Origin: an uncultured Spirochaetales bacterium
Lineage (GTDB): Bacteria > Spirochaetota > Spirochaetia > CAYRYS01
DNA length: 64,000 nt
Reading direction: 5' to 3'
Assembly: GCA_964428555.1 (NCBI GenBank)
Contig: CAYRYS010000004.1
Location: 1 to 64,000 of the forward strand
Part shown: piece by piece, positions 1 through 64,000 of the stretch
How positions within the stretch are numbered: position 1 is the first letter of the stretch
How the letters are laid out: every line of letters starts with the position of its first letter
Made by a program: the position numbers and the translations under genes
The notes under the pieces: model-generated
The model's database searches: none
Told to the model about the DNA's origin: nothing
What the model saw: the letters and a program-made list of their open reading frames with translations, nothing else

Positions 1-410
1 TAAATAACCCCTAACACAATTGAATACACACCAAGCCCAAGCTCCAACAGCAAGGGAACCCTGCCGACATACGCGAGAAGCCCGAATACTAAACTAATAC
101 CACCGATAACAAACATAATTGTAGCTGATGTATGGATCCGTGCAACCGGATCTGTAGACGATCCCGGCACAGGCCTTCCGTCTCTCAGCAATACAATATC
201 CGACTGCATAAACCGGTGCTGCAGCCGTACCACGAGGTGAGAACCGTCTGGCAAACTAAATTCCTTGCCTTGCCTTAACTCCAGCTCATTATCTATTGTG
301 CCAATCGTATTCCCGCTGAATTTTATTTCCATGTCCTTAAAATTTCCCATCCAGGTAAGTTCCAGCACCTTATCCCCGCCCCGCTCAAGGGCATACTCAC
401 GCTTTGCCAT
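1..410 (-). CDS. Hypothetical membrane protein; the N-terminal 136 codons lie in the window and the gene runs past the window start
   Basis: Reverse-complement translation from ATG at 410..408 gives MAKREYALERGGDKVLELTWMGNFKDMEIKF...LLAYVGRVPLLLELGLGVYSIVLGVI with no stop before position 1. A GAAAGGAAACGG Shine-Dalgarno-like stretch precedes the ATG. The gene is divergent from the GntR gene. It is absent from the ORF track because it is partial. Confidence 0.4.
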   Translation of the reverse strand, partial: MAKREYALERGGDKVLELTWMGNFKDMEIKFSGNTIGTIDNELELRQGKEFSLPDGSHLVVRLQHRFMQSDIVLLRDGRPVPGSSTDPVARIHTSATIMFVIGGISLVFGLLAYVGRVPLLLELGLGVYSIVLGVI

Positions 411-564
411 TTGCCGTTTCCTTTCACCATGGTTTTCATTATGCTTTCAGATTGTAACATATTTCTCAAATAATTTCTGCTGTTTTTGATATTTATATTG
501 ACAGAGTCGTATCTGTGTACTAATATTATAATGTACTAACACTTTAATACAATAAGGTAAGCGT

Positions 565-984
565 ATGGCAATGAAAGAATCAGCTGATAATGCGTTAGAA
601 TTCTATCTTGACCCCAAAAGCGGCGTACCCTACTACAAACAGATTATCCAGCAAATTGAGATGGCAATCGCAGACGGAAGGCTGGTAAGCGGATCTCAGC
701 TGCCCACAGTCCGGGGTCTGGCTGTTGACCTACAAGTAAACCCGAACACAGTAGCACGCGCCTACAGTCAGCTTGAAATTCGCGGTATTGTAAATACTCA
801 ACAAGGAACTGGAACATTTATCAGTGATAAAGAAATAACAATCCCGGATGTTGAGCGGGAAAAGATTCTTTCATCAATAACCCAGAGCTATCTTATAAAA
901 CTCAATTCTTTCGGATTCACTATTGAGGAAGCAATTTCATACCTTCAGGAAATGAAACTGCATGACAGCGAGGAGGCATCATGA
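565..984 (+). CDS. GntR-family transcriptional regulator (winged HTH only, short)
   Basis: HTH segment LPTVRGLAVDLQVNPNTVARAYSQLEIRGIV is typical of the GntR N-terminal domain. The stop overlaps the next start (ATGA). Confidence 0.75.
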   Translation: MAMKESADNALEFYLDPKSGVPYYKQIIQQIEMAIADGRLVSGSQLPTVRGLAVDLQVNPNTVARAYSQLEIRGIVNTQQGTGTFISDKEITIPDVEREKILSSITQSYLIKLNSFGFTIEEAISYLQEMKLHDSEEAS

Positions 985-2114
985 ATCTATTCCAGGAAAA
1001 AGTAGAACGTATTAAAAACGCGCACAAACAGCTATTGGTAAAAGACTTTCAATACAATGTGTTTTCATATCTCATGCTGGCAATCTTTTTATCTGCAGCA
1101 GTTGGTGTACAGTTCTTTCTCTTCCCGGAAACTGCAAGTTTTAAACTCGTGGTAACTGCGGTCTGTGTATTAGCCGCAGGGGGGCTACTCACCATTGTGC
1201 CAATGTGGATTTCAGTAATTCAGTTCATTGTACTTGCATGGGTTGGACTCTTTGCATTTCTTGATCTAAGCTATACCCCGCTTATTGGAATAATCTCAAT
1301 TGGTCTTCTATTAAGCGCATCAATTCAGCTTGTATACCATTGGGACAAGGTCGTAATACTCAGACTCGGGAAGTTCAAGGCTGTCCACGACCCAGGACTG
1401 TTTTTTCTTATCCCGCTCATGGACAGAACTGCTGATTTTGTTGACACCAGAATACGGGTAACCGACTTTTCTGCTGAAAAAACCATTACCAGAGACACAG
1501 TACCTGTGCATGTAGATGCACTCGCATTCTGGATGATCTGGGACGCAAAAAAAGCCATTCTGGAGGTGGAAAACTTTTTAGAAGCAGTTGTACTTTCAGC
1601 ACAAACAGCGTTACGGGACTCTATAGGACGGCATGACCTTTCAGAGCTGCTCTCTGAACGAGATAAGCTTGGAAAGGAAATTCAGCGGTCATTGGATGCA
1701 AAAACAAGCCCCTGGGGAATTACCATTCTTTCTATAGAATTTACTGATATTATCATTCCCCAAGCATTAGAAGATGCGATGAGTAAACGCGCCCAGGCTG
1801 AGAGGGAACGCCAATCCAGGGTAATCCTCGGAACAGCAGAGGTAGAAATAGCGGAAAAATTCGAAAAAGCAGCAGAGCGGTATAAGGATAATCCCACTGC
1901 CCTCCAGCTAAGGGCAATGAACATGGTATACGAAGGGCTGAGAAGCAAAGGCGCGCTTATGCTCCTTCCTTCCAGCGCCTTGGAGTCAATGAATCTGGGT
2001 ACGGCCTTAGCAAGCTATGCTCTAAAAAACCAGCAAACAAACAGCCTGTTCCCGGAAAATGCACCGGAGAAAGAGAAAAAGCAGGAAGGAAACAAGGAGG
2101 ACCATAATGGTTAG
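981..2114 (+). CDS. SPFH / band-7 (stomatin-prohibitin-HflC like) membrane protein
   Basis: N-terminal TM helices followed by a band-7 core, ILRLGKFKAVHDPGLFFLIPLMDR...ISDDLKD..., and a coiled-coil tail. An AGGAGG RBS lies 6 nt upstream of the ATG. Confidence 0.75.
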   Translation: MNLFQEKVERIKNAHKQLLVKDFQYNVFSYLMLAIFLSAAVGVQFFLFPETASFKLVVTAVCVLAAGGLLTIVPMWISVIQFIVLAWVGLFAFLDLSYTPLIGIISIGLLLSASIQLVYHWDKVVILRLGKFKAVHDPGLFFLIPLMDRTADFVDTRIRVTDFSAEKTITRDTVPVHVDALAFWMIWDAKKAILEVENFLEAVVLSAQTALRDSIGRHDLSELLSERDKLGKEIQRSLDAKTSPWGITILSIEFTDIIIPQALEDAMSKRAQAERERQSRVILGTAEVEIAEKFEKAAERYKDNPTALQLRAMNMVYEGLRSKGALMLLPSSALESMNLGTALASYALKNQQTNSLFPENAPEKEKKQEGNKEDHNG

Positions 2115-2787
2115 AACAGAAAACGTAAGAAAGGTTTATCATGCAGGGGAAACTGATGTAAATGCCCTGCAGGGAGTTTCTTTAAACATAGATAAGGGTG
2201 ATTTTGTATCCATTGCAGGACCTTCCGGATCTGGAAAAACAACGCTGTTAAATCTGATCGGCTGCATTGATACAGTTACTGAGGGCGAGATATATATTGA
2301 TGACCAGCCGGTTTCCGGAAAGGATAAGAAAGAACTGGCCCTTCTGCGCAGAAAGCGGATCGGATTTGTGTTCCAGAATTTCAATTTAATTCCAGTACTT
2401 ACTGCATATGAAAATGTGTCCTTTGCTCTATCCTTATTAAAACTCAGCGACAAAGAGGTAAAGGAGAGAACAATGGAGATCCTTAGAGAGGTCGGCCTTG
2501 AAGGAATGGAGGACAGGCTCCCTTCCCGGCTGTCAGGGGGACAGCAGCAGCGAGTTGCTGTAGCGCGGGCATTGGTAAAAGAACCAGACCTTATCCTTGC
2601 TGATGAACCCACTGCAAATCTTGACTCTAAAACAGGACAGGACATCCTAGACCTTATGGAGCAGCTGAACGAAAAATACAATGCAACCTTTATTTTTTCT
2701 ACTCACGACCAAATGGTAATGGACTTTGCGCACCGCCTGGTCATGCTCCATGACGGAAAAATATCCAGCGATGAAAGGAGGAAATAA
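2107..2787 (+). CDS. ABC transporter ATP-binding protein (LolD/MacB-type)
   Basis: Walker [16 protein letters not shown], signature [15 protein letters not shown], Walker [10 protein letters not shown] place the start at ATG 2107 after a GGAGG RBS rather than the ORF-track 2059. Confidence 0.85.
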
Positions 2788-4040
2788 TGAAATTTCTCAT
2801 TTCTCTTGCATGGAAAAACCTTTCCAGATATGGACGCAGAACTGTTATTACTGCTATTGCAATAGCAGTAGGACTGGGGCTGTATATTTTCGTTGACTCC
2901 ATGCTCCTCGGCGCAGATGTAGAAACAGAGCGTAACCTGATTTGGTATGAAACCTCTTCTGCCAAGGTAATGGACCAGGAGTATTATGATGAAATCGGTT
3001 TTATGCCCTTATCTGAAAATATACAGAACCCGGAAGAGGTTATGGAAATTATAGAAGCACAGGGGTATGAAGCTGTACCAAGAATCCAGTTTTCAGGCGA
3101 GCTGTATGTACAGGAAGACCCATATCCTGAGACAGGCTCCCTCCAGGCGCGCATAACTGCGATAGACCCGACCCAGGATGATGATGTCTATCGTTTACAG
3201 GATACTGTAGTGGAAGGAAACTACCTTACTCCAGGTGAACCAGAGGTCATGATAGGCGCAGCCCTAGCAGAAGACCTTGGTGCACAAATCGGATACCCCT
3301 TTACTATTGTAACCAGAACACAGGAAGGAGCCTACCAAACAATGGACCTTACTGTTGTAGGAATTGTAGATGCGCCTGACCCGGTAATTGACAGATCAGG
3401 TGTATTCATTCCTTTAGAATATGCAGATTACCAGCTTTATTTGGGCGGTGCGGTTACAGAAATCAGCATCCTTGTTCCTGCATACCAGAATCTGGAAAAT
3501 GTAATTGCTGACCTACGTTCCAGGATATCCCAAGAGTTTACCGGACTCACCATTGTGCCATGGCAGGAGCTTGCCCAGGACTTTACTGCAATGTCAGAGG
3601 CAAAGTCTTCAGGCTCCTCTATGATCCTATCCCTGGTATTCATTATCGCACTTGTGGGCATTTCAAATACTATGCTGATGGCAGTATTCGAACGAATACA
3701 AGAAATTGGAATGATGCGGGCCATGGGAATGAAGGACAGTGAAATCCGGCTAACCTTCCTCTTTGAGGCAGCAGGTATCGGGTTTATCGGATCTGTGGTT
3801 GGAGTAATTTTCGGGATACTCCTGAACACGTGGCTCATTATTTGGGGCATCGACTTTACGGCACTGATCGGAGACATGGATATAGGTTACAGAATCGCGG
3901 GGGTGTTCTATGGCGCATGGAATCCGGGAACAATTATAACAGCATTCTTTGCAGGGATTATTCTTTCAGCTATAGTCGCATTCTACCCAGCACATAAGGC
4001 ACTGAAGATGGATATCACCGAGTGCCTACACTATCAATAA
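2787..4040 (+). CDS. ABC transporter permease, FtsX/MacB-LolCE family
   Basis: 417 aa with an N-terminal TM helix, a large periplasmic domain and a C-terminal FtsX-like 3-TM bundle (LSLVFIIALVGISNTMLMAVFERIQEIGMMRAMG). Confidence 0.8.
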   Translation: MKFLISLAWKNLSRYGRRTVITAIAIAVGLGLYIFVDSMLLGADVETERNLIWYETSSAKVMDQEYYDEIGFMPLSENIQNPEEVMEIIEAQGYEAVPRIQFSGELYVQEDPYPETGSLQARITAIDPTQDDDVYRLQDTVVEGNYLTPGEPEVMIGAALAEDLGAQIGYPFTIVTRTQEGAYQTMDLTVVGIVDAPDPVIDRSGVFIPLEYADYQLYLGGAVTEISILVPAYQNLENVIADLRSRISQEFTGLTIVPWQELAQDFTAMSEAKSSGSSMILSLVFIIALVGISNTMLMAVFERIQEIGMMRAMGMKDSEIRLTFLFEAAGIGFIGSVVGVIFGILLNTWLIIWGIDFTALIGDMDIGYRIAGVFYGAWNPGTIITAFFAGIILSAIVAFYPAHKALKMDITECLHYQ

Positions 4041-4050
4041 GGAGGATTGC

Positions 4051-5283
4051 ATGAAATTATCAGTAATTGCCTTCCGCAACATATCTCGAAATACAAGAAG
4101 AAGCATTCTCTCTGGCACTGCAATCGCGGTTGCCGCAATGTCAATCGTGATCCTCTTTTCCCTTATCGCAGGGATGCGGGCTGACTTCCGCTCAAACCTT
4201 GTCCGATATATTACCGGAGACATCCGGCTCCGGACTGCAGAATATGACGAAAATGCCCATCTCTTTCCGCTAGGAGAAGCAATGATCAATGCCGGTACCC
4301 TGGTAGAGGAGCTTGACCAGGTTCAGGGTGTAACCGCTGTTTCACCTCGCGTACAATTCCCGACTGCAATCTATCAAGAGGGCCGCACTTCCAATGCATT
4401 GGGATTCGGCATGGATTTTGAAAATGAAGAGGAGTATCAGAATATTGGGGATTACATTATCGAAGGCCGGCTTCCTGAGGCTGGGGAGAATGAGACAATT
4501 CTCGGCCAGGGGCTGAGCAACGAGCTTGGGCTTTCTGTTGGCGACAGCTTTACCATCCTCTCCAGAACACGGGGTAGAGGGACAAACGCAATAACCCTGC
4601 ATATAACAGGGTTGATCAATTTTACAACTGCAGGAATGGGGAACAGGACCTTTCTGGCTCCATTAGACAGAATACAGTATTTTCTCCGTATGCCGGATAC
4701 TGCAACAGAGATTCTGGTTCGGGTTGATGATCCGGAAAATTCCCAAGCAGTTGAGACCAGAATTGAGTCACTTATAGCACAGCAGGGCAGAGATGAAATA
4801 CAAGCCCGAAGGCTGGAAGATATATCAGAAATGTTCGGCTTTATGGAACTGGCTCAACAGATATATAACTTTATAGCCTTGGTGTTTTTCATCCTCGCAA
4901 GCACGGTTATTGTTAATACAACAATGATGGTTATTTATGAGCGGTATAGGGAGATAGGTACAATTGCAGCAATGGGTATGACCGGAGGAGAGATTGTTCG
5001 TCTCTTTTTTATTGAGGCATTCTACATCGGGCTGATAGGATCAGCAATCGGCGTGCTCCTTGGAATCGGAATTACCATCCCATTATCTATTTTCGGAATT
5101 GACCTGACAGCTGCAATGGAAGGGATTGATATTGAAATGTCAGGCACAATAAAAACACAGCTAAGCTGGTATTCAACTGTAGTTGTATTTCTTTATTCAA
5201 CCGTAATTGCCTCTATTGCAAGCCTTCTACCTTCCAGGCGGGCAGCAAAGGTTGAACCAGTTGAAGCACTACGGTCAGTCTAA
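4051..5283 (+). CDS. ABC transporter permease, FtsX/MacB-LolCE family (second copy)
   Basis: 410 aa with the same architecture (VFFILASTVIVNTTMMVIYERYREIGTIAAMG). A GGAGG RBS precedes it. Confidence 0.8.
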   Translation: MKLSVIAFRNISRNTRRSILSGTAIAVAAMSIVILFSLIAGMRADFRSNLVRYITGDIRLRTAEYDENAHLFPLGEAMINAGTLVEELDQVQGVTAVSPRVQFPTAIYQEGRTSNALGFGMDFENEEEYQNIGDYIIEGRLPEAGENETILGQGLSNELGLSVGDSFTILSRTRGRGTNAITLHITGLINFTTAGMGNRTFLAPLDRIQYFLRMPDTATEILVRVDDPENSQAVETRIESLIAQQGRDEIQARRLEDISEMFGFMELAQQIYNFIALVFFILASTVIVNTTMMVIYERYREIGTIAAMGMTGGEIVRLFFIEAFYIGLIGSAIGVLLGIGITIPLSIFGIDLTAAMEGIDIEMSGTIKTQLSWYSTVVVFLYSTVIASIASLLPSRRAAKVEPVEALRSV

Positions 5284-5301
5284 GAAAAAGGAGGAAACAC
5301 T

Positions 5302-6033
5302 ATGAAACAGATGATAACAATTGTACTATTTTTAATAATTGGAGGAACCGGATTTACCCAGAGCCCTGACCAGATTATTTCCAGGATGGAGGAAAACCAA
5401 TCCTTTAGTTCAGCCAGGTTTGAAGGAAGGTTTATTATAGAAGACAGGTGGGGAACTAAAGAAACCGAGTTCACTGCATACACGAACGGAGAAGAAAATA
5501 CAAGGATTGACTTTACCTCAGGGGAAGAGCGCGGTCAGAAGATCCTGCGAACAGAGAATGAGATTTACCTGTACTATCCGGATGCTGAAGAGGTTATCCG
5601 GCTCCAAGGTGCTGCACTGCGTGAATCTGTCATGGGTTCAGACCTTTCTTACGAAGATATTGCAGGGGACAGAGATCTAACAGATGAGTATGAAATTACA
5701 CTGGAAGGGACTGAACAAATAGATGGGCACGAGTGTTACCATCTGCGTCTTGAAGCAAACACACAGCAGGTCCCCTACCCCATTCAAGAAATCTGGGTCG
5801 ACACCGAATTATATGTAATGCGGAAAGCAGAATACTATTCTCTTAACAACAGGCTACTTAAGACAATGGAGGTACTGGAAATTTCTCAGCAGAGCGGATA
5901 CGTTTTTCCCACGCATTACACTATGGTAGACCATATGAAACGTAACTCATCAACAGAATTTATCATAGAAAGTATAGACTTAAATGCCCGGTTTGACAGA
6001 GGCACTTTCAGCCTGGAGGACCTGTCATGGTAA
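5302..6033 (+). CDS. LolA-like outer-membrane lipoprotein-sorting family protein (secreted)
   Basis: Has a signal peptide. The 243-aa beta-rich protein resembles the LolA-like/DUF4367-type proteins that accompany FtsX ABC transporters. Context with the ATPase and two permeases supports the call. AAAGGAGG RBS. Confidence 0.5.
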   Translation: MKQMITIVLFLIIGGTGFTQSPDQIISRMEENQSFSSARFEGRFIIEDRWGTKETEFTAYTNGEENTRIDFTSGEERGQKILRTENEIYLYYPDAEEVIRLQGAALRESVMGSDLSYEDIAGDRDLTDEYEITLEGTEQIDGHECYHLRLEANTQQVPYPIQEIWVDTELYVMRKAEYYSLNNRLLKTMEVLEISQQSGYVFPTHYTMVDHMKRNSSTEFIIESIDLNARFDRGTFSLEDLSW

Positions 6034-7121
6034 AAAGGTCACTGCTTATTATTTTGGCCCTCGCTTTTGCAGGGGACCTGGCTTACGGAGAGGTGAATCA
6101 GTCTGTCGAGCTTCAGCTGTTCAATTCGGTACTGAGAAACACAGAGGGAGACTTCATTTTTACCGGAATTGGATCAGGAAACTGGGAGCTCTCATCAACC
6201 GGATACAGAAATGTTAAAGCTGAACTCTCCCTCTCAGCACTAATCGGAAGCCCTGCTCCGGTTTTTTCCATTGACAGGTCATTCATTAAAGTTCGGTTTC
6301 CATGGTTCAGGTTAAATGCTGGAAAAACCAGGCTTTCCTGGGGAGAGGGGGCTTTCTTTAATGCAGGGGATATACTTTTTGGATCAACCAATATCCGGAA
6401 TACAGACTTAACAAGCGAAGTACTCAGAGACCAGAGCGACTGGCTGCTTTCATTGTATGTTCCATTAGCACGGTTTTCTTTCCTTGAAGCTGTGGTACTT
6501 CCGCCGGAAGCAAACCTAAATACTCCCTTGGATTCTACTCTCTTTGTTAACTCTTCCGCAGCTATCCGTGCAATGGCAACAGTTATAGGAACAGAAATAG
6601 AAGGGGGATACCGTTTTAACGGGAATGAAGATGTGCACATACCGTACATAGCTGCACAGGGCAATCTCTTTGTTGACTGGTATGCAGCCGCTTCTGCACA
6701 GATCCCCCATGGTGAATCAGATTATTCTATAGAGGATGCATGGGATTCAACAGCTATTTCCTTCGGCATACTCCATATTCTCAGCATCGGCTATACTAGC
6801 CAGTTAAGCCTACGCTTTGAGTCCTTAGTATCCCCTGGAGGATACTGGGAAGAGCAGGAGAGCCTTGGTGCAGAATACGGTATTTACCTTTTCCCTGAAG
6901 CAAGCTTGAGTTTTGGGGATGCTCTATCAGTACAGATTCGCAGCATTATAAGCCCTATAGATATCTCCGCACTCACAAGCATAGGAGGATACTGGAATGT
7001 ATACCAAGACTTTAGTTTCCTCTCTTTTATTACAGTACAATCCGGAGAAGAACAGGATATTTTCGGTTGGAACAGATACAGCGATCTGTCGGCTACACTC
7101 GGCATGAAATTTTCCTATTAA
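6027..7121 (+). CDS. Hypothetical secreted protein, possibly an outer-membrane beta-barrel
   Basis: Signal peptide MVKRSLLIILALAFAGDLAYG. The sequence is beta-rich and ends in an aromatic residue (LGMKFSY), as in OMP C-termini. The start overlaps the upstream stop, suggesting translational coupling. Confidence 0.45.
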   Translation: MVKRSLLIILALAFAGDLAYGEVNQSVELQLFNSVLRNTEGDFIFTGIGSGNWELSSTGYRNVKAELSLSALIGSPAPVFSIDRSFIKVRFPWFRLNAGKTRLSWGEGAFFNAGDILFGSTNIRNTDLTSEVLRDQSDWLLSLYVPLARFSFLEAVVLPPEANLNTPLDSTLFVNSSAAIRAMATVIGTEIEGGYRFNGNEDVHIPYIAAQGNLFVDWYAAASAQIPHGESDYSIEDAWDSTAISFGILHILSIGYTSQLSLRFESLVSPGGYWEEQESLGAEYGIYLFPEASLSFGDALSVQIRSIISPIDISALTSIGGYWNVYQDFSFLSFITVQSGEEQDIFGWNRYSDLSATLGMKFSY

Positions 7122-7191
7122 TTGCAGCCTAAGTATACAGAACAGATAGCCCAAGCATCTTATACTGATCATGCAGCACAGGAGGTGTACC

Positions 7192-7656
7192 ATGAAAACA
7201 CAGATATATTCATCTCCAATCGGAATGCTTATAATAGGCATGAATATAGAAGGAGCTGTTGTAAATCTGCAGCTGGTTGAAGGTCTGGAACATTCCGAAA
7301 AACCGGACGCCTCTTCTCAGTTCCTCCGGGTTTTCCAAGAGCTTAATGAGTATTTTGCAGGTTTGAGAAAAGTATTTACTATACAGACTTCAGCTTCAGG
7401 AACAGATTTTCAAAAAAGAGTTTGGAAACAGTTAACTACTGTTCCATACGGCGAAACCATCAGTTATTCGCAACTCGCACAAGGAATTAACAACCCCTAT
7501 GCAGCACGGGCGGTGGGGAATGCATTAGCTGCAAACCCCATTCCGATTCTCATTCCATGCCACAGAGTTATTACTGCTTCAGGCAAGATAGGAAACTATG
7601 CACTGGGTGCTGAGAGCAAAATGTTATTGCTGGATTTAGAGGGCAGAGACAAATAA
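7192..7656 (+). CDS. ogt: Methylated-DNA--protein-cysteine methyltransferase
   Basis: Active-site motif IPCHRVI and the HTH-like region PYGETISYSQLA are present. I chose the ATG at 7192, preceded by AGGAGGTG, over the 7171 ATG. Confidence 0.8.
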   Translation: MKTQIYSSPIGMLIIGMNIEGAVVNLQLVEGLEHSEKPDASSQFLRVFQELNEYFAGLRKVFTIQTSASGTDFQKRVWKQLTTVPYGETISYSQLAQGINNPYAARAVGNALAANPIPILIPCHRVITASGKIGNYALGAESKMLLLDLEGRDK

Positions 7657-7657
7657 G

Positions 7658-9220
7658 TTATTTAACAAACATCTGCAAGAGCTGAACAAAGTAATAAATC
7701 TTTTTATACACCCCGATAATCTGCTCTGCAATCGGTTCTTCAGAAGCCATCTCAATTTCTTTCCAATTTAAGATGAGTTCATGGGGCTGTTTACTATGGT
7801 CATCATATACATTTTTTAGAGATTTCCCAACAACAATGAAATTTTGGGCTGAAGTAGTAATATATTTATGCGCCTGGTCATTAATCTGTTTTAGCACCTG
7901 CCGAAGAGAAGCCATAGCATTCTTATCTTTGTCAGCGCGGATAAGAAGGTTCTTCATTTTTAGGCCCATCTCCCCATCTTCAGCCAAACTGTCATCAAAC
8001 TCTGTCAGATTTGTCGATGTTTCCATTAGACTATGAAATGATTCAGATAGCTGCTGAGACATAAGGGTTGTTGACCACTGTCCTTTTATTAAAAACAAGT
8101 CAACTACCTGCTTAATATCCCGCTTCAAGAAATCCAGAAGAAATGCCTTTAAGTAGTTTACCGGGGTTACATGAATGTACCCGCCAAGGTTCTTCTTGGA
8201 AAAGCTGACATTAGCCTTATCAGTGTAGTTTTTCATTCTGGAAACAGCAGTAGTGCCGAAGATCTCTTTCGCAAGCTTTTCCTCTTTATTTTTCTTCTTA
8301 GCCTGCGCAATTTTTTGTATTGCTAATTCAGTTTGTGTTTTTAATTTAGACAGATAGGGCTCAACAATTTTTTCTTTCGGCGGCTGCACAGTTTCTTTAT
8401 AGTAGGGATCTTTATCAATATGCTGGATAATATGTAAAAGTACTCTGGACTTTTTAATGTCCTGTAAATACTTAACAAGCTTTTTCCAGTTCCCGCGGTT
8501 TACTACCTCTACGTTTCGGTATTCCTGGAGTATATCAAAAATATATTCCCAATCCTGATGCGGATCTAAGAGAATCATAAGGTCATTAAAATCTTTTAAG
8601 TCATCAGAAATATACTCTCCATTTATCGCCTCAAACCTGGGATTATACACAAAATCGTTCTCCGGAAGATTTGAATCAAACTTTTTAAGGGTAAAGTAAT
8701 AATCAAAGTGTATAAAATCGATAAAGGTTCTTAACAGGTTATAATACATATTTATCTTTTTAACTTTATCAATATCAAAGGCGGAAAAGAAGTTCACAAG
8801 GTCATCCTTAACTTCTTTTGCAAGTTTTTTCGTATCTTCCTGCTGGGCCCGCTCTGCAATGGATTTTTCACCGAGTCTGTTTAGCAGTTTAAGCTGATCT
8901 TTATCAAGTGCACTTTCAATAATAATGTTCTTTAATACTCCGGATGAGTCCGCATGCTCTATAAGTGCCTGGGCTGGTCCGACTATCTTGTAAATTCCAT
9001 GGATGAATTTAGCAAGCTGCGGTTGTGCCTGCTCCCCTTTCGGCTTGTAGAATTTAAATTTAGATTTTTTCAGCTGTTTTTCGATTTCTTTCAGGAGGCG
9101 CTTTTTCTCACGGTCAGGGTCATCGCCGCCTAAAAAAAATGACATTATTTTTTCGAAAATATTCATTGGAGGAACTTCGTTTTGGATATTTTCCTGGCTA
9201 TTATAATCGTTCGAACTCAT
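7658..9220 (-). CDS. Hypothetical Lys/Glu-rich protein (about 520 aa)
   Basis: Long ORF with no recognisable motifs. The ORF track begins at TTG 9262; the first ATG (MSSNDY) is at 9220. Convergent with ogt. Confidence 0.5.
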   Translation of the reverse strand: MSSNDYNSQENIQNEVPPMNIFEKIMSFFLGGDDPDREKKRLLKEIEKQLKKSKFKFYKPKGEQAQPQLAKFIHGIYKIVGPAQALIEHADSSGVLKNIIIESALDKDQLKLLNRLGEKSIAERAQQEDTKKLAKEVKDDLVNFFSAFDIDKVKKINMYYNLLRTFIDFIHFDYYFTLKKFDSNLPENDFVYNPRFEAINGEYISDDLKDFNDLMILLDPHQDWEYIFDILQEYRNVEVVNRGNWKKLVKYLQDIKKSRVLLHIIQHIDKDPYYKETVQPPKEKIVEPYLSKLKTQTELAIQKIAQAKKKNKEEKLAKEIFGTTAVSRMKNYTDKANVSFSKKNLGGYIHVTPVNYLKAFLLDFLKRDIKQVVDLFLIKGQWSTTLMSQQLSESFHSLMETSTNLTEFDDSLAEDGEMGLKMKNLLIRADKDKNAMASLRQVLKQINDQAHKYITTSAQNFIVVGKSLKNVYDDHSKQPHELILNWKEIEMASEEPIAEQIIGVYKKIYYFVQLLQMFVK

Positions 9221-9341
9221 ATCATAAAGAGTATGCAAAAAAGCCTTGGGTGTCAACTGCAATTCAAAACCACTTTTACTTTAAAGAATTTATAATTGCG
9301 CTACTTTAGATCGGGACTTATACTGTTGGTAGGGGGCTTTT

Positions 9342-10184
9342 ATGCACACAAATGAGAACAACTTTCTTAGTTTTGACGGTACTACCATATTCTATCGCAG
9401 CCTGGAAGCAGAAGGACCGGAAAAAGCGGTCTGTCTTATTCTCCATGGGCTGCATGAACACTCCGAACGGTATATCCATGTAATGGAAGAGTTCAGTTCC
9501 TGGGGTATCTCAACATATGCTCCTGACCATAGAGGTCATGGCAGGACAGCAAAAACCATGGGTCATATTGAGTCCTTTCAAAAGGTAAGAAAAGACATTA
9601 TTCAATTAACAGAGTATATTAGAAACAGTCATCCTGAAAAACCCCTATTTATTCTTGGTCACAGTATGGGAGGATTGCTTACTTTGTATACATTAGAAGA
9701 AACCCAGGACCTCTTCACTGGTGCAATACTCTCCGGCGCTGCAATGGATGTAGCAGGCAGCGTCCCAGGCATAATGAAGTCCCTCTCCGGTTTACTTGCA
9801 GCTGTACTTCCCCTCCTCCCTGTTCAGGAGCTTGATACCGACAATGCAACAAAAAACAGGAAAATGGTAAAAGAAAGCAAGTCTGACCCCTTCTTTAACC
9901 ATGGTAAGGTTCGAGCAAAAACAGGGGCTGAAATGCTCAAAACAATGGATTACCTTAAACCAAGGCTGAAAAATATAAAAACCCCTGTCCTCATCCTTCA
10001 GGGAACAGAAGACGTTCTGGTTCCTACAACTGCGGCGGAACTGATATTCCGGGAAATTGGCTCAGAAGACAAGAAGAAGAAACTTTTTGACGGACTGTAC
10101 CATGAACTTCTTAATGAACCGGAAAGAGGGGAAGTGTTTGCAATTATTCAACAATGGATTGAAAAACGGACAGCAGGGTCTTGA
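9342..10184 (+). CDS. Alpha/beta hydrolase (lysophospholipase / monoacylglycerol-lipase family)
   Basis: GHSMGG nucleophile elbow, HG-type oxyanion region LILHGLHEHSERY, and a C-terminal catalytic His (YHELLNE). AGGGGG RBS. Confidence 0.75.
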   Translation: MHTNENNFLSFDGTTIFYRSLEAEGPEKAVCLILHGLHEHSERYIHVMEEFSSWGISTYAPDHRGHGRTAKTMGHIESFQKVRKDIIQLTEYIRNSHPEKPLFILGHSMGGLLTLYTLEETQDLFTGAILSGAAMDVAGSVPGIMKSLSGLLAAVLPLLPVQELDTDNATKNRKMVKESKSDPFFNHGKVRAKTGAEMLKTMDYLKPRLKNIKTPVLILQGTEDVLVPTTAAELIFREIGSEDKKKKLFDGLYHELLNEPERGEVFAIIQQWIEKRTAGS

Positions 10185-10577
10185 TTATTCCGGAAAACAG
10201 GATTTATTACGTAAACTCTTCGATATAATATATACTACCCACCCGAAACCAGTACCAATTGTTGCTCCGATGAAATCGAAAAGCCAATCAACAGGATCGG
10301 TTGTGCGGGAGGCAAACCCTTGAAGAATCTCTATCAGGCCGCCGTAAAGAGAACAACAGATAATGGATAAGAAAAAAACCAGTACAGGCCCCTTATTCCT
10401 CGTTTTCAGCGCCCAGAAAAAGAGGAACCCGAGCAATGCATAGGCAATTGCGTGTTCTATCTTATCCAAGTAAATAAAATACTGGACAGGAATAAATGTA
10501 TCAGGCATAAGAGAAAATACGAGGATTAATATAGCAACTAATACCAGCAAAAAAGTGGTTACTCTGTGAAGCAGCAT
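10185..10577 (-). CDS. VanZ-family membrane protein
   Basis: 130 aa with 4 TM helices and VanZ-like conserved residues (DKIEHAIAYALLG ... IEILQGFASRTTDPVD). Confidence 0.6.
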   Translation of the reverse strand: MLLHRVTTFLLVLVAILILVFSLMPDTFIPVQYFIYLDKIEHAIAYALLGFLFFWALKTRNKGPVLVFFLSIICCSLYGGLIEILQGFASRTTDPVDWLFDFIGATIGTGFGWVVYIISKSLRNKSCFPE

Positions 10578-10769
10578 ATCCAGAAACTATCGTTTTTATT
10601 CACTCACGTCAATACCGACTACAGAGAATGCATTGTCTTAAAGAGAAAAGAAATGCCATTTCTTACCAAATCCAGCAACATTATACATATTTACAGTATA
10701 TTATTCCACATATTCGTATATTAATAGGCATTTATGCATAAATATTTATCATTTTACGTATTTATACGA

Positions 10770-10798
10770 TTGACATATCAAGCCTGGATTTGTATGCT
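10770..10798 (+). promoter_or_regulatory. Putative sigma70-like promoter (TTGACA-17nt-TATGCT) feeding a leaderless aminotransferase mRNA
   Basis: TTGACA at 10770..10775, a 17-nt spacer, TATGCT at 10793..10798, then ATG 10805 only 6 nt downstream with no SD sequence. Confidence 0.25.
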
Positions 10799-10804
10799 TC
10801 CACC

Positions 10805-12103
10805 ATGAATGAAATAGCAATACAACTAAACGAGAAACTCAAAGGGACTGTTGCCCTTGAATTAATGTCAGACTTTGGAAAGCGATTTTACTTTCCTAAA
10901 GGCGTTGCAGCTCAGAGCACTGAAGCAAAAAAGAAAGCATATAAATTTAATGCTACTATAGGAATGGCCTTTCAGGAAGGCGAGCCCTATATTCTTCCCT
11001 CTCTGCATAAGCACATCTCTGAGCTTACACCGAAAGAGGCAGTTCCCTATGCTCCGACAAGCGGACTGCTGAACCTGCGGGAGAGCTGGAAATCTCAAAT
11101 TTTAAAAAAAAATAAAAGTCTTTCTCCTGAAAGCTTTTCTTTACCAGTAGTTGTTCCCGGACTTACAAACGGAATATCTCAGATTGCAGATCTGTTTATT
11201 TCAGAAGATGACAACATCGTTCTCCCGGATATGTTCTGGGGCAATTACACCCTTATTTTTCAGGGCAGGAAGCAGGCAACGATAAAATCCTTTTCCTTTT
11301 TTACTTCTGAGGGCGGTTTTAATACCAAGGGAATGGAAGAGGCGCTTATAACAGCCGAGAAAAACGGCAAGATTGTTCTGCTGCTCAATTTTCCGAACAA
11401 CCCTACCGGATACACTCCAACAAAGGAAGAAGCTGAAGAAATAATTTCCATTATTACCGAGTTAGCAGCAAAGGGAAAGAAAATATTAGTAGTGTCAGAC
11501 GATGCCTATTTTGGTTTATTTTACGAAGAAAATCTTTATAGTGAATCATTATTCTCCAGATTGGCACAGGCGCATGAAAATATCCTGGCAGTAAAGGTAG
11601 ACGGAACGACTAAAGAAGACTATGCATGGGGCTTTAGAATAGGGTTTGTCAGTTTCGGAAACAAAGGGATGAAGTCAGAATCATACGATGCTCTGAATCA
11701 AAAGCTGACAGGTGCAATCCGCTCTTCTGTTTCCAATTCATCGCGAATTGCCCAAAGCCTCTTAGTAAGAATGATGAACAGTCCTGAGTATGGAGATGAA
11801 AAAAGTACAATTTCACAACAGTTGAAACAAAGATACAAAACAGTGAAAAGGATAGTAGAACACAGAACCACCGGGAAAGCACTCAAGGTTTTGCCTTTTA
11901 ATTCCGGATACTTCATGAGTTTCTATTCGCCTACAGGTGGAACGGAAAAACTGAGAAAACATCTGCTTAACGAGTACGGTATTGGAACTATTTCAATTCA
12001 GGATGCGTACTTGAGAATTGCATATGCAAGTGTTGATAAACACGAAATAGAAGAGCTGTACAATCTGATTTTTGAAGCTGCGGATACAGTACTCGGTAAA
12101 TAG
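10805..12103 (+). CDS. PLP-dependent aminotransferase, class I/II (aspartate/aromatic aminotransferase-like)
   Basis: LNFPNNPTGYTP (the NPTG motif), YAWGFRIGF around the PLP lysine region. The ORF track start 10790 is TTG; the first ATG is 10805. Confidence 0.75.
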   Translation: MNEIAIQLNEKLKGTVALELMSDFGKRFYFPKGVAAQSTEAKKKAYKFNATIGMAFQEGEPYILPSLHKHISELTPKEAVPYAPTSGLLNLRESWKSQILKKNKSLSPESFSLPVVVPGLTNGISQIADLFISEDDNIVLPDMFWGNYTLIFQGRKQATIKSFSFFTSEGGFNTKGMEEALITAEKNGKIVLLLNFPNNPTGYTPTKEEAEEIISIITELAAKGKKILVVSDDAYFGLFYEENLYSESLFSRLAQAHENILAVKVDGTTKEDYAWGFRIGFVSFGNKGMKSESYDALNQKLTGAIRSSVSNSSRIAQSLLVRMMNSPEYGDEKSTISQQLKQRYKTVKRIVEHRTTGKALKVLPFNSGYFMSFYSPTGGTEKLRKHLLNEYGIGTISIQDAYLRIAYASVDKHEIEELYNLIFEAADTVLGK

Positions 12104-12149
12104 CTTTCAGCTCATACTGAAAATATTTAATGATGCCCTGAAATACGGA

Positions 12150-12653
12150 CTACTTGGAACCAAATAAATCCCTATCAATCCCGAGAATTTCAGGATACTC
12201 TTTTAGATAAGGTTTTCCCTTATATAGTCGTTTATCATACTCTATGGTCTTTTCAGCCAAGTCACTGACTAGGTCAGCCATTGTGTTTATATTGTCCTTA
12301 AAATTGCTGATTGCCATATCTTGGAAAACACGTTCTTTGGACTTGTCCTCCAGCCGCACCTTCCACGCATCCGGCCCGTACAAAAGCGTACGAAGCTGCG
12401 GTTTTATTTCGATCCGCAGTTTTTTTATCAGCTTAGAAATTGCTAAGATCATTTCATACAGCTCAGGAACTGATAAATTCTCAGCAGAATAATAATCAGA
12501 ACCTTCTGCCAAAGCAGTAATTTTCTCCCACGCATCTGCTTCAAGCTGCAAATGGGAAATAGCCCTGTGGAGATACCTATTGTTTACGTTTTTTGTATAA
12601 TGGTCCCGCAGTCCTTCTATCTGTTTTATTAACCCTTGATCTTCAATCGCCAT
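12150..12653 (-). CDS. Hypothetical protein (167 aa)
   Basis: ORF with plausible codon usage and no recognisable motifs. Confidence 0.45.
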   Translation of the reverse strand: MAIEDQGLIKQIEGLRDHYTKNVNNRYLHRAISHLQLEADAWEKITALAEGSDYYSAENLSVPELYEMILAISKLIKKLRIEIKPQLRTLLYGPDAWKVRLEDKSKERVFQDMAISNFKDNINTMADLVSDLAEKTIEYDKRLYKGKPYLKEYPEILGIDRDLFGSK

Positions 12654-12920
12654 ATTACACCCCGGCAGCGAGAATACATCACAAAAAGCGTATAGTCAAG
12701 AAATATCGCTTTTACTTGCTTTATGAATACAAAACGCAGAAAGAACCTTCATGAAAACTGCACAAAAGATGCGCTCAAACGAAAAACCCCTGTCATTCGT
12801 ACCCATACCCCTGCATTTTCTCTAATTATAACATATTCTTTTTTATTTTTCCCTGGATGCTGTTAAACTAATTGTCTTTTTTTTGTATGATGGACACTAC
12901 AGGAGCAGACAGGAGACCAT

Positions 12921-14354
12921 ATGATTGAGAATTTACAACAAGTTACCAAGGGCATAGTTACTGCTGAAGTTAAAGGTAAACTCATGCTCGGTATACGCAC
13001 AGGTATGACCGGACGTGCATTTGCAAAAACAAAGCTCATTGAGCTAAAACGCAGCAAAGGCCTCGTAATACAGGAAAATAGAGTAGATGAATGGCAGGCA
13101 AGTGAAATCCAGGAATTTAATAATGAGTCCTACCTATTCGGTCCATACTATGAAGGCGAAAGTCTTTCCAGTGTTCTATCAAAAGAACACACTGCTCCAC
13201 TTGAGGTAATTAAGCGCTTAGTAAAAAACTATCTCCTTTTAAAGGAACGGAAGTTTTACATGCCCACACCACGTGGAAACAGTCTGTTTTTTCTTAAAGA
13301 CGAGGGCATACTCTTTTTACCTGACAAAACAATGCAGGAAACAATTTCATCGCTTACACCGGAAGAGCGGATGGAATTAATTGATAAAATAAACCATCCA
13401 GATTATGCTGGTGAAATTAATATATCCTACTTCCTTGCCGCAGTAACATACAAGCTCTTAACAGGAGACTATCCCTTTACCGGTGAATCGGAACTGCACC
13501 TCCACCAAAGAATACGTACAAGCACACCACTGCCTGCAAGATATCTGCGGCCTGAAATTAAGCAGGAAGTATCGGACAAGCTCAATTCAATATTTCAGGA
13601 GCCCATTCCTCTGGATGATTGGGAGCCGCTGCTTGATGAGTGGGAAAGCCATGGTCTCTTTCGGGAAGTCTCAAACCAGGAAAAGCAGGAGATAATACAG
13701 GAAGGGCTGAAACAAAAGCAGACAAAAGAACGGAAGGAGATGGTCTTTACCTTTCTCAAAACGAAATGGAAAGGTCTATTAGCAAGTATTGCTTCTGCAG
13801 CATTTTTAATTTTCCTTATTACAAGCATTATTATTATCATGCTTGAGCCGAGAGCAACCCGGGGAATGACATCCTATCAGGTTGTGAATACATATTTTTC
13901 CAGTATAAACGACATGGAATTCGACGTATTAGAAGACTGCTTAGACAGGGGAGTCAGGAGAAACCTGGTCGAACAGACAACAAACATGAATGTATTTTCA
14001 AAGATCCGCCAAGGATACGAGGGGGTTACAGGTATTGTTCCCGCGGAAAGCTGGCGGAACGACGGAATGCCTGAAATTGACAGAAACCTATTGATCTACG
14101 GAATAGCAAACCTGGAAATTACCCGGGAAAATGAAACCACCTATCTTGTGGAATATGAAAAATGGGAACCAATCTCTACCCCTCAAGCAGACCCTGAAGA
14201 CACACATATCCTCTGGTTTCAGGGATACAACAGGGTTGAGCGTTTTCACCTCGGACAGGACGGAGAGTATTGGGAAATTCGGGGAATTGAAGTTTTAGAA
14301 GATGAAGAAATCCTGGATAGTGTTCCCTGGCTTGAAGAAGGAGGAACCGAATAA
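12921..14354 (+). CDS. Hypothetical single-pass membrane protein with a degenerate protein-kinase-like cytoplasmic domain
   Basis: AGGAG RBS. Cytoplasmic part carries an eukaryotic-like kinase C-lobe remnant (INISYFLAAVTYKLLTGDYPFTG, like DxWSxGvxxYEmLtGxpPF) but no VAIK/HRD/DFG motifs. A TM helix (LLASIASAAFLIFLITSIIIIML) precedes an extracytoplasmic domain of about 170 aa. Confidence 0.5.
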   Translation: MIENLQQVTKGIVTAEVKGKLMLGIRTGMTGRAFAKTKLIELKRSKGLVIQENRVDEWQASEIQEFNNESYLFGPYYEGESLSSVLSKEHTAPLEVIKRLVKNYLLLKERKFYMPTPRGNSLFFLKDEGILFLPDKTMQETISSLTPEERMELIDKINHPDYAGEINISYFLAAVTYKLLTGDYPFTGESELHLHQRIRTSTPLPARYLRPEIKQEVSDKLNSIFQEPIPLDDWEPLLDEWESHGLFREVSNQEKQEIIQEGLKQKQTKERKEMVFTFLKTKWKGLLASIASAAFLIFLITSIIIIMLEPRATRGMTSYQVVNTYFSSINDMEFDVLEDCLDRGVRRNLVEQTTNMNVFSKIRQGYEGVTGIVPAESWRNDGMPEIDRNLLIYGIANLEITRENETTYLVEYEKWEPISTPQADPEDTHILWFQGYNRVERFHLGQDGEYWEIRGIEVLEDEEILDSVPWLEEGGTE

Positions 14355-14378
14355 TGAGATTAGCAGGATTAAAAAGAC

Positions 14379-15164
14379 CTAGGAAATAGTTACGTCCTTT
14401 TTCGCATAGAACAGAGAACGCGGTACGGTTCCATCAATAATCTTGCGTACATCGTAGTTTCCGTTTGCTACGATAGTATCAATTCCAGCCTTTGTTACCA
14501 TTTCCGCAGCTTTTAACTTTGACTGCATCCCCCCTAATCCGAGCCTGCTTTTTCCATTAGAAACCATGCCCCGGATCTCCTCATCAATTTCATGAATCTC
14601 TTCTAATAGATTTACATCTGCAACCTGCTTTGGATCAAGCTGGTATAATCCGTCTACATCAGTAAGCAGGATCGCAAGGTCTACTTTTAGGTTACATGCA
14701 ACAAGTGCAGCAAGAATGTCATTATCAGAAAAATACCCGGTCCCTTCCAGCTCCTCCTTATTGATAAGGTCATTTTCATTAATAATGGGCACCATTCCCC
14801 GCTGCATGTATGTATTGAGAATCTCGATAATCGTCTGCTCTTCCTTAACTGAAGCAAAATTATGGTGTGTCAAAAGCACTTGCGAAATGAAGATATCCTT
14901 CATCTTAAAAAGGTCTTTATAATACTTAATCAACCGCGTCTGCCCGATCCCGGACAAGAGCTGGAGTTCAAGCGTATCCTTCGGCCGTTCGGAAATTCCG
15001 CACACCTCCATTCCGGCTGCGACCGCACCTGAGGATACAATAGTAACCTCGTGTCCTGCAGCATGAAGTGCAGAAATCTCTTTTACCTTGTCTGCCATCC
15101 AGAAGTAGTCAATTCTATTATTTCTGCTAATGAGCGCGCTTCCTGCCTTTATTAGGATTTTCAT
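14379..15164 (-). CDS. proB: Glutamate 5-kinase (short form, no PUA domain)
   Basis: MKILIKAGSALIS... amino-acid-kinase fold. Its ATG overlaps the proA stop (ATGA). Confidence 0.85.
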   Translation of the reverse strand: MKILIKAGSALISRNNRIDYFWMADKVKEISALHAAGHEVTIVSSGAVAAGMEVCGISERPKDTLELQLLSGIGQTRLIKYYKDLFKMKDIFISQVLLTHHNFASVKEEQTIIEILNTYMQRGMVPIINENDLINKEELEGTGYFSDNDILAALVACNLKVDLAILLTDVDGLYQLDPKQVADVNLLEEIHEIDEEIRGMVSNGKSRLGLGGMQSKLKAAEMVTKAGIDTIVANGNYDVRKIIDGTVPRSLFYAKKDVTIS

Positions 15165-16438
15165 AGCATGTCCTTGTGTGTAAATGTTTTTTCTCCATCA
15201 GCATAGGGTGTAACTGTATGGCCTTTGCCTCTGAGTATGTACTTTGTGGTTGTTAACCCTTCTAAGCCTACAGGTCCTCTTGCGTGTATTTTACTGGTTG
15301 AAATACCAACCTCAGCACCGAGGCCGTAACGAAATCCGTCAGCAAAGCGGGTTGAGGCATTGTGCATAACAGAACTTGAGTCTACAAGTCTGAGAAACTC
15401 ATCAGCAGTCGCATCGTTCTCTGTAACAATGCAATCAGTATGATGACTTCCATAAGCATTAATATGCTCCATTGCCTCTGCGGCAGATTCTACGACCTTC
15501 ACAGATAGTATGAGATCTGTATACTCAGTGCTCCAATCTTCCTCTGAAGCTGGAGCACAGGAGATTATGTTACGGGTCTTCTCATCTCCCCGGAGCAAGA
15601 CATCAGTAAGTTTTTCCGCAATCTTCGGAAGCACCTTTTCTGCAACATCCGAATGGACAAGCAGTGTTTCAAGGGCATTACATACCGCAGGGTATTGGCA
15701 TTTTGAGTCGTGTGTCAGTTCTACTGCTTTTGACAAGTCTGCATTTTTATCTATATAAAGATGACAAATCCCGTCAGCATGACCCAGCACAGGTATTTTG
15801 GTGTTTTCCTGAATATACCGGACAAGCGCATTGGAACCACGGGGGATCATAAGGTCAATCAAGTCATCCATTTCCAAGAGCTCTTTAATCTCTTCTCTGG
15901 TTTCCACTAGGTGCAAAGCGCCTGTGTACATTTTACTTGTGTCTTCTGCAGCTTTGCGCATGAGGGAAAAGAGAATTCTATTTGAATACAGCGCTTCTTT
16001 CCCTCCCTTTAACAAGACAGAATTTCCGGATTTCATGCATAGCCCTGCAATCTGTACTAGTGCATCCGGACGTGATTCAAATATGACACCGATTACTCCA
16101 ATAGGCACACTAACCCGCTCAAGTACAAGCCCTGCATCAAGCTCCCGCTTTACACTCCTGCGGCCGAGTGGATCGTCTAATAGAGAAATACTCCGTAAGC
16201 CCTCAGCCATTTTTTTTACCTTTTGTTCAGAAAGCTTGAGCCGCTTTAATAGCGGGCCAGCCAACCCAGTTTTTTCTGCTGCTTCAAGGTCCTTCGCATT
16301 TTCTGTAAGCACCTGTGTAATGTTATCTTCCAGAAGCTGCGCGGCACGGATAAGTGACGCATTCCGTACTTCCTTTAGTGTTGTTGCAAGCAAAAATGAT
16401 GATTTTTTGGCAAGTTCAGCCTGCTCCCGTACTTTCAT
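15161..16438 (-). CDS. proA: Glutamate-5-semialdehyde dehydrogenase (gamma-glutamyl phosphate reductase)
   Basis: 425-aa ALDH-superfamily protein with the ProA catalytic-Cys region VCNALETLLVH. Overlaps proC (ATGA) and proB. Confidence 0.85.
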   Translation of the reverse strand: MKVREQAELAKKSSFLLATTLKEVRNASLIRAAQLLEDNITQVLTENAKDLEAAEKTGLAGPLLKRLKLSEQKVKKMAEGLRSISLLDDPLGRRSVKRELDAGLVLERVSVPIGVIGVIFESRPDALVQIAGLCMKSGNSVLLKGGKEALYSNRILFSLMRKAAEDTSKMYTGALHLVETREEIKELLEMDDLIDLMIPRGSNALVRYIQENTKIPVLGHADGICHLYIDKNADLSKAVELTHDSKCQYPAVCNALETLLVHSDVAEKVLPKIAEKLTDVLLRGDEKTRNIISCAPASEEDWSTEYTDLILSVKVVESAAEAMEHINAYGSHHTDCIVTENDATADEFLRLVDSSSVMHNASTRFADGFRYGLGAEVGISTSKIHARGPVGLEGLTTTKYILRGKGHTVTPYADGEKTFTHKDML

Positions 16439-17223
16439 TTTCCAAGCTCCTTACTCCGCTGAGCAGCCCTTCGAACTGTCTTGCGAATATTTTCTTTTAT
16501 ATTTGATCCCTCAAGCACTTCTCTTCCGGCAACAGTTGTGCCACCTGGTGAGCTCACCATGTTTACCAACTCGTCAGTACTCATTCTCTTTTCCATGAGA
16601 AGCTTTGCAGTTCCGAGAAAGGTTTGATATGTCAATGTCTGTGCAGCCTGCTCCTGGATCCCCATCGAAACAGCTTCTTCAATAAAGCCCTCCATAAGCC
16701 TAGCCACAAAGGCAGGCCCTGAACCGGAAACACCGGTAACTGCATCTAAAAGCTTTTCCGGAAATTCAACCGCAGAACCGGAGGTCTCTAGGAGCGAAAG
16801 AACAATCTTCCTGTCCTCTTCTGTTACTTTTGGGGAAACCGAAAAACCTGCTGCCATTTGGCCGACAAGACAGGGTGTGTTCGGCATAACACGGACAATC
16901 CGTGCATTCGGAAGCAGCTTTTCCAGCTTTGCGATAGGTACACCGGCTGCAATGGATATGAAGCAAGTATTAATATAGCCTAGCTCTGAAAGGACTGTAT
17001 CCATTATTTGGGGTTTAACTGCAAGAAAGACATAGTCGCCTCTGGAAGCAACCTCTTTGTTGCTGTGAAAAACCTTAGCAGTCTCAAAGCTGCTTTGAAA
17101 TATATCCAAACGCTCTGAAGATACATCTGAAGCAAGTATTTCCAGACCCGGAAACTGCCTCGAGATCCCGCTTGCCAAGGCATAAGCCATATTCCCTGCA
17201 CCAATAAATCCGATTGACTCCAT
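16435..17223 (-). CDS. proC: Pyrroline-5-carboxylate reductase
   Basis: N-terminal Rossmann motif IGFIGAGNMAYAL and the P5CR C-terminal dimerisation domain. Confidence 0.85.
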   Translation of the reverse strand: MESIGFIGAGNMAYALASGISRQFPGLEILASDVSSERLDIFQSSFETAKVFHSNKEVASRGDYVFLAVKPQIMDTVLSELGYINTCFISIAAGVPIAKLEKLLPNARIVRVMPNTPCLVGQMAAGFSVSPKVTEEDRKIVLSLLETSGSAVEFPEKLLDAVTGVSGSGPAFVARLMEGFIEEAVSMGIQEQAAQTLTYQTFLGTAKLLMEKRMSTDELVNMVSSPGGTTVAGREVLEGSNIKENIRKTVRRAAQRSKELGK

Positions 17224-17363
17224 TCTTCACCCCTTTTTCTGATTATTTGTACTCTAATATAGAACAAGGATGAATTTCAACCGGGAACACTACGGGATAA
17301 GATAAGTTCATTTTTAGCAATTACATAGTTTATACTGCTATACACACATTCTAATTGTAGAGG

Positions 17364-17915
17364 CTAGTGATAGCATATATCCCTGCTTATTACGCCGCTG
17401 TCCACATATTGAAAATCAGGATCAATTTTCTGCTGAGATACTACGCCTATCATATAATCTTCGGTATTTTGTAATAGATAGTTCCACAGAAATCTATCCT
17501 TACCCGTAAAGGCTCCGCGCCCTTTAATGCATATAGGTATTTCAAACTCCTTCAATGCCTGAGGAAGTCCGAATCCTAATGCTTTCCCGTACGACTCTTT
17601 TAAAGTCCAAATCCGGTAAAAAATATCAGCCTTTTCCCGCGCAGGGGCATTGTTCAATACGGCTTGTTCATAATCTGTCAGATATTTTGCCAGGGACGAA
17701 AAATCGATTATACGTATTTTTTCTATGTCACAGCCTAAAGTGCCCGAGCCGAGAGCACATACAACACGGGCATCAGAGTGAGCAAGAGAAAAAGACAGGG
17801 AAGAATTTACTATATAAGGTTTTCCCTTTCCAGTGGAGCGCAATGTATTTTCATCCAGAATAATATCAAACTCTTCCTTTAGCGCATGGTATAACAGTGC
17901 ATATGCTGTGAGCAT
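17364..17915 (-). CDS. 4'-phosphopantetheinyl transferase, Sfp type (ORF as called from first ATG; likely N-terminally longer, see findings)
   Basis: GKGKPYI...SLSHS, GCDIE, WTLKESYGKALG are the three PPTase motifs. Immediately downstream of the NRPS gene. Confidence 0.75.
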   Translation of the reverse strand: MLTAYALLYHALKEEFDIILDENTLRSTGKGKPYIVNSSLSFSLAHSDARVVCALGSGTLGCDIEKIRIIDFSSLAKYLTDYEQAVLNNAPAREKADIFYRIWTLKESYGKALGFGLPQALKEFEIPICIKGRGAFTGKDRFLWNYLLQNTEDYMIGVVSQQKIDPDFQYVDSGVISRDICYH

Positions 17916-18052
17916 TCTATTTTTATCTTCTGAATATCTGAATGAAGTATATTTGTTTCTTTTATTATGGGGTAATACTGAAAGCAGGTATTCAATAGAA
18001 TTTGAGGATACCTTTTCTAACAGTCCACTGGTAAAAACACGGGTTTTAGTAA

Positions 18053-18784
18053 TTATTTCGTTTCCTGTATTGTCTTACCTATTAAATCTATAATTTCTTC
18101 AGGCGCAAAGGGTTTTGCCAGAACTCCGGCTACTTCCATTTCTTTAAATTTGGTCAATGTTTCAGATTCTTCCTTCGCATAGGCTGTAATGACAATAGTA
18201 GGTACAAGTTTTCCAAGGGATTTTAACTTCAAATATACCTCAAGACCATTGAGTTCTGGTATTCTTACATCAAGAATCAGCAGCTCAGCACCGTTTTCTA
18301 CAACATGCTGTACAGCGTCATATCCTGTTTGAGCGATCTCAACCTGATATCCCTGCTCTTCCAGTAAATCCTTGAGAGAATCTGCGCAGCTTACATCATC
18401 TTCAACAAGCAGAATATACCCGTTTGGACAAATAGATTTGATAACAGAAAAAAGCACCTCTGTTTCAAAAGGCTTTCGGAGCACCTCTAAAGCACCGTGT
18501 TCCATTGCCTGCTCTAAAAGCTGTTCAACTTTATACCCTGTCATCATTACTACTTTACATTCAGGAACGTGTTTCTGTATTTCAAGAAAACTGTCAACTC
18601 CGTTTTTTCCGGGAAGCTTTACATCCATAAAAATAAGATCATAATGGGCATTCTGCGCCATCTCAATAGCTTCCTCTCCTGAAGGTGCTACATCTGCATT
18701 ATACCCGTTTATCTCTAAAATATCTGCTAATGTTTCAGCAAGATCAATATTATCATCTACAATTAAAAAGCGCATATTCATCAA
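18053..18784 (-). CDS. Response regulator with two tandem receiver (REC) domains and no output domain
   Basis: REC1: LIVDDNIDLAETL...DLIFMDVKLPGKNG. REC2: ILLVEDDVSCADSL...LLILDVRIPELNG...K. AAGGA RBS. Confidence 0.8.
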   Translation of the reverse strand: MMNMRFLIVDDNIDLAETLADILEINGYNADVAPSGEEAIEMAQNAHYDLIFMDVKLPGKNGVDSFLEIQKHVPECKVVMMTGYKVEQLLEQAMEHGALEVLRKPFETEVLFSVIKSICPNGYILLVEDDVSCADSLKDLLEEQGYQVEIAQTGYDAVQHVVENGAELLILDVRIPELNGLEVYLKLKSLGKLVPTIVITAYAKEESETLTKFKEMEVAGVLAKPFAPEEIIDLIGKTIQETK

Positions 18785-18852
18785 TCCTTGTCCAATCTCT
18801 TTAATACACAGTATCGTTTATATACCAATTAAAAGTCAATTCTTTCAGTGTA

Positions 18853-21800
18853 TTAGTTTATAAATTTCACCTCCCTACAATGGGCTAACATGCGTTTAAA
18901 ATGATCTCTCTCAACAGCAGGCCAGTGAAATCCCAATTTTGAAAGTAATCGGTTTGTATAGTCAGCTTTTACTAAGTATCCTGTCATATGGGGATTATCC
19001 AGTATATGCGAGTGTAGAATAAGGTTTTGGATATATGGATATATCTCCGGATTCCTGCTTTGCGCATAGAGAAGATCATAGAATTCTTCAATTTCCATAG
19101 TTTCTATTTCTTTTCCGCACCTCTTGAGAAAAGAGCCAAGGTCATACAAACTCAGCGTATTCGGATTTACAATGTGAAAGCATGACTGTATTTTCTCTAG
19201 TGGATTCGCGATTAGGCGGGTAACGGCTTCTGCTGTTTTATCAACAAAAGAAATATCAAATACCTTGTGCTTAAGGTTCGGAAAAGCCTTTAGTTTTATA
19301 TAGGACTGTAGCGCAGTATAAAAGGCATTCTCCCTAATATTCTGCTGAAATATTCCGGTCTCAGAGTCAAACATTATGTTTCCGACTCTGAAGATTACAT
19401 ACCGTTTTCCCTCTAATGCCTTTTTACGTATCAAGTCTTCACCAGTAATTTTTGTATGCACATAATGATTGTCAGAATTCTCCTCAGCATTGTCATATTC
19501 AGTAAAAAAAACAATATCATCTTTCTGCTTCATATGAGCTGTGCCTACACTAGTGGTAGAAATATGATACATATCTTTTTGCTTCCCAGCTTCCGCGAAT
19601 TTCAGGATATGAGAAACTGCAGTTACATTTGCTGCATAAAATTCCTCATATTTTCCATAATGTTTAACTAGAGCAGCTGAGTTGATAATACAATCTACTG
19701 TGTTTGCTAGATAATCATACTCTCTGCATCCCATATCCGGCTTTGCAATATCTCCCTGATAAACGTAGAGACGGCCGGCATATTTTTTGGTTAGATTTTC
19801 TCCGAAATAATTATGAAAACTGCTGCAAGCTCTCTGTATAGGGGTTTCCGCATTTTTCTCCCGAACAATAAGGTGTACTTTTGCTTTTGGAAATTCTTTC
19901 AATACCTCTCTGGTTAAGTAGGCACCTAAGAAACCGGTAGCTCCTGTTATAAGAATATTTGTATAATTAGCTGTATGAAATACTGGAGCAGCAGCGGAAA
20001 CACGACTATTGTATTCTCTCTGCTTAACACCAATAGCCTGGTAAATCTGATTCTCATCCTTAAAATCGTGGGCCTTCTTTCTTAACCGTGTTATTGCAGA
20101 TACCATCTCAATATTCAGCTTTTTCATATGCAGAGCAAGGCTCTCCGGTGTCTCATATTCGAATATTGCATTTAATGAAAGCCGGTATTTTTTTGAAAGC
20201 TCAGCATGAACCTGCACTGCCTTTATTGAGTCTCCTCCTATCTCAAAAAAGTTTTCATAGATACCGATCCGGTTAAGTCCGAGAACATCTTCCCAAACCT
20301 CTATAATGCATTCCTCGCATTCATTTCTAGGAGAACAGTACTCAACACCCGGCCCTCCAGTACCACTAATATCAACAAGCGCTTTTCTATCGATTTTTCC
20401 GTTTTTTGTGACAGGAAATTTCTCAAGGGGAACAATCACTGAGGGCACCATATAACTAGGAAGCGCAGCAATTAGGCTGTTCCGTATTTCTTGTATTGAC
20501 CCATTAAGTACACCTGTAACATACGCTGCAATGTATTGATTTCCATGTTTATCTTTTTTTGCCATTACCAATGCATTTTCAATGGATGGAATAGTTCTTA
20601 GAGTGTGTTCAATCTCACCAAGTTCAACCCTGTTACCCCGGATTTTCACCTGATTATCAATCCTGCCTAAAAATTCGATTGTTCCGTTTACCAGCCACCT
20701 GCCAAGGTCCCCTGACCTGTATAGTTTCTTATCTTCAACAAAGGGATTTTCCACAAAGCGTTGTTTTGTTAGTTCTGTGTTATGGTAATACCCAACACCA
20801 AGCCCGGCGCCCCCAATATACAGTTCCCCGGGAGTACCAATAGGTACAGGATTTTTGTAGGCGTCTAATACATATATTTCATGATTATGAATAGGCTTCC
20901 CGATTGACGGCTTTTTCGTGTACCGGTTATCGGTACGAACCAATTGACTCGTTGAAAAAACAGTTGTCTCAGTTGGGCCATAGAGATTATATAAGGAAAA
21001 AGGCAGTGTATGCTCAGGAAATTCAGCAAGCTCATCCCCGCCTGTTAAGAGAACACGAAGCTGTGTATTTTCGCGCTCCCAAGATAGGGAGAGAAGGCGG
21101 TTTGTTATTGGCGAAGGTTGAAAAGTTATTGTGATTGCATTTGCCCCGAGCCAATGCTGAAGGTCCTGTGGACTTAAACGCACCATGGACGGAGTAATAT
21201 ACAATGTAGCACCGCATGTAAGTCCAGGCCACAGCTCCAGTGCCATTGCATCAAATCCAGGAGAAGCAGCAAGTGTCATCCTATCTGTATCAGAGACTCG
21301 GTACTCTGATCGATAAAAATGCAGGAGGTTCACAAAGCTATTATGAGAGATCTCTACACCTTTCGGGTGCCCTGTAGATCCGGAAGTATAGATTATATAA
21401 GCAGGGTCATTGCTTTTAACATTACTCGTAAAAGAAGAAACTTCGCCCAGAGTATTTTCATCATCCATAATAACTGGATCAATATTCTGAAATATATGAG
21501 CATCCTGTTTAAAGCAAAGAGCAGCCTCAGCCTTACTGTTTTCAAGGATGTACTTTACCCGTGCCTCTGGGTACTCCCGGTCAATGGGGAGATAAGGTAT
21601 TCCGTTCTTCATTACTGCAAGTATGCTTATTACAGTATAAATGGAAACATCAGCAAGCACTAAGACAGGCTTTGTTTTATTTGTAATCCTTTGCTTTAGG
21701 ACTCCAGCAAGATAATTTGCACGTCTATCCAGCAGTCTGTAGCTTATTTCCGTATTCCCTTGCACTATCGCGGTTTTTTCCGGAAAACGCTGCACAGCCT

Positions 21801-24800
21801 CCTGAAATAAACTAAGAATTGTTAAATTTTCTCCTTCTAAATACTCTGGTTTTTTTAGTCCTTGAAATTCTTCCAAGAGGAGCTTCTTCTCTTCAGTACT
21901 GATACAAGGAAGCTCGGATAATTTCCTATCAGGCGCTTGCGTGCTCAGCTCCAACATAGATATAAAGCGCTGAGCAATGAGGAACACATACTCATCAGGA
22001 TATATATTCTTATTATACAGAAATCGGATCCTTAACTCATTCTCAGGCAATATCTCAATATTGAATGAATACTCTGTCTGTTCAAAAGCAGTGTAAGAAA
22101 GAACCTTTGCCCTCCCTGCATTACCGATATACTCATGGCCGATTAGAGGAGTTTCACTATCATAATTTTCAAATCCATAAACGTGCTTAACTACATTCTT
22201 GCCGAACATGCTGTTTATTTTGTACAAAGGATAAAATTGGTGCTCAGTTCGAATTTCTGCAGCAGCTGTTCTTATACAAGAAGAAACACTAGCCTCCGGA
22301 TCCGCATCCACCCGTACAGGGAGAATATTAATACAGAGTCCTGCTATTTTATCCATGCCTTCTACCTCTGGCGGTCGTACTGTTGACACAGCTCCAAAGA
22401 CAGCTTCTTCTGTTCCTGTACTCTTGGCAATCAGCAATCCCCAAATAGTCTGCATCACAATATTTAGGGTAGTCCCAAAACTCTTGGCTAATTCCCGAGT
22501 GCGGCCTGACAATTCCGGAGAACAGCGAAACTCCTGCTGCCTTGGTGCATACTCAGTATCCCCATGATAAAATCCCGGTATTTCAGATGCTTCTCCTATT
22601 CCCTTTAAATATTCTCTCCAGTATTTTTCACTGTTTTTATACCTTTGCTTTGAAAACCATTTTTCATAAACAAGCAATGACGGACTAGGCTCATACCCTT
22701 TATGACTTCCCACTATCCGGTTTAAAAGTTCATCCACTATCTTGAACATACTCCATCCATCAAGAATAATGTGATGAAAACAGATTAATAACCCATAGCA
22801 GCCTTCTCTTCGTTTCTGTATCCGCACTCGGAACAAGGGCCCCCTGGCAAGCAAAAAAGGGGCTTTTCTCTCATTTTCCAAAATCTGCTTCCATAGCTCT
22901 TCTTCAGAGGCAGATTCAGAGTGATCATATTCCTTTACATCCGGATCCACTCTGCGCAAAACTACCCTCAGCGGCTCAGTCAGATGATCAGAGAGAAAAA
23001 TACTCCGCAAGGCTTCATGTGTACGGTGAAGCTGTACCACAGCGTCTGTTACTTCAAACACATCAATTTCACCTTCCAGTATTACCTCCATAAGCTCAAA
23101 ATACGCTTTTGAATCAGGGTGTTTTACAGCCTGTACAAGCAGCCCCTGTTCCAGCGGAGTCAATTTCCCAAGCCGTTCAATTGAAGAAATCTCAACCTGC
23201 TCCTTTATGGCATTCCAATCTTCTCTGTGTAATCCAGGCAAGAACAGGTCCCCTGGAGTTGTCACCCTTTCCTGTTTTGTCTGCAAAAAACGCAGCACAG
23301 TTCTCAGTTCATTCTTAAAAGCAATTGGAAATACTGCCGGATCATTCACAGGAACTCCTTCAGCATGTATTTCAAAAAGCGTGTGCAGTTTACCTTCATG
23401 GATCCACGCATTTATAGAGAAAGGATAGGGTTGACGGTTTTGGCATGCAGAGGTTAGCCGCAATTCTTGCAGATCCAGCATTCTGTTGTCATTACCGGAA
23501 GCATCGATTTCTCCGAGAAAGTTAAAACTTATTTCAGGCATAATACTGGGAACTTCATTATTCTTAGACAGATACACAAAAGGCGCATACCAAAACCCTT
23601 TATCCGGCACCATGAGAAGCCGTTCTTTCACAGAAATCATATTTTCTTCAGGATTATGTAGGTACTGAAGAAGAAGAGGATAAAAACTGGTAAACCATCC
23701 AATGGTATCGCCGCAATCCAGGTCAAGGACATCCTCTCTACCGTGAGTTTCTTTCATAATGTAAATAGTATCGAGCTCCCCCCATTGATACAAAGCTCTA
23801 GATAAAAGAGTAAGCAGTACAGCTTCCATGGACATCCCATAGATCTGCTGGGCCTTCTGGGCTAATGAAGCTGTCTCATCAAAACTAATTTCTATTTCCT
23901 CAGAAAATACGGTACAGGACTTTCCAAACACCTGTTTATCGAAAAAAACGCACTCACCCTTTTCCGATAATTGTTTGTTCCAATATTCAATCTGCCAATC
24001 CACAACCCCGCTTTCCAATGTTGTATACAGTTTTTCTGTCCACCCCTTAAATGAAACACTTGATCGCTTCAAGGATGTATTAGGAGCGGACAATCCTTTT
24101 TCTATCATAACTTTCAGGATATTCCAGGACACGCTGTCAACACAAAGATGGTGAATACAAAGTTTTAAAAATTGGACACCATCTTGGTAATAGAGTTTGT
24201 ACCCCCCCACAGGACCTTGTGCAATATTAATCTTAGATGCCAGCTCATCCTCTTCCTGCCAAGGGACTATCATCTCAGTTCCTTCAGGCATTATCTGCTG
24301 ATAAAGCACTTCTCCTGTTTCCGTATTAAGGGGATACAAAGTACGGAGCGCTTCTTGGGTATCCACTATCTCCTGTAACACCCTCTGCAAGTCTGTAGGA
24401 TCTATTGGTTCAGCAAAGGAAAAGAGCGCTTCTTGTGCCCAGTAGTGCGGATTATTCAAGCGAAGGGAGGAAAACCATTTTTGAATAGAAGAAAGCCGGA
24501 ATGTCCCTGTCTCCTGTACAGTAACCGCAACTTCTCCTTCCGCAAGTGAATTGATCTTACCCGATAGTTCTGTAAGCACTGGAGCAGCAAAAACATCGGA
24601 TACTGTACACTTGTACCCAGACTCACGAAGAGCAGTACAGACCATAATGGCTTTAATTGAATCGCCGCCTATGTGAAAAAAATTATCATTTTTTTCAATA
24701 GAAGAAGCGCTTAGTACAGACTTCCATGCTGAAAATACTGCCTTTTCCTTTTTAGTAAGGGAAGAATAGCTGCTGGAACCAGAGATTTCATACTGACCCT

Positions 24801-27639
24801 GTCCATGCATACACTGTTTTGCCAAAGCCTTTCTATCTATTTTACCACTTTGGGTTCTTGGAAATTTTTCGGTATCATGAAAAAACCCGGGCACCATGTA
24901 TCCTGGGAGTTTTTCACTCAAGAGCTTACGTATTCCTTCTATAGATATTTCCTTATTTTGTATAAAAACGGCATGAAGCGAAAAGGTGCCTGTAGTTTCT
25001 TTAACAGGCACGACAACAGCATGCTGAATTTCAGAGAAGCCATGTAATGCAGCCTCAATTTCGCCGACCTCCACTCTGTGGCCACGGATTTTTATCTGGT
25101 TATCAATTCGCTGTATAAAACGAATATCGCCCCCGGGAAGTCTGCGGACAAGGTCCCCTGAACAGTACATCCGCATTTCCGGGAAATACGGATCCTGCAC
25201 AAAGCGATCTTGCGTAAGCTCCTCATTATTCACATACCCTAAACTTACCCCAAGCCCGCTAATACATAGCTCCCCTGACCAGGCCTCAGGTAATACTTTC
25301 CTGTATGTGTTCATGATATACACAATACTGCTTGGTTCAGGCTTTCCAATATTTACAATATTTGCTTTAAGATCATCCATTCCCAGCTGTTTCAAGGTCA
25401 CATAAATAGTTGTTTCTGTAGGTCCATATTGGTTTAGTATCCGTATATGAGAATACTTTTTTTTCCATTCAATAAGTGCAGCAGGAGTAAGTGCTTCTCC
25501 GCCTAGGATTACACACCTAAGAGACCGGCACTTGGCTTCTCCTGAAAGTAAATCCTGATTTACAACTCCGTAAAAAGATGAAGGAACTTGTGTAAATACC
25601 GTAACCTTATAAGCTTCAAGCAGATCTAAACAAGCAATAGGATCGGTTGTTACCGCCTTGGGCACAATCACAAGCCGGCCGCCGTACAGCAGGGGCGCGA
25701 ATATTTCCATAACAGAAGGATCAAATATGAATGAATGAAACATAGTCCAAACATCATTGCAGCTAATTCCGAGGGGATTATCAAAATGCAGTAAAAGGCG
25801 CACAATGTTCTGATGAGAAACAAGCACTCCCTTAGGTTTGCCGGTAGTTCCGGAGGTATAGATGATATATGCTCCGTTTTCAGGAGATAGCTGACTAGGC
25901 TCTGTACGGGCAGGCTGCTGAGATAAATGATACATATCTTCAATATCCACGGACATAGTATTTCCGAAGCCCTGACTTTTTTTGGATTTAATAAGGATTA
26001 CTGCGTTACTATCCGAAAGCATGTATTCAGCTCTGCGGCAGGGTGTTTCCGGATCAATTGGAAGATACACAGCACCTGCTTTTAGAACTCCAATAATGGC
26101 GAGGATCATTGGAATGCCGCGGTCTAAAGATATCGCAATAGTATCCCCCATAGCTGCCCCTTTTTTGTTCAAATACAAGGCAATGGCACTGCTTTTCCTA
26201 TCAAGCTCTTCATATGTTATGCTTTCATGCTCATACAGCACTGCTGTTTTCTGGGGATACATTTTTGCAACGGCTTCAAAGGCAGAGACAATTGTTGCAT
26301 TCAGAGGGTATCCGCTGTTGAAATCTGTTTTTTTCTTATAAGCAGCCAATTCTGTACTGCTAAGCAGTTCTAAAGAGGAAACCGGGGAATTGTATGCTTT
26401 CAAACCGCTCTTGAATAAGTTCATCATAACCTTAGGAATTGCCGCTATTTCCTGTTCAGAAAAAACCTCAGTCTGATAATCAATTTCAAACAGGATCCTC
26501 CCTGAGCCGTCCCTTTGGTTTACATGAATAACCAAAGGGGATTGCTCATATCCGTAGAACTGCCACTGATTGTTTATGTCACATTGGTTTTCCTCATATG
26601 AAAACACAATCTGCAGTAAATCAGAGTGTATTTCCTTCTTTTTCCTTAATTCCTCTAGTAGTGAGTCATAGGGATATTTCTGGTTCCGCAGCAGTGAAGT
26701 TATGTCAGCTGCTGTCTGTTTAACAATCTCGCTAAAACTATTATTTGGGTCTATACAAATATTATATGCCATAGTATTTACAAACATACCCGCTGCAGCT
26801 TTAGCAGAACGGCTTGTTCTCCCGTGGGTTGTTGTACCAACAATAAAGCGTTCCTTGTTTTGCCAATGCAGAATTAACACTTTCAACAGGGAAAAGAAAA
26901 CAGAATAAAGCGAACAGGAGTTCTCTGCACAATAGCGCTCAAGTAATTGTTTCTCTTCATAAGACAGAGCAGTTTCATAGCGGTCTGCTTTTGGAGAAGT
27001 ATATTCAGGGAAATCGAAAGGCTCAGGTAGATCATTAAGATGGTCCAGCCAATACTGTTTATTTTTTTCTGCCCGTTCTGTAGTTAAATACCTTTGTTCT
27101 TCCTCAATGAAAGAAGCATAATAGGTATTCCTTTTTCTATCAGGAAAATTGCCCGACTCTATCAATGAACAATAGTGCACATAAATTTCCTCTGCGAGCA
27201 GCTGAAAAGTCCAGCCGTCAGAGACAAGGTGATGCATTCTCAACAGGAAGCCTGATGAACCGTCCGCGTACTCAGCAGGAAAGACTGAGATGTAATTTGA
27301 AAGATCACAGTTATCGCCTGATGTACTAATTTTATGTATCCATTCTTTCTCTTCAGACAGAGAGTTCAGGATTATAGGCTCCCTGATATCATGCTTCTTG
27401 TAATCAGTAAAACTCTGTCTGAGACCGCTTTTATCTATAACAAACTCTACATTTAATGCCGAATGCAGCCTCAGAGTATTTTCTATTGCTTTTATGAGAA
27501 GCGGAAATTGTATTTCACAGGGAAAAGCTATTCTATAGGTTAATATGCAAAGCGCAGTATTAGGGTACTTCTGAGCAGAATACCAAATCCTTTTTTGTGC
27601 ATGAGACAAGTCTGTTAATAAACCATAATTACCTATCAT
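18853..27639 (-). CDS. Non-ribosomal peptide synthetase, 2928 aa, domain order C-A-T-E-C-A-T-R (terminal thioester reductase)
   Basis: Motifs in order: HHLVSDGW (C1, near nt 27220); SGTTGKPKG, NQYGPTETT and KIRGHRVEVGEIE (A1, near 25840); FFHIGGDSIKA (T1, near 24665); HHLCVDSVSW (E-type His motif, near 24140); HHIILDGWS (C2, near 22775); SGSTGHPKG and NLYGPTETT (A2, near 21385); FFEIGGDSIKA (T2, near 20235); ILITGATGFLGAYL (NAD(P)-binding R domain, near 19940). AAGGAAAG RBS. Confidence 0.9.
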   Translation of the reverse strand: MIGNYGLLTDLSHAQKRIWYSAQKYPNTALCILTYRIAFPCEIQFPLLIKAIENTLRLHSALNVEFVIDKSGLRQSFTDYKKHDIREPIILNSLSEEKEWIHKISTSGDNCDLSNYISVFPAEYADGSSGFLLRMHHLVSDGWTFQLLAEEIYVHYCSLIESGNFPDRKRNTYYASFIEEEQRYLTTERAEKNKQYWLDHLNDLPEPFDFPEYTSPKADRYETALSYEEKQLLERYCAENSCSLYSVFFSLLKVLILHWQNKERFIVGTTTHGRTSRSAKAAAGMFVNTMAYNICIDPNNSFSEIVKQTAADITSLLRNQKYPYDSLLEELRKKKEIHSDLLQIVFSYEENQCDINNQWQFYGYEQSPLVIHVNQRDGSGRILFEIDYQTEVFSEQEIAAIPKVMMNLFKSGLKAYNSPVSSLELLSSTELAAYKKKTDFNSGYPLNATIVSAFEAVAKMYPQKTAVLYEHESITYEELDRKSSAIALYLNKKGAAMGDTIAISLDRGIPMILAIIGVLKAGAVYLPIDPETPCRRAEYMLSDSNAVILIKSKKSQGFGNTMSVDIEDMYHLSQQPARTEPSQLSPENGAYIIYTSGTTGKPKGVLVSHQNIVRLLLHFDNPLGISCNDVWTMFHSFIFDPSVMEIFAPLLYGGRLVIVPKAVTTDPIACLDLLEAYKVTVFTQVPSSFYGVVNQDLLSGEAKCRSLRCVILGGEALTPAALIEWKKKYSHIRILNQYGPTETTIYVTLKQLGMDDLKANIVNIGKPEPSSIVYIMNTYRKVLPEAWSGELCISGLGVSLGYVNNEELTQDRFVQDPYFPEMRMYCSGDLVRRLPGGDIRFIQRIDNQIKIRGHRVEVGEIEAALHGFSEIQHAVVVPVKETTGTFSLHAVFIQNKEISIEGIRKLLSEKLPGYMVPGFFHDTEKFPRTQSGKIDRKALAKQCMHGQGQYEISGSSSYSSLTKKEKAVFSAWKSVLSASSIEKNDNFFHIGGDSIKAIMVCTALRESGYKCTVSDVFAAPVLTELSGKINSLAEGEVAVTVQETGTFRLSSIQKWFSSLRLNNPHYWAQEALFSFAEPIDPTDLQRVLQEIVDTQEALRTLYPLNTETGEVLYQQIMPEGTEMIVPWQEEDELASKINIAQGPVGGYKLYYQDGVQFLKLCIHHLCVDSVSWNILKVMIEKGLSAPNTSLKRSSVSFKGWTEKLYTTLESGVVDWQIEYWNKQLSEKGECVFFDKQVFGKSCTVFSEEIEISFDETASLAQKAQQIYGMSMEAVLLTLLSRALYQWGELDTIYIMKETHGREDVLDLDCGDTIGWFTSFYPLLLQYLHNPEENMISVKERLLMVPDKGFWYAPFVYLSKNNEVPSIMPEISFNFLGEIDASGNDNRMLDLQELRLTSACQNRQPYPFSINAWIHEGKLHTLFEIHAEGVPVNDPAVFPIAFKNELRTVLRFLQTKQERVTTPGDLFLPGLHREDWNAIKEQVEISSIERLGKLTPLEQGLLVQAVKHPDSKAYFELMEVILEGEIDVFEVTDAVVQLHRTHEALRSIFLSDHLTEPLRVVLRRVDPDVKEYDHSESASEEELWKQILENERKAPFLLARGPLFRVRIQKRREGCYGLLICFHHIILDGWSMFKIVDELLNRIVGSHKGYEPSPSLLVYEKWFSKQRYKNSEKYWREYLKGIGEASEIPGFYHGDTEYAPRQQEFRCSPELSGRTRELAKSFGTTLNIVMQTIWGLLIAKSTGTEEAVFGAVSTVRPPEVEGMDKIAGLCINILPVRVDADPEASVSSCIRTAAAEIRTEHQFYPLYKINSMFGKNVVKHVYGFENYDSETPLIGHEYIGNAGRAKVLSYTAFEQTEYSFNIEILPENELRIRFLYNKNIYPDEYVFLIAQRFISMLELSTQAPDRKLSELPCISTEEKKLLLEEFQGLKKPEYLEGENLTILSLFQEAVQRFPEKTAIVQGNTEISYRLLDRRANYLAGVLKQRITNKTKPVLVLADVSIYTVISILAVMKNGIPYLPIDREYPEARVKYILENSKAEAALCFKQDAHIFQNIDPVIMDDENTLGEVSSFTSNVKSNDPAYIIYTSGSTGHPKGVEISHNSFVNLLHFYRSEYRVSDTDRMTLAASPGFDAMALELWPGLTCGATLYITPSMVRLSPQDLQHWLGANAITITFQPSPITNRLLSLSWERENTQLRVLLTGGDELAEFPEHTLPFSLYNLYGPTETTVFSTSQLVRTDNRYTKKPSIGKPIHNHEIYVLDAYKNPVPIGTPGELYIGGAGLGVGYYHNTELTKQRFVENPFVEDKKLYRSGDLGRWLVNGTIEFLGRIDNQVKIRGNRVELGEIEHTLRTIPSIENALVMAKKDKHGNQYIAAYVTGVLNGSIQEIRNSLIAALPSYMVPSVIVPLEKFPVTKNGKIDRKALVDISGTGGPGVEYCSPRNECEECIIEVWEDVLGLNRIGIYENFFEIGGDSIKAVQVHAELSKKYRLSLNAIFEYETPESLALHMKKLNIEMVSAITRLRKKAHDFKDENQIYQAIGVKQREYNSRVSAAAPVFHTANYTNILITGATGFLGAYLTREVLKEFPKAKVHLIVREKNAETPIQRACSSFHNYFGENLTKKYAGRLYVYQGDIAKPDMGCREYDYLANTVDCIINSAALVKHYGKYEEFYAANVTAVSHILKFAEAGKQKDMYHISTTSVGTAHMKQKDDIVFFTEYDNAEENSDNHYVHTKITGEDLIRKKALEGKRYVIFRVGNIMFDSETGIFQQNIRENAFYTALQSYIKLKAFPNLKHKVFDISFVDKTAEAVTRLIANPLEKIQSCFHIVNPNTLSLYDLGSFLKRCGKEIETMEIEEFYDLLYAQSRNPEIYPYIQNLILHSHILDNPHMTGYLVKADYTNRLLSKLGFHWPAVERDHFKRMLAHCREVKFIN

Positions 27640-27727
27640 ATTTACTTTCCTTATTTAGAAAATAGATTTTTTTTACTTTTTTATATTTTTCCAAGCATCT
27701 CAGACTACGATTATTGAAGAAAGAACG

Positions 27728-27756
27728 TTGACATAATAAAGTCATCAACTTAAACT
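27728..27756 (+). promoter_or_regulatory. Putative promoter (TTGACA-17nt-TAAACT) for the solute-binding protein gene
   Basis: TTGACA at 27728..27733, 17-nt spacer, TAAACT at 27751..27756, about 30 nt before the RBS AAGGAG and ATG 27786. Confidence 0.3.
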
Positions 27757-27785
27757 GTCAATAAAAGATAAATAAAGGAGAAAAC

Positions 27786-28637
27786 ATGAATAAATCTATT
27801 CTCTCAATTCTTATCGTATTTATCGTTTTATCCATTGGAGCTTGTAACAGAACAAGCAATATTGAAGTTCAGGAGGTAGCTTCCCAAGAACAGGATGCTG
27901 ATTCGGGAAGTGAAGCAGAAACAGAAATTGAAACTCCGGAAATTCGAATATCCCCGGAAGACGAGCTTACTATCTATGCCCGTTCCGAATATGAACCCTT
28001 TATATACCTAGATGAAAATGAAGAAATGACAGGATTTGTTATTGAAGTAGAAGAAGCAATTCTCGAAGAGATGGGCCAGAATTATCGCTTTATCCCGTAT
28101 ACAGATAATCAACAAGCTTTGTTTGACGTAAAGGTCGGAACTGTACACGCCATATTAGCATGTACAAGAGATCCGATATTTGATGTGTATACGTTAAGTG
28201 ATACATACTATTCCATCACAGCTCCCCTCTTTGTGCGCAATGAAACCGAGAATATCGGAGGGGATAATCTTGAGCAGGTAATTGAAAGCCTTTCAGGCAG
28301 GACTGTCGGAGTACAAAGCAGAGGTGCAGAGGTGAGTTTTTTCCGTAGTTATCCGGAAATAGAGGTGCGGGAATACCCTACAGGTACAGTTGCAATGGAA
28401 GCGCTAGTAAATGGAGAGGTGGACGCTAAAATGGAAGTGCTGGAAAACGGATTATTCCTTGCTGAACAAAACAACTGGGACATTAAGCCTGTGGGCGTCC
28501 CGATTATACAAATTGAAACAGCAACCGGGTTTTACGCAGGGCTTGATGACAGTACTGTTGAACGGTATAACCAGGCAATGCAGATAGTTGTTGAAAACGG
28601 GACCTTTGACGCGATATATTCCAGATGGTTCGAATAG
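27786..28637 (+). CDS. Periplasmic solute-binding lipoprotein (family-3 / amino-acid-binding fold)
   Basis: Lipoprotein signal MNKSILSILIVFIVLSIGAC, acidic linker, then the SBP_bac_3-like fold. Sits immediately upstream of a Cache histidine kinase. Confidence 0.65.
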   Translation: MNKSILSILIVFIVLSIGACNRTSNIEVQEVASQEQDADSGSEAETEIETPEIRISPEDELTIYARSEYEPFIYLDENEEMTGFVIEVEEAILEEMGQNYRFIPYTDNQQALFDVKVGTVHAILACTRDPIFDVYTLSDTYYSITAPLFVRNETENIGGDNLEQVIESLSGRTVGVQSRGAEVSFFRSYPEIEVREYPTGTVAMEALVNGEVDAKMEVLENGLFLAEQNNWDIKPVGVPIIQIETATGFYAGLDDSTVERYNQAMQIVVENGTFDAIYSRWFE

Positions 28638-28724
28638 CAAATGTATCCGCCCTGCCTGAAAGGAACAAACTAATTAAACAAAGCATCGATATGGTCAAAA
28701 GTCATAGGGTTTTAAGAGGTATAT

Positions 28725-31004
28725 GTGAATATAAAAAGCAAGATTCGTCTCTTTATTATCAGCAGTCTAATTATCATCACTACAGTCGCCGGACTGCTCT
28801 ATGCTATTGTTGGAGCAAGGAGAATATCAGCAGAATCGAAGGAAAATGTTAATCTTATAGTTAGTAACTATGCAGAGATATTCAATGTGAATATGCAGAA
28901 CTACAAGCGGATCACTCAGGATTTTTCTGCCTCAGTTGTAGTTGGAACATACATTCCTGAAGTATTTGCAGAAGCCAGCCGATTGTATCCTGAGTTTGAG
29001 CATATCGTATATGCAAATCAGGAAGCCCGGATTCTCCATACCTATCCATATCGAGAAGATATCATTGGACGAAACATAAGTGATGAAGCATATTGGCAGC
29101 AAGCTATAGTATCGGGAGACACATACATATCAGAGATCAATACAGACTTTGGATACCCTGCAATCATTTTTGCTGCACCGGTGTTCTCTTATTTTCAAAA
29201 TGAAAGCGAACCGAATTTTCATGGAACCGTACTGGTAACCCTACCCCTAGAATACTTTCAGCAGCGCATACAGGAGATTACTATTGGTGAAACAGGTTCT
29301 GCTTTTTTGATCAATAGAAACGGGGAATTCTTGGGGCATACCGACGGATCAGAATTACCCACAGGGAACCTATCACAATGGAGTGAATATTATGGTTTTT
29401 CAGAGATTGAAGAATATTTAGACGGCAGCTACACAGGATCCGGGAATATTTACACACCGGAACAGCTATATCTATCTTTTCATCCTATCCCGGAAACAGA
29501 TTGGTTCCTTATCATCACTCAGCAGATGTCGGAACTACATAAAGACCTGTATAACACTATCCTTCTCCTTCTCATTATTTTTCTTATCAGCATAGGAATC
29601 GCTGCATTAGTTAGTAAGTATGCAGCAAAAAGCATTATTTCACCGCTTCAACAGAATCTTGATCTGCTAAAGAGCCTTGCCGAAGGAAAAACAGACTCGA
29701 GCAAAATACAATGGATGCAGCAAAATGATGAGTTTGGAGAGATTGCTGAACAATTTAATAAGGTCATATCAAACCTCAACACAATTGCTAAGCGTTTAGA
29801 TATTGACCTGCAGCGGGAAAAGCAGGAAAAAATCAGAACAGTATCAGCTCTTCATGATACTCAAGCGCGTTTTAAGGCAATTTTCAACCAGACTTTTCAG
29901 TATATATGGCTCCTCTCCCCGGACGGCGCAATACTCGAGGCAAATTCAACCTTTTTGAATTCTGCCGGTTTGGAGAGAAGCGGAATATTACAGATTGACT
30001 TTTGCAAAGCCCAGTGGTGGATCAACGAAAAGACAAAGTCCATTGTAACAAAAAACTTTAACGAAGCAAGGAACGGAATCCTGGTGCGTTTTGAAACAGA
30101 GATTCATGTCTCAGACAGTATTCATTCCCTGGACTTCTCATTAAAACCTATTTTTTTAGAGAACGACCCCAGTGAAGTTACATTAATTATAGCTGAAGGC
30201 AGAGACATTACTCAAAGAAAACAGATGCAGGCAGAACTTGAAAAGCATAAAAATCAGTTAGAAGTGCTGGTCCAAGAACGGACACAGGAACTGGAAGCAG
30301 CACAAGCTGAGCTTATAAAAAAGGAAAAGTTCTCAGTACTGGGCCAGCTTACCGCGATAGTAAGCCATGAAATCCGCAACCCCCTAGGTACGATCCGCAG
30401 TTCCGCATATATTTTAGAAAAACGTTCTGCAAAAGAAGATGAAAAGATAAACCGCGCTATTACAAGAATACAGAGGAATGTAATTCGCTGCGACTCCATT
30501 ATTGAAGAACTACTGGATTATACCAGAAACACGAAGGTGGAACTTGTTCAAAAGAATATTGATCAATGGATTCAAGACTTTATTGAAACCTATGAAAAAG
30601 CTGAGGGAATTCCGATCACCCTAGATCTCCACTCAGAAATGGATATCAACTTTGATCCTGAACAGATTCGAAGAGTTTTTATTAATTTAATTGACAATGC
30701 TGTACATGCAATTCAAGATATACCTGCAGAGAACGTGGATTCAAATTATATAAATATTAGTACAGAGAATAACGGAGATTCTATAAGAATACTAATATCT
30801 GACACAGGGTCGGGGATATCCAAGGAAAATAAAGAGAAGATTTTTGAACCGCTTTTCAGCACAAAGGGATTCGGAGTCGGACTTGGACTCCCGATTGTAA
30901 AACACATAATCGACCTGCATGCAGGAAAAATAGAACTGTATTCTGAAACAGAAAAGGGCACAACGTTTGTCATCACACTTCCAAAGGAAGGACCTGAGAT
31001 ATGA
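28725..31004 (+). CDS. Sensor histidine kinase (TM - Cache-like periplasmic domain - TM - HAMP - PAS - HisKA - HATPase)
   Basis: GTG start after AAGAGGT. H-box SHEIRNPLGTIRSS. G-boxes DTGSGISKENKEKIFEPLFSTKGFGVGLGL. Confidence 0.85.
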   Translation: MNIKSKIRLFIISSLIIITTVAGLLYAIVGARRISAESKENVNLIVSNYAEIFNVNMQNYKRITQDFSASVVVGTYIPEVFAEASRLYPEFEHIVYANQEARILHTYPYREDIIGRNISDEAYWQQAIVSGDTYISEINTDFGYPAIIFAAPVFSYFQNESEPNFHGTVLVTLPLEYFQQRIQEITIGETGSAFLINRNGEFLGHTDGSELPTGNLSQWSEYYGFSEIEEYLDGSYTGSGNIYTPEQLYLSFHPIPETDWFLIITQQMSELHKDLYNTILLLLIIFLISIGIAALVSKYAAKSIISPLQQNLDLLKSLAEGKTDSSKIQWMQQNDEFGEIAEQFNKVISNLNTIAKRLDIDLQREKQEKIRTVSALHDTQARFKAIFNQTFQYIWLLSPDGAILEANSTFLNSAGLERSGILQIDFCKAQWWINEKTKSIVTKNFNEARNGILVRFETEIHVSDSIHSLDFSLKPIFLENDPSEVTLIIAEGRDITQRKQMQAELEKHKNQLEVLVQERTQELEAAQAELIKKEKFSVLGQLTAIVSHEIRNPLGTIRSSAYILEKRSAKEDEKINRAITRIQRNVIRCDSIIEELLDYTRNTKVELVQKNIDQWIQDFIETYEKAEGIPITLDLHSEMDINFDPEQIRRVFINLIDNAVHAIQDIPAENVDSNYINISTENNGDSIRILISDTGSGISKENKEKIFEPLFSTKGFGVGLGLPIVKHIIDLHAGKIELYSETEKGTTFVITLPKEGPEI

Positions 31005-33079
31005 ATAAAGTAAAGGCAGATAGTAGCAAGGCTGTAAAACAAATATTAATAATAGATGATGACACTGACTTCGCGGAAAGCATAAGCGATATTCTTGAGA
31101 TGTATGAATATTCGCCTAGAATTGCCACAAATCTTGAAAATGCAGATACTTTGTTTCATGAATGTATCCCGGATGTCGTATTATTGGATATTCATATCGG
31201 AAATAAAAATGGTATTTCATTTATAGAGAAAAACATACACCAGTACCCTGACACCCTTTTTTTAGTAGTAACCGCTTTCGCTGGTGTGGAGTCAGCACTT
31301 GATGCATTGAAATCCGGTGCATACGATTATTTAAGAAAACCAATAAGCACTGATGATCTCCTCGCATCTCTTGACAGGTGTTTTGAAAAACTTCTCCTGG
31401 AAAAGAAAAACAGACAATCTGAACAAGCATTAATAAGACAGAATGAGCGGTTAGAAGAGGTTAACCGCAGGTTGAGAAATATTGTGGAATCTGCATCAAT
31501 TATAAATTCTGAGAATTCAATTAAAGAATCTATACATGCAATTCTTTCGGAATTCCATGCAAACTTTACCATAGATCGAAGCGCTATACTTTTCAACCAG
31601 CAAAAAGGATACACCATTTATACATATTCAGGTTCTGATTATAATTGGGTAGACTTGGATAATCTTGATCAGTTTCCAATTCTTAATCATGCTATTAGGG
31701 AAGATTACCGTATATTATCTGAATCAGAAAGACTATCATATGAGCCGTTTCATGATTTTTCAGGTCCGGTTTTGCTTCTTCCGTTAAAGGAAAAGGAAGA
31801 AACCCAGCTAGGAATGGTCCTTTTACATAGAGCCTCACAGAGATTTACCCAAATTGATATTGATATTGCCCGTGTTATGTGTTCACTTGCAGCAAGCGCG
31901 ATACTTAATTCAAGGTCACAGGAAGAGTTAAATAGAAAAGAAACAGTAATTCAGCAAAGCAAAAAAATGGAGGCAATGGGCAGGTTATCCAGCGGAATTG
32001 CCCACGATTTCAACAATATTCTAACTGGAATATTAGGATGCACTGAACTTCTCATAATGAATGCGAAGGAAGCGGACAAACAGTATCTGCATGAAATCTC
32101 ATGCGCAGTTTCACACGGCTCAGCCCTTACAAAACAGCTTCTTACATTCAGCAGACAGAAGGATACAGAGCCCGAGATAATAAATGTAAACACTATTATA
32201 TCTGCAATGGAAAATATTCTCACAATGCTCTTTGGAGATGAGGTAAATCTACATCTTGACCTCTGTTCTTCCGGCACAGAGGTAGAAATTGAGACAAACC
32301 AGCTTAAACGGGTAATTCTCAATATCGCGATTAACGCAAAAGATGCAATGGCAGGACACGGAGAGTTTTATCTGACCACTCGGTTAAAGCAGATATCTTC
32401 TGAAAACTCAAATGAATTTCCAGACCTTCAAACAGGCAAGTATGTTCAGATACTTTTTCGAGATTCAGGGCCTGGGATAGATAAATCGGTACTACCGGAA
32501 ATATTCGAGCCCTTCTTTACTACAAAGGAAAATGAACGCGGAACCGGATTAGGATTATCTACAGTGTTTGGGATTATAAAACGCAGCGGAGGCACAATAA
32601 CTGCGGAAAATGCTCCGGATTTGGGCGCACAGTTTTCAATCTTAATTCCAAAAGCACTTAAAGCTCCGAACAACCTTGCTATTTCTGAAATAAAAGAAAA
32701 ACCCGATTATACTGGTGTACATGCACTGGTAGTTGAAGATGATCCGGCAATTCGTAATATCATCATCAAAATAACAAATCTACACGGCATAACAACCCAG
32801 GCAGCACAAAACGGGATAGAAGCCCGGGATATTATTCTCGCTAACCCTAAGTCCTTTGATATTATTATTACAGATGTAAGAATGCCAAAAATAAATGGAT
32901 ATGAATTAGCTGAATCTGTATTCCGTATAAACACAGAGATAAAAATATTATTTATCTCAGGAAATTCTTTTTATCATCCTCCAGCGTTAGTCTCTGAAAA
33001 CAAAAACAACACAGCTCTGCTGCAAAAACCCTTTACCCAAGATGAATTGTTCATGAAAATATCTGACTTACTCTCCTAA
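31001..33079 (+). CDS. Hybrid sensor kinase: REC - GAF/PAS-like - HisKA - HATPase - REC
   Basis: N-terminal REC ILIIDDDTDFAESI...LLDIHIGNKNG. H-box SGIAHDFNNILTGILG. G2 box GTGLGLS. C-terminal REC ALVVEDDPAIRN...IIITDVRMPKINGYEL. The ATG overlaps the upstream stop (ATGA). Confidence 0.85.
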   Translation: MNKVKADSSKAVKQILIIDDDTDFAESISDILEMYEYSPRIATNLENADTLFHECIPDVVLLDIHIGNKNGISFIEKNIHQYPDTLFLVVTAFAGVESALDALKSGAYDYLRKPISTDDLLASLDRCFEKLLLEKKNRQSEQALIRQNERLEEVNRRLRNIVESASIINSENSIKESIHAILSEFHANFTIDRSAILFNQQKGYTIYTYSGSDYNWVDLDNLDQFPILNHAIREDYRILSESERLSYEPFHDFSGPVLLLPLKEKEETQLGMVLLHRASQRFTQIDIDIARVMCSLAASAILNSRSQEELNRKETVIQQSKKMEAMGRLSSGIAHDFNNILTGILGCTELLIMNAKEADKQYLHEISCAVSHGSALTKQLLTFSRQKDTEPEIINVNTIISAMENILTMLFGDEVNLHLDLCSSGTEVEIETNQLKRVILNIAINAKDAMAGHGEFYLTTRLKQISSENSNEFPDLQTGKYVQILFRDSGPGIDKSVLPEIFEPFFTTKENERGTGLGLSTVFGIIKRSGGTITAENAPDLGAQFSILIPKALKAPNNLAISEIKEKPDYTGVHALVVEDDPAIRNIIIKITNLHGITTQAAQNGIEARDIILANPKSFDIIITDVRMPKINGYELAESVFRINTEIKILFISGNSFYHPPALVSENKNNTALLQKPFTQDELFMKISDLLS

Positions 33080-33267
33080 CCTATACGCTTCTATTCTTAC
33101 TAATGCAAGCTGCAAAATACGTGCATCAACTACTAGGAATAAGCATCTATCATAGAAATAAGATGAAAATAGTAGCAGTAATATTTCTCGGAACCAGCTT
33201 GTTCAGTTTTTGCCCATTATATAAAATTCTTGGTGTAAATACAGTAAAGCGGGAAGAGTAATACTAC

Positions 33268-34149
33268 CTACTGATTGAAAAGAAGGTTTATAGCACCGAT
33301 GGGACTGGCTGTCAATTTGGCAACAGTCGGGCATTTTGCCATAAACAGGTAGAAAACAGGTTTTTCCGGGTCTGTGAAGGACTCGAAATTCCCCTGGCCC
33401 TTACTAATTACCATGTCTGATTGGTTGTAAATATATAGAAACTCTTCAGAGCATTTTTCCAGTACAGTGCCTGGAAGGGTAGAACCTGAGGATATTACCG
33501 GGGCAGTTATGTCTATTCCCGAAGCAACAGCGTCTTCTTTTACTGCATCATTTATTATTGGTGTTTCTTTTACTGTGTAATAGAGTCTTTTTTTTGGGTA
33601 CTCCCTCAGAATTTCCTCGATAAGGATCCTGTCAAATACTGTTTCTCCTGCATTATCTCCAAGATAGATTATCTGTTTAGACTTCTCAAGATGTTCTTGA
33701 AATGATTCATAGGCGAAATAGGAAGAGTCAGCGTTTTTCACCATCGCCTCTTCTTTTCTGAGCATTTTCCCGATTTCAGATTCAACATCCACAGAGTTCT
33801 TTGCACCGAAATCAATCACATTTCCGGCAATTGCCAGTTCAACAGCTGTAAGGAGAGGCTCATCGGATTGTTTTATTTTATCCTTGCACCCTGAATACGC
33901 TGTCAGCGCCATAGTTATGCTATGTTGTTTAATCTCCCTGTATACATCTTCCTCTCCGGATTCCTGTTTAATTATTTTATGAATCTTTTCCGCAAGCTCA
34001 GGTGGGCTGAGATCCAGCGATTGACATGCAATCACCTTACCCACCTGGTCAATAACAGTTTTTGTCCGGGAATCGGTCAACCCTGCTATTCTGGAAGCAT
34101 CTATAGTCTGTCTATATAAGCATGGGATGCAGTCAATGTATGTATTCAT
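33268..34149 (-). CDS. DUF89 / ARMT1-like family protein (putative metal-dependent damage-control phosphatase)
   Basis: N-terminal CIPCLYRQ motif and overall length fit DUF89. AGAGGA RBS. Confidence 0.5.
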   Translation of the reverse strand: MNTYIDCIPCLYRQTIDASRIAGLTDSRTKTVIDQVGKVIACQSLDLSPPELAEKIHKIIKQESGEEDVYREIKQHSITMALTAYSGCKDKIKQSDEPLLTAVELAIAGNVIDFGAKNSVDVESEIGKMLRKEEAMVKNADSSYFAYESFQEHLEKSKQIIYLGDNAGETVFDRILIEEILREYPKKRLYYTVKETPIINDAVKEDAVASGIDITAPVISSGSTLPGTVLEKCSEEFLYIYNQSDMVISKGQGNFESFTDPEKPVFYLFMAKCPTVAKLTASPIGAINLLFNQ

Positions 34150-34230
34150 AAGTCCTCTTTGAAAAAGCCGGGGCCAAAAGGTCCCGGTTTAGTGTGCTTG
34201 TTTGATTATGTTTCATCAAAATATACGTTT

Positions 34231-35925
34231 CTATTTTTCTCTGCAATAGGGCCAGGCAAGAACACCGCCTTCCATCACCTTCACATTAGTATATCCTTCA
34301 CCTTGAAGAAGCCTTGATGCCTCGTATCCACGGAGGGAAATCTTACAATAGGTAATAATCTCAGCATTTTTGTCTGCAGGCAGTTCCTCTAACCGGTCCC
34401 TAAGTTTTCCAAGGGGGATAAGCCTTTCACCTATTCCTAGACGCATCTGTTCAAACTCATCTGGTCCGCGCACATCGAGGATAAAAGCATCAGTACCTGT
34501 GTCTGCCATCTTTTTTACCTCTTTAGCGGAAATGCCAGTAAAGAGGCCGCGCATTTTATTCTGTAATACATGAGCAGTACCGATAAAATTATCGATCGCA
34601 AGCTGGAATGGAGGAGCATAAGGTAGATCAAGGTTCACTAATGTCTCAATACCAATACCCCCTTGAAGAGCAGTTGCAGCCTGGGCAACCTGCTTACTTA
34701 CGTCTCCCAAGCCAATGCATTGGAATCCAAGTAATTTTCCACTCTTCCTGTCCGCTACCATAGAGGAGATCAAGGGCTTACCCTGCATGAATCCAGGTTT
34801 GTCAGGTCCGGCAGTTACAATTGAGACAGGATCAAACCCCTCTGCTTTTGCGTTCTTTGCTGTCAATCCTGTTGAACCGACTGTATAATCAAAGACTTTG
34901 CAGATTCCTGTTTGTACTGTTCCAGTATACCTTACCTTTGGAGTATCTAATACTGCGTTCTCTCCAGCAACCCTTCCCTGAAGATTCGCTAGGTCTCCAT
35001 ATGGAGCTAGTACAGTTTTTCCTGTCTGTACCTGTTTAACTTCAATACAATCTCCTACAGCATAGATATCCTTCTTGCTTGTCTGGAGATATTCATCTAC
35101 CAGTATACCCTTTAAGTTCCCAATCTGTATTCCAGCATTCTTCGCAAGCTCAACATTCGGAGAAACACCAATTGCAATGACCGCCAGCTCGGCTGGGATC
35201 TCGGTTCCATTGGCAAGCTTGATCGCGGAAAGCCTTCCGCTTTCACCCAAGAACTCTTTGAGTCCATTGTTTGTAACAATATGGGCTCCCTTCGCCTTCA
35301 TATGGTTTTCAACCAGCATCGCAAGCTGGGGTTCCATAAAAGAAAGAATGTGAGGCAGCATTTCAACAACAATCACCTCTATGCCAGCAAGATGAAGCGC
35401 CTCTGCTGTTTCAACACCAATCAATCCTCCACCAATAACTACAGCCCTTTTGACCTTTCCTTCATCCCGCACCTTTCGCAGGTAATCAGCATCTTGGAGA
35501 GACTGTAATGTAGTAATGCCTTCTAGGTCGATTCCAGGTAAAGGTGGTATTTTAGGGTTTGCACCCGTTGCTATAATCAATTTGTCATACTGAATTGACT
35601 CCTCTTTCTTGTCCGGAATAGAACACACTGTTACGGTTTTTTCATCTACATTTATCCCAATTGCCTCAGTTTCTGTTTTTGCTGTAATATTCTTGGCATT
35701 CATGAAAAACTTCGGGTCACGCACCACTCCAGTGGGTGTGCTGATGAGTTTATTTCTGTCATCAAAAAAACCACCCACATAATATGGATAACCGCAGGAT
35801 GCCATAGACAGATACTTTTCTTTTTGTATAATAGTAATGTTAGCATTTGGATCCATTCTGCGGGCCCTGGCTGCCGCTTTCGGGCCTGCGGCGGATCCTC
35901 CTATTATAACAATTCGTTTTGCCAT
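34231..35925 (-). CDS. CoA-disulfide reductase with C-terminal rhodanese domain (FAD pyridine-nucleotide disulfide oxidoreductase)
   Basis: FAD motif VIIGGSAAGPKAA, redox Cys in SCGYPYY, second Rossmann VVIGGGLIGVE, C-terminal rhodanese with active-site CKISLRG. AAGGAGGAAAA RBS. Confidence 0.8.
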   Translation of the reverse strand: MAKRIVIIGGSAAGPKAAARARRMDPNANITIIQKEKYLSMASCGYPYYVGGFFDDRNKLISTPTGVVRDPKFFMNAKNITAKTETEAIGINVDEKTVTVCSIPDKKEESIQYDKLIIATGANPKIPPLPGIDLEGITTLQSLQDADYLRKVRDEGKVKRAVVIGGGLIGVETAEALHLAGIEVIVVEMLPHILSFMEPQLAMLVENHMKAKGAHIVTNNGLKEFLGESGRLSAIKLANGTEIPAELAVIAIGVSPNVELAKNAGIQIGNLKGILVDEYLQTSKKDIYAVGDCIEVKQVQTGKTVLAPYGDLANLQGRVAGENAVLDTPKVRYTGTVQTGICKVFDYTVGSTGLTAKNAKAEGFDPVSIVTAGPDKPGFMQGKPLISSMVADRKSGKLLGFQCIGLGDVSKQVAQAATALQGGIGIETLVNLDLPYAPPFQLAIDNFIGTAHVLQNKMRGLFTGISAKEVKKMADTGTDAFILDVRGPDEFEQMRLGIGERLIPLGKLRDRLEELPADKNAEIITYCKISLRGYEASRLLQGEGYTNVKVMEGGVLAWPYCREK

Positions 35926-35934
35926 TTTTCCTCC

Positions 35935-36375
35935 TTATTCATTTAGTATTTCTAATATTGAAAAAAGCTCTTTCCGTAACCGGTAAAAGCGTTCTTCCGT
36001 TAAGGACGATTTGTTCAGTCTATTCAGGGGCATGTTCACAGCACGCTGTTTTAAATCCATACCTTTTTTAGTAATTGATATATGAACCACCCTCTCATCA
36101 TTATTGCTTCGTCTTCGTTGAAGGAGTTCGTTTTTCTGCATCCGCTTTAATAAGGGTGTGATTGTACCAGTATCCAAATACAGCCTTTTAGCAATCTTCC
36201 CAACTGTTGTCTCTTCCTCTTCCCATAGAACCAAGAGCACTAAATACTGGGGATATGTAACTCCAAGATCATCAAGATAGGGTTTCATGGCTTTTAGTAC
36301 TGCCCTGGAAGCTGCGTACAAGGCAAAACAGCATTGATTATCTAAGCTGATTTTTTCAAGCTTTTTATCTTTCAC
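35935..36375 (-). CDS. MarR-family transcriptional regulator
   Basis: Winged HTH YPQYLVLLVLWEEEETTVGKIAKRLYLDTGTITPLLKRMQKNELLQRRR. I place the start at GTG 36375 (AGGAGA 8 nt upstream) rather than the ORF-track ATG 36441. Confidence 0.7.
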   Translation of the reverse strand: MKDKKLEKISLDNQCCFALYAASRAVLKAMKPYLDDLGVTYPQYLVLLVLWEEEETTVGKIAKRLYLDTGTITPLLKRMQKNELLQRRRSNNDERVVHISITKKGMDLKQRAVNMPLNRLNKSSLTEERFYRLRKELFSILEILNE

Positions 36376-36394
36376 TATAATATTGTCTCCTATT

Positions 36395-36410
36395 ATATTG
36401 CGTACAATAT
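36395..36410. promoter_or_regulatory. Perfect 6-bp inverted repeat ATATTG-N4-CAATAT in the marR leader (candidate MarR operator)
   Basis: The palindrome lies 20-35 nt upstream of the proposed GTG start and overlaps the region where the marR promoter should be. Confidence 0.3.
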
Positions 36411-36460
36411 TTATGGTAAAATAAGAAACACAAAAACACAAGAGAAATTTCTATCAATTT

Positions 36461-37396
36461 TCACTCTTGTTTTTCAAAATACTTTCCTTGGTATGTATTT
36501 TGTGCTTCCAATGCTGCATCAAGCATCTGATAAAAACGGTTCTTATCCGGGAAATTCCTTGGTGCAGCAAGAAGCCGGTCAGGGGTATCGCAGGTTACAC
36601 GCAGAATTACAGTTTCCGGAGGTAATAGCTCTAATGCTTTAATTACCAGGTCCAAGTGCTCCTCCGGCTGCAGCGGTTGTATTTCACCTCTCTCATACAT
36701 CTTGAAAATTGGTGTATTATATGGAATATGCAGATTATGGATTTTTACTCCATCCGGCGCAAGGCTGCTGACAAAGCGCACAGTCTCCAGGATTTGCTTT
36801 TCCCCTTCTCCGGGAAGCCCGAAAATAAGGTGAACTGCAACATTGATTCCCCGTTTTGTAAGCATACGGTAGGCTTTTATGAAATCCTCCAAGGAATGTC
36901 CTCTGTTGATTGTGCGTAACGTAGAATTATGCATACTCTGCAGTCCCAGCTCTACCCAAACAGAATAATCCTTTCTCCGGTACGAAGCAAGCAGATCTGC
37001 CTTTTCCTCGTCAACACAGTCAGGACGCGTTGACACCACTAAGCCGGTAAAATCTGCTGCGCAGAGTGCTGCATCGTAAACCCGTTTCAACTCATCTACC
37101 TGCGCATATGTGCTGGAAAATGCCTGGAAATACAGAAGAAATTTTGTTGCAGAATACCGCTGTTTCATGAAAGCAATACTTTTTTCGATTTGCCGATGCA
37201 GGTCCTGGCATTCGAGAAGATACGGAGCTTTGGCACCGCGGGCTTCACAATAGATACAACCACCAGTTGTACGGTCCTTTCCGCGGTTTGGGCAAGAAAA
37301 CCCGGCATCCACACCTATTCTATATACCTTTGTCCCATATTTGTTTTTCAGATACCGGCTGTAACGGTGAAATCGGCTGTCTCCAGGAAACTCCAT
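36461..37396 (-). CDS. Radical SAM protein, TIGR01212 (YhcC-like) family
   Basis: Cys cluster CPNRGKDRTTGGCIYC with the noncanonical spacing typical of the TIGR01212 family. GAGGA RBS. Confidence 0.7.
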   Translation of the reverse strand: MEFPGDSRFHRYSRYLKNKYGTKVYRIGVDAGFSCPNRGKDRTTGGCIYCEARGAKAPYLLECQDLHRQIEKSIAFMKQRYSATKFLLYFQAFSSTYAQVDELKRVYDAALCAADFTGLVVSTRPDCVDEEKADLLASYRRKDYSVWVELGLQSMHNSTLRTINRGHSLEDFIKAYRMLTKRGINVAVHLIFGLPGEGEKQILETVRFVSSLAPDGVKIHNLHIPYNTPIFKMYERGEIQPLQPEEHLDLVIKALELLPPETVILRVTCDTPDRLLAAPRNFPDKNRFYQMLDAALEAQNTYQGKYFEKQE

Positions 37397-37451
37397 TCCT
37401 CATTATGGACCAGGTGTAACCGGATTGACAACCCGGCAAATGCACACTAAT

Positions 37452-38693
37452 ATGCCAAGCATGAGACGACTGCTTCCAATACTTTTTATCCTTATTTTAT
37501 CAGGCTGCACGCTTTTTGAAGATAATATTGCGGTACTCTGGACTGACCAGCCTGAAATTGCAGCATACATAGAAATATTCAATTCTATTCAAAACGAGTA
37601 TAGAATTGAGCTTATGTATAAGGAATCTCCTGCCAGTGCACTTTTGGAAGGAGATGAAGAAGCCCCGGATATTGTTATTTCAAGATGGCTTGCAAATTCT
37701 CAGCTGCTGCCGGAATTTTTACCACTGAATAATTTATTTGAATCTGAGGATGCGCAGTTAGAAGAAAATGACTTTTACAGAAATCTGCTTTCCCCATGTA
37801 GATACAATGAGCAATTACATCTCCTTCCGGTTTCCTTTAATATGCCCCTAATTATTGAGCGTTCAGAATACAGTGACAGTTCTAGTTTTTTCTATACTTT
37901 AGAAGAACTCCAAAGCAATGGACAGGAATTCAACAGAATAGCCGACGGCAGGTACCATAATCTCGGTTTTTCACCCCGCTGGGACAGTGAGTTTATCTAT
38001 TTTACAGCCCGTTTGTTTGGAACAAATTTCCGGGCAAGGAGCAGAGGTGTTAACTGGAACCAGGAAAACCTAATAAACTCATTGGACCAGTGCAGATCCT
38101 GGATAGAATCAGCTAACAGCGGTACAGAAATGGATATTGCTTTTGAAAGCAGATACTTATACGACCCCATCTACAAGCTGGTAAACACTGGAAGAGTTAG
38201 GTTCGGGTTTTATAATCTCTATGATTACTATCTGCTTCCAGAGGTAAAACGGGACAATCTAAGTTTTCAGTGGATAAGCAGAAATGACCGAATCCCAGTA
38301 TCTGACGAGGTCCAATATATTGGTATTCATAATTCTACCAACTCCCGCACCGCAGCTATGGCATTTGCTTCCTGGTTTTTTCAGCCGCAAAACCAAATTC
38401 TCTTTCTGCAGACCTTTCAACAGAAGCGCATGCGTGCTTTTGGTATATCAGGCGGCTTCTCCTCCCTTGTAGAAATAAATGAAAGAGAACTTCCTAATTT
38501 TTACCCTTCACTTGTCGGAAAAGTTCCGCCTGAGGAGTTCCTTCTCTTTCCTTCCCGGCTTCCTGTGAACTGGGCAGGTATCCGGGAGGAGGTTGTCTTT
38601 CCCTGGCTTGAGTCGAATCTCGATTCACAAGAGATTAATGCATCTGCTTTATCAAATAATATTGATGAATGGTTCAGACAGGAAAGCAACTAG
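37452..38693 (+). CDS. Hypothetical lipoprotein
   Basis: Lipoprotein signal M(PS)MRRLLPILFILILSGC. The ORF-track start 37425 is TTG; the ATG candidates are 37440, 37452 and 37461. No recognisable catalytic motifs. Confidence 0.5.
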   Translation: MPSMRRLLPILFILILSGCTLFEDNIAVLWTDQPEIAAYIEIFNSIQNEYRIELMYKESPASALLEGDEEAPDIVISRWLANSQLLPEFLPLNNLFESEDAQLEENDFYRNLLSPCRYNEQLHLLPVSFNMPLIIERSEYSDSSSFFYTLEELQSNGQEFNRIADGRYHNLGFSPRWDSEFIYFTARLFGTNFRARSRGVNWNQENLINSLDQCRSWIESANSGTEMDIAFESRYLYDPIYKLVNTGRVRFGFYNLYDYYLLPEVKRDNLSFQWISRNDRIPVSDEVQYIGIHNSTNSRTAAMAFASWFFQPQNQILFLQTFQQKRMRAFGISGGFSSLVEINERELPNFYPSLVGKVPPEEFLLFPSRLPVNWAGIREEVVFPWLESNLDSQEINASALSNNIDEWFRQESN

Positions 38694-38793
38694 CTTAAGG
38701 AACACATTTCCTGATCATTTTTAACAAGAATTTAATTATCACATCTTGATTTACCAAATCTGTTCTTTTACTGTTTATGTAAAGAGGTGAATC

Positions 38794-41700
38794 ATGGGAA
38801 AATCTCAGTCAATCCAGAATAGGGCAAATGCTGTATATGTGGTAGGGATCGGTGCTTCCGCAGGAGGACTGGAGGCCTTACAGAGTTTTTTTAACAATGT
38901 TCCCTCAACGACAGGCATGGCTTTTGTTATTGTCCAGCATCTTTCCCCCAATTTTAAAAGTTTTATGAATGAACTGCTCGCAAAGCACACTACAATGCGA
39001 ATTAAAACAGCAGAAGATGAAACCGAAATTGAACCGAATACTATCTATCTAAATAGAAGAGATAAAAATATAGTTTGTGAGCAGGGAAAACTCATTCTAA
39101 AAGACAGAGATCCGGAAAAGATATTGAATTTACCGATTGATATGTTCTTTCATTCACTTGGTGAAGAATTCGCAGAAAAGGCAATAGCTGTTATACTCTC
39201 CGGTACCGGCTCAGACGGTTCCAGAGGAATCCGGACCATAAAAGAAGCAGGCGGAACCATAATGGTACAGGAGCCTACAACAGCACAATTCGACGGAATG
39301 CCAAACTCTGCAATTCGCACAAACCTCGCGGAATTCATACAAAGCCCTACTGAACTAGCAAAAATTCTAACTGACCTGCCCAAACGAAGCAATGCCCATG
39401 AGCGGCTTATTCAGGAAGGCAGTAACCAACTCTTTCACAAAATAATCGAAGAAATATCAGTATATTCAGGCAACAATTTCCATGAATACAAGAACAGTAC
39501 AATAGCTAGAAGGCTTCAAAAAAGGATGGACATACGGGGCATCGACACTTTGGAAGATTACCTGGCTTTTATGAAGGACAATGATAAAGAAAAGGAACTG
39601 GTAAGCAAGGAATTTCTTATTGGGGTTACCAACTTTTTTCGGAATCCCGAGGCGTTTCATACTCTTACCTCTAAAGTATTTCCCCGTTTGTTTAAGAAGG
39701 ATGATCAGACAAAAGTATACAGGATATGGATTTCCGGGTGTTCAAGCGGAGAGGAAGCCTATTCAATTGCTATTTTAATTGATGAATATTTGAAGAATAC
39801 TAAATCCAGAGCAGATTTCAAAATCTTTGCCACAGACATAGATAAGGAAGCAATCTATAAGGCTTCGGGGGGACATTATCCGATTAACATTTTAACAGAT
39901 GTCAATTCTGAACGTATCCAAAATTACTTTTTAAAAACCGGAGAACAATATAGAATAACAAAGCGAATCCGGGAAAAGATTGTATTCTCATACCATAATG
40001 TGCTTCAGGATCCTCCATTTATTCGAATGGACATGATTACCTGCAGAAACCTGCTTATTTACATGCAACCCAATGCTCAGGAACAGATTCTACATAAGTT
40101 TCAATTCGCTTTAAATCCAGGGGGATTCCTCTTTTTAGGGAACTCAGAAAATATAGGTAAACTAAAAGGATCTTTTGAAGAGATCGATTCAAAATGGAAG
40201 ATTTACCGTAATTCTGAAACGAGCGAGAAAGTTCCGAATTATGCAAATGCAGGATTTACTCCTGCAAGATATCAGAATAATTCCTACAAAAAAACCGAGT
40301 TTCCCTCAAAACCGTACCAAAAGCCCAAGAAGGGACAGCTTGATTATAATCAGCTCCTTGTAGACCGTTACGCTCCACCCTGTTTGATCGTTGACTCTGA
40401 CTTGTCCCTAAAATATATGCGCGGAAACATGGGAAAGTTCCTTCACATTCGGGAAGGTGCGTTTTCCGACTCCCTCCCTGATATGATAAATGATAACCTT
40501 ACTGCTATTATCCGTGACAGTATTAAACGGCTGCAAAGGAAAGATACTGATTCTGTACAGATAAACGATATTCCGGTTGAAAAGGACGACGGGAAGGTCT
40601 CTATAACCATCAAAATTCAGGAAGCAAGTCTTACACATGATGCAGGATTCATTATCTCAATCATTGGAGAGGAGGAACTCCCACAAGACCAGACAGTAAT
40701 AGAACAGCTTGACCTTGATGACCTTACGAAGAAGCGGTTTACTGAGATGGAAGACACAATTGCAACTCTCAAAGAAGAGAAGCAGAATATTGTCGAGGAG
40801 TTGGAAACAAGCAATGAAGAGCTTCAGTCCTCCAATGAGGAGCTCTTAGCTTCAAATGAAGAACTTCAAAGTACAAATGAAGAACTTCAGTCAGTTAATG
40901 AGGAGCTATATACAGTAAATACTGAGCTGCAGATCCGAAACAAAGAACTTTCTGAAGTAAACGCTGACATGGACAACCTATTAGCAAGCACTCAAATTGC
41001 AACCCTGTTTCTCGACTTCAATTTAAAGATCCGGAAATTCACTCCAGACCTAAAACGCATTTTTCGGTTGGAAGACTCGGACATAGGGCGCCCGATCCAT
41101 GACTTTGTTTCTAACTTTGTCGATGTTACAAGCAGCGACCTTATTGAACACGCTAAAACGGTCATGAAAACCAGGGATCCCCTTTTCCGGGAAGTTGAAA
41201 GTAAGGACGGAAGTTATTTCTTAAAGCGGATAACCCCTTTTCTTAAGGCTGACCAAAGCGTAGATGGATGTGTTATTACATTTATTGACATTACCCAGCT
41301 TCAGTCTGTAGAGCGGGAGGTAATTCATCAAAGCAAGAAAATAAAAGAGCAGAACAAAATACTCCAAAAAAAGAGCCAACAATTATATGATACTAACCAT
41401 GCCTTAAAGCAGAGCGAAGAACGGTTCAGAGGCACCTTTGAACACGCAGCTATAGGGATTGCCCATGTTAGCACCAAAGGCGAGATAATTCTCACAAATG
41501 AACGGCTCTGCAGTATTCTCGGCAGACCGAAAGAAAAGCTTCAAAAACAATATGTTCAGGATGTTATAACCTCTAAAGAGGAACCAAATATATCCGAGCT
41601 GCTCAATACATACCTCGAAAAGCATGAAACAATATCAGGTAAAGAGATCTGTGTTTCCCACCAAAAAGACAATAGCCAATGGATTGAGCTTACCATCTCT

Positions 41701-43242
41701 CCTCTAGAAAATGAGAACGGAAACCTTTTGTACCATATTGCTGTAATTGATGATATAACAGTCAGGAAAAAAACTGAGCAGCAACTTTTCCGGGCACATG
41801 AAACCCTGGAGCTCGCTTTTGATGCAGGCAAAATTGCGTGGTGGGACTGGAACTATCAATCCGGAGTTCTTGAATATGACAGCCGTAAAGCAACAATGCT
41901 TAACTATTCAAAAGAAGAGCTTGAGAACACCATGGAATGCTTCCGTTCCCGTGTTCACCCTGAGGACTTAGACAGTGTTGAGACATCTTTATCAGATTAT
42001 ATAAACGGAAAACTGCCTGCATACACTACCGAGTACAGGATAAAGAAAAAGAACGGAGAGTATCTTACTGTTTATGAACGTGCTGAAATTGTTAAAAGAG
42101 ACAGCAGAGGTCAGCCAAAGCGCATAATCGGAGTCACCTTTGATATTTCAGAGAAGAAGCTGGTAGAACAGGCATTGGCATCCAGTGAAGACCAGTTCAC
42201 CTTTCTGTTTGCCACAATGGCACAGGGGGTTGTGTATCACAATAAAGATGGAAGCATTATATCTGCGAATGCGGCTGCAGAGCAGATACTCGGACTATCA
42301 AGGGACCAGATACTAGGCAAGAAATCGATTGACCCCAACTGGCACTGTGTACATGAAGACGGCAGCACATTTCCCGGAGAAGAGCACCCCGCAATGGAGA
42401 GCTTACGTACAGGCAAACCGGTAAAGGACGTTACAATGGGAGTTTTTAATCCCAGGGACGGGGGCTATAAATGGATAAAAGTAAATACTAAACCAATCTA
42501 TCGAAATAATGATGAAGAGCCGGATATGGTGTATGCAAGTTTTGAAGATATTTCAGGATTAAAGGAAAAGGAATTCGAGCTTGAAAAAGCGGTCCGGGAA
42601 AAGGAAGTACTCCTTAGGGAGATACACCATAGAGTAAAAAACAACCTGCAAAAAATCATCAGCCTTCTGAACTTGCAGACATCTAAGATTGATGACCCTT
42701 ACCTCAGCAGCGCTTTCGAGGAATCAAAAAACAGGATTTACACAATGGCGCTCATTCATCAAAAACTGTATTTCTCAGAGGATTTGGCTTCTGTTAAGTT
42801 TTCCGAGTATGTTAAAAGCCTTGTACTTGATCTTTTAGGCATGTATTCAGTGAACGATTCTATAGAAGCGGATATACAGATAGAAGAAGCACAGGGTATT
42901 GATATAGATACCATTATCGCAAACGGACTAATAATAAACGAGCTTGTTTCTAACGCTGTTAAATACGCCTTTCCCAGGAACAAACAGAACTGCAGGATAA
43001 GTATCTCCGGGGAGATCCTGAACCATCAGAAATACCAGGTAACCTTTCAGGACAATGGCAGAGGCTTTCCGGAAAACTTCGAGGAAAACAATCAATTAAG
43101 CCTTGGTATGCGGCTTATTAATGCGCTATGCACCCAGCTCCGCGGTTCTATTTCCTTTAAGAACAGGAAGGGAGCAATGGTACTATTCACCTTCCCCATA
43201 AATGTTAATGAACAGGCCTATTTAAAACCGAAAAGAGAATAG
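38794..43242 (+). CDS. Multidomain chemotaxis-type signalling protein: CheB methylesterase - CheR methyltransferase - coiled coil - PAS x3 - HWE/HisKA_2 kinase - HATPase
   Basis: CheB catalytic domain VVGIGASAGGLEALQSFF...VIVQHLSPNF...GTGSDGSRG. CheR domain FFRNPEAFHTL, WISGCSSGEEAYSIAILI. Heptad repeats NEELQS. HWE-type H-box EIHHRVKNNLQKIISLLNLQ. GAGGTGA RBS. Confidence 0.85.
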   Translation: MGKSQSIQNRANAVYVVGIGASAGGLEALQSFFNNVPSTTGMAFVIVQHLSPNFKSFMNELLAKHTTMRIKTAEDETEIEPNTIYLNRRDKNIVCEQGKLILKDRDPEKILNLPIDMFFHSLGEEFAEKAIAVILSGTGSDGSRGIRTIKEAGGTIMVQEPTTAQFDGMPNSAIRTNLAEFIQSPTELAKILTDLPKRSNAHERLIQEGSNQLFHKIIEEISVYSGNNFHEYKNSTIARRLQKRMDIRGIDTLEDYLAFMKDNDKEKELVSKEFLIGVTNFFRNPEAFHTLTSKVFPRLFKKDDQTKVYRIWISGCSSGEEAYSIAILIDEYLKNTKSRADFKIFATDIDKEAIYKASGGHYPINILTDVNSERIQNYFLKTGEQYRITKRIREKIVFSYHNVLQDPPFIRMDMITCRNLLIYMQPNAQEQILHKFQFALNPGGFLFLGNSENIGKLKGSFEEIDSKWKIYRNSETSEKVPNYANAGFTPARYQNNSYKKTEFPSKPYQKPKKGQLDYNQLLVDRYAPPCLIVDSDLSLKYMRGNMGKFLHIREGAFSDSLPDMINDNLTAIIRDSIKRLQRKDTDSVQINDIPVEKDDGKVSITIKIQEASLTHDAGFIISIIGEEELPQDQTVIEQLDLDDLTKKRFTEMEDTIATLKEEKQNIVEELETSNEELQSSNEELLASNEELQSTNEELQSVNEELYTVNTELQIRNKELSEVNADMDNLLASTQIATLFLDFNLKIRKFTPDLKRIFRLEDSDIGRPIHDFVSNFVDVTSSDLIEHAKTVMKTRDPLFREVESKDGSYFLKRITPFLKADQSVDGCVITFIDITQLQSVEREVIHQSKKIKEQNKILQKKSQQLYDTNHALKQSEERFRGTFEHAAIGIAHVSTKGEIILTNERLCSILGRPKEKLQKQYVQDVITSKEEPNISELLNTYLEKHETISGKEICVSHQKDNSQWIELTISPLENENGNLLYHIAVIDDITVRKKTEQQLFRAHETLELAFDAGKIAWWDWNYQSGVLEYDSRKATMLNYSKEELENTMECFRSRVHPEDLDSVETSLSDYINGKLPAYTTEYRIKKKNGEYLTVYERAEIVKRDSRGQPKRIIGVTFDISEKKLVEQALASSEDQFTFLFATMAQGVVYHNKDGSIISANAAAEQILGLSRDQILGKKSIDPNWHCVHEDGSTFPGEEHPAMESLRTGKPVKDVTMGVFNPRDGGYKWIKVNTKPIYRNNDEEPDMVYASFEDISGLKEKEFELEKAVREKEVLLREIHHRVKNNLQKIISLLNLQTSKIDDPYLSSAFEESKNRIYTMALIHQKLYFSEDLASVKFSEYVKSLVLDLLGMYSVNDSIEADIQIEEAQGIDIDTIIANGLIINELVSNAVKYAFPRNKQNCRISISGEILNHQKYQVTFQDNGRGFPENFEENNQLSLGMRLINALCTQLRGSISFKNRKGAMVLFTFPINVNEQAYLKPKRE
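40804..40956 (+). repeat. Intragenic tandem 21-nt (7-codon) repeats encoding a (S/T/V)NEELQS coiled coil
   Basis: Six or seven consecutive 21-nt units, aatgaagagcttcagtcctcc / aatgaggagctcttagcttca / aatgaagaacttcaaagtaca and so on, visible by eye. Confidence 0.6.
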
Positions 43243-43406
43243 CGTAGTTATTCCTGGGAAGCCCGAAGCAGATAATCAATACTCGGTGTTTTTACCCCAT
43301 AAACAACCGCAACTCCGATTTGTTTTGAATTTTTTTTCTTGTTAAACAGATATAAGATATATTACGATAATTAATATACACGCACCCCCAGAGGTAAAAT
43401 TACAGT

Positions 43407-45281
43407 ATGAGAAAAAATATAACATTTCGTTTAATCACAATATTTCCACTGCTTGCTTTTATTCTGCTCTATGCAGCGGGACTACAGTTTTACCTTCCAG
43501 GAATACACACATCTAACATCCATATTGCTTTGGGAATTGCAGGCTTGGCAGGCCTTGGTTTAATTATTTTGTACGGGACAAGCACAATTCGCTTAATAAA
43601 AAGGTTCTGCAATATTCACCGGGACACTGATGACTTCCTCCATTGCCTTGAAAAGCTCGGAGCAATGCCGCTTAAGACATTCCTTTTTTTTATTATTGTT
43701 GTACTACTAATGTCTGTGGCTGTTACCTCTGGGTCTATAATTTTTTTCTCTGTAAATGCCTTTCAGATAATCATGTTTTCTCTGAACTTGTTCAGCTATG
43801 CTATGCTCTTCGCAGCAGTTGTATATATGCTCCTGGATAAATGGCTCTTGGGGTATCTTTTAGAACAAAAAGTAGCAAGGTACCCGCATAACTTAAAAGA
43901 GGACAGACAATATAAAAAGATTATTATTATCCCGATTTTCATGAGCTTAATGACAATAACAACAACTATTTCTTTTATCTTCCTGGAGCTTTCATCAGCA
44001 GGCACCCAGGGATTTACCACCAGTGAAGCCCTAATCGGCTACCTCGCTCAGCGAGTCATCGTGCCTTGGGTACTCTATTTTTCTATTGTTTTTCTCCTGG
44101 TAATGATCTGGGCAAAGAACACAAAGCGGCTTTATAATTCAGTAATTGATAGGATGAACAAAATCCTTTCTTCTGAAAAGGATATGACAGGAGATGTTTA
44201 TATCGGTTCTGTAGATGAAATAGCGTCCATTGCCGGTGACATCAATACTTTTTCGAGCATACTCAGATCAAGCTTAAAAAACATCCGCGACACTTTAAAC
44301 GAACTGGATACCTTTATTACCCAGCTTTTTTCAAGCGTAGACAAAGCTTCATCAAAGGTAGCCCAAATAGGAGAAACCATTTCCAATACCACCAAAAAGG
44401 TGGATACTCAGAACCATACTGCAGATACCGCAGTGAATGCAGCTATTTCAATTATAAATAAAATGAAAGAAATGAACAGCATAGTGGATAATCAGAGTTC
44501 CAGTGTAACAGAATCGACTGATGCAATCGAAGAAATAATTGCAAATGTAGAGGAGACAGCAAAGGATACAGAAAACTTATCAGCCCAGGGTAAGTCCCTT
44601 ACAGAAATGTCAAACAAGGGAGAGACAAGCATCCAGAATACAATTGCTGCTGTCGGCAGAATTTCAGAAATGTCCCACAGCCTTGTAGAAGTGAATAACC
44701 TTATTTCCGCAATTGCAAGCCAGACAAATATGCTTGCCATGAATGCAGCAATCGAGGCAGCCCACGCAGGGGAATACGGTAGAGGATTTGCTGTGGTGGC
44801 GGATGAAATTCGAAAGCTTGCTGAAACAACGTCCACCCAAATTAAAACCAGCAAGGACCAACTAAAAGAGATTGCGAGCGAAATTGAAGATGCACTTACT
44901 ACTGCACAGCATTCAGGAACAGCGTTTACAAATATTCAGGAAACCATCCAGTCCATGGACACTGCTTCCAACAGTATCAGCGAAGCAATGAAGCACCAGG
45001 CACAGACCAATTCACAGATACAGAAAACGATTAATTCTACAAAAGAGCTTACTGAAAACCTAACAGATATTTCCCACGAACTGACAAAAGAAGGCAACTC
45101 CCTGCTTGAATCTATGCGCAACATGAGTACCCATTCAGGTGAAGCTCTCCAGGATGCTTCCAGTATGCAGGATACGAATACATCCCTACAAAGCAGCATG
45201 GAAGACCTAAATGACCTTTCCTTTCAGACAAAACAGCTGCATAGAAAGGTTATGGAATTGATAAACACATACAAAATTTAA
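43407..45281 (+). CDS. Methyl-accepting chemotaxis protein with a polytopic (about 6 TM) N-terminal membrane module
   Basis: Highly conserved signalling-domain motif [36 protein letters not shown]-like segment after the last TM helix. Confidence 0.85.
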
Positions 45282-45291
45282 CCAAACCCGA

Positions 45292-46689
45292 TTAATGCAG
45301 AAATTTCTTTACAATACTGAGATTGCGCTTTGAGTACGGCGGATACCGGAAAGGCAGGTCCAGCCAGCGCGCTTTCTTTACTATAGATTTCTTATTGCTA
45401 AAGGTATCGAAACTGTACCATCCATGGTATTTTCCCATACCTGAATTTCCGACCCCGCCAAAAGGCAGCTTTGGGTCTGCAAGATGAATAATAGTGTCGT
45501 TAACGCAGCCTCCGCCGAAACGTATGCTTTCAGTTACCTGTTTCTCTATCTTTTTTGAAGAGGTGAACAGATATAAGGCAAGCGGGCTGGGACGGGTGCT
45601 AACAAAGGATATTACTTCCTGAATATCTGTGAAGGTAAGCACAGGAAGTATTGGTCCAAATATTTCCTCGCACATGACTTGGTCTTCCCTGGGGTCCACT
45701 TCTTCCAATACAGTAGGCGCAATGTATCGCTGAGAATCATCCCATTCTCCGCCGAATACCGTCTTACCTTCAGACAGGAAATCCTTTAATGCCTTGTACT
45801 GTTTATCATTGATAATTCTTGAGTAATCATGACTGTTTTTTGGGTCAGGACCATAAAATTCGTGTACGGTATTTTTCATTGCAGCAAGAAGTGGGTCTTT
45901 AACAGATTCATGAACATATAAATAGTCAGGGGCCACACAGGTCTGACCTGCATTCATGAATTTACCCCAGGTAATACGTTTTGCAGCAAGCTCAATATCC
46001 GCTGTTTCGTCTACAATGCACGGACTTTTTCCGCCCAGCTCAAGGGTTACAGGTGTAAGGTGCTTGCTCGCAGCTTCCATAACGATTTTCCCAAGAAACG
46101 GGCTGCCGGTAAAGAAAATATAATCATGTTTCCGTGATAGTAATGCCTGGTTTACTTCCCTGCCCCCTGTAAATACAGCAATGAAGGATTCAGAGAAGTA
46201 GTCTTCCAGCATCTGCCGAATCACATCTGTAGTATTTTCAGAATAATGAGCAGGTTTTGCAATTATAGTGTTTCCCGCTGATAGCGCGCCGATAATCGGA
46301 TCCATCATAAGTTGGAACGGATAGTTCCATGGAGCAATAATAAGGGCCCTGCCATAGGGTTCACAGAGGATGCGTCCTTTTGACGGGAAATGAGCCATCC
46401 CGATTGAAACCTTCTTCGGCTTCATCCATTTTTTTAGATGTTTTATATGATACCGGATCTCCTCTAATACAATACCGACTTCAGTTGAATAAGATTCAAA
46501 CTCAGGCTTATAAAAGTCCGCGGCCAAGGCCTTTATAATCTTTCCCTCATATTCTTTAATTGCTTTATACAGGGTTTCCAACATGGCCTTACGGAAACCA
46601 AAGGAATGGGTCGAACCGTTCCGAAACACATGGTCCTGCTCAGCAATGACATGATCCAGGCGTTTTTCCAATTCACTTTTTTCAGACAT
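45292..46689 (-). CDS. NAD(P)-dependent aldehyde dehydrogenase (class-3-like ALDH)
   Basis: ELGGKSP catalytic-Glu motif, FMNAGQTCVAPDY catalytic Cys, Rossmann FTGSPFLGKIV. GAGG RBS. Confidence 0.8.
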   Translation of the reverse strand: MSEKSELEKRLDHVIAEQDHVFRNGSTHSFGFRKAMLETLYKAIKEYEGKIIKALAADFYKPEFESYSTEVGIVLEEIRYHIKHLKKWMKPKKVSIGMAHFPSKGRILCEPYGRALIIAPWNYPFQLMMDPIIGALSAGNTIIAKPAHYSENTTDVIRQMLEDYFSESFIAVFTGGREVNQALLSRKHDYIFFTGSPFLGKIVMEAASKHLTPVTLELGGKSPCIVDETADIELAAKRITWGKFMNAGQTCVAPDYLYVHESVKDPLLAAMKNTVHEFYGPDPKNSHDYSRIINDKQYKALKDFLSEGKTVFGGEWDDSQRYIAPTVLEEVDPREDQVMCEEIFGPILPVLTFTDIQEVISFVSTRPSPLALYLFTSSKKIEKQVTESIRFGGGCVNDTIIHLADPKLPFGGVGNSGMGKYHGWYSFDTFSNKKSIVKKARWLDLPFRYPPYSKRNLSIVKKFLH

Positions 46690-46806
46690 AATAAACCTCG
46701 CATAATACTTTAGTGTATAGTATGCTAAATTCTCTGTCTAAACACAAACAGAAATACGTAAAAATCAGAAAAATGTATGGATTTGTTGTATAGCCTAAAA
46801 AGGCAG

Positions 46807-49800
46807 CTAATCTGTCTCTCCTGTTTCCACTTTTTCCAATACAGCAGCACCATAGGTAAATCCGCCTCCAAAGGCAGTCAGTCCACAATATCTGCCTTGT
46901 GGGGGAAGTATGTCCTTCAGGCACATGGGTATGGAACTGGAGGATGTATTTCCAAGGTTTGCAATATTGCTATACACCTTTTCCTTCGGTGCCTTCAGCT
47001 TCTGACGGACTGCGTTAATTATTCTCTGGTTTGCCTGGTGCGGCACCACAAGATCCAGCTGGTCAGGAGTAATCTCTGAGTTCTCGCATGCGGTTATAAG
47101 CATTTTCCGCATTGCAGCAACTGCTTCCAGAAACACCTTTGTTCCTTCCATTTTCACCGTATTCTCATTCAGCAAAGGAACAAACAGAGAGGATCCATCC
47201 TCTCCTTTTGCGGATGTAACAGGTCTATGTATCCACCACTTCCCCCGGGCTTGATGGTTTTTACCAAGCACAAGGGTTGCAGTTGCTGCGTCCCCGAAAA
47301 TCGGGGCTGTTCCCGGATCAGATGCATCGAGCTTACAGGAAAGGGTCTCTGTTGTTACCAGGAGGACCTTAGCATCAGGATTGCTTCTACAGACATCGTA
47401 TGCTGCCTGCAGCCCGTATATGTACCCTGAACATGCTGCATTAATGTCATAGGCCTGACATTCAAGATCACTGTCATTTGATACTGCATACTGTATTCTG
47501 CACGCCATGGAAGGGGTAATTGACTCAGGAGTTCCTGTTGCACAGATTATACAGTCAATCTCCTGTGGTCTTATTTGCTGCTGCGCAAGAAGCTCTTTTG
47601 AAACATCCACTGCAAGGGAAAGAGCGGACTCACCGTTTTCTACCCAATACCGAGTCTGGATTCCTGTGCGCTTGACAATGTCCTTTGGTTCCCATGCGCT
47701 GCAGAGAGCAGATATTTCCTGGTTCGTAACCAGACGGGAACCTGTTTTTCCGCATACCCCGGCGATTACTGCAACCCTGCTTCTATCTGCATCATCAACT
47801 GCGGTCACAGCATTGGATGAAGGTTTCTCCGGTTTTGTTATTGATATAACCGGTGTACCAGGATTTTCAGATGTTACCGGCTTTAGGGAAACCTCTCCTA
47901 TTGTGCGCACTGATGCAATCGGTGTTCCCACATCCACTACATCTCCATCTGGATGGAATATTTCTTCAACAGTGCCGGAAACAGATGCCTGCAGCTCAAT
48001 TGCAGCTTTGTCAGCTTCCAGGTCAGCAAGTACATCACCTTCGGAAATCTCATCCCCAGGTTTTACCTTCCACTCAATAATAATGATTGTCTCATCTGAC
48101 GGGCTCGATCCGATTGCTTCAATTTTCTGTATGCCAGAGGATTCTTCATCTTGCTTCTCCCAAGTTACCGAACCTCCAAGCATACGGAGACTTTCCTCAA
48201 GTAAGCGTTTATACGAAGGGAGCACCTCAAGCTGGTTAGCAAAGTTACAGGGAACATAGGTATCGCCCCTGGCAACCCTGGATATTTTTGCATTAACCCC
48301 GGATTCAGCAACCAGTGCAGCCAGCTCAGAACCGACACCGCAGGATATATTGTCTTCATGGCTAATTATCAAGTGTCCGGTTTTTCTGCATGACTGGATT
48401 ACTGTATCCGCATCCAATGGAGATAGGCTGCGCATATCTATAACTTCTGCTAATATACCGGCTTCCTGTAAAGCAGAGGCTGCTTTTTCACATAAGCCGA
48501 CTGTATTTCCCCACCCCGCAAGGGTAATGTCATCACCTTGTGTAACAATACGGGCACTCCCGATAGGGACAATCTGTTTTTCTATGTCTTTGCTTGTGGC
48601 AGTACGTTTTTCATTCAATAGGTTCTTAGGATAAAAAAACAAGGTCGGCCGTTTTGACTTAAGAGCTGCATGTAATAGCCCTGCTGCATCTGCTGCTGTT
48701 GAAGGCATGAATACATCTACCCCCGGCGTGTGGACTGCAATCGATTCCAAGCTGCTGGCATGAAAGGGACCAAGGCCTGGTTTATATCCCCCTGAGGTTA
48801 TCATCAGAATTGCAGGACATGTCCATCCTCCGTCAGTTCTCCAGTACATACTGCCCATTTCCGAGATAATCTGATTAAAGGCAATCGGCAGGAAATCCGC
48901 AAATTGGATAAACCCTATTGGCTGTCCCCCTGCAAGTGCCCTTCCAACAGTTACCCCTGCAATAGTTGCTTCAGAAAGCGGGGAATTCTCTACCCTGCCC
49001 GGATATTTAGAGGAAAGCCCCCGTGTAACACCAAAAACATCGCCTTTTGGATCAGCAATATCCTCTCCAAATAAACTAAGGGTTTTATTCTTCTCAAGCT
49101 CTGTATCAAGTACAGTACGTAAGGCCTCGATCATGGTAACAGACCGGTCCTTATCAGTACCCCGATATTCAATAGCCTTATCCTCTAAATCCGCAGGGAG
49201 CTCTGCTTTTGCAGTAAACACCGGGCTTGGTTCTTTTGACAGCTGGGAAATCTTTGCATCCTCTCTGAGGGTTTTCCGGAGTGAGTCTTCATCGTCTTGT
49301 ATCTGTTTTTCATCTATACCATTATCAACCAGCCAGTTTCGCAGATTTGCTACAGGATCACCGGTTTGCTGCACTGCGGTTATTTCATCTGAACCACGGT
49401 AAACCGTATGGTCATCAGCATTCGTATGGCTTGTAAGCCTGTCTGTTTCCATTACAACTATTGCCGGCATCCTGTTAGTGCGCATCTTCTCAACAACATT
49501 CTGGAAAGGCGCTGATAGGCTCTCAGGTTTTCTGCCATTCACCCGGGTAATCGGGAGGCTGTAGAACTGATCGCTTGCGCCTGAGGGGCAGTGAAAAAAG
49601 GTATTGCACCCCGTACGTGTTGAAATAGCAAATCCATTATCTTCTATAAGAAAAAGTACAGGCAACTCAGCACGGACAGCATGGGCTATTGCTTCCAGGA
49701 CTTCTCCCTCCTGGGTCATACCGTCTCCAAGGGAGCAAAGTACAATTGGTGCACCGGGGTTGTCTTTTATCTCAGCAGCAGCTCCAGCAGCCTGGAGAGC

Positions 49801-50145
49801 GCTGTTTCCAACAGGACCAACTAAGCTGAGAATGTTAAGCTCAGGGGCGCTCATATGAGCTGACATCTGACGCCCCCTAGAATGGGAAGCATCTTTGCAA
49901 AAAAGGCTGTGAAAGAACATCTTCGGAGTTATCCCCCTAGCAAGCATAAGGGCTTTATCTCTATAATGACAATGGAGGTAATCAGCAGGAGCAAGAAACT
50001 GATTCAATACAGCAGAACCTTCATGCCCTGCTCCGGAAACATGGAAAAAAGCTTCCCCACGTTTTGTATACTCAAGTTCAAGCTGGTCAATCACCTTTGC
50101 TGTAAACATATGCAAATAGCTTTTGTATAATTCTCCGGCATTCAT
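46807..50145 (-). CDS. Fusion protein: 2-oxoacid dehydrogenase E1-alpha + E1-beta (TPP-dependent) + lipoyl carrier domain + 3-oxoacyl-ACP synthase III (FabH-like)
   Basis: E1-alpha TPP motif GDGMTQEGEVLEAIAHAVRAELPVLFLIEDNGFAIS. E1-beta LSLFGEDIADPKGDVFGVTRGL...GFIQFADFL. Lipoyl-Lys motif DVLADLEADKAAIELQ. KAS III AYDINAACSGYIYGLQAA, IFGDAATA, LVVPHQANQRIIN, LGNTSSSSIP, AFGGGFTYGAAVL. AAAGGAGCG RBS. Confidence 0.8.
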   Translation of the reverse strand: MNAGELYKSYLHMFTAKVIDQLELEYTKRGEAFFHVSGAGHEGSAVLNQFLAPADYLHCHYRDKALMLARGITPKMFFHSLFCKDASHSRGRQMSAHMSAPELNILSLVGPVGNSALQAAGAAAEIKDNPGAPIVLCSLGDGMTQEGEVLEAIAHAVRAELPVLFLIEDNGFAISTRTGCNTFFHCPSGASDQFYSLPITRVNGRKPESLSAPFQNVVEKMRTNRMPAIVVMETDRLTSHTNADDHTVYRGSDEITAVQQTGDPVANLRNWLVDNGIDEKQIQDDEDSLRKTLREDAKISQLSKEPSPVFTAKAELPADLEDKAIEYRGTDKDRSVTMIEALRTVLDTELEKNKTLSLFGEDIADPKGDVFGVTRGLSSKYPGRVENSPLSEATIAGVTVGRALAGGQPIGFIQFADFLPIAFNQIISEMGSMYWRTDGGWTCPAILMITSGGYKPGLGPFHASSLESIAVHTPGVDVFMPSTAADAAGLLHAALKSKRPTLFFYPKNLLNEKRTATSKDIEKQIVPIGSARIVTQGDDITLAGWGNTVGLCEKAASALQEAGILAEVIDMRSLSPLDADTVIQSCRKTGHLIISHEDNISCGVGSELAALVAESGVNAKISRVARGDTYVPCNFANQLEVLPSYKRLLEESLRMLGGSVTWEKQDEESSGIQKIEAIGSSPSDETIIIIEWKVKPGDEISEGDVLADLEADKAAIELQASVSGTVEEIFHPDGDVVDVGTPIASVRTIGEVSLKPVTSENPGTPVISITKPEKPSSNAVTAVDDADRSRVAVIAGVCGKTGSRLVTNQEISALCSAWEPKDIVKRTGIQTRYWVENGESALSLAVDVSKELLAQQQIRPQEIDCIICATGTPESITPSMACRIQYAVSNDSDLECQAYDINAACSGYIYGLQAAYDVCRSNPDAKVLLVTTETLSCKLDASDPGTAPIFGDAATATLVLGKNHQARGKWWIHRPVTSAKGEDGSSLFVPLLNENTVKMEGTKVFLEAVAAMRKMLITACENSEITPDQLDLVVPHQANQRIINAVRQKLKAPKEKVYSNIANLGNTSSSSIPMCLKDILPPQGRYCGLTAFGGGFTYGAAVLEKVETGETD

Positions 50146-50523
50146 AAAAACGCTCCTTTATTAACTATATCTTTTGGTAAAATGAGTCTAGATTCAAACA
50201 CAGAGGCTTTCGCTTTTTTAAATTTCAACTCTTCTCTATTCATCTTTTAGCACATATTAGAGAAACAACAGGCTTAGGTCAAGTTTATTCATAAGCTTCA
50301 ATAATAATTCCAGTGGTGTTTTCATTCTTGACTCTCGCGCATCTTTTTGACTATTGTATTATGAAATCTCATTATTTTCAGATTTTATTAGATTTATTAA
50401 ATGGATGATGTACAATTTAAATAAATTAGAATGAACAGGCAGAAAAATGAAAAAAAGCATTGGATTTGTTCTTTGTATCATAGTATCAGTAATATCCTGT
50501 TATATTGACCCCCACCGCCGGTA

Positions 50524-52071
50524 TTGGGTGTTAATAATTTTGAAGCTAGCGATGGTACATACACAGACCATATCGAGCTAGTATGGGAAGAAGACAAGAC
50601 TTCAACCGTTGATCCATTTGAGTACCATATATATAGGGCTTCAGTAGGGATTGATTTTACAGAAGCCGAATTGATTGGTACAACCTCCGAAAATCTTTTC
50701 AGAGACAATGCAATAGAAATTGGAAGGGTGTATCAATACTACCTTCTTCCAGTAACCAAGGCATATCAAGGAATACCTGAAAAAGACCATGGTTATGCTG
50801 GTTCTGTTGACACTGGTATTCAAAATATCTCAACATCAATTGGGTCCATTGAAGGTGCAGTGGAAATTACTTGGGACCCTATCGCAGGGGCCCGAAGATA
50901 TTATATCTCTCGAAGAGAAGATCCTCAACAGGACTGGAGGTTCATAAGCGAACAAACAATTTGTAAGTATTTTGATACCCAAACTGTAACAGGAAGGGTA
51001 TATGAATACTGTATAGCCCCTGCATTTTCCGAAGGCCTTGGACAATTTAGCAGTCCCCAACAAGGGTACAATATGCTTGGAACAACAAGCGCTCCTTATA
51101 TTGACGCAGCAGCTGGTGATGGTTTTTCATTATTAGTGGACAGTACAGGTAGTATATTTGCGACTGGAAATAATAACTTCTCCCAGACAGGTTTAACCGA
51201 CAGTATTGGATATGATCAGTGGACTAACACAGGGTTAACAGGGATCTGTGACGTAGATGCTGGAAACCAGCACGCAATTGCCTTAGATTCCTCTGGAAAT
51301 GTTTATATTACTGGAGGAAATTACTTCGGTCAGTTAGGTAATGGTTCATATCAGAACATCCAAGGCTGGACAGAAACAGCCCTCCCAGAAACAGTGACTG
51401 CTGTTTTCACGGATTTCTACAGAAGCTTTGCTGCAGACAGTGAAGGCAGACTCTGGGCTTGCGGAAACAATGACACCTATCAAATAAATAATTCAGAGGA
51501 TGAACATATTCTTACCTGGACTGAGGTACTCACACTTTCACAAGGGGTTATTGAACAAGTAATTATAAACGAAGATCGTACTATTGCAGTTACATCAACT
51601 GGAGATGCATACAGCTCAGGGGTTGAAGGATGGGTGAACATCCCAATTTCTCAAACTGTTTCCCAAGCCGCAGAAGGTAATGGTATTGCTCTTTTTCTCC
51701 TCAGTTCAGGAGAAGTATGTTACGAAAATGGAGATCAGCTTACTATTCAAGGACTCACGCCCCCAGTTCAGAGCCTTTTTTCGCATAACAACAGGATTTT
51801 TATTCTTGACGCAAATAACACGTGTTTTGTGAGTGGAGAAAATATACACTACCAATCCGGCCATAATCTTTATGGTTTTGAGAATACGGGATGGCAGATA
51901 ACTCTCTTACCGCAGGAGTGTGTAATCTATGCAAGCTCTGTTGGTGAATATCACACTCTTTTACTCTCACAAGAGCATGGTGTCTTTTATTTTGGCAGAG
52001 GAACAGAAGGAGAATTTGGAGAATGGACAGAAACAAACACAAAAGTACAACAAGGCATTCTTGGCAGGTAA
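50524..52071 (+). CDS. RCC1-repeat beta-propeller surface protein with N-terminal Fn3-like modules; apparently frameshifted at its 5' end (signal peptide in another frame at 50447)
   Basis: Repeated RCC1-like GxNxxGQLG blades (NYFGQLGNGS, GNNNFSQTGL). Fn3-like segments HIELVWEEDK / AVEITWDPIAG. The ORF-track start is TTG. Confidence 0.6.
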   Translation: MGVNNFEASDGTYTDHIELVWEEDKTSTVDPFEYHIYRASVGIDFTEAELIGTTSENLFRDNAIEIGRVYQYYLLPVTKAYQGIPEKDHGYAGSVDTGIQNISTSIGSIEGAVEITWDPIAGARRYYISRREDPQQDWRFISEQTICKYFDTQTVTGRVYEYCIAPAFSEGLGQFSSPQQGYNMLGTTSAPYIDAAAGDGFSLLVDSTGSIFATGNNNFSQTGLTDSIGYDQWTNTGLTGICDVDAGNQHAIALDSSGNVYITGGNYFGQLGNGSYQNIQGWTETALPETVTAVFTDFYRSFAADSEGRLWACGNNDTYQINNSEDEHILTWTEVLTLSQGVIEQVIINEDRTIAVTSTGDAYSSGVEGWVNIPISQTVSQAAEGNGIALFLLSSGEVCYENGDQLTIQGLTPPVQSLFSHNNRIFILDANNTCFVSGENIHYQSGHNLYGFENTGWQITLLPQECVIYASSVGEYHTLLLSQEHGVFYFGRGTEGEFGEWTETNTKVQQGILGR

Positions 52072-53174
52072 AAAGCTGTATATATTTGTTTCTCGTAAGT
52101 GGCTTCTTACTGTTTTTTAACTCATGCTACATTGCATTCTTTTCACCACCAAATGGTGAAAATATAGAGTTTATTGAAACAATAGATTTATATGACTATC
52201 AGACAGATATCTCCTTTCCAATGGAGTATTCTCAAGGATATCTTACATTCAGGACTAGTTTAGATAATCTATTATTCGTAGATATCGAAAACTATTCAAC
52301 TACCCAGCTCCACGAAGGAATTTCGAATTTCTATTCAGTCATAGTAGAGGATAATACCGCATATATTACAAGTGATCGAAGCCTCATCACATACCATATC
52401 AACAATGAAATAACGACTCTCAGGGAGTACTCAGAAAATATTTTTGATTCATGGATTAATAATACAGCGTTATTTGACGGATCAATAATCTGGGCAAACA
52501 AGGGGTCTGATATAAATGGAATTGGTTCATACTCAATACAAACAAGTACTTTTGAAATGCTTCCTGAATTCCTTCACCAGAATGTACAAGAAGTATATAC
52601 GGATGATACCTATCTTTATGTGCTAACAACAGAGAATTATAACTGGGAGGTGGATGTATACCAAATCGATGATGTAACCCGTAAAATTGCAAGTATACAA
52701 GTTCCTAATGTCATAGAGACATACCGTCCTCTCCCCTACTTCCAAGAAATGAACGATGAGATTGTTCTTCAAACCTCTTACGGCTCAATTTACCATATAA
52801 TTATTGATAATAATACTGTACACCTGAATGAAATAGATGATTCAGTCGCTACTATCGCAGCAATAGTAGAGGATACCATTGTTAGAATAGAAGACTACAC
52901 AATTCGCTGTACAAACCTTGATGGAAGAACTGTGTGGCAGAGAAGCCTTTCAGATGAACTAAGGATGCTATATTATTGCGGTTCTTTTCAAAACCTGTTT
53001 TTATTTTCAGATGGTAAACATTTCAGGTGGTTGGATCAAGAAACAGGTGAAGAATTCGCAGGTCCTGTATTGCAATTTGCAACCTCCTATTCATTTATAG
53101 ACACATTTCAAAATGGAAACCTTATATATATCATCTCTAGAAATAGAATTGATATCTATGAACTAACTCAGTAA
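52023..53174 (+). CDS. Hypothetical lipoprotein / membrane-anchored protein (beta-propeller-like)
   Basis: N-terminal basic region, hydrophobic helix, then a Cys (FLLFFNSC). No catalytic motifs. The start is uncertain because it overlaps the upstream gene by 49 nt. Confidence 0.45.
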   Translation: MDRNKHKSTTRHSWQVKSCIYLFLVSGFLLFFNSCYIAFFSPPNGENIEFIETIDLYDYQTDISFPMEYSQGYLTFRTSLDNLLFVDIENYSTTQLHEGISNFYSVIVEDNTAYITSDRSLITYHINNEITTLREYSENIFDSWINNTALFDGSIIWANKGSDINGIGSYSIQTSTFEMLPEFLHQNVQEVYTDDTYLYVLTTENYNWEVDVYQIDDVTRKIASIQVPNVIETYRPLPYFQEMNDEIVLQTSYGSIYHIIIDNNTVHLNEIDDSVATIAAIVEDTIVRIEDYTIRCTNLDGRTVWQRSLSDELRMLYYCGSFQNLFLFSDGKHFRWLDQETGEEFAGPVLQFATSYSFIDTFQNGNLIYIISRNRIDIYELTQ

Positions 53175-53275
53175 AATACATGCTTTCTCAAATCTGTAGA
53201 AAACTGTTTTGCATTTTTGCTCAAAATAGTTTATAAACTCCAATATACACACTCCCAAATTTGATAGGAGCATCC

Positions 53276-54064
53276 ATGAAACCCTATATTTTACTTTTTT
53301 TGTTTTTACCTGCAATGGTTTTTGCACAAATACAAGTAGAATCTCTACTTGATCAGCTCTCACTCAGTAACCTCCCGGAAAACAGTGAATCAGAATTTAT
53401 TTCTTCTGTGTACCTTTCACCTGAGGCACGGCGTACAGTAAATACACAGCGGAGAGTAACCACAGATTCTAGGCAGTCAAGAATTGTAGTTTCTTCATCC
53501 TCCTTTAACAGCACCACTGTAGTGAATTCCAATTTTCGCTTGGTTAGCTATACACGGTATCATTATGCGCAGGAATTCCAGGAAGCATCTGAGTATAGAA
53601 GGCTGGAAGTGGAAAGGACCAGGATAAATAATTCTAGAAGCGAGTATGCTACCACTGAATACAGGACAAATGGAAGAGAACAGGAGAATACTCAAAGACA
53701 GCCAAATAACTTTTTTCATGCTGTAGAATTGGAACACCTTCTGCTTGCAATGGGCAGGGAGGGTATAACAGAAGCAGTGCTGCTAAAAGTGGGAGAAGGA
53801 GGCCCCTCCGGGGGAGCAAGAATTGAGTATATTCCGCAATGGACCTTTGATCAGGCGCCGGAAGAGTATGACTACCCGGAATTTTTTGAAGAGCTTGCAG
53901 GAAGGGAGCTCATCTGTTACAGAATGAGTTTCCGCGGACTAGCATCTTTAGTTATGGGAGATGCCTTTTATTTTATTTACGATCCGGATGACCTGTCCGA
54001 TATGCTTGCCTACTGGGGAGGACCTCCTGAGAAGTCGGATTACCATTTACGGATCCAGGAATAA
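53276..54064 (+). CDS. Hypothetical secreted protein
   Basis: Signal peptide MKPYILLFLFLPAMVFAQ. ATG 53276 follows an AGGAG RBS, whereas the ORF-track start 53261 is TTG. Confidence 0.5.
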   Translation: MKPYILLFLFLPAMVFAQIQVESLLDQLSLSNLPENSESEFISSVYLSPEARRTVNTQRRVTTDSRQSRIVVSSSSFNSTTVVNSNFRLVSYTRYHYAQEFQEASEYRRLEVERTRINNSRSEYATTEYRTNGREQENTQRQPNNFFHAVELEHLLLAMGREGITEAVLLKVGEGGPSGGARIEYIPQWTFDQAPEEYDYPEFFEELAGRELICYRMSFRGLASLVMGDAFYFIYDPDDLSDMLAYWGGPPEKSDYHLRIQE

Positions 54065-54119
54065 TTATTTTTTGAATTACAGCTTGACAATATGAGAAGA
54101 GCCTCATAAGGTCAAAAGA

Positions 54120-55520
54120 ATGGATGTAATTATACTAGGTGCAAGCGAAGTCGGTTTTCAGCTCGCAAAACAGCTCATTTATGAAAACAGAAAAGTAACA
54201 TTAATTGAAAAACACCCCCAGCGGGCAAAACTCGCATCTTCGCAGCTGGACTGTATGGTTATTAATCAGAGCGGAAACAACCTTGCATTACTTATAAAAG
54301 CAGGCATAAAAGAAGCCCAGTATTTTATTGCAGTAACAGAGTCAGATGAAATAAACATGATCTCCTGCGGCTTGGCAGCAAGCGTGGAAAATAAGCCCAT
54401 AACAATTGCGCGTGTCCGGAATATCGACTATTCCAACAGTGCAGTAATTGAAAACAAGCTTTTCGGAATTGACTATGTGTTTAATCCGGAGATTGAGGCA
54501 GCAAAAGTAATAACCAGATCCATTGAACAAGGTGCAATGAGTAATGTAATGCTCTTTGAAAATGAGAACCTTGAGATGCGGAGTATTGTAATTCGCGATG
54601 GTTCTCCTCTTGTCCATAAGAAGCTTGAGGAACTGAGAAAGGCAATAGATAAGGAATTCCTTATTCCTGTTATCCAACGAAATAATAATTATATTGTACC
54701 CTCAGGAGATACCACAATTGAATATTATGACCTCATATATCTTTTATCTGCAAAGAACGACTTTGAAGATATTCTCCGTTTTTTTGGAATGAAAAAGCGG
54801 GAAATACGCAACATCGCAATTGTAGGCGGAGGAAGGATCGGCAGATATATAATTGAGGCACTCGGTCAGGGGCAGCCCACAGGAAAAAATATCCTCGCAC
54901 GTATTATGAATCTTACAAGACAAAAACGTAAAAAAATCCATATTATTGAGTATGACTATGAACTATGCAAATATCTGACCGAGCGGTTTCCTCATATAGA
55001 TATAACAAATGCTGATGTTTCTGAAGAATCAATTTGGGAAGATGAGATACTTTCAGATTACGATCTGCTTATATCTACTACAGGAAGCCAAGAACTGAAC
55101 ATTATCACATCCATTTATGCCAAGAAAATGAATATTGATAGAACTATCGCAATGGTAAAGAAAAACAGCTACCAAAGCATTGCCAACGAGCTTGGAATCG
55201 ATGTATCAGTAAGCATGAACAACACTCTGGTTAATTCCATTCAAAAGATTATCCGAAAAGGGAATATCCGAAGTGTGCACAATGTATCCGGCAGTTCCTT
55301 TGAAATTCTGGAACTCGTACTGGAAGCCTCCTCCCAAATGTGCAATCAGAAAATTGAAGATATTAAGCTGCCGAAAAATACAATTATTCTCTATATTACA
55401 AGAGAAAGTAAGAATATGATTCCAGGCGGAGACACAGAGCTCACAGCCGGAGACCATATTGTAATTATTACACAGAAGAATACAATTCAAAAAATCGAAA
55501 GGCTGTTTACAGGGCAATGA
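54120..55520 (+). CDS. trkA: Trk potassium-uptake system NAD-binding subunit (two RCK_N + two RCK_C domains)
   Basis: MDVIILGASEVGFQLAKQL and a second Rossmann IAIVGGGRIGRYI. Adjacent to trkH. Confidence 0.85.
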   Translation: MDVIILGASEVGFQLAKQLIYENRKVTLIEKHPQRAKLASSQLDCMVINQSGNNLALLIKAGIKEAQYFIAVTESDEINMISCGLAASVENKPITIARVRNIDYSNSAVIENKLFGIDYVFNPEIEAAKVITRSIEQGAMSNVMLFENENLEMRSIVIRDGSPLVHKKLEELRKAIDKEFLIPVIQRNNNYIVPSGDTTIEYYDLIYLLSAKNDFEDILRFFGMKKREIRNIAIVGGGRIGRYIIEALGQGQPTGKNILARIMNLTRQKRKKIHIIEYDYELCKYLTERFPHIDITNADVSEESIWEDEILSDYDLLISTTGSQELNIITSIYAKKMNIDRTIAMVKKNSYQSIANELGIDVSVSMNNTLVNSIQKIIRKGNIRSVHNVSGSSFEILELVLEASSQMCNQKIEDIKLPKNTIILYITRESKNMIPGGDTELTAGDHIVIITQKNTIQKIERLFTGQ

Positions 55521-56971
55521 TCCACCCCAAAATAGTGCTCCATGTCGTTGCTATCTTCATACTCATACTCTCAGGGTTCCTCCTGGTACCTTTAGCAGTA
55601 AGCCTTATCTATAATGAGCTTGAATGCACGAGGTCATTCGCATATACCATTATCGGCAGCGCTGCTATTGCAGGACTGGTCTTTTTTGTAACTGTGAAAA
55701 AGCGGAATACTAAGATGTCCTTCAAAGACAGCTTTCTCTTAGTAGTCCTTTCATGGATTACCGCATCCCTGGTTGGGGCTTTGCCGTTTGTGCTATCCGG
55801 CGGAATTCCATCATACACGGATGCCTTTTTTGAGACCATGTCAGGGTTTACTACAACCGGGGCATCTATTCTGACTGAAATAGACTCTCTTCCTAAAAGC
55901 CTTTTATTCTGGCGGTCCCTAACTCACTGGCTTGGGGGCATGGGAATTGTTGTACTTACAGTTGCGGTGCTTCCGCTTTTGGGTATTGCTGGTGTCCAGT
56001 TGGTTCAGGCAGAATCTCCAGGGCCGAGCATGGAGAAAATATACCCTAAGATTACCGGAATGGCAAAACTCCTGTGGACAATCTATCTTGGCCTTACAGT
56101 GCTTGAGACAGTACTCCTCATGTTCGGTGGTATGGACTTGTTTAATGCATTGACCCATACCTTTGGTACACTTGCAACAGGGGGCTTTTCTCCCCAGAAC
56201 ACCAGTGTAGGACATTTTGATTCAGCATATATAGATGTAGTAATTACTATATTCATGCTTGCAGCTGGGCTCAACTTTGCTATTTACTACAGGGTATTTC
56301 TTGGGAAATTCTCTGAAATTAAGAAAAACACTGAGATGAAGGCATATCTTGCAATATTCGTTATTGCCACAGTGCTGACTTGCATACCTCTGGTTGGTTC
56401 TGTGTATCCGGATCTTTGGCAGAGTCTGCGCTTCTCAGGCTTTCAAGTTGCGTCAATACTTACAACAACCGGTTATGCAACAGCTGACTTTGATACATGG
56501 CCCGGCTTCTCTAAATTTGTATTATTCGCTCTCATGTTTATCGGCGGGTCAGCAGGTTCCACTGGAGGCGGAATAAAGGTAATCCGTATTGTGACAATCT
56601 TCAAACAGAGTATTATTGAGTTAAAATACCTGATATTCCCCAGAAAGGTATTCAAGGTACATATTAACAAGGGACCGGTACGTAAAGACTTTATTTACAC
56701 AGTGTTTGGTTTTGTTTTTTTGTATTTTCTTATGCTCATGATAACAACCGGAGTTGTAGCCTCAGGCGGATACGAGATCCTCACTTCCTTTACCACAGCC
56801 CTGGCAACTGTCGGCAATATCGGCCCTGGTTTCGATTTAATCGGTCCTGCGCAAAACTATGCATTTTTCCCAGGATACATAAAGTGGTTTCTAAGCCTTG
56901 CAATGATGGTGGGCAGGCTGGAAGTTTACACAGTACTGGTAATATTTACCGGCTTTTTCTGGAAACGGTAA
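55517..56971 (+). CDS. trkH: Trk/Ktr potassium transporter membrane subunit
   Basis: Selectivity-filter-like repeats SGFTTTGASIL, LATGGFSP, TTTGYATA, GGSAGSTGGGIKVIR. The ATG overlaps the trkA stop (ATGA). Confidence 0.85.
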   Translation: MIHPKIVLHVVAIFILILSGFLLVPLAVSLIYNELECTRSFAYTIIGSAAIAGLVFFVTVKKRNTKMSFKDSFLLVVLSWITASLVGALPFVLSGGIPSYTDAFFETMSGFTTTGASILTEIDSLPKSLLFWRSLTHWLGGMGIVVLTVAVLPLLGIAGVQLVQAESPGPSMEKIYPKITGMAKLLWTIYLGLTVLETVLLMFGGMDLFNALTHTFGTLATGGFSPQNTSVGHFDSAYIDVVITIFMLAAGLNFAIYYRVFLGKFSEIKKNTEMKAYLAIFVIATVLTCIPLVGSVYPDLWQSLRFSGFQVASILTTTGYATADFDTWPGFSKFVLFALMFIGGSAGSTGGGIKVIRIVTIFKQSIIELKYLIFPRKVFKVHINKGPVRKDFIYTVFGFVFLYFLMLMITTGVVASGGYEILTSFTTALATVGNIGPGFDLIGPAQNYAFFPGYIKWFLSLAMMVGRLEVYTVLVIFTGFFWKR

Positions 56972-57071
56972 AATTGAAAGAAAGGCTTTATCAGCTTTCT
57001 TAGCTCCATAAGCATCCATTCAGTATTCTCATCATAATACACAGATTTTTCTATCATTATCATATTCTAAT

Positions 57072-57384
57072 GTCTTACAAAGCGTACAGAGCATGATCTA
57101 AACAGAATTGCAGAAAGCAATGAAAATAATAATTTTGAGGTCTCTACAACTAAGATCACCATTTCCGCCACTTCAGATGAAGGAGATCTAACCAATCTGA
57201 CTAGTCAGGCAGGCGATGGGGAGGTAACATTAACATGGACCGATCCCACAGATTCATTATACACACAAATCGAAATAACCTGGACTCCAGGAGGGACTGC
57301 TGGAGCTACAGTTCTTCCTAATTCCAGCTTTTATATAGTAGGAAACTTGACCAACGGTATACAATACCAATTTAAACTATAGAC
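57072..57384 (+). pseudogene. Remnant of a fibronectin-type-III surface-protein gene (no start codon, in-frame TAG)
   Basis: Frame translation ...TSDEGDLTNLTSQAGDGEVTLTWTDPTDSLYTQIEITWTPGGTAGATVLPNSSFYIVGNLTNGIQYQFKL*TKDTTGNTSNGVSISAVP is a classic bacterial Fn3 module interrupted by TAG. An upstream in-frame TAA means no initiation codon is available. Confidence 0.4.
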
Positions 57385-57487
57385 AAAAGACACCACAGGC
57401 AATACATCCAACGGTGTATCTATCAGCGCTGTACCGCAAGCCTCGCTTCCTGGTACTAATCCTGTCTATGGTTCCCTACCTATATTT

Positions 57488-57511
57488 CCGCCCTGTAATG
57501 GGGCGGTTTTT
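57488..57511 (+). terminator. Rho-independent terminator (CCGCCC-N7-GGGCGG + TTTTT)
   Basis: 6-bp GC stem at 57488..57493 / 57501..57506, 7-nt loop, T5 tract at 57507..57511. The T tract overlaps the stop codon of the convergent minus-strand permease gene. Confidence 0.55.
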
Positions 57512-58524
57512 CATTCCCACTTAAAAAGGGCAGATGCGATAAGAACAAAAAGCACTGTCTCTCCGCCGAGGACAGCAAGGTTTGGAGCTATTTCCAAAAG
57601 CCCTGCTCCGTCGAGCATAACAGCTCTGGCTGCTTGAATAAAATGGGTCAAAGGAAAAATATAGGAAACCCTTTGCATTATCTCCGGTGTACCCTCAAGG
57701 GAAAAGAAAACACCTGAAAACACAATCATTGGCCATAGTGCAAGGTTCATTACTCCAGATGCAAGTTCCTCGCTTTTTATGCGCGCTGCAAATATCAGGC
57801 CGAAAGAGATAAGACAGAGAATGGAAAGAAAGGTAATGAGTATCAGGGTAATGTATGAGCCGAGCATGAGAAAGTTCAGAAAGAAGTTGCTCGCAGTAAA
57901 GACAAACACAGAGGTTATCATCACAATAATAAGCCTGGATATTACCTGGGCACTGACAAATTCCACCGGCTTAACAGGGGTTGCCTTCAGCCGCTTTAAA
58001 ACACCGTTTTTTCTGTACCGCACAAGCACAAAGCCTACACCAAAGAGGCTTGAGAACATCATGTTCATGCCTATTACACCGGGAACAAGCCAATCCACAT
58101 AGCGTATGGGCCTGCCTGAAACAGTCTGCTGCTCAAAACCGGGCACTCCCTGAGCCTCTCCATTGAGCCGAGAGCTGCGGAAAAGCTCTTCCACAACCCT
58201 GCTTGCGGGAGCTTCCTGGCTGACATAATACTCGTTATCCGAAAAATTGATGAAAAAATCTATCTGATGGTGGCGCAGCCTGGAGATTGGTGTTTCCACT
58301 GAGTCGTAGGAAATAAAATCCAGGTGTTCTGAATCGAGAAAGCGGAAATCCGCTGGCGGCTCTCCATAGTAGCCGACCATATATTGGGCATCCTCCTGGC
58401 CTGAAAACGCAAAGGCAAACCCGAATACAAGAAAAAAGGGAAAGAGGATGTTCCAAAACAAAGTACCCCGGTCCCGTACAAACTCCATGTTTCTGGCGTG
58501 TATCATTGCAAGCATCTTTTTCAT
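57511..58524 (-). CDS. ABC-2 type transporter permease
   Basis: 337 aa with 6 TM helices and ABC-2 family topology. Immediately downstream of its cognate ATPase. Confidence 0.75.
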   Translation of the reverse strand: MKKMLAMIHARNMEFVRDRGTLFWNILFPFFLVFGFAFAFSGQEDAQYMVGYYGEPPADFRFLDSEHLDFISYDSVETPISRLRHHQIDFFINFSDNEYYVSQEAPASRVVEELFRSSRLNGEAQGVPGFEQQTVSGRPIRYVDWLVPGVIGMNMMFSSLFGVGFVLVRYRKNGVLKRLKATPVKPVEFVSAQVISRLIIVMITSVFVFTASNFFLNFLMLGSYITLILITFLSILCLISFGLIFAARIKSEELASGVMNLALWPMIVFSGVFFSLEGTPEIMQRVSYIFPLTHFIQAARAVMLDGAGLLEIAPNLAVLGGETVLFVLIASALFKWE

Positions 58525-58538
58525 AGGTATTCCTCTTT

Positions 58539-59435
58539 TTAAGCCCTCAGGCTTGTTCCAGTCAGCTTGAGAAATAAATCGTCCAGGTGCGGCGAATGGA
58601 TGGAAAGCCCGTCAAGGGAGATTCCATGGTCCTGGAGAGAGCGTATGGCAGGGGTGATGTTCCGTGTCTGTATCTCCAAGTTTCCGTTGCGCACCCTGGC
58701 TTCTTTGGGTATCTCTTTGTCCCCGACATAGGAACAGGGCACCCTGATAATATCTCCGTCAAAATGCTCTTTCAGCAGCTCTTTTGGGGAGTTGCGGGCA
58801 ATTATTTTGCCGTGGTCCATTATAGCAATATCGTCACAGAGCTTTTCTGCCTCGTCCATGTAGTGTGTAGTAAGGAGGATGGTCTTGTCCTCTGCTTTTA
58901 TTTTTTCAATTAGGTCCCAGAAGTTCCGCCGCGCCTGGGGGTCAAGACCTGTGGTGGGTTCATCCAGGAACACAAGCTCAGGGTCGTTTATCAGGGCAAG
59001 CCCGAGGAGCATTCGCTGCCTCTGCCCGCCGGAGAGCTTTCTATTGTCCCTGTTCTGGATGTCCTGTAAGGAGCAAATCTGGATAATTTCTTCTATTGTC
59101 CTGTGCTTTGGATACAAAGCGGAAAAAAGCTCTAAGGTCTCTCTTACTGTAATAAACTCCTGAAGCGCTGTATGCTGAAACTGGATCCCTACCCGCTCCT
59201 TAAACTGCTGGTCTATCGGCCTTCCCTTAAACAGCACACTCCCTGCAGTAGGCTCAAGGATCCCTTCCATCATCTCTATGGTAGTAGTCTTTCCTGCCCC
59301 GTTAGGACCAAGAAGGCCGAAACAAATACCTTGAGGAATGGAGAAACTTACATCATCTACAGCCAGCACACCTGGGAATTGCTTCCTCAGGTCTTTTACT
59401 TCTATTATTGTGTTCATTGCTGCAAATATACTCAC
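58539..59435 (-). CDS. ABC transporter ATP-binding protein (ABC-2 / DrrA-like exporter subfamily)
   Basis: Walker A GLLGPNGAGKTTT, signature LSGGQRQRMLLGLAL, Walker B LVFLDEPTTGLD. Confidence 0.85.
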   Translation of the reverse strand: MSIFAAMNTIIEVKDLRKQFPGVLAVDDVSFSIPQGICFGLLGPNGAGKTTTIEMMEGILEPTAGSVLFKGRPIDQQFKERVGIQFQHTALQEFITVRETLELFSALYPKHRTIEEIIQICSLQDIQNRDNRKLSGGQRQRMLLGLALINDPELVFLDEPTTGLDPQARRNFWDLIEKIKAEDKTILLTTHYMDEAEKLCDDIAIMDHGKIIARNSPKELLKEHFDGDIIRVPCSYVGDKEIPKEARVRNGNLEIQTRNITPAIRSLQDHGISLDGLSIHSPHLDDLFLKLTGTSLRA

Positions 59436-59643
59436 AGCGTTTACCCGCGTCCAGAAAAACTAGGGATGAACAAAAGTAAAGTCCAAAGAAATTTAATTTT
59501 ATTTGACTGGTCTTTATTTGTAAATTTTATTCTGTTTCCATAAATTGACAAAAATTCTCTCAGTTTTGACTTAATCTTCCATATTCTTGACCTGAAGTGT
59601 TTTTCAACATAGGATACTTATACAAAATGACAGGAGTTATGCC

Positions 59644-62358
59644 ATGGCAAATGAAATAGAAAACTACTCAAGTTCAGTGGAAGATGTGGAAAAAGAGTTT
59701 TCCACAGACCTGAAAGAAGGGCTTTCACAAAAAACCGCTGCCCAGCGTCTGGAAAAATACGGGCCGAACAAGCTTGAGCAGAAGAGCAGTGTTTCACCGT
59801 GGAAGATCTTCTTCAGCCAGTTTAAGAACATAATCATGCTGCTTCTTCTTGCTGCAACAGTAATTTCTTTTTCTATCGGAGACTTTGTTGAAGGAATTGC
59901 TGTTGTTATTGTCATTCTTTTAAACGCCTTGTTCGGTTTTGTGACAGAGTACCGGGCTGAAAAGTCAGTAGAAGCCTTGCGGCAGATGATAACACCCACA
60001 GCAAAGGTGCTGCGGGAGGGTACGCTCTCGGAAATTGATGCTGTCAACCTGGTACCTGGGGACATCATCATCCTAGAAGAAGGAGACAGGATAACAGCTG
60101 ACGGCAGGCTTTTTGAGGCTGATAACCTAGCAGCTGACGAGGCAATGCTTACAGGTGAGTCTGAGCCTGTGAACAAACACACCAGGACAATATCATCACA
60201 AAAAAAGGTCGGAATTGCAGACAGAAAGAACATGGTCTTCATGGGTACAGCAATAACACGGGGCAACGGAAAAGCGGTTGTTACCGGAACAAGCCACAAT
60301 ACACAGATGGGACACATCTCTACAATGCTCCAGGAAACTGAAGATGAGTCCACTCCATTGGAAGAGCGCCTGGAAAAGATGGGCCATTTTCTTATTATCC
60401 TCACATTCATTGTTACAGCTGTTGTAGCTGTTGCGGGTATTCTTTCAGGCAAACCAATTATCGAGATGCTGGAAACAGCAATCGCCCTTGCAATTGCTGC
60501 TGTGCCTGAAGGCCTTCCCGCTGTTGCTACCATCACTCTGGCAATTGGAATGAAGCGCATGGCACAGAAGAACGCATTGGTAAAAAGCCTGCCTGCTGTG
60601 GAGACCCTTGGTTCAACAACAGTAATCTGTACTGATAAAACAGGCACATTAACAGAGAACCAGATGACTGTGCAGGAAATCTTCCTTCCAGGCAGAGACA
60701 TTGTTGTATCCGGCACCGGATACGCGCCGGATGGGAAGTTCCAGGAGGAGGGATCGGATATTTCTCCAGCTGATGATGATGAACTCTCCTTATTTCTTAA
60801 GGCCGGTTCTTTGTGCTCAAACGCGGTACTTACACACGAGGCGGACAAGGGATGGGGTATGATCGGCGACCCCACAGAAGGGGCCTTGGTCACTGCAGCA
60901 AAAAAAGCAGACATGGACAGAGAGGAGATGGAAGACACAGGGTACGAGCGCTTTGATGAGCTGCCATTTGACTCTGACGCGAAATTCATGGCTGTTCTGA
61001 ATAATATTCCCGACGCGGATGCAGCGGTATTTCTAAAAGGAGCGCCGGATGTTGTGCTGGATATGTGTGGAAAGGTACGCGTAAACGGCTCTGAACAAGA
61101 ACTTACCCAGGAGAAACGGGAAACATATTTACAGAAAAACAACCATCTTGCTCAGAAGGGACTGCGGGTCCTGGCTGTTGGGTATAAAAAGGGAGTTTCA
61201 AAGAGCGCTGAAATTGAAAACGAGATAGATGAGGGAATGGTCTTCCTCGGGTTCGCTGGAATACTCGACCCGCCGCGGCCGGATGTTGCCCAGGCAATTA
61301 AAGAAGCGCAGTCAGCGGGTATCCGTACAATTATGATAACAGGGGACCAGCGGGACACTGCAATGGCAATTGCACAGCGGATCGATATGCAGGGCGCACA
61401 GGGGCAGGCGATTACCGGTACTGAAATGGATGAGTTTTCCATAGATGAGCTTGCAGAGCGTCTCCGCCATAATCCTATTTTTGCCAGGGTCTCCCCAAAG
61501 AACAAGCTGGATATTGTGGATGCCTTAAATGAAAACAATGAAATAACAGCAATGACAGGGGACGGAGTAAATGACGCGCCTGCACTAAAAAAAGCGGACA
61601 TCGGCATCTCCATGGGACAGAGGGGAACCACTGTTGCAAAGGAAGCCTCTGACATGGTGCTCCTTGACGACCGGTTTCCCACAATCGTGGAGGCGGTAAG
61701 GCAAGGCAGGGTAATTTTTGACAATATCCAGAAATTCATCCACTACCTGTTTTCCTGCAACCTAAGCGAGATTATACTTATCTTTATCTCAATTCTCCTT
61801 AGGGTCCCTACTCCGGTGATTGCTTTGCAGATCCTGTGGCTGAACCTGGTAACTGATGTTTTTCCAGCACTTGCAATGGCCTGGGAGACCCCTGAAGCAG
61901 GGATTATGACTAGACCCCCGCGGGAGCCGAGCAAGCCGATTATTACAAACCGCCATAAACTCAGGATCGGTTTCCAGGGAGCTGTTATCACCCTTGGTCC
62001 GTTGTTTGCCTATCTTTTCACTTTGAACAACGGCTTCACCATGCCTGAGAGCAGGACAATCGGGTTTATGACACTTGCCCTTGTGCAGCTTTTTCATGTG
62101 TTCAATGTCAGAAGGAAAAACGGGCTTGGCTTTGATATTACTATCTTCAAAAACGCATACCTCTGGGGTGCTTTTGTGCTTACCCTAGGTCTGCAGTTCT
62201 TTGCTGTATACACCCCGTTTATGCAGACAATTCTCCATACCACAGCCCTGTCACCGAGAATGTGGCTTATTGTTCTCTGCGGCGCCCTTGCGCCAATTAT
62301 TGTGCTGCAGATAATTGCCGGAATACGAGTGCTTATCGGCAAACCGTATCAGGAGTAA
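59644..62358 (+). CDS. P-type cation-transporting ATPase, type IIA/IIB (Ca2+-ATPase-like)
   Basis: Phosphorylation motif ICTDKTGTLTEN, TGES actuator motif, hinge MTGDGVNDAPALKKADIGISMG, KGAPD nucleotide site, PEGLPAV in TM4, 10 TM helices. CAGGAG RBS. Confidence 0.85.
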   Translation: MANEIENYSSSVEDVEKEFSTDLKEGLSQKTAAQRLEKYGPNKLEQKSSVSPWKIFFSQFKNIIMLLLLAATVISFSIGDFVEGIAVVIVILLNALFGFVTEYRAEKSVEALRQMITPTAKVLREGTLSEIDAVNLVPGDIIILEEGDRITADGRLFEADNLAADEAMLTGESEPVNKHTRTISSQKKVGIADRKNMVFMGTAITRGNGKAVVTGTSHNTQMGHISTMLQETEDESTPLEERLEKMGHFLIILTFIVTAVVAVAGILSGKPIIEMLETAIALAIAAVPEGLPAVATITLAIGMKRMAQKNALVKSLPAVETLGSTTVICTDKTGTLTENQMTVQEIFLPGRDIVVSGTGYAPDGKFQEEGSDISPADDDELSLFLKAGSLCSNAVLTHEADKGWGMIGDPTEGALVTAAKKADMDREEMEDTGYERFDELPFDSDAKFMAVLNNIPDADAAVFLKGAPDVVLDMCGKVRVNGSEQELTQEKRETYLQKNNHLAQKGLRVLAVGYKKGVSKSAEIENEIDEGMVFLGFAGILDPPRPDVAQAIKEAQSAGIRTIMITGDQRDTAMAIAQRIDMQGAQGQAITGTEMDEFSIDELAERLRHNPIFARVSPKNKLDIVDALNENNEITAMTGDGVNDAPALKKADIGISMGQRGTTVAKEASDMVLLDDRFPTIVEAVRQGRVIFDNIQKFIHYLFSCNLSEIILIFISILLRVPTPVIALQILWLNLVTDVFPALAMAWETPEAGIMTRPPREPSKPIITNRHKLRIGFQGAVITLGPLFAYLFTLNNGFTMPESRTIGFMTLALVQLFHVFNVRRKNGLGFDITIFKNAYLWGAFVLTLGLQFFAVYTPFMQTILHTTALSPRMWLIVLCGALAPIIVLQIIAGIRVLIGKPYQE

Positions 62359-62621
62359 ACCGGGTATCCGCTCATCGAGTGCGCCAACTTGTTGGCGTGT
62401 ACCGAGATGACCGAGAAAAAGACAATGCCTGTACGGTCATCGAGTGATTTTCCGCTAGGAAAAATGCTTGCCCTGAGTGATTCATCGAAGATGCATTGTA
62501 TCGAAGGGTACCGAGATGACGGAGGAAATGTTAACGCCTGGGGAATCTAACGCAGCAAAGCTGGCGGTTTCAGCGTCCTCTCGATACACTGCCTCACGGC
62601 AGCACTCGAGGAGCGTGGTGT

Positions 62622-62787
62622 TCCGCAGCAATGCTAACGTTTTCCTGCCTTCAAACTCCGGCCAGCTTTCAGCTGCACGGCAAATAGCGCGGATCATTTG
62701 AACTATGTACTGGTTCCAGGAAAGAGGGTCGTGTTTATTAAATATCTTCCTTTGCGCCTTGGCGACGTTGCGAGACACTCTTCTTCT
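62622..62787. repeat. Direct repeat copy 1 (about 166 bp), downstream flank of the Rpn-family gene
   Basis: About 90 percent identical by eye to 63771..63937. Shared core ...gctaacgttttcctgccttcaaactccggccagctttcagctgcacggcaaatagcgcgg.tcatttgaactat.tactggttccagga... Carries the start of a small minus-strand ORF. Confidence 0.7.
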
Positions 62788-62812
62788 TTTCCGCTGCGCC
62801 CTCCAAGTGTGG

Positions 62813-63697
62813 TTATTTCTTCAGCTTCTCTATTTCTTCTCTGGAAAGGCCGGTTATTTTAACAATATCCTCTACTGGATAATCCATTTCAAGCATCCGC
62901 TGCGCGTCTTCTATTTTACCATCATTTTTCCATTCTTCCTGTAGTTCTTTTATTGTATCCACAAGCATGCTCTTTGCCTCCTTGTCGTTATTAAGTGATG
63001 TTATCTCTTCATATATCGATCTGTCTATCCGTTCATTTTTGAACAGGTGTTTTATCCATACTGCTAAAAGGGCTATAGTTTCCACTGATTCGCTTGAAAG
63101 AATGTCTACAAGATTTTTTGTAATGGCCTGAAAGTCTTCCCTATCTGTGTTTTCCAAGAGGAATATTCCTGAAACCGCGTTATTTATTGCAAGCAGCTCT
63201 TCTCTACCGTACTCGTTCTCTAGTATTTTGAAATACTGAAAGTCAGGGTAGTAGCTCTTTAAAAATTCATTAGGTTCTATCAATTCCCGAATTGAATCAG
63301 GAGCAGTCCATTTGCTGTTCCCATTGTACAGCAGTATTGGAAGGACAGGCGGGAGCTTTTTTACTTCCTTTTTTTCTTTTAAGTAGTCCATGTAAAAAAG
63401 GATGATGTAATTGAGCATCCGCAGTGCCATAAAACGGTCATTTGTACTTTGGAACTCAATAAACAGGTAGATGTAGGCTTCTTCCCCGTTTAATCCAACC
63501 TTTACCAAAAGGTCATCAGCGAAATCCGCGAACTCTTCAGAAATATAAGACTTTTCCACCATCGGCTCAAACACGGAGAAGTCCAGCTGGTCAGCAAAGT
63601 CCTTGCTCACAAAGCTTTCGATAAGCTCTTTTATGAGTATCTTGTTTGAAAATAGGTAGCCGTAGCCGTGTTTATGGATAAACCGGTCTTTTTTCAT
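62813..63697 (-). CDS. Rpn-family (YhgA-like) PD-(D/E)XK recombination-promoting nuclease / putative transposase
   Basis: N-terminal HKH...LFS region, PD-(D/E)XK core DDLLVKV...GEEAYIYLFIEFQS, LPPVLPILLYNGNSKWTAP, and the family-typical C-terminal tail VEDIVKITGLSREEIEKLKK. Confidence 0.7.
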   Translation of the reverse strand: MKKDRFIHKHGYGYLFSNKILIKELIESFVSKDFADQLDFSVFEPMVEKSYISEEFADFADDLLVKVGLNGEEAYIYLFIEFQSTNDRFMALRMLNYIILFYMDYLKEKKEVKKLPPVLPILLYNGNSKWTAPDSIRELIEPNEFLKSYYPDFQYFKILENEYGREELLAINNAVSGIFLLENTDREDFQAITKNLVDILSSESVETIALLAVWIKHLFKNERIDRSIYEEITSLNNDKEAKSMLVDTIKELQEEWKNDGKIEDAQRMLEMDYPVEDIVKITGLSREEIEKLKK

Positions 63698-63770
63698 ACA
63701 TATAGTATATCTGAATTTATGTATACAGGCAATAATATAGCAGTTCAGGGGAATAATTAGGATTTGATAA

Positions 63771-63937
63771 TCCGCAGCAAAGCTAACGTTTTCCTGCCTT
63801 CAAACTCCGGCCAGCTTTCAGCTGCACGGCAAATAGCGCGGGTCATTTGAACTATATACTGGTTCCAGGAGAGCTGGTCATGTTTATGAAATATCTGCCC
63901 TTTGCGCCTTGGCGACGTTGCGAGACATTTTTCTTCT
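63771..63937. repeat. Direct repeat copy 2 (about 167 bp), upstream flank of the Rpn-family gene
   Basis: See copy 1. One extra C relative to copy 1. Contains the start of the minus-strand ORF 63757..63945. Confidence 0.7.
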
Positions 63938-64000
63938 GTTTCCATAAATACGTTGATATTTCACGGAAGTACTTTTAGATAACAGATTAACCGCGTTCTC

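Follow-up and report, generated by a model that had tools for sequence, protein, structure and literature searches.

In Escherichia coli, the near-cognate codons AUA, AUU, AUC and CUG initiate translation at 1-2% of the AUG level (0.02-3% in other constructs), and the infC and pcnB genes start with AUU (10.1101/063800). In Staphylococcus aureus, infC, ccpN and citZ start with AUA and cvfC1 starts with AUU, the efficiency in reporters being about 10-30% of AUG (PMC13009471). The native ATA start of the Pseudomonas syringae gene encoding HopF2 limits its expression (PMC11641854). Overlaps of 4 nt and 1 nt between adjacent genes (-4 and -1) support termination-reinitiation (PMC10666635), and initiation factor IF3 disfavours both non-canonical starts and reinitiation without a Shine-Dalgarno box (PMC2268962).

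The locus described here lies on the minus strand of a 64,000-nt stretch of DNA, below called the window. It comprises genes for a non-ribosomal peptide synthetase (NRPS), a response regulator with two receiver domains (REC-REC) and an Sfp-type 4'-phosphopantetheinyl transferase (PPTase), followed by proline biosynthesis genes (Table 1). The operons of the ausA-ausB type in S. aureus presumably have a similar composition, with an NRPS ending in a terminal reductase and then its own Sfp-type PPTase. The locus resembles them in having a di-modular NRPS that ends in a reductase and a dedicated PPTase gene downstream. Unlike them, it has the REC-REC regulator between the NRPS and the PPTase, and an extra condensation domain at the N-terminus of the NRPS.

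The start region of the PPTase gene is analogous to those of infC, pcnB, ccpN, citZ, cvfC1 and hopF2. There is no in-frame canonical start codon at the conserved N-terminus, and a candidate AUA or AUU codon is preceded by a Shine-Dalgarno-like motif. The expected consequence would also be the same, that is, low and IF3-sensitive expression. However, the starts of those genes were mapped experimentally and several of them are conserved across species, whereas the PPTase start is a prediction from sequence. The S. aureus genes have very strong extended Shine-Dalgarno boxes, whereas the putative box of the PPTase gene is modest. [quoted passage not shown] 2019/2023). However, the candidate start triplet here, ATA or ATT, is not of the NTG type, and the coupling is putative.

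Table 1. Features of the regulator/PPTase locus (coordinates in the window).
Feature	Position	Strand	Evidence or comment
NRPS, 2928 aa: Condensation x3, AMP-binding x2, PP-binding x2, terminal reductase	18853..27639	-	presumed client of the PPTase
Response regulator, two receiver domains, no output domain, 240 aa	18053..18775	-	Pfam Response_reg in two stretches, E 4e-51
TAA stop of the REC-REC regulator	18053..18055	-	sequence
In-frame TAA, upstream bound of the PPTase frame	18075..18077	-	sequence
AGGAAA, Shine-Dalgarno-like	18061..18066	-	6 nt before ATA, 9 nt before ATT; -4.3 kcal/mol
ATA, candidate start	18054..18056	-	shares 2 nt with the regulator stop; ATAA (-4) arrangement; start used in GCA_046542135.1
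ATT, alternative candidate start	18051..18053	-	has one base in common with the regulator stop; TAATT (-1) arrangement
Full-length Sfp-type 4'-phosphopantetheinyl transferase CDS (predicted)	17364..18056	-	230 codons from ATA, 229 from ATT 18053; stop TAG 17366..17364; Pfam, Sfp match, model
47-codon N-terminal extension skipped by ATG/GTG/TTG gene calling	17916..18056	-	strand b1 (residues 4-11), helices 18-27 and 30-38, start of helix 42-63
Internal ATG (Met48), where the 183-aa gene call begins; rejected as the true start	17913..17915	-	within helix 42-63 of the model; aligned with Sfp T44; no Shine-Dalgarno box
proC, proA, proB	14379..17223	-	downstream of the PPTase, same strand; ATGA overlaps between them

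The PPTase frame follows an in-frame TAA codon (18077..18075) and reads GAC AAT ACA GGA AAC GAA, then ATA (18056..18054), ATT (18053..18051), ACT AAA ACC CGT and so on to AAT AGA ATG (17915..17913). As the first-pass annotation had stated, no ATG, GTG or TTG occurs between the stop codon and ATG 17915 (0 of 53 codons). This start-free leader is the longest among the real genes of the window, where the median is 7.5 codons; the only longer one belongs to a shadow ORF antisense to the gene at 46807..50145. Given the trinucleotide frequencies of the window, a run of 53 codons lacking both stops and canonical starts has a probability of about 0.007, and the absence of stops alone upstream of Met48 has a probability of about 0.09. 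The 47-codon extension is AT-rich (GC 0.29, GC1 0.30).

This stretch of 47 codons is truly coding. The two Pfam domains that mark Sfp-type enzymes both exceed their gathering scores only if the extension is included: PF22624 (AASDHPPT_N) covers residues 18-101 of the 230-aa protein with 33.6 bits at a cut-off of 27, and PF01648 (ACPS) scores 61 bits at a cut-off of 25. In precomputed domain lists, PF22624 is given for the 230-aa form and is missing for the 183-aa form. The alignment with Bacillus subtilis Sfp (1qr0/4mrt, E about 3e-14) starts at residue 19 of the PPTase and residue 15 of Sfp. Thus the resemblance of the upstream codons to the Sfp N-terminus, noticed at first from the sequence, is borne out by both the Pfam domain and the pairwise alignment.

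The same region is conserved in homologues. In an alignment of 18 database homologues and Sfp (A1), it is retained by 17 of the 19 sequences. The homologues begin one to three residues before strand b1, which is the position of the ATA and ATT codons, and so the earlier placement of the true N-terminus at the regulator stop codon stands. None of this agrees with a start at the internal methionine, an observation that would have contradicted the extension: the homologues do not begin there. Alignments produced by tblastn extend upstream of 17915 for seven of nine independent homologues. When the 47-residue extension alone was compared with a profile of homologue N-termini, only 10 of 2000 shuffled sequences scored higher.

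The AlphaFold2 model of the 230-aa protein, computed from an alignment of homologues that did not include Sfp, has pLDDT 88.7 and pTM 0.88, and the blocks of the first 50 residues are at 88-96. In it, the extension forms a strand (residues 4-11) and two helices (18-27 and 30-38), and Met48 sits in the middle of the next helix. Foldseek aligns the model with Sfp (4mrt_A) over 226 columns with E 3e-18 and TM-scores of 0.83 (query) and 0.84 (target). Finally, in the phmmer alignment, K32 and K35 of the extension correspond to Sfp Lys28 and Lys31, which hold the CoA 3'-phosphate by salt bridges (PMC2148441). The Pfam domains, the Sfp alignment, the homologues, the fold and the CoA-binding lysines all point to the extension, and the 183-aa ORF is therefore a truncation made by gene callers for which ATG, GTG and TTG are the sole starts. 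The initial suspicion that this ORF lacks the N-terminus of the Sfp fold is in line with these data.

The gene is predicted to encode a complete Sfp-type (group II) PPTase of 229-230 residues. No stop codon or frameshift interrupts the 230 codons. The family-invariant residues are present, including K79, G108, D110, W150, K153, E154 and K158; E112, whose column in A1 is nearly invariant, is present as well. In both alignments, A1 and A2, the columns of D110, E112, E154 and K158 show no or almost no variation. These residues correspond to Sfp D107, E109, E151 and K155, which we take to be the metal-binding and catalytic residues. The model and the Foldseek match agree with a monomeric pseudo-dimer fold of about 230 residues.

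The PPTase and Sfp (1QR0, 4MRT) share the two-lobed fold from end to end (TM 0.83), the domain pair PF22624 and PF01648, the aligned lysines of the CoA 3'-phosphate site and the location in an NRPS operon. The Sfp motifs GIDIE and WSMKESxxK are represented by GCDIE and WTLKESxxK with the metal-binding and catalytic residues retained. However, sequence identity is only about 20-22%, and the proposed start of the gene is a near-cognate codon that lies across the end of a preceding regulator gene. A second PPTase gene was sought in the 64-kb window and none was found; another PPTase may be encoded elsewhere in the genome.

The regulator and PPTase genes are co-directional and their stop and start codons overlap by 4 nt (ATAA) or by 1 nt (TAATT). 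The overlap contains no NTG triplet, the available ones being ATA and ATT. The regulator stop is at 18055..18053, and the ATAA overlap with ATA 18056..18054 is as originally described. On the other hand, the claim that this ATA is the only plausible initiation point does not hold, as the adjoining ATT at 18053..18051, in a TAATT context analogous to TAATG, is equally plausible. Of bacterial non-canonical starts, AUU is the better documented, by infC and pcnB (10.1101/063800). Canonical counterparts of both arrangements exist in the window. A TAATG junction (AAATAATGAAA) in nearly the same context as TAATT is found at position 2787, and ATGA overlaps link proC with proA and proA with proB in the same operon.

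Genes of the window use Shine-Dalgarno boxes of the AGGAGG type, with a median duplex energy of -7.1 kcal/mol compared with -2.5 kcal/mol at random positions. The candidate box AGGAAA at the junction pairs with the anti-Shine-Dalgarno sequence at -4.3 kcal/mol, which is similar to -5.0 for the regulator, -5.1 for the NRPS and -4.9 for proB, and its distance from the candidate codons is ideal. ATG 17915 has no such box (-1.5 kcal/mol). The value of -4 kcal/mol is reached by 24% of random positions, and thus the AGGAAA motif is only modest evidence. The RNA structure at the junction is not unusual when compared with shuffled sequences (z 0.44). There are no terminators between the genes, promoter-like matches occur at the chance level, and Rfam has no match in the region 16900..19000.

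The junction base is the same in the three assemblies compared. The exact protein cluster of the PPTase has two members, the 183-aa form and a 230-aa protein, MFP4362226.1, named [quoted passage not shown] and identical to the product predicted here. The latter is encoded in GCA_046542135.1 (JBKHBY010000001.1), where the CDS begins at ATA, overlaps the regulator gene by 4 nt and reads ATAA in the DNA (gene 3001..3693 of locus L002). Thus the ATA-started 230-aa product is already present in the NCBI annotation of a near-identical Spirochaetia metagenome-assembled genome, although this call rests on homology-driven annotation and not on experiment. GCA_046542135.1 differs from the window at two positions in 6.6 kb (18910 and 19185). 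An independent assembly, the Logan unitigs of SRR11308339, matches the window without any difference over 14530..18998, ATAA included. Hence ATAA is observed in three of three assemblies (the window, Logan SRR11308339 and GCA_046542135.1) that represent two genotypes. The possibility, raised at the outset, that resequencing would reveal ATG at 18056..18054 finds no counterpart in these assemblies, none of which carries an ATG allele.

More distant comparison was limited by the absence of close homologues in the collections searched. A word-indexed search of 5.8 billion clusters yielded the PPTase itself, in its 183-aa and 230-aa forms, and then only proteins with at most 39% identity. Neither the GTDB genomes nor the JGI metagenomes, when scanned with the PPTase, yielded a relative. 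The nearest PPTases (P0003, P0004, P0007) were considered for comparison of the junction and set aside, their contexts being unrelated to this locus.

More can be said about the regulator. Its best relatives (54-56% identity) directly follow NRPS genes of about 2900 aa with the same architecture and 35-38% identity. In the two related NRPS-regulator clusters, the regulator is the last gene, with no PPTase after it. In L009/L010, the regulator is followed by a hairpin with a T-run, recognized by eye, and then by a convergent gene; in L011, it is followed by an unrelated 114-aa ORF. No PPTase was found within 10 kb of REC-REC relatives at any of 77 GTDB loci. The regulator of the window ends two to four residues beyond the ends of its closest relatives. 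Since neither the related clusters nor the 77 REC-REC loci contain a PPTase, the regulator/PPTase junction is lineage-specific. It may be young, and the start codon may have been damaged when the junction formed or afterwards.

We slightly favour, with little more than even confidence, a model in which the PPTase is translated from the near-cognate codon AUA 18056 (AUAA, -4) or AUU 18053 (UAAUU, -1) at the regulator stop, at a low level and in a coupled manner. Ribosomes that complete the REC-REC regulator would stop at UAA, and the AGGA motif would then lie 6-9 nt to their rear. Reinitiation, or de novo binding of the 30S subunit, would then place fMet-tRNA on AUA or AUU. The efficiency would be low, between a few and a few tens of percent of the AUG value. 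The outcome would be a small, catalytic amount of the PPTase, dependent on translation of the NRPS-regulator mRNA. As a PPTase acts catalytically, a weak start would be compatible with function. The intact ORF with its invariant residues, the retained Shine-Dalgarno-like motif and the occurrence of the allele in both genotypes favour function over decay. Further support comes from the precedents cited above, from the canonical overlaps of both kinds in the window and from the NCBI annotation, which arrived at ATA independently. On the other side are the AT-rich extension, the lineage-specific junction, the modest Shine-Dalgarno box and the lack of any special RNA structure, all of which argue against a start in actual use.

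A stricter version of near-cognate initiation is that the AUA or AUU codon is a selected translational attenuator, which serves ribosomes immediately after termination on the regulator UAA and no others. PPTase synthesis would then be strictly coupled to translation of the NRPS-regulator mRNA, kept at a low fixed ratio and sensitive to the IF3 level. The junction would thereby exemplify, in nature, termination-reinitiation at a near-cognate codon in a -4/-1 overlap. This suggestion is tentative.

The main alternative is recent loss of the start codon. An ancestral ATGA junction could have lost it by a G to A substitution, or an ancestral TAATG junction by a G to T substitution. The gene would be a young pseudogene, essentially untranslated, with the NRPS either silent or served by another PPTase. 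Either canonical junction is one substitution away, and both kinds, ATGA and TAATG, occur in the window. In E. coli, AUG surpasses near-cognate starts 30- to 1000-fold in strength (10.1101/063800). Moreover, ATA/ATT is seen only in two near-identical genotypes, the collections searched contain no closer orthologue, and the junction is, as far as the compared loci indicate, lineage-specific. However, the 230-codon ORF is intact with all invariant residues in place, and the 53 codons upstream of Met48 are still free of stops, which would happen by chance with a probability of about 0.09. The allele is common to two genotypes, and the Shine-Dalgarno-like motif has been retained. Near-cognate starts in Gram-positive bacteria reach 10-30% of AUG (PMC13009471), and a PPTase is probably needed only in catalytic amounts. 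Taken with these observations, loss of the start is a possible explanation, but a rather doubtful one.

It is very improbable that the base itself was miscalled in sequencing or assembly and that the junction actually reads ATGA or TAATG. All records are indeed metagenome assemblies and were compared at the assembly level. However, the three assemblies come from different pipelines and agree at the junction. GCA_046542135.1 cannot be a copy of the window sequence, as it differs from it at two nearby sites. The cluster at 90% identity holds only the 183-aa and 230-aa forms, and the only contig found to encode the 230-aa form reads ATA.

We give equally little credence to the 183-aa product of ATG 17915 being a real functional protein, with the upstream similarity a relic. 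This ATG is the sole canonical start and was chosen by two gene callers. However, according to the model, a protein beginning at Met48, inside helix 42-63, would be deprived of strand b1 and two helices. With K32 and K35, the counterparts of Sfp K28 and K31 in the alignment, it would also lose half of the site for the CoA 3'-phosphate. Besides, no Shine-Dalgarno box precedes 17915 (-1.5 kcal/mol), and the region that would be a relic is kept by 17 of 19 homologues.

The least probable explanation is a -1 frameshift at the last sense codon of the regulator (ACG AAA UAA, with tRNA-Lys re-pairing from AAA to GAA and the stop codon in the A site) that would produce a REC-REC-PPTase fusion: the PPTase frame is indeed -1 relative to the regulator and open through its last seven codons, re-pairing to GAA would presumably need only a first-position G-U pair, and an SD-like motif is located upstream, but there is neither a slippery heptamer X XXY YYZ nor a downstream structure, a receiver domain is listed for none of 20 PPTase homologues and a PPTase domain in none of the 120 regulator homologues listed, and the PPTase alignment begins exactly at the start of free-standing homologues.

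In practical terms, gene callers restricted to ATG, GTG and TTG remove 47 residues, a fifth of the fold, and the N-terminal domain is then overlooked when the short form is used in domain searches. If the 183-aa ORF were expressed heterologously to activate the NRPS, it is predicted to be inactive; the 230-aa form with an added ATG would be preferable. Whether the start is used or dead, general understanding is not altered, and the value of the observation is practical, for expression of this cluster. If the near-cognate start is used, a gene of secondary metabolism would be added to the few bacterial genes whose expression is held down by AUA or AUU, and the junction would become a natural test case for the strictness of start-codon selection in termination-reinitiation. 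With a dead start, this uncultured spirochaete may carry a silent NRPS cluster.

An NRPS with the domain order C-A-T-C-A-T-reductase (about 2900 aa) immediately followed by a stand-alone REC-REC regulator, that is, a response regulator with two receiver domains and no output domain, is an arrangement retained in two distant metagenome contigs (L009/L010 and L011). Identity to the window proteins is 35-38% for the NRPS and 54-56% for the regulator. The gene for the Sfp-type 4'-phosphopantetheinyl transferase (PPTase) is absent 3' of the pair in both contigs. REC-REC proteins related to the regulator are widespread among phyla, and none of 77 GTDB loci screened for a PPTase has one within 10 kb of the REC-REC relative. 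The arrangement would amount to a receiver-only regulator dedicated to an NRPS operon.

The start of the regulator differs between sources: mechanical ORF calling selects the TTG codon, whereas the ATG codon (MRFLIVDD) is where the protein begins in the annotation and when aligned with its relatives.

The 47-codon N-terminal extension of the PPTase (17916..18056, minus strand) is markedly AT-richer than the remaining gene (GC content 0.29 versus 0.41), with GC1 of 0.30. This is unusual for coding DNA, yet its homology is clear, as is the fold model. The window and the near-identical Spirochaetia MAG GCA_046542135.1 differ at just two positions in 6.6 kb, 18910 (C/A) and 19185 (A/G), both in the NRPS gene, at its 3' end. 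At 18910 the independently assembled Logan SRR11308339 contig has the window base.

Features of the locus and of other parts of the window
Feature	Coordinates	Strand	Remarks
477-aa ORF	12921..14354	+	convergent with proB
proC, proA, proB (proline biosynthesis) and gap to PPTase	14379..17363	-	
NRPS and REC-REC regulator	18053..27639	-	
Same pair, L009/L010	1..5717		
Same pair, L011	1..5717		
Regulator start	18775..18784	-	TTG 18784 or ATG 18775
Family-3 solute-binding protein, dCache histidine kinase, hybrid kinase with receiver domains	27786..33079	+	divergent from NRPS
Stop-to-stop ORF	48875..49402	+	start-free leader of 86 codons; antisense to 1112-aa gene 46807..50145

The 477-aa ORF matches no Pfam family at E <= 1e-5, and the stop-to-stop ORF is most likely a shadow ORF.

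The proline genes, joined by ATGA overlaps, lie downstream of the PPTase on the same strand, past a 141-nt gap that holds no terminator-like site and gives no hit in Rfam. Their products may provide the NRPS with proline or with a building block derived from P5C. The divergent solute-binding protein and kinases possibly constitute a sensory system feeding the REC-REC regulator.

Follow-up and report, generated by a model that had tools for sequence, protein, structure and literature searches.

What a dimodular nonribosomal peptide synthetase (NRPS) makes in an uncultured Spirochaetales bacterium, and how it relates to the genes around it, is the question raised by the window analysed here, a 64 kb stretch of contig (64,000 nucleotides in full). 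The NRPS gene (18853..27639, minus strand) is a single ORF with an ATG start, whose frame stays open for 8.8 kb and encodes 2928 aa. ORF calling, motifs, Pfam and NCBIfam together gave the architecture Cstarter-A1-T1-E-DCL-A2-T2-R. Pfam identified three Condensation stretches, two AMP-binding plus AMP-binding_C matches, two PP-binding domains and one NAD_binding_4 domain, and TIGR01733 (amino acid adenylation domain, NCBIfam) scored 755.6 bits across two stretches of the protein. The translation contains MHHLVSDGW (aa 135-143), HHLCVDSVSW (aa 1163-1172) and FHHIILDGWS (aa 1621-1630), together with two GGDS sites and GATGFLG. Both carrier domains, T1 (24535..24777, minus strand) and T2 (20095..20337, minus strand), were located by Pfam and by the motif GGDSIKA. 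These results confirm the C-A-T-E-C-A-T-R order proposed in the initial annotation: all catalytic motifs are intact, every motif quoted there is found in the translation, and both T and R domains are detected by HMM. The hallmarks of modular NRPSs, namely the A core motifs, the T serine in GG(D/H)S and HHxxxDG in the C domains, are also conserved in five homologues.

These homologues came from an exhaustive HMMER search with the T2-R region. A word-indexed protein search, which returned nothing above ~34% identity and no relative of the same architecture, had suggested that the NRPS was an orphan. The HMMER search overturned this view, revealing, among the best 150 matches, at least five collinear NRPSs of 2875-2969 aa with 31-36% identity. 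The window protein and the five homologues, six proteins in all, retain every catalytic residue. A contig search with the NRPS yielded only an irrelevant fragment of 27% identity. Since the 64 kb window contains no second NRPS or PKS ORF, and the five homologues are themselves stand-alone proteins of the same architecture and not pieces of a larger assembly line, the gene, as predicted from its reading frame, is a complete, intact and stand-alone dimodular NRPS.

We then considered how the product leaves the enzyme. The R domain (18856..19992, minus strand), assigned by Pfam and alignment, is a terminal thioester reductase of the SDR type, with NAD_binding_4 matching aa 2564-2805 (E=4.5e-47). 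As in other reductase-terminated NRPSs, it combines the GxxGxxG NAD(P)H site (GATGFLG) with a Thr/Tyr/Lys triad, formed by the Thr of ISTTSV and the Tyr/Lys pair of YVHTK, on whose presence the initial annotation had made its reading depend. The triad aligns to the same residues in Mru_0351 (6VTJ), MxaA and AusA. The earlier proposal of aldehyde release thus stands as far as a catalytically complete R domain is concerned, whereas aldehyde and alcohol end points are both compatible with the sequence. What sets the degree of reduction in R domains cannot yet be read from sequence or structure (PMC8024701), and the same assembly line could carry out a four-electron reduction to an N-acyl dipeptide alcohol of the leucinol type. 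Scores for MxaA- and MxcG-type reductases are close to that for AusA, the product of the best structural relative, Mru_0351, is unknown, and the sequence supplies no counter-argument to the alcohol. Nevertheless, the characterised short R-terminated NRPSs of anaerobes summarised in PMC8518294 yielded aldehydes, and we regard the alcohol as rather unlikely.

The stereochemistry of the product was predicted from the E and C2 domains, both assigned by comparison with PDB and reference domains. For the E domain (aa 1040-1500; 23140..24522, minus strand), the best PDB matches are all E domains, with GrsA-E first at 6.5e-42, and 49 of 50 E domains defined by context matched it better than any other query. 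The second His of HHxxxD (H1164) and the Glu of EGHGRE (E1297) are both present, His and Glu being the two catalytic residues of NRPS E domains (PMC8905534). The FNYLG motif reads FNFLG, with F1374 in place of the Tyr found in 48 of 48 references; P0124 and P0125 have Phe at this position as well, which points to a clade trait. According to the GrsA mutagenesis literature, this Tyr reportedly matters for E activity. C2 (aa 1510-1950; 21790..23112, minus strand), with the motif HHIILDGWS, directly follows the E domain and is a DCL-type condensation domain. Of 46 post-E domains, 45 matched C2 better than any other query, and it clusters with C domains whose donors are D-configured: its PDB matches were the post-E C domain of BacC (1.5e-52), TycB1 (2.8e-47) and SrfA-C (1.5e-46), compared with 1e-12 to 1e-17 for LCL domains. 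An E domain that looks functional, with a D-donor-type C2 behind it, supports the D-aa1-L-aa2 order claimed earlier. At positions where the reference sets show conservation of at least 85%, C1, E and C2 match in only 64-70% of cases (the references' own mean is 91-93%), so altered activities are conceivable.

The N-terminal C1 domain (aa 1-440; 26320..27639, minus strand), in which HHLVSDG is intact, was compared with 435 C-type domains labelled by position and context. Its best 14 matches in this set are N-terminal or post-FAAL C domains. Matches include the LicA Cstarter (132 bits), the C-A-T-C-A-T-R proteins P0119 and P0070 (168-169 bits) and P0082 and P0087 from Clostridium, whereas the top internal LCL domain reached 97 bits and the LCL domains of LicA itself 72 bits. 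C1 is therefore nearer to the LicA starter than to any internal LCL domain, a grouping that comes from the context-labelled set and not from a curated subtype HMM. In reciprocal BLASTP rankings, C1 was placed 9th-22nd for starter-type domains and about 300th for internal LCL domains. C1 lies ahead of the first A domain, and its first core motif (SHAQKRIWY) begins at residue 12, which leaves no room for a docking extension; starter-like reference C domains begin at residues 1-20, and the N-terminal DCL-type domains of downstream subunits at 30-36. In all six family members, C1 groups with starter C domains. These comparisons imply that C1 is a starter-type C domain and that residue 1 is predicted to be N-acylated, as had been suggested from the motif. 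The cassette described below contains no FAAL or ACP gene. In a PDB phmmer search, which did not separate starter from LCL domains, C1 scored LCL and DCL domains slightly above solved starter domains. Within the PDB set itself, 8F7F ("surfactin synthetase") behaves as a DCL-type C domain and not as a starter.

If C1 were idle, a free dipeptide aldehyde could cyclise and oxidise to a pyrazinone or dihydropyrazinone, comparable to aureusimine and the products of gut Clostridia, a route that the initial annotation had kept as an alternative. AusA is indeed the closest named NCBIfam model over module 2 and R, one of the top PDB matches is its R domain, and A-T-C-A-T-R proteins make up many of the neighbours returned for the R domain. 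However, the AusA equivalog (NF047350, A-T-C-A-T-R, at least 2500 bits) scored 1041.8 bits here and over aa 1521-2915 only, and C1 retains both HHxxxDG and its starter grouping in six of six family members. Furthermore, both alpha-carbons become sp2 in a pyrazinone, so that both stereocentres would be lost and the conserved E and DCL pair would be without purpose, and an N-acylated amine is unable to cyclise. Pyrazinone formation is therefore disfavoured, and we judge it improbable. We find it very improbable that the NRPS is one subunit of a larger line, with C1 taking an aminoacyl or peptidyl chain from an NRPS encoded elsewhere: MHHLVSDGW, the C3 motif of C1, is close to the LCL consensus and the PDB scores lean the same way, but neither the window nor the flanks of the five homologues hold another NRPS or PKS gene, and the missing docking extension and the reciprocal ranks of C1 both speak for a starter.

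We next read the specificity codes of the two adenylation domains. Alignment against reference A domains gave the Stachelhaus code DPMTIGQIYK for A1 (aa 441-950; 24790..26319, minus strand), and alignment with a pairwise check gave DALFLGLVFK for A2 (aa 1951-2430; 20350..21789, minus strand). The code columns were validated on lichenysin LicA, from which DAQDLGVVDK, DAFMLGMVFK and DAWFLGNVVK were recovered. Both codes derived by hand in the initial annotation were reproduced, including F at position 278 of A2; MAFFT had placed Q there (DALQLGLVFK, Gly-like), which an ungapped pairwise alignment to LicA-A3 exposed as an artefact. A1 had been said to match no familiar code, and none of 354 reference A domains agrees with it at more than 5 of 10 positions. 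Its nearest whole domains are Thr-type (DFWNIGMVHK, ~40% identity). Replacement of A1 from a Thr-type donor was considered and rejected, as A1 of P0124 and P0125 is on the same scaffold. A2 falls in the hydrophobic Leu clade, in line with the hydrophobic selector proposed earlier, and is predicted to select a Leu-like residue. The window protein, P0124 and P0125 share exactly this code even though identity between their A2 domains is only 41-51%, and A2 carries canonical Leu codes in P0126 and P0158. The A1 pocket differs in all six proteins, whereas three lineages have the same A2 pocket; a conserved residue-2 pocket combined with a variable residue-1 pocket would fit a conserved warhead/P1 with lineage-specific tuning.

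The NRPS lies at the centre of a cassette spanning 17364..33079, which comprises a solute-binding protein (SBP), a dCache histidine kinase and a hybrid histidine kinase, all divergent from the NRPS, followed on the NRPS side by a REC-REC regulator and a phosphopantetheinyl transferase (PPTase), the last found in the window and at one homologue. The family-3 SBP (27786..28637, plus strand), identified by profile matches, carries a lipoprotein signal (…LSIGAC). Profile matches and synteny identified the dCache-PAS-HisKA-HATPase sensor histidine kinase (28725..31004, plus strand) and the REC-HisKA-HATPase-REC hybrid kinase (31001..33079, plus strand). Profile matches and alignment identified the tandem-receiver response regulator (18053..18784, minus strand), which has no output domain and retains the acidic pair, phospho-Asp, Thr and Lys in both receivers. 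Two genes downstream of the NRPS is the Sfp-type 4'-phosphopantetheinyl transferase (17364..18056, minus strand; PF01648, 9e-17). In its 230-aa reading, the ATA start (18056..18054) overlaps the TAA stop of the REC-REC regulator; the ACPS domain is preceded by the N-terminal pseudo-repeat half typical of Sfp-type enzymes, and the conserved N-terminal region extends upstream of the ATG. Among NCBIfam equivalogs, AusB is its best match (65 bits against a cut-off of 225), and the HetI cut-off was missed as well. A consensus scan found a sigma-70-like match, TTGACA-17-TATTAT (27733..27761, minus strand; 11/12), in the spacer between the divergent NRPS and SBP genes, ~95 nt ahead of the NRPS start. 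It is a consensus match only, the best in 14-29 kb, a region in which the total number of such matches is not above that in shuffles. A search of the window against Rfam gave no RNA family. The genes proC, proA and proB were considered as pathway genes and rejected, as all three pass canonical equivalog cut-offs and none of them occurs at the homologous loci.

The NRPS had been described as an isolated gene beside housekeeping genes; instead, this cassette recurs in distant metagenomic lineages. Three homologue loci (L006, L007 and L008) share the whole of it and a fourth (L009) part, in the same gene order and with identities to the window of 39-42% for the SBP, 39-40% for the dCache kinase, 36-43% for the hybrid kinase, 50-55% for the REC-REC regulator and 33-35% for the NRPS. 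In L006, L007 and L008, a REC-REC orthologue is the next gene downstream of the NRPS, and SBP orthologues occupy the matching position in L006-L009 and L042. At L042, the signalling genes stand in order around a deletion remnant of the NRPS. As in an autoinducer locus, the synthase is thus syntenic with sensor genes in L006, L007, L008, partly L009, and L042. P0158 (locus L010) is a homologue without the signalling genes. A metagenome scan with the SBP alignment detected only relatives of 21-32% identity, none adjoining an NRPS. The REC-REC trio is also present, without an NRPS, in Anaerolineae and another lineage; gene order across these loci shows that the sensor-kinase / REC-REC / hybrid-kinase trio is widespread and that the NRPS was placed between its genes. 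To our knowledge, the trio is uncharacterised so far. The presence of the NRPS in the same sensor-kinase block in at least four unrelated uncultured bacteria suggests that its product is tied to cell signalling. As the cassette has no DNA-binding output domain and no exporter, we infer the influence between relay and NRPS from conserved synteny alone. Separately, the related NRPS P0119 adjoins a histidine kinase and a REC-HD-GYP protein.

That the NRPS is a decaying relic without present function, as the unusual divergence of its domains from reference consensus and the loss at L042 with persisting signalling genes might indicate, is hardly credible given the 8.8 kb open frame, catalytic residues conserved in six lineages, the identical A2 pocket in such dissimilar A2 domains, the co-located PPTase and a second MAG that encodes the protein with only 3 amino-acid differences.

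The reading that we favour, with moderate confidence, is a stand-alone NRPS that produces an N-acyl-D-Xaa-L-Leu-like aldehyde (or alcohol) and is functionally coupled to the phosphorelay. By standard NRPS logic, the PPTase would prime T1 and T2, A1 would load an amino acid that is probably polar and uncharged, and the starter C1 would N-acylate this residue with acyl-CoA or acyl-ACP from primary metabolism. The E domain would then epimerise the acyl-aminoacyl thioester, and the D-donor-specific C2 would link the acyl-D-residue to the Leu-like residue loaded by A2. With NAD(P)H, R would release N-acyl-D-Xaa-L-(Leu-like)-al, possibly reducing it on to the alcohol. Production of this lipodipeptide aldehyde would be coupled to the cassette phosphorelay in one of two ways: either the relay controls synthesis upon a periplasmic ligand, or the NRPS product is the ligand. 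A bolder and doubtful extension is a self-contained communication circuit, in which the aldehyde would be exported or diffuse, be sensed by the SBP and dCache kinase and be relayed via the REC-REC regulator and hybrid kinase, with variable A1 domains setting lineage "dialects". If true, this would be a previously undescribed autoinducer system based on an NRPS-made peptide aldehyde in Spirochaetia and related uncultured bacteria.

Several known systems resemble parts of this locus. N-acyl dipeptide aldehydes from gut-bacterial NRPSs offer a precedent, summarised in PMC8518294, which cites Guo et al. 2017 and ruminopeptin. As outlined there, these C-A-T-C-A-T-R enzymes (the Guo et al. family and ruminopeptin of Ruminococcus) share with the window protein a dimodular layout, an N-terminal C domain, a terminal reductase, a nearby Sfp-type PPTase and anaerobic hosts; proteins of this kind (P0119 and P0070, and P0082 and P0087 from Clostridium) were the nearest C1 relatives in the first search. 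In contrast, E and a DCL-type C2 are part of the window protein, for which a D-residue is predicted at position 1; it is only ~29-34% identical to them over aligned regions, and is encoded in a Spirochaetia MAG inside an SBP / kinase / REC-REC cassette. AusA/AusB of Staphylococcus aureus, which provide the best equivalog-type matches, are likewise dimodular with R release and a dedicated PPTase, but AusA is A-T-C-A-T-R, without starter C and E, and makes pyrazinones. The closest solved R domain, the Mru_0351 PCP-R of Methanobrevibacter ruminantium (6VTJ; PMC8024701; 2.6e-39, ~360 residues aligned, triad conserved), belongs to an archaeal multi-module NRPS and is comparable in the T-R part only. 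C1 resembles the Cstarter of the LicA/SrfAA (lichenysin/surfactin) lines, which differ in being long, thioesterase-terminated and producing cyclic or long linear lipopeptides. For acylation of residue 1 followed by epimerisation, tridecaptin-type Cs-A-T-E modules are a precedent. In LuxP/LuxQ, CqsA/CqsS and RpfF/RpfC/RpfG, the gene for a small-molecule synthase is accompanied by those for a periplasmic binding protein, hybrid histidine kinases or both. The window locus similarly sets a synthase beside an SBP and histidine kinases, with a putative ligand-receptor relation, but here the synthase is an NRPS, and the relay includes a REC-REC protein and lacks an identified output.

Peptide aldehydes that are short and N-acylated inhibit proteases and the proteasome potently, in a covalent but reversible manner, and the characterised bacterial peptide aldehydes of anaerobes come mainly from Clostridia. 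With the locus analysed here, the class would reach Spirochaetia, in the form of a MAG whose predicted product has a D-configured residue 1. A literature search returned nothing specific on the A1/A2 codes or on NRPS aldehydes of Treponema or other spirochaetes. That the synthetase and a specific multi-kinase phosphorelay are passed on as one unit leads to a hypothesis joining a natural product and a signalling pathway, and gives the sensor-kinase / REC-REC / hybrid-kinase trio a possible functional handle. The set is compact, with 2 to 6 genes from uncultured organisms that could be moved into a heterologous host for expression.

Finally, we addressed horizontal acquisition, which the initial annotation had proposed to examine by base composition. 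There was no sign of recent transfer: the composition of the NRPS is like that of the rest of the window, with a GC content of 0.410 vs 0.421 and a tetranucleotide correlation of 0.924 vs 0.929 ± 0.012 for control chunks of equal size.

The NRPS gene at 18853..27639 (minus strand) is one unbroken ORF encoding 2928 aa. Pfam recovers three Condensation-superfamily stretches, two AMP-binding plus AMP-binding_C units, two PP-binding domains and a C-terminal NAD_binding_4 domain (aa 2564-2805, E=4.5e-47), so that both T domains and the R domain are detectable by HMM. NCBIfam agrees with Pfam, its closest named models being AusA and MxcG, both far under their cut-offs; because the equivalog cut-off is not reached, the window NRPS is not an AusA orthologue. 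As every motif quoted in the initial annotation is also present in the translation, the C-A-T-E-C-A-T-R order proposed there is real. We found no further NRPS or PKS ORF within the 64 kb, which supports a stand-alone synthetase over a fragment of a larger assembly line.

To assign subtypes, we used 435 C-superfamily domains excised from 121 NRPS homologues obtained by word-indexed search and labelled by position only (N-terminal, after T, between T and C (E), after E, or C-terminal). The middle domain was the top match for 49 of the 50 positional E domains, and C2 was that for 45 of the 46 post-E domains. Among solved structures, the E domain matched epimerases only (GrsA-E at 6.5e-42, followed by TycA, PvdL and TycB), whereas C2 matched D-donor C domains (the BacC post-E C domain at 1.5e-52, TycB1 at 2.8e-47, SrfA-C at 1.5e-46) with E-values ahead of those for LCL domains by 30 or more orders of magnitude. 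The 14 best matches of C1 were all C domains at the extreme N-terminus or directly behind a FAAL-like A domain. C1 scored 132 bits against the starter C domain of lichenysin LicA compared with 72 bits against LicA's own LCL domains, and up to 169 bits against several C-A-T-C-A-T-R proteins compared with 97 bits for the best internal LCL domain. Reciprocally, it ranked 9th to 22nd among the matches of those N-terminal domains and about 300th for LCL domains. This grouping bears out a starter-type C1. Its first core motif begins at residue 12, compared with residues 30-36 in the N-terminal DCL-type domains of downstream subunits, and therefore leaves no space for a docking element.

C1, E and C2 match 64-70% of strongly conserved columns (≥85% in the reference sets), against an average of 91-93% for the references, a contrast inflated by many near-duplicates in those sets. 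The FNYLG motif of the E domain has Phe in place of a Tyr that is invariant in 48 references. Catalytic His1164 and Glu1297, whose roles are described in PMC8905534, are both present. The R domain shares an alignment of about 360 residues with Mru_0351 PCP-R (6VTJ; PMC8024701; 2.6e-39) and can likewise be aligned to MxaA and AusA; it keeps the Thr (ISTTSV), the catalytic Tyr/Lys pair (YVHTK) and GATGFLG. The extent of R-domain reduction is not yet readable from sequence (PMC8024701).

Adenylation codes were read from the ten Stachelhaus columns of a 354-domain A alignment, with LicA as control (DAQDLGVVDK, DAFMLGMVFK and DAWFLGNVVK). The alignment reproduced the hand-derived A1 code, DPMTIGQIYK, which indeed fits no familiar code: at most five of its ten positions match any reference A domain. 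The closest whole domains are Thr-type (DFWNIGMVHK, ~40% identity), and the pocket contains T278, Q322 and Y331, its only charged residues being the invariant D235/K517 pair. For A2, the alignment gave DALQLGLVFK, which was ruled out since inspection and ungapped pairwise alignment to LicA-A3 exposed two compensating spurious gaps; the ungapped alignment confirmed the earlier DALFLGLVFK. The closest whole domains to A2 carry Leu codes (DAWFLGHVVK and DAWFLGNVVK, ~42% identity).

By established NRPS logic, C1 would acylate residue 1, the E domain would epimerise the acyl-aminoacyl thioester, the DCL-type C2 would join the acyl-D-residue to a Leu-like residue, and the R domain would release an aldehyde or an alcohol. 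The D-aa1-L-aa2 aldehyde originally proposed is thus favoured in its stereochemistry by the E domain and DCL-type C2, and the R triad is complete, but the product released may instead be an alcohol. A pyrazinone precursor, also suggested initially, is disfavoured by the predicted N-acylation and by the D-centre that the product is expected to keep. The window NRPS is predicted to operate in the manner of gut-bacterial synthetases for N-acyl dipeptide aldehydes, including that of ruminopeptin (PMC8518294); it is set apart from them by its E and DCL domains, its host and its conserved signalling neighbourhood.

Word-indexed protein search with the NRPS returned nothing above ~34% identity. Its apparent orphan status was overturned when T2-R was searched exhaustively with HMMER against 1.84 billion cluster representatives: the best three non-self matches were P0124, P0125 and P0126, and P0136 and P0158 were also found. 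Among the matches listed, these five metagenomic proteins (2875-2969 aa) are all segmented as Cs-A-T-E-DCL-A-T-R and run collinear to the window NRPS (31-36% identity). No catalytic residue is lost in any of the six proteins: each retains the HHxxxD of C1, E and C2, the serine of both carrier domains, the Glu of the E domain and the R triad. The FNF form of the E motif is common to the window NRPS, P0124 and P0125 and is therefore a clade trait, not decay. DALFLGLVFK is identical in A2 of the same three proteins despite only 41-51% A2-domain identity, A2 of P0126 and of P0158 carries a canonical Leu code, and the six A1 codes all differ from one another.

The neighbourhood is conserved as well. 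In three homologue loci (L006, L007 and L008), an SBP_bac_3 gene points away from the start of the NRPS and is followed by a dCache histidine kinase gene (the L008 contig terminates inside the latter). A REC-HisKA-HATPase-REC hybrid kinase follows in L006 and L007, cut by the contig end in the latter. Directly after the NRPS, all three encode a REC-REC protein of roughly 240 aa, with a PPTase next in L006. This is the gene order of window 17364..33079, and identities to the window proteins are 39-42% (SBP), 39-40% (dCache kinase), 36-43% (hybrid kinase), 50-55% (REC-REC) and 32% (PPTase). L009 keeps the SBP with different kinases, and L010, the P0158 locus, is without the signalling genes. Searching with the dCache kinase identified three additional full-length orthologues, one of them (L042, from a low-GC (0.32) lineage) syntenic beside an NRPS remnant at 6449..9036 (minus strand). 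In the remnant, the C domain starts only at its HH motif, and one A domain and the last 59 R residues (46% identity) come after it, indicating an internal deletion; a single REC, the hybrid kinase and a REC-GGDEF-EAL protein follow, which may point to c-di-GMP as an output of the relay.

In the window REC-REC protein, both receivers keep the phospho-acceptor Asp plus acidic, Thr and Lys residues, and the Cys of the SBP's lipoprotein signal is retained by four of five orthologues. No DNA-binding output or exporter is present in the cassette. The REC-REC family is widespread (45-52% identity in Anaerolineae, Chloroflexota, Planctomycetota and other MAGs), and at the two loci sampled (L011 335..6619 and L012 7562..11696) a contiguous sensor-HK / REC-REC (240-255 aa) / REC-HK-REC trio occurs without an NRPS. 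We know of no description of such a module, and our literature search found no paper describing the cassette. In the clade studied, the NRPS, plus the PPTase in the window and L006, lies within this trio. Conserved synteny implies a putative coupling of NRPS and phosphorelay, in either direction: the relay may control NRPS synthesis, or the NRPS product may be the relay's ligand. A peptide-aldehyde autoinducer circuit seems unlikely. An R-terminated dimodular NRPS is paired with two-component genes a second time, in a different way, in L003 (494..11925), where the more distant C-A-T-C-A-T-R relative P0119 has a PPTase, a HisKA_7TM kinase and a REC-HD-GYP protein on its flanks.

At the window PPTase, the conserved N-terminal half of this Sfp-type protein lies upstream of the first ATG (17916..18056, minus strand) and offers no ATG, GTG or TTG in frame. 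In the sister MAG, NCBI models the PPTase as 230 aa from an ATA start (18056..18054) that overlaps the regulator's TAA stop as ATAA, which implies a non-canonical start or termination-reinitiation coupling. The downstream proC, proA and proB pass canonical equivalog cut-offs and are missing from homologous loci, and are therefore treated as housekeeping neighbours.

Composition gave no sign of the recent horizontal transfer raised in the initial annotation. GC is 0.410 in the NRPS and 0.421 in the rest of the window, and its strand-symmetrised tetranucleotide correlation with the rest (0.924) falls within the range of 20 equal-sized control chunks (0.929 ± 0.012, minimum 0.912). A near-identical protein (three amino-acid differences) is labelled 'Spirochaetia bacterium' MAG by NCBI.

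Elsewhere in the window, a single 1112-aa ORF (46807..50145, minus strand) joins the alpha and beta parts of 2-oxoacid dehydrogenase E1 to a lipoyl domain and a FabH-type KAS III. Through this unusual fusion, branched-chain or short acyl primers could be channelled to fatty-acid synthesis. An aldehyde dehydrogenase (45292..46689) adjoins it, and L003 likewise has an E1_dh gene close to its related NRPS. A 1482-aa fusion (38794..43242, plus strand) combines CheB methylesterase, CheR methyltransferase, about five PAS domains and a HisKA_2/HATPase kinase, with an MCP gene behind it (43407..45281). Five plus-strand ORFs of 267-477 aa (6027..7121, 12921..14354, 37425..38693, 52023..53174 and 53261..54064) had no Pfam match; 12921..14354, the only one scanned against NCBIfam, was blank there too. 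A YhgA-like (Transposase_31) gene lies near the window end (62813..63697, minus strand), in the region of the window's highest GC (0.485-0.495 over 60001-63000).

Follow-up and report, generated by a model that had tools for sequence, protein, structure and literature searches.

Can a single polypeptide make an acyl group from a 2-oxo acid and hand it to a ketosynthase without passing through coenzyme A? The question is raised by a locus in a 64,000-nucleotide stretch of DNA from an uncultured Spirochaetales bacterium (GCA_964428555.1 CAYRYS010000004.1:1-64000; hereafter the window, with positions counted from its first letter). On the minus strand, positions 46807..50145 form one open reading frame of 1112 codons plus stop, with an ATG start, in which an E1 alpha module, an E1 beta module, a lipoyl domain, and a FabH (KAS III) domain follow one another. 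A Shine-Dalgarno sequence, AAGGAG (50153..50158, minus strand), can be read 7 nt 5′ of the ATG (50145-50143). The uninterrupted frame and the order of its four modules had been reported by a first-pass annotation made from the sequence alone; both were confirmed, the latter by a Pfam scan in which all domains scored above the curated cut-offs. The annotation had left the strand unstated. The motifs quoted in that annotation were all found as well—GDG at residues 140-142, EADKAAIEL at 710-718, NAACSGY at 902-908, VPHQAN at 1034-1039, and LGNTSSS at 1063-1069. Its impression that the architecture was new is borne out insofar as a literature search found no published description of the E1alpha-E1beta-lipoyl-FabH arrangement; the fusion is a conserved and seemingly undescribed design.

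A frame of this kind could stem from a chimeric assembly or from separate genes read through. GC content is even along the ORF (0.45-0.495), however, and does not break at the domain junctions. A second contig encodes an identical 1112-aa protein and a third a single-residue variant (Cys798Thr). The same set of six Pfam domains is common to more than 120 independent full-length homologues, in which the modules are not separated and the linkers are conserved family-wide. Isolate genomes also encode the fusion, as illustrated by the RefSeq proteins WP_092573285.1 and WP_133705023.1. Because of the even GC, the copies on other contigs, and the full-length homologues, an assembly fusion is excluded, and we regard an artefact of either kind as vanishingly improbable. 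More than 120 full-length clusters were found at 90% identity, and 40 of the 150 best 50%-identity cluster representatives are full-length fusions. The hosts span at least six phyla and include Spirochaetota, KSB3, cultured Rhizobium, Devosia, Planctomycetota, Verrucomicrobiota, and Sumerlaeia. Rhizobia possess an ordinary fabH, so that in Rhizobium the fusion would be an accessory enzyme rather than the sole initiator.

The E1 alpha module (residues 13-308; 49222..50109, minus strand) was identified by Pfam E1_dh (PF00676; 8.4e-36, 123.9 bits against a cut-off of 22). In 129 sequences of the family, G140, G142, and N170 of its TPP motif (G140-D-G142...N170) are invariant, with position 141 being D in 93 and E in 36; Y61-R62 corresponds to the carboxylate-binding pair. 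His240, located in an R-L-x-x-H-T-N-A-D-D loop, is likewise invariant and falls on the H-S-x-x-D-D loop when the sequence is aligned with the branched-chain E1alpha subunits of Thermus thermophilus and human. The E1 beta module (residues 335-640; 48226..49143, minus strand) comprises Transket_pyr (PF02779; residues 335-511, 90 bits) and Transketolase_C (PF02780; residues 529-640, 100.8 bits). It carries an invariant His462 and a family-specific D-P-K-G-D-V-F-G insertion at residues 365-372. E1beta chains in the PDB match it at 165-187 bits, and Foldseek aligns its predicted structure with 1um9_B at a TM score of 0.92. The two histidines that E1 requires to acylate lipoamide reductively, one in the alpha H-S/T-x-x-D-D loop and one in the beta x-H-S/A-x-S motif, are present as H240 and H462.

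The lipoyl domain (residues ~673-748; 47902..48129, minus strand) was recognized by Pfam Biotin_lipoyl (PF00364; residues 687-745, 66.8 bits, 1.6e-18). Its predicted lipoyl-lysine, Lys713 (codon 48007-48009), lies in the sequence E-A-D-K-A and is invariant (129/129); the context is of the D/x-K-A type and not the M-K-M of biotin, and the AF2 model places the residue at the tip of a beta-hairpin between strands 705-710 and 715-719. The first-pass annotation had stated that no E2 catalytic acyltransferase domain is present, and indeed PF00198 found no match in the 1112-aa protein (Pfam, E <= 0.01); a profile search by the same method does detect this domain in a Streptomyces analogue, L025. Neither did E3_binding, the PSBD (PF02817), give a Pfam match in the window protein. 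Genes for lpd, lipoate ligase, and acpP were found neither in the window nor beside the homologues examined, and no lipoate synthase gene was found in the window. The linker that leads from the lipoyl domain to FabH (residues 749-791; 47773..47901, minus strand), delimited by the family alignment and the AF2 model, consists of a conserved L-K-P-x-T-x-E-x-P-G-x-P-x-I segment followed by an Ala/Gly/Ser-rich stretch of variable length; across the family, the region equivalent to query residues 748-802 measures 50-104 aa. The AF2 model of the fusion has a pLDDT of 90.2 and falls below 50 only at residues 772-786, the tether between lipoyl domain and FabH. As only these ~15 residues are predicted to be disordered and the connection between E1beta and the lipoyl domain is modeled as mostly ordered, the lipoyl arm may be less mobile than the arms of classical E2s.

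The FabH domain (residues 792-1104; 46834..47772, minus strand) was assigned by NCBIfam NF006829, whose cut-off is exceeded (262.6 against 249 bits), and by alignments to solved FabHs; the cut-off of TIGR00747 is not reached (216.6 against 292.1). Pfam recognizes ACP_syn_III (PF08545; residues 899-962, 61.6 bits) and ACP_syn_III_C (PF08541; residues 1020-1104, 87.8 bits), and the predicted structure superposes on 2ebd with a TM score of 0.93 and an rmsd of 2.0 (Foldseek). The catalytic Cys, His, and Asn read from motifs in the first-pass annotation withstand proper alignment to solved FabHs: Cys905 (47431-47433), His1036 (47038-47040), and Asn1066 (46948-46950; all minus strand) correspond to C112, H244, and N274 of the Escherichia coli enzyme (HMMER alignment) and are invariant in all 129 sequences. 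The same holds true for the ACP-docking residue R1041 (E. coli Arg249). The basic patch near it conserves R1047 and K/R1049 but not E. coli K214, which is Leu in the window.

The acyl-donor site differs. In E. coli FabH, the adenine of CoA stacks between Trp32 and Arg151 (PMC4606726). Asp822 and Pro944 occupy these positions in the window, where the E-W and D-R pairs kept in five out of five solved FabHs read K-D and D-P (HMMER); in the fusion family as a whole, Trp32 and Arg151 each occur in 0/129. The pattern was tabulated for the 150 best 50%-identity cluster representatives, 69 of them lipoyl-linked and 81 without a lipoyl domain. Both residues are present in none of the 69 versus 43 of the 81 (Fisher p = 3e-15, kinship ignored); 64 of the lipoyl-linked representatives have neither residue and five retain one of the two. 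Both classes retain Arg249, His244, Asn274, and Cys112. Since the pair is also missing from 13 stand-alone FabHs that seem complete, its loss would mark non-CoA donors generally and not lipoyl donors specifically. On alignment evidence, the acyl-CoA adenine site is absent from the FabH domain of the fusion while the triad and the ACP-docking arginine persist.

Relatives with other architectures bear on the function of the FabH domain. In split relatives, the E1 modules share one gene, and the lipoyl domain is encoded together with FabH, not with E1, in the gene that follows. At one such locus (L024), an E1alpha-beta gene overlaps a lipoyl-FabH gene by 4 nt; its 651-aa product is 32% identical to the E1 part of the window protein and shares the DPKG and HTNxDD signatures. 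At two others (L022 and L023), E1alpha-beta is followed by lipoyl-E3_binding(PSBD)-FabH, and in the split relative P0223 the PSBD (PF02817) scores 32.4 bits against a cut-off of 23.7. Judged by its domains, lipoyl-PSBD-FabH is an E2 whose core is swapped for a KAS III. Another relative, P0162, is a single 1942-aa chain of the type E1a-E1b-lipoyl-FabH-KR-ACP; its KR comes right after FabH and before the ACP, an order that points to a beta-keto thioester as the product. In some relatives, ACP genes overlap lipoyl-FabH or family-type FabH genes or start 6 nt after them. The KR-ACP fusion and the adjacent ACP genes lend indirect support to the idea that the FabH domain would condense its acyl group with malonyl-ACP.

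We consider it fairly probable that the fusion is a self-contained primer synthase in which a KAS III (FabH) has replaced the E2 catalytic core, and we infer the following cycle. The fused E1 alpha-beta, probably a homodimer equivalent to alpha2beta2, would decarboxylate a 2-oxo acid with TPP—most likely a branched-chain one such as 2-oxoisovalerate, 2-oxoisocaproate, or 2-oxo-3-methylvalerate—and reductively acylate lipoyl-Lys713 on the same protein. Next, the S-acyl-dihydrolipoyl arm would occupy the FabH donor tunnel, where acyl-CoA otherwise inserts its pantetheine arm, and pass the acyl group to Cys905. His1036 and Asn1066 would decarboxylate malonyl-ACP docked at Arg1041, and the ensuing Claisen condensation would supply type II fatty-acid synthesis with a 3-oxo(branched)acyl-ACP. 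To reoxidize the arm with NAD+, the cycle would require a dihydrolipoamide dehydrogenase (E3) whose gene lies elsewhere. That the KAS III cysteine receives its acyl group from the lipoyl domain without CoA had been the central proposal of the first-pass annotation; the split variants, the KR and ACP variants, and the lost CoA-adenine residues all support it and stop short of proof. The comparative evidence favours such a direct lipoyl-to-FabH transfer. The more specific reading, a KAS III that stands in place of the E2 core and accepts S-acyl-dihydrolipoyl-lysine instead of acyl-CoA or acyl-ACP as the ketosynthase donor, seems to us evenly poised.

The fusion might merely co-localize or co-regulate the steps of the canonical BCKDH-to-FabH route, with a separate E2 core making free acyl-CoA for the fused FabH. 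This is the textbook pathway of Bacillus, Staphylococcus, and Listeria, and in Photorhabdus BkdABC the E2 is separate and stands next to a ketosynthase and a fused E1 (bioRxiv 10.1101/2022.10.20.513026). Moreover, 108 of the 129 family members retain Arg36, the residue through which E. coli FabH contacts the pantetheine phosphate of CoA. Yet both adenine-stacking residues are gone family-wide, the window protein has no PSBD for docking on an E2 core, no E2 gene adjoins the fusion or its relatives in ~20 loci, and the lipoyl-PSBD-FabH variant reproduces the exact layout of an E2 with FabH at the catalytic position; such a division of labor is therefore unlikely. Alternatively, the FabH domain could be an E2 surrogate that unloads the acylated lipoyl arm onto holo-ACP or CoA without condensation, the first elongation being left to another ketosynthase. 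E. coli FabH has a side activity as acyl-CoA:ACP transacylase, KAS III-like acyltransferases occur in natural-product pathways, and a Streptomyces loading module transfers acyl groups from lipoyl to ACP ahead of its KS. We nevertheless hold a pure transacylase to be very unlikely, given that the decarboxylation/oxyanion residues His1036 and Asn1066 are invariant (129/129), that a KR between FabH and ACP, as in P0162, is sensible only with a beta-keto group, and that the NCBIfam score exceeds the FabH subfamily cut-off.

If a direct hand-off from lipoyl arm to FabH is accepted, the identity of the primer has to be considered. The window E1alpha matches branched-chain E1alpha at 110 bits (T. thermophilus) and 100 bits (human), as compared with 63-68 bits for pyruvate (PDH) E1alpha; P. 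putida BCKDH reaches only 53 bits. On this bit-score comparison, the E1 part seems nearer to branched-chain than to pyruvate E1. Phe87, which caps the primer pocket of E. coli FabH, is Thr or Ser at the equivalent position in the family. Metagenome-assembled genomes of Salinispira carry the fusion gene, and Salinispira makes iso-C15:0, anteiso-C15:0, iso-C13:0, and iso-C14:0 (PMC4511686). The same enzyme cycle could instead take acetyl from pyruvate to give acetoacetyl-ACP, or serve a specialized metabolite and not membrane branched-chain fatty acids. The best NCBIfam E1 models are indeed of the PDH type, though all score below their cut-offs and no equivalog cut-off is reached, and the best E1beta match in the PDB, 1ik6, is labelled pyruvate dehydrogenase. 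Abundant branched-chain fatty acids are not a known trait of Rhizobium, and the KR-ACP-extended, ACP-linked, and methyltransferase-linked relatives resemble small biosynthetic units. Acetyl priming is distinctly unlikely all the same: the E1alpha scores, the replaced Phe87 cap, and the BCKDH-like motifs N-G-F/Y-A-I-S-T and H-T/S-x-x-D-D...Y-R speak against it, and at all full-length loci examined the gene is solitary without a surrounding biosynthetic cluster. For the window gene, which stands alone and occurs widely, nothing points to the use in polyketide or secondary metabolism that the first-pass annotation had entertained; the KR-ACP-extended relative may be put to such a use.

An aldehyde dehydrogenase of 465 aa (45292..46689; Pfam Aldedh, 2e-83) is encoded 117 nt downstream of the fusion on the same (minus) strand, as annotated before. 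Its best NCBIfam match is MdlD-like (427.6 bits, below the cut-off of 550). The spacer holds a promoter-like hexamer pair; no terminator-like site was found between the two ORFs, the nearest match (46801-46817) being on the opposite strand and overlapping the fusion stop codon. The partnership that a shared operon would imply is not supported: the gene adjoins the fusion only in the window and is absent beside homologues at 13 genome loci and five metagenome loci (0/13 and 0/5). It is not a conserved partner of the fusion.

If correct, the lipoyl-to-FabH mechanism would represent a previously unrecognised carrier-to-synthase hand-off and a CoA-independent start of fatty-acid synthesis. In many free-living Spirochaetota, iso- and anteiso-fatty acids would be started chiefly by the fusion; the Rhizobium tropici group, Planctomycetota, and others would use it as an accessory initiator. 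Oku and Kaneda in 1988 and Kaneda in 1991 reportedly observed that 2-oxo acids are better primers of branched-chain fatty-acid synthetase than acyl-CoAs, an observation for which the fusion would offer a molecular basis.

With the BCKDH complex and FabH of Bacillus, Staphylococcus, and Listeria, the window protein shares a heterotetrameric-type TPP-dependent E1, a lipoyl-lysine carrier, the Cys-His-Asn triad and ACP-docking arginine of FabH, and the overall conversion of a 2-oxo acid to a 3-oxoacyl-ACP. It differs in that it contains neither an E2 catalytic core nor a PSBD, combines all modules on one chain, and has lost the CoA-adenine site (Trp32/Arg151) of its FabH, free acyl-CoA presumably being skipped. 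Photorhabdus BkdABC is a dedicated operon that likewise couples a BKD to a ketosynthase for a beta-keto-iso-acyl unit. As BkdB is, we assume, a normal E2 and BkdC a separate ketosynthase, this system presumably uses acyl-CoA or ACP intermediates, whereas the ketosynthase of the window protein is covalently tethered to the lipoyl domain and the E2 core is absent. In the streptogramin-type loading module of Streptomyces (L025, on the S. xanthii plasmid NZ_CP061282.1), an E1alpha-beta gene whose fused product is 35% identical to the window E1 precedes a megasynthase that starts lipoyl - E2 catalytic - ACP - KS ... KR. Here, too, a lipoyl domain heads a carrier-protein-dependent synthase and 2-oxo-acid priming proceeds without an obvious free-CoA step. 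However, the lipoyl domain of L025 is separated from a type I KS by an E2 catalytic domain and an ACP, while the lipoyl domain of the window protein leads directly to KAS III. That L025 retains a dedicated catalyst, the E2 catalytic domain, for its lipoyl-to-ACP transfer counts against a direct hand-off in the fusion. Two-carbon loading in quinocarcin and naphthyridinomycin synthesis is said to involve a transketolase-like E1, a lipoyl-E2, and an ACP, in work attributed to Peng et al. (2012, PNAS). A TPP-made acyl group on a lipoyl arm would there, too, enter a carrier-protein assembly line and not CoA; the reported differences are the E2-type acyltransferase, the ACP acceptor, and the ketose donor, no ketosynthase being the direct acceptor. 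Finally, other rearranged 2-oxo-acid dehydrogenases, such as the actinobacterial OdhA/KGD with its fusion of E1o and an E2 catalytic domain, exemplify the evolutionary reshuffling of E1/E2 complex domains, but there the partner of E1 remains an acyl-CoA-producing E2 acyltransferase.

The fusion occupies one open reading frame at 46807..50145 on the minus strand (1112 amino acids), which opens with ATG and is preceded, 7 nt upstream on the same strand, by the ribosome-binding site AAGGAG. Six Pfam domains, all above their curated cut-offs, follow one another along the chain: E1_dh (residues 13-308), Transket_pyr (335-511), Transketolase_C (529-640), Biotin_lipoyl (687-745), ACP_syn_III (899-962), and ACP_syn_III_C (1020-1104). 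They bear out the order of four modules—E1alpha, E1beta, lipoyl domain, and the FabH-type condensing enzyme (KAS III)—that the first-pass annotation had read from the sequence, and every motif quoted there was located in the frame. The Pfam scan of the protein detected neither an E2 catalytic domain (PF00198), whose absence had likewise been claimed, nor an E3-binding domain (PF02817). Residues 792-1104 score 262.6 bits against the NCBIfam FabH subfamily model NF006829 (cut-off 249). By the tests applied, the protein belongs to three superfamilies (E1, lipoyl-domain, and KAS III) and is not an E2. At the beginning of the FabH domain, where conservation is poor, the window's protein carries Cys798 (codon 47752-47754) where P0001, a near-identical database representative, has threonine.

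Of the 5.8 billion proteins searched, those bearing these six domains over their full length fall into at least 120 clusters (1096-1176 amino acids, 54-60% identity), mostly from metagenome-assembled genomes of Spirochaetia, Alkalispirochaeta, and Salinispira, with one from candidate division KSB3. Among species-representative genomes, homologues at 38-56% identity turned up in further groups: cultured Rhizobium (R. lusitanum, Rhizobium sp. BK313, and others; 146 members in the Rhizobium 90% cluster), Devosia and another member of the Hyphomicrobiales, Sumerlaeia, Verrucomicrobiales, and two Planctomycetota. When only the lipoyl and FabH part was used as query in an exhaustive HMMER search, full four-domain proteins made up 40 of the best 150 representatives at 50% identity, with identities to the query down to 31%. 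The family is large, numbering 40 or more clusters when grouped at 50% identity, and phylogenetically broad. The chimeric assembly or separated modules against which the first-pass annotation had advised a check are ruled out by the many homologues that are intact over their full length, by the occurrence of the window's exact protein on a second contig (and of a one-residue variant on a third), and by an even GC content along the whole frame; the fusion is genuine. The full fusion was not found among plasmid records. In a Planctomycetia metagenome-assembled genome (L013, 9696-13294), a homologue is broken into frames of 582 amino acids, two short ones, and one of 183 amino acids, representing either a pseudogene or long-read indel errors.

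Across a 129-sequence alignment of the family, the residues expected of each active site are invariant. They comprise G140, G142, and N170 of the thiamine pyrophosphate motif, Y61-R62, and H240 within R-L-x-x-H-T-N-A-D-D in E1alpha; H462 in E1beta; K713 within E-A-D-K-A in the lipoyl domain; and the triad C905, H1036, and N1066 in FabH together with R1041, the counterpart of the ACP-docking Arg249 of Escherichia coli. Judged by these residues, every module looks catalytically competent. The E1alpha module scores higher against branched-chain E1alpha (110 bits for Thermus thermophilus, 100 bits for human) than against pyruvate E1alpha (63-68 bits). An AlphaFold2 model built on a 78-sequence alignment (mean pLDDT 90.2, pTM 0.69) places K713 between two strands and has a single disordered stretch, residues 772-786, in the linker from the lipoyl domain to FabH. 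The tether in this model is short, a caveat for the reach of the arm; across the family, the linker region measures 50-104 residues, with alanine, glycine, and serine abundant in its variable part. Among solved structures, no chain spans more than the E1 half of the protein or the FabH domain.

The acyl-donor site of the FabH domain sets the family apart. In E. coli FabH, the adenine of CoA is stacked between Trp32 and Arg151 (PMC4606726). In HMMER alignments with five solved FabHs, in which the E. coli reference sequence is identical to 1hn9_A, all five have E-W and D-R at these sites, as against K-D822 and D-P944 in the window's protein, and tryptophan or arginine occurs at the two columns in none of the 129 fusion-family sequences. 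Among the best 150 representatives, both residues are found in none of the 69 FabH domains linked to a lipoyl domain (neither in 64, one of the two in 5) and in 43 of the 81 FabHs without one, an association with Fisher p = 3e-15 when representatives are counted as independent of kinship. Many of the seemingly stand-alone sequences without the pair are N-terminal fragments bearing the family signature F-G-D-A-A-T, and some complete stand-alone FabHs likewise have neither residue. Lipoyl-linked and non-lipoyl classes alike retain the catalytic triad and Arg249. Taken together, the FabH of the fusion appears to retain the equipment for malonyl-ACP binding and condensation and to have lost recognition of the CoA nucleotide; at the acyl-CoA site it departs from canonical FabH.

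The enzyme is joined to a lipoyl carrier and an E1 either within one chain or through an operon, as relatives with a divided or extended chain show. At L024 (6049-9476), a fused E1alpha-beta gene (651 amino acids) overlaps a lipoyl-FabH gene (491 amino acids) by 4 nt; its product is 32% identical to the E1 part of the window's protein and has in common with it the family-specific DPKG insertion and the HTNxDD loop. At L022 (2419-5940) and L023, a 13-nt gap separates an E1alpha-beta gene from a downstream gene for a lipoyl domain, an E3_binding domain (PSBD; 32.4 bits, cut-off 23.7), and FabH, which by its domains corresponds to an E2 layout where KAS III occupies the position of the acyltransferase core. 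An E1alpha gene precedes an E1beta-lipoyl-FabH gene at L021, where the split may be a frameshift. In every split form found, the lipoyl domain remains on the FabH protein. The longest relative, P0162 (1942 amino acids; L019, 10001-15829, contig JAKOSN010000236.1 of GCA_029777335.1), reads E1alpha-E1beta-lipoyl-FabH-KR-ACP and ends in a 240-residue tail that, like an inter-domain region, has no Pfam match; its domain order would make it a one-chain mini-synthase that turns a 2-oxo acid into a 3-hydroxyacyl-ACP. At L020, an ACP gene begins 6 nt after the lipoyl-FabH gene, and at L026 (105-2341) and L027 (44-2030), a stand-alone FabH gene of the family type overlaps a dedicated ACP gene; both contigs are short and do not cover the upstream side. 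A methyltransferase gene follows the ACP gene at L026. Because KR and ACP are fused in P0162 and ACP genes adjoin at these three loci, the FabH product in this system is probably an ACP-bound beta-keto thioester. The L026 and L027 enzymes carry an F-G-D-A-x-x motif and no Trp32/Arg151 pair, and the dedicated ACP neighbours of such stand-alone FabHs suggest that loss of the pair may mark protein-borne donors in general.

No gene neighbourhood is conserved across phyla at the homologue loci compared. An aldehyde dehydrogenase gene (465 amino acids; best NCBIfam match benzaldehyde dehydrogenase MdlD, below the cut-off) lies 117 nt downstream of the fusion and had been proposed as an operon partner; it adjoins the fusion in the window only, beside none of the homologues at the loci examined, and is for this reason not counted in the system. 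A promoter-like pair of hexamers lies in the spacer, and nothing resembling a terminator separates the two frames; the one terminator-like match nearby, at 46801-46817, runs on the other strand and overlaps the stop codon of the fusion. In Alkalispirochaeta-like relatives (L014-L018, ~5157-7911), the gene of a 905-residue aconitase is always divergently adjacent, a position held in the window by the gene of an RCC1-repeat protein and other genes. The RCC1-repeat beta-propeller gene (515 amino acids, TTG start) overlaps a 383-residue frame with no Pfam match; the two together span 50524-53174 on the plus strand and are divergent from the fusion. In the Rhizobium tropici group (L003, L004, L006, L008, and L009), a 331-residue protein of the fatty-acid-hydroxylase family (FA_hydroxylase) is encoded upstream on the same strand (~8755-9755), directly so in four of five loci and one gene removed in Rhizobium sp. 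BK313 (L008), and genes for PspA-like and flotillin/SPFH proteins lie downstream (~13550-17140) in all but L006. A membrane-lipid link of the Rhizobium loci is possible; these gene orders and the aconitase adjacency are treated as lineage synteny. Neither lpd, lipoate ligase, nor acpP lies near the fusion, and the 64-kb window contains no lpd, lipoate ligase or synthase, E2, acpP, or fab genes. Its only flavoprotein disulfide reductase (34231-35925, minus strand; Pyr_redox_2 with a C-terminal rhodanese domain) is unlikely to act as E3, given the rhodanese domain and a resemblance to CoA-disulfide reductase. Elsewhere, the window encodes a 2928-residue bimodular nonribosomal peptide synthetase (NRPS; 18853-27639, minus strand), in which Pfam recognises three condensation stretches, two domains each of the adenylation and carrier types, and an NAD_binding_4 reductase at the end, next to genes for a 4'-phosphopantetheinyl transferase and a response regulator (17364-17915 and 18053-18784, both minus). 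Starting with a condensation domain of the starter type and ending in reductive release, the synthetase would seem to make an N-acyl dipeptide aldehyde or alcohol. On the plus strand, a 1482-residue chain combining CheB methylesterase, CheR methyltransferase, several PAS domains, and a HisKA_2/HATPase kinase (38794-43242) is followed by a methyl-accepting chemotaxis protein gene (43407-45281).

Direct transfer of the acyl group from the lipoyl arm to FabH is, with moderate confidence, the most likely mechanism. A 2-oxo acid, probably branched-chain, would be decarboxylated by E1, which would then reductively acylate the lipoyl group on K713; the acyl-dihydrolipoyl arm would enter the FabH tunnel and acylate Cys905, and condensation with malonyl-ACP would yield 3-oxoacyl-ACP. 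The arm could be reoxidised by an E3 acting in trans, by analogy with the glycine-cleavage H protein. Salinispira metagenome-assembled genomes carry the fusion gene, and Salinispira pacifica, whose growth does not draw on amino acids, contains iso-C15:0 (11.7%), anteiso-C15:0, iso-C13:0, and iso-C14:0 fatty acids (PMC4511686). These branched fatty acids support the mechanism circumstantially. Rhizobia possess a normal fabH, so the fusion would be an accessory enzyme there; the Rhizobium strains with the fusion are culturable and genetically tractable, which makes the hypothesis directly testable. The fusion also bears on the old and unresolved work of Kaneda, in which CoA-independent branched-chain fatty-acid synthesis primed by 2-oxo acids was reportedly observed.

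Two kinds of start are known for type II fatty-acid synthesis, one from acyl-CoA (FabH, FabY) and one by decarboxylation of malonyl-ACP (MadA/MadB). A primer drawn from a lipoyl arm would constitute a third logic of initiation, uncouple the priming of branched-chain lipids from the CoA pool, and establish that lipoyl-lysine can hand a primer to a ketosynthase—a surprise to specialists in fatty-acid synthesis or 2-oxo-acid dehydrogenases. It would also provide a one-gene module from 2-oxo acid to branched 3-oxoacyl-ACP, useful in engineering branched-chain lipids and fuels. In line with the earlier impression that the domain order is undescribed, a full-text literature search, with most subscription journals outside its reach, found no description of an E1-lipoyl-FabH fusion, and database names are generic only ("thiamine pyrophosphate-dependent enzyme", "2-oxoisovalerate dehydrogenase E1 component", "beta-ketoacyl-ACP synthase 3").

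Overall, the fusion was rated as a 2-oxo-acid dehydrogenase in which a ketosynthase replaces the E2 core. It resembles the pairing of branched-chain 2-oxo-acid dehydrogenase with FabH in function but has no E2 core and probably forms no acyl-CoA. The nearest architectural analogue found is a streptogramin-type cluster of Streptomyces (L025, 8929-20196, on Streptomyces xanthii plasmid NZ_CP061282.1), which also has pabB, chorismate-mutase, prephenate-dehydrogenase-like, and methyltransferase genes. Here, an E1alpha-beta gene, its product 35% identical to the E1 of the window's protein, lies ahead of a megasynthase gene that carries an NRPS annotation; the start of the megasynthase—lipoyl, 2-oxoacid_dh (E2 catalytic), ACP, KS ... 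KR—looks like a loading module taking its starter from a 2-oxo acid. Both systems appear to be primed by a 2-oxo acid, with no free CoA involved; in contrast to the fusion, the Streptomyces assembly keeps the E2 catalytic domain and an ACP.

Follow-up and report, generated by a model that had tools for sequence, protein, structure and literature searches.

How does a gene for a nuclease come to lie, alone, between two copies of a long repeat to which it is unrelated? Genes of the rpn family are widespread and encode toxic anti-phage nucleases; in comparative genomics they look like insertion sequences, without the hallmarks of transposons. Section 5 of Zhong et al. (2023, PMC10400941) states that rpn genes have no identifiable terminal inverted repeats or target-site duplications, and the same section ascribes rpn arrays to tandem duplication. 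The locus considered here lies close to the end of the window (the whole stretch of 64,000 nt that was analysed), where a direct repeat, R1, stands on either side of a single rpn gene. Below, we describe the repeat and the gene, compare them with other rpn loci, and weigh the events that might have produced the arrangement.

The repeats and the gene between them

The two copies of R1 lie at positions 62622–62792 (copy 1, 171 nt) and 63771–63943 (copy 2, 173 nt); no strand is assigned to either. They are direct repeats, with starts 1149–1150 nt apart, and are identical in 160 of 173 aligned columns (92.5%, with two 1-nt gaps; E = 5e-70). The first-pass annotation had described repeats of ~166 bp, about 90% identical, that bracket exactly one Rpn gene; the repeats prove to be a few nucleotides longer, and the remainder of that description is borne out, one ORF of 294 aa lying between them. 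The arrangement is not an assembly artefact, because an independent Logan contig (L002, 1179 bp) has its two ends within copy 2 and copy 1 and covers rpn between them, with 100% identity. A further contig, JBKHBY010000001.1 of the Spirochaetia MAG GCA_046542135.1 (L001), was found by exact-protein look-up; it is 100% identical to the window across 11.2 kb and reaches 9.7 kb beyond the window end. It had been thought that further tandem units might follow, and this is not what L001 contains: a 128-nt spacer, a palindromic repeat (R2A) and a GNAT gene come next, with no more R1 or rpn. Neither the 64-kb window nor the further 9.7 kb of L001 holds a third copy of R1. A degenerate 23-mer from the core of R1 that is fully conserved between the copies (ESWPEFEG) gave two matches in 185,579 species-representative genomes and two in JGI metagenome contigs, all of them chance matches that do not extend, and blastn of the flanks against plasmid and phage collections gave no match. 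R1 appears to be lineage-specific local DNA, although the genome may carry further copies outside these contigs. The first-pass annotation had set its readings of the repeat against the case of two copies found only here; within 84 kb of the genome and in the two collection scans that is the case, so that the more exciting of those readings fail.

The bracketed unit (62793–63770, minus strand, 978 bp) is made up of 73 nt of upstream DNA, the rpn ORF (62813–63697, minus strand, 294 aa) and 20 nt past the stop codon. The gene is an intact member of the Rpn family of PD-(D/E)XK nucleases: its product matches PF04754 (E = 2e-25, 90 bits against a cutoff of 21) and TIGR01784 (61.2 bits, cutoff 52.1), and residues D62 and E81-F82-Q83-S84 are invariant in a 28-sequence family alignment that includes this protein, so that the core residues of the nuclease are present. 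As regards an intragenic start for an antitoxin (RpnS), M244 corresponds to a nearly invariant methionine in the same alignment. No match of the protein to PF27070 (HTH_Rpn_C) is on record, and HTH_7 is matched weakly at residues 261–287 (E = 0.14). In being full-length and in having the invariant D...EFQS nuclease core, the protein resembles the Rpn proteins already described (YhgA-like; RpnL-RpnS toxin-antitoxin defence genes; Kingston 2017, PMC5350276; Zhong 2023, PMC10400941). The closest other Rpn in the protein library, that of locus L008, is 59% identical.

A promoter-like sequence, TTGCCT-17-TATACT, is found at 63704–63732 (minus strand); it matches the consensus, is conserved at the L008 locus, and is considered a putative promoter. 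Its putative –10 element would end 7 nt ahead of the rpn ATG, and the mRNA may be leaderless. Nucleotide similarity to the L008 locus extends from 41 nt before the ATG, taking in the putative promoter, exactly to the stop codon. Because the similarity is confined to this interval, the part of the rpn unit that is conserved comprises promoter and ORF, and R1 lies outside it. A retro-copy origin of the unit was considered and rejected, as the unit carries its own promoter. The rpn gene forms here an insert of one gene, sporadic in its distribution, within a variable region, and adjoins a toxin-antitoxin pair and other accessory genes.

Read in the orientation of rpn, the order of elements is the GNAT gene, R2A, the spacer, R1 copy 2, the 73 nt and rpn, followed by the 20 nt, R1 copy 1, 5 nt, a second palindromic repeat (R2B) and the 3' end of a convergent P-type ATPase gene. 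R2A, which lies beyond the window end, is an imperfect palindrome of ~142 nt, the first base of which directly follows the GNAT stop codon. The main block of R2B (62508–62616, 109 nt) is 83.5% identical to R2A (L001 9485–9593); it is split by a 44-nt insertion from a distal arm (62433–62463, 31 nt) that is 90% identical to L001 9596–9626, no strand being assigned to these blocks. An extra partial right arm of R2, likewise strandless (62399–62431; GTCATCTCGGTAC..., a hairpin), adjoins the 3' end of the ATPase gene. Of the 18 mismatches between R2A and R2B, 13 are in unpaired positions and the five in stems keep pairing; thus the stems are conserved and the loops have diverged. R1 itself has no palindromic structure, and motifs of R2 occur nowhere in the 84 kb outside this intergenic region. 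The foot of the R2 palindrome lies no more than 5 nt from the points at which the homologies of R1 and of R2 break off. An older, more diverged pair of repeats (R2A/R2B) around the structure, together with breakpoints near the palindrome foot, suggests repeated events at a hairpin-associated hot spot.

Bracketing at other rpn loci

A comparison took in every rpn locus that could be fetched with flanks of 400 nt or more on each side, which gave twelve rpn genes. A scan of viral contigs with the Rpn alignment yielded just three loci, all at contig ends, and these were left out. Bracketing repeats, of sequence unrelated to R1, occur at four of the eleven others. Under a strict criterion, in which the repeat must lie within 250 nt of the gene on both sides, four of the twelve rpn genes are bracketed, and among the 126 other ORFs of these sequences there is one such case (Fisher p = 1.6e-4); the repeat-rich, variable setting of rpn genes could by itself inflate this enrichment. 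Set against the Rpn literature, then, the gene in the window and the four others are flanked by long (54–373 nt) direct repeats of local DNA.

The cases differ in kind. In the window, the repeat (173 nt, 92.5% identical) is unique local DNA, with 73 nt separating it from the ATG and 20 nt from the stop codon. At L020, where the Rpn is 43% identical, a 54-nt repeat (94%) is a bidirectional terminator hairpin between convergent genes, with gaps of 74 and 22 nt; this geometry (74 nt, ORF, 22 nt) almost equals that of the present locus. In Spirochaeta dissipatitropha (L007), an rpn gene (product 55% identical) is bracketed together with a small DUF6915 gene by a 373-nt repeat (92.5%; gaps 1038 and 33 nt); its left copy forms the final 84 codons, still intact, of a distant rpn paralogue (23% identity), and its right copy is a stub. 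A 183-nt repeat on Hydrogenophilus pTH1 (L026; 96%, gaps 105 and 178 nt) is present in three copies and adjoins cas1, and a 110-nt repeat on Pseudomonas aeruginosa plasmids (L028/L029; 86%, gaps 193 and 94 nt) is also a three-copy repeat. The last two of these five cases (L026 and L028), being three-copy intergenic repeats, may represent a different phenomenon. A bracketing repeat was not found at seven rpn genes (L007-Rpn1, L008, L017, L021, L024, L025 and L027). The recurrence of bracketing at rpn genes is a lead that deserves a systematic survey; taken by itself, the locus amounts to a modest local duplication.

Short microhomologies can be seen by eye at the junctions, GCWGCGGA at the present locus and GTAACC at L020; they are too short to interpret.

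Events that may have produced the arrangement

The reading that we prefer, and to which we give about an even chance, is that the rpn unit of ~980 bp inserted between convergent genes and in doing so duplicated 173 bp of target DNA. Before the insertion the order would have been GNAT, R2A, spacer, R1, R2B and ATPase. The insert would have been the single-gene rpn unit, with its own promoter, the ORF and a tail of ~20 nt. Afterwards, copy 2 would have stayed continuous with the upstream spacer and would now be a decaying, frameshifted stub, and copy 1 would have stayed continuous with R2B, keeping ORF98 (a small frame described below) open, with the R1/R2B junction at the foot of the palindrome. 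The duplication would then resemble a target-site duplication, but one that is very long and not fixed in length. Candidate mechanisms are the filling-in of breaks with a wide stagger, or a switch of template during replication, perhaps at a stalled fork, beside hairpin-forming DNA. The order of these events, their mechanism and any part played in them by the Rpn nuclease are what we infer from the anatomy.

Several observations are consistent with such an insertion. The succession R1, unit, R1 fits a single event, the junctions are clean and there is no other copy in 84 kb; the frameshift at the homologous start of copy 2 fits the decay of that copy. The exclusion of R1 from the conserved rpn unit, the recurrence of bracketing by unrelated repeats at other rpn loci, and a similarly bracketed AbiE module in a relative (described in the last paragraph) also speak for it. 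Relatives with an ATPase 80–84% identical carry entirely different DNA downstream of the ATPase gene, without R1 or R2, and since the genes there differ, the region is a variable one. An empty site, that is, the locus without rpn, was found neither by exact look-up of the ATPase protein, which returned the same arrangement only, nor among the 80–84% identical ATPase orthologues, and for this reason the order and direction of events are not observed. Against an insertion stands the pattern of substitutions between the two R1 copies, which does not look neutral: five of nine are synonymous and eight of nine fall in the first 56 nt of the block considered below. Also against it are the statement of Zhong et al. 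(2023) that rpn genes lack target-site duplications, and the fact that staggered cuts 54–373 nt apart are not matched by any known enzymology in bacteria.

The proposed duplication shares with the target-site duplications of insertion sequences and transposons that direct repeats of the target lie on both sides, each keeping one of the original continuities. It differs in being 10–100 times longer and in varying between loci (54, 110, 173, 183 and 373 nt). No terminal inverted repeats that would pair the two ends of the bracketed rpn unit were found. Within the 84 kb, the unit does not occur in multiple identical copies as insertion sequences do, and the nuclease fold is not known as an autonomous transposase. 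Target-primed insertion of LINE-1 elements gives target duplications that are variable and can be long, implying a staggered second cut. The variable, long length is alike here; in contrast, the present unit includes a promoter and there is no reverse transcriptase.

The main rival to insertion is unequal or illegitimate recombination, by which R1 plus rpn was duplicated in tandem and the second rpn was then lost, or else a patch of 173 bp was copied from one side of the gene to the other; we regard this as rather unlikely. It would draw on processes already associated with these genes. Zhong et al. (2023, PMC10400941) derive rpn arrays from several types of tandem direct duplication, and RecA-independent recombination is promoted by Rpn nucleases (PMC5350276). 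That this spot has been rearranged repeatedly is shown by the older, nested R2A/R2B pair (83%). Against this rival, at least two events are needed, of which the second, a deletion, must have been precise; the stretch that separates R1 copy 1 from the ATPase gene is filled by the R2 hairpins and contains no remnant of rpn. The near-identity of the geometry to that of L020 (73/20 and 74/22 nt) is, furthermore, unexpected from random duplication end points. The tandem duplications of rpn arrays (SI Fig. S1B of Zhong 2023, as cited in its section 5) and the present case have in common a local direct duplication at an rpn locus; here, by contrast, only the flank is doubled and not the rpn gene, and the repeat is unrelated to rpn.

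If insertion with target duplication is nevertheless accepted, a more general proposal may be built on it, namely that single-gene rpn units are mobile and that their insertion duplicates tens to hundreds of bp of the target, perhaps through cuts of wide stagger made by Rpn at hairpin or terminator sites between convergent genes. We consider this wider proposal unlikely as matters stand. The first-pass annotation had suggested that the repeats might be boundaries of a mobile or recombinogenic module; of its readings this is the one that survives, and in spirit it is supported: the repeats bracket a unit of promoter plus ORF, and the pattern recurs at other rpn loci. Were rpn units mobile in this way, earlier searches would have missed the duplications, because these are long and of variable length, unlike classical target-site duplications. 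If long bracketing duplications regularly mark the acquisition of rpn, they would provide a concrete, searchable signature by which insertions could be dated and delimited. The mechanism would be narrowed to fill-in of staggered breaks or template switching near hairpins, and the direct repeats would be marked out as sequences through which the toxin gene could be deleted or amplified. If, on the other hand, the enrichment is merely a by-product of repeat-rich islands, the locus is an ordinary local duplication.

Coding and structural readings of the repeats

It remains to consider whether the repeats have a content of their own. An open frame, ORF98 (62482–62778, minus strand), takes its N-terminal half from R1 copy 1, in which its GTG start (62778) and first 52 codons lie, and its C-terminal half reads through the palindrome R2B. 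In copy 2 the homologous position (63928) is occupied by an ATG, and a 1-nt insertion (GGG rather than GG) ~10 codons further on shifts the frame, so that this start leads only to a truncated ORF of 14 codons (63884–63928, minus strand; MSRNVAKAQRADIS and a stop codon). The longer open frame across copy 2, ORF62 (63757–63945, minus strand), begins at a different, non-homologous ATG upstream, at the edge of R1 and in another frame; it happens to enter the conserved frame, and stops 14 nt beyond the repeat. Past the indel, the two copies share a block of 42 codons in frame, with 38 of 42 residues identical, and this is the only frame open in both. The idea that each repeat carries the start of the same ORF thus holds for the shared peptide, including a synonymous TAC/TAT difference, and does not hold for the start itself, given the indel and the different ATG.

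From this arises the possibility that R1 encodes a lineage-specific small protein with two paralogues, ORF98 and ORF62, and that this protein could assist the Rpn toxin as an accessory factor or regulate it. The shared frame and its 38 identical residues speak for it, as does the retention of some start codon in each copy. The 42-codon block has nine substitutions, five of them synonymous (P = 0.029, transitions and transversions being allowed for) and eight of them within its first 56 nt, a pattern that hints at coding constraint or gene conversion. The first-pass annotation had gone further in calling the small ORF conserved, and that description does not stand: no homologue was found in either protein library, codon usage is atypical and the start in copy 2 is frameshifted. 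A word-indexed search of 5.8 billion protein clusters gave no candidate for ORF98. A phmmer search of ORF98 against 1.84 billion representatives returned three weak matches, which were rejected as summed, repeat-inflated matches to large, unrelated, eukaryote-like repeat proteins. Neither ORF98 nor ORF62 matches Pfam or NCBIfam at E ≤ 1, and no gene is called at either in the public assembly. The codon-usage score of ORF98 is below that of ~99% of the real-gene windows of this contig, and ranks within the top ~10% of spurious stretches that lack a stop codon. The part of ORF98 that derives from R2 can be compared with the second R2 copy, which follows the GNAT stop codon, and all differences are non-synonymous in that frame. 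The AlphaFold2 model has a mean pLDDT of 55 and is uninformative, and the closest rpn homologues lack such an upstream ORF. We therefore think a small protein improbable; ORF98 is at best an unverified orphan, and the synonymous excess a weak, unexplained counter-signal.

The palindromes invite another comparison, in which R1 and/or R2 would be recombination sites or dispersed palindromic elements (attC-, REP- or MITE-like) that part cassettes such as GNAT and rpn. In favour of this, R2 is an imperfect palindrome of ~140 nt that touches the GNAT stop codon at one place and R1 at another, with stems kept and loops diverged, and multi-copy intergenic repeats part genes at three other rpn loci (L007, L026 and L028). 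In contrast, the genes called in the outer ~20 kb (L001), with their Pfam families, include no integrase, the ends of R2 depart, by eye, from the attC R''/R' consensus RYYYAAC/GTTRRRY, R2 is confined within the 84 kb to this intergenic region and R1 is not palindromic. Such a role for either repeat is accordingly very improbable.

R1 had also been proposed as a conserved leader or small RNA. A covariance-model search of 62300–64000 gave no Rfam match at E ≤ 1, a comparison of the R1 copies shows no compensatory pairs, and the L008 locus shares only 41 nt upstream of the ATG; this reading is not supported. The further suggestion that the copies are stubs of Rpn paralogues, made from an H-D motif in the peptide, has a precedent in the Rpn 3'-end stub beside the homologous gene in S. 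dissipatitropha, but can be given almost no weight here, as hhalign of ORF98 with the 28-sequence Rpn profile returns a probability of 0.08%, neither PF04754 nor TIGR01784 is matched at E ≤ 1, and the N-terminal motif of the subfamily (H-x-x-G-Y-x-x-L-F-S-N) is unlike the KHDPLSWNQY of R1.

The observation that bears on the insertion reading from a module of another kind is as follows. In a relative (L012), an AbiE toxin-antitoxin module is bracketed by a 144-nt repeat that, as with R1, consists of an intact copy and a frameshifted stub; the left copy is the stub, and corresponds to the 3' end of the neighbouring gene.

The start of rpn and the palindromic repeat R2

A promoter-like site, TTGCCT-17-TATACT (63704-63732, minus strand), lies upstream of the Rpn-family nuclease gene rpn, and the ATG follows 7 nt past its end, with no Shine-Dalgarno sequence. 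The rpn mRNA may thus be leaderless. The site is also conserved at the locus of the closest Rpn homologue (L008).

R2 is an imperfect palindrome of approximately 140 nt that occurs twice, once after copy 1 of the direct repeat R1, which lies on both sides of rpn (62399-62616, this occurrence having an additional right arm), and once directly after the stop codon of the GNAT gene, just past the window end (9485-9626 of locus L001, which lies on the matching public contig JBKHBY010000001.1). The loops of the two copies have diverged and the stems have been kept; no further occurrence of the R2 motifs TCATCTCGRTAC and CACTCGATGA was found within the 84 kb searched. R2 could act as a terminator, belong to the REP/MITE-like elements or mark a recombination hot spot.

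Other genes in the window and beyond its end

Just upstream of the GNAT gene, beyond the window end and on the opposite strand (7897-8444 of L001), a 93-aa ORF overlaps an 89-aa CopG-antitoxin-like ORF. The two look like a toxin-antitoxin pair, which would fit an accessory or defence islet. The ORF list also includes a very long ORF of 2928 aa (window 18853-27639, minus strand).

Repeats at other loci

In Spirochaeta dissipatitropha, a GC-rich 83-nt repeat is present in four copies (922-1004, 3880-3962, 6249-6331 and 7213-7295 of the rpn locus). It follows one accessory gene after another (PIN, two rpn paralogues and small ORFs), which makes the locus a cassette-like array. The 80-aa ORF at 5980-6222 corresponds to the 3' end of an rpn gene, of which it is a stub. 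In a relative whose ATPase is 80% identical (L012), a 144-nt direct repeat of 83% identity (12386-12528 and 14449-14590) brackets an AbiE toxin-antitoxin module, DUF6088 plus AbiEii, and its left copy is a stub, frameshifted, of the 3' end of the convergent SH3_3 gene.

Two plasmid rpn loci carry three-copy repeats. On pTH1 of Hydrogenophilus thermoluteolus, a sequence of 183-282 nt (661-942, 2702-2883 and 4059-4340 of the locus) is placed around an ATP-binding protein gene and the rpn gene. Since cas1 and short repeats spaced by ~67 nt immediately adjoin this sequence, it may have arisen by duplication of CRISPR leader DNA. On Pseudomonas aeruginosa plasmid p2014S05-249-1, an intergenic repeat of ~110 nt (2681-2789, 4076-4182 and 5333-5439 of the locus), found in three copies in pY89 also, sits in ICE/plasmid backbone and parts rpn from the next small genes.
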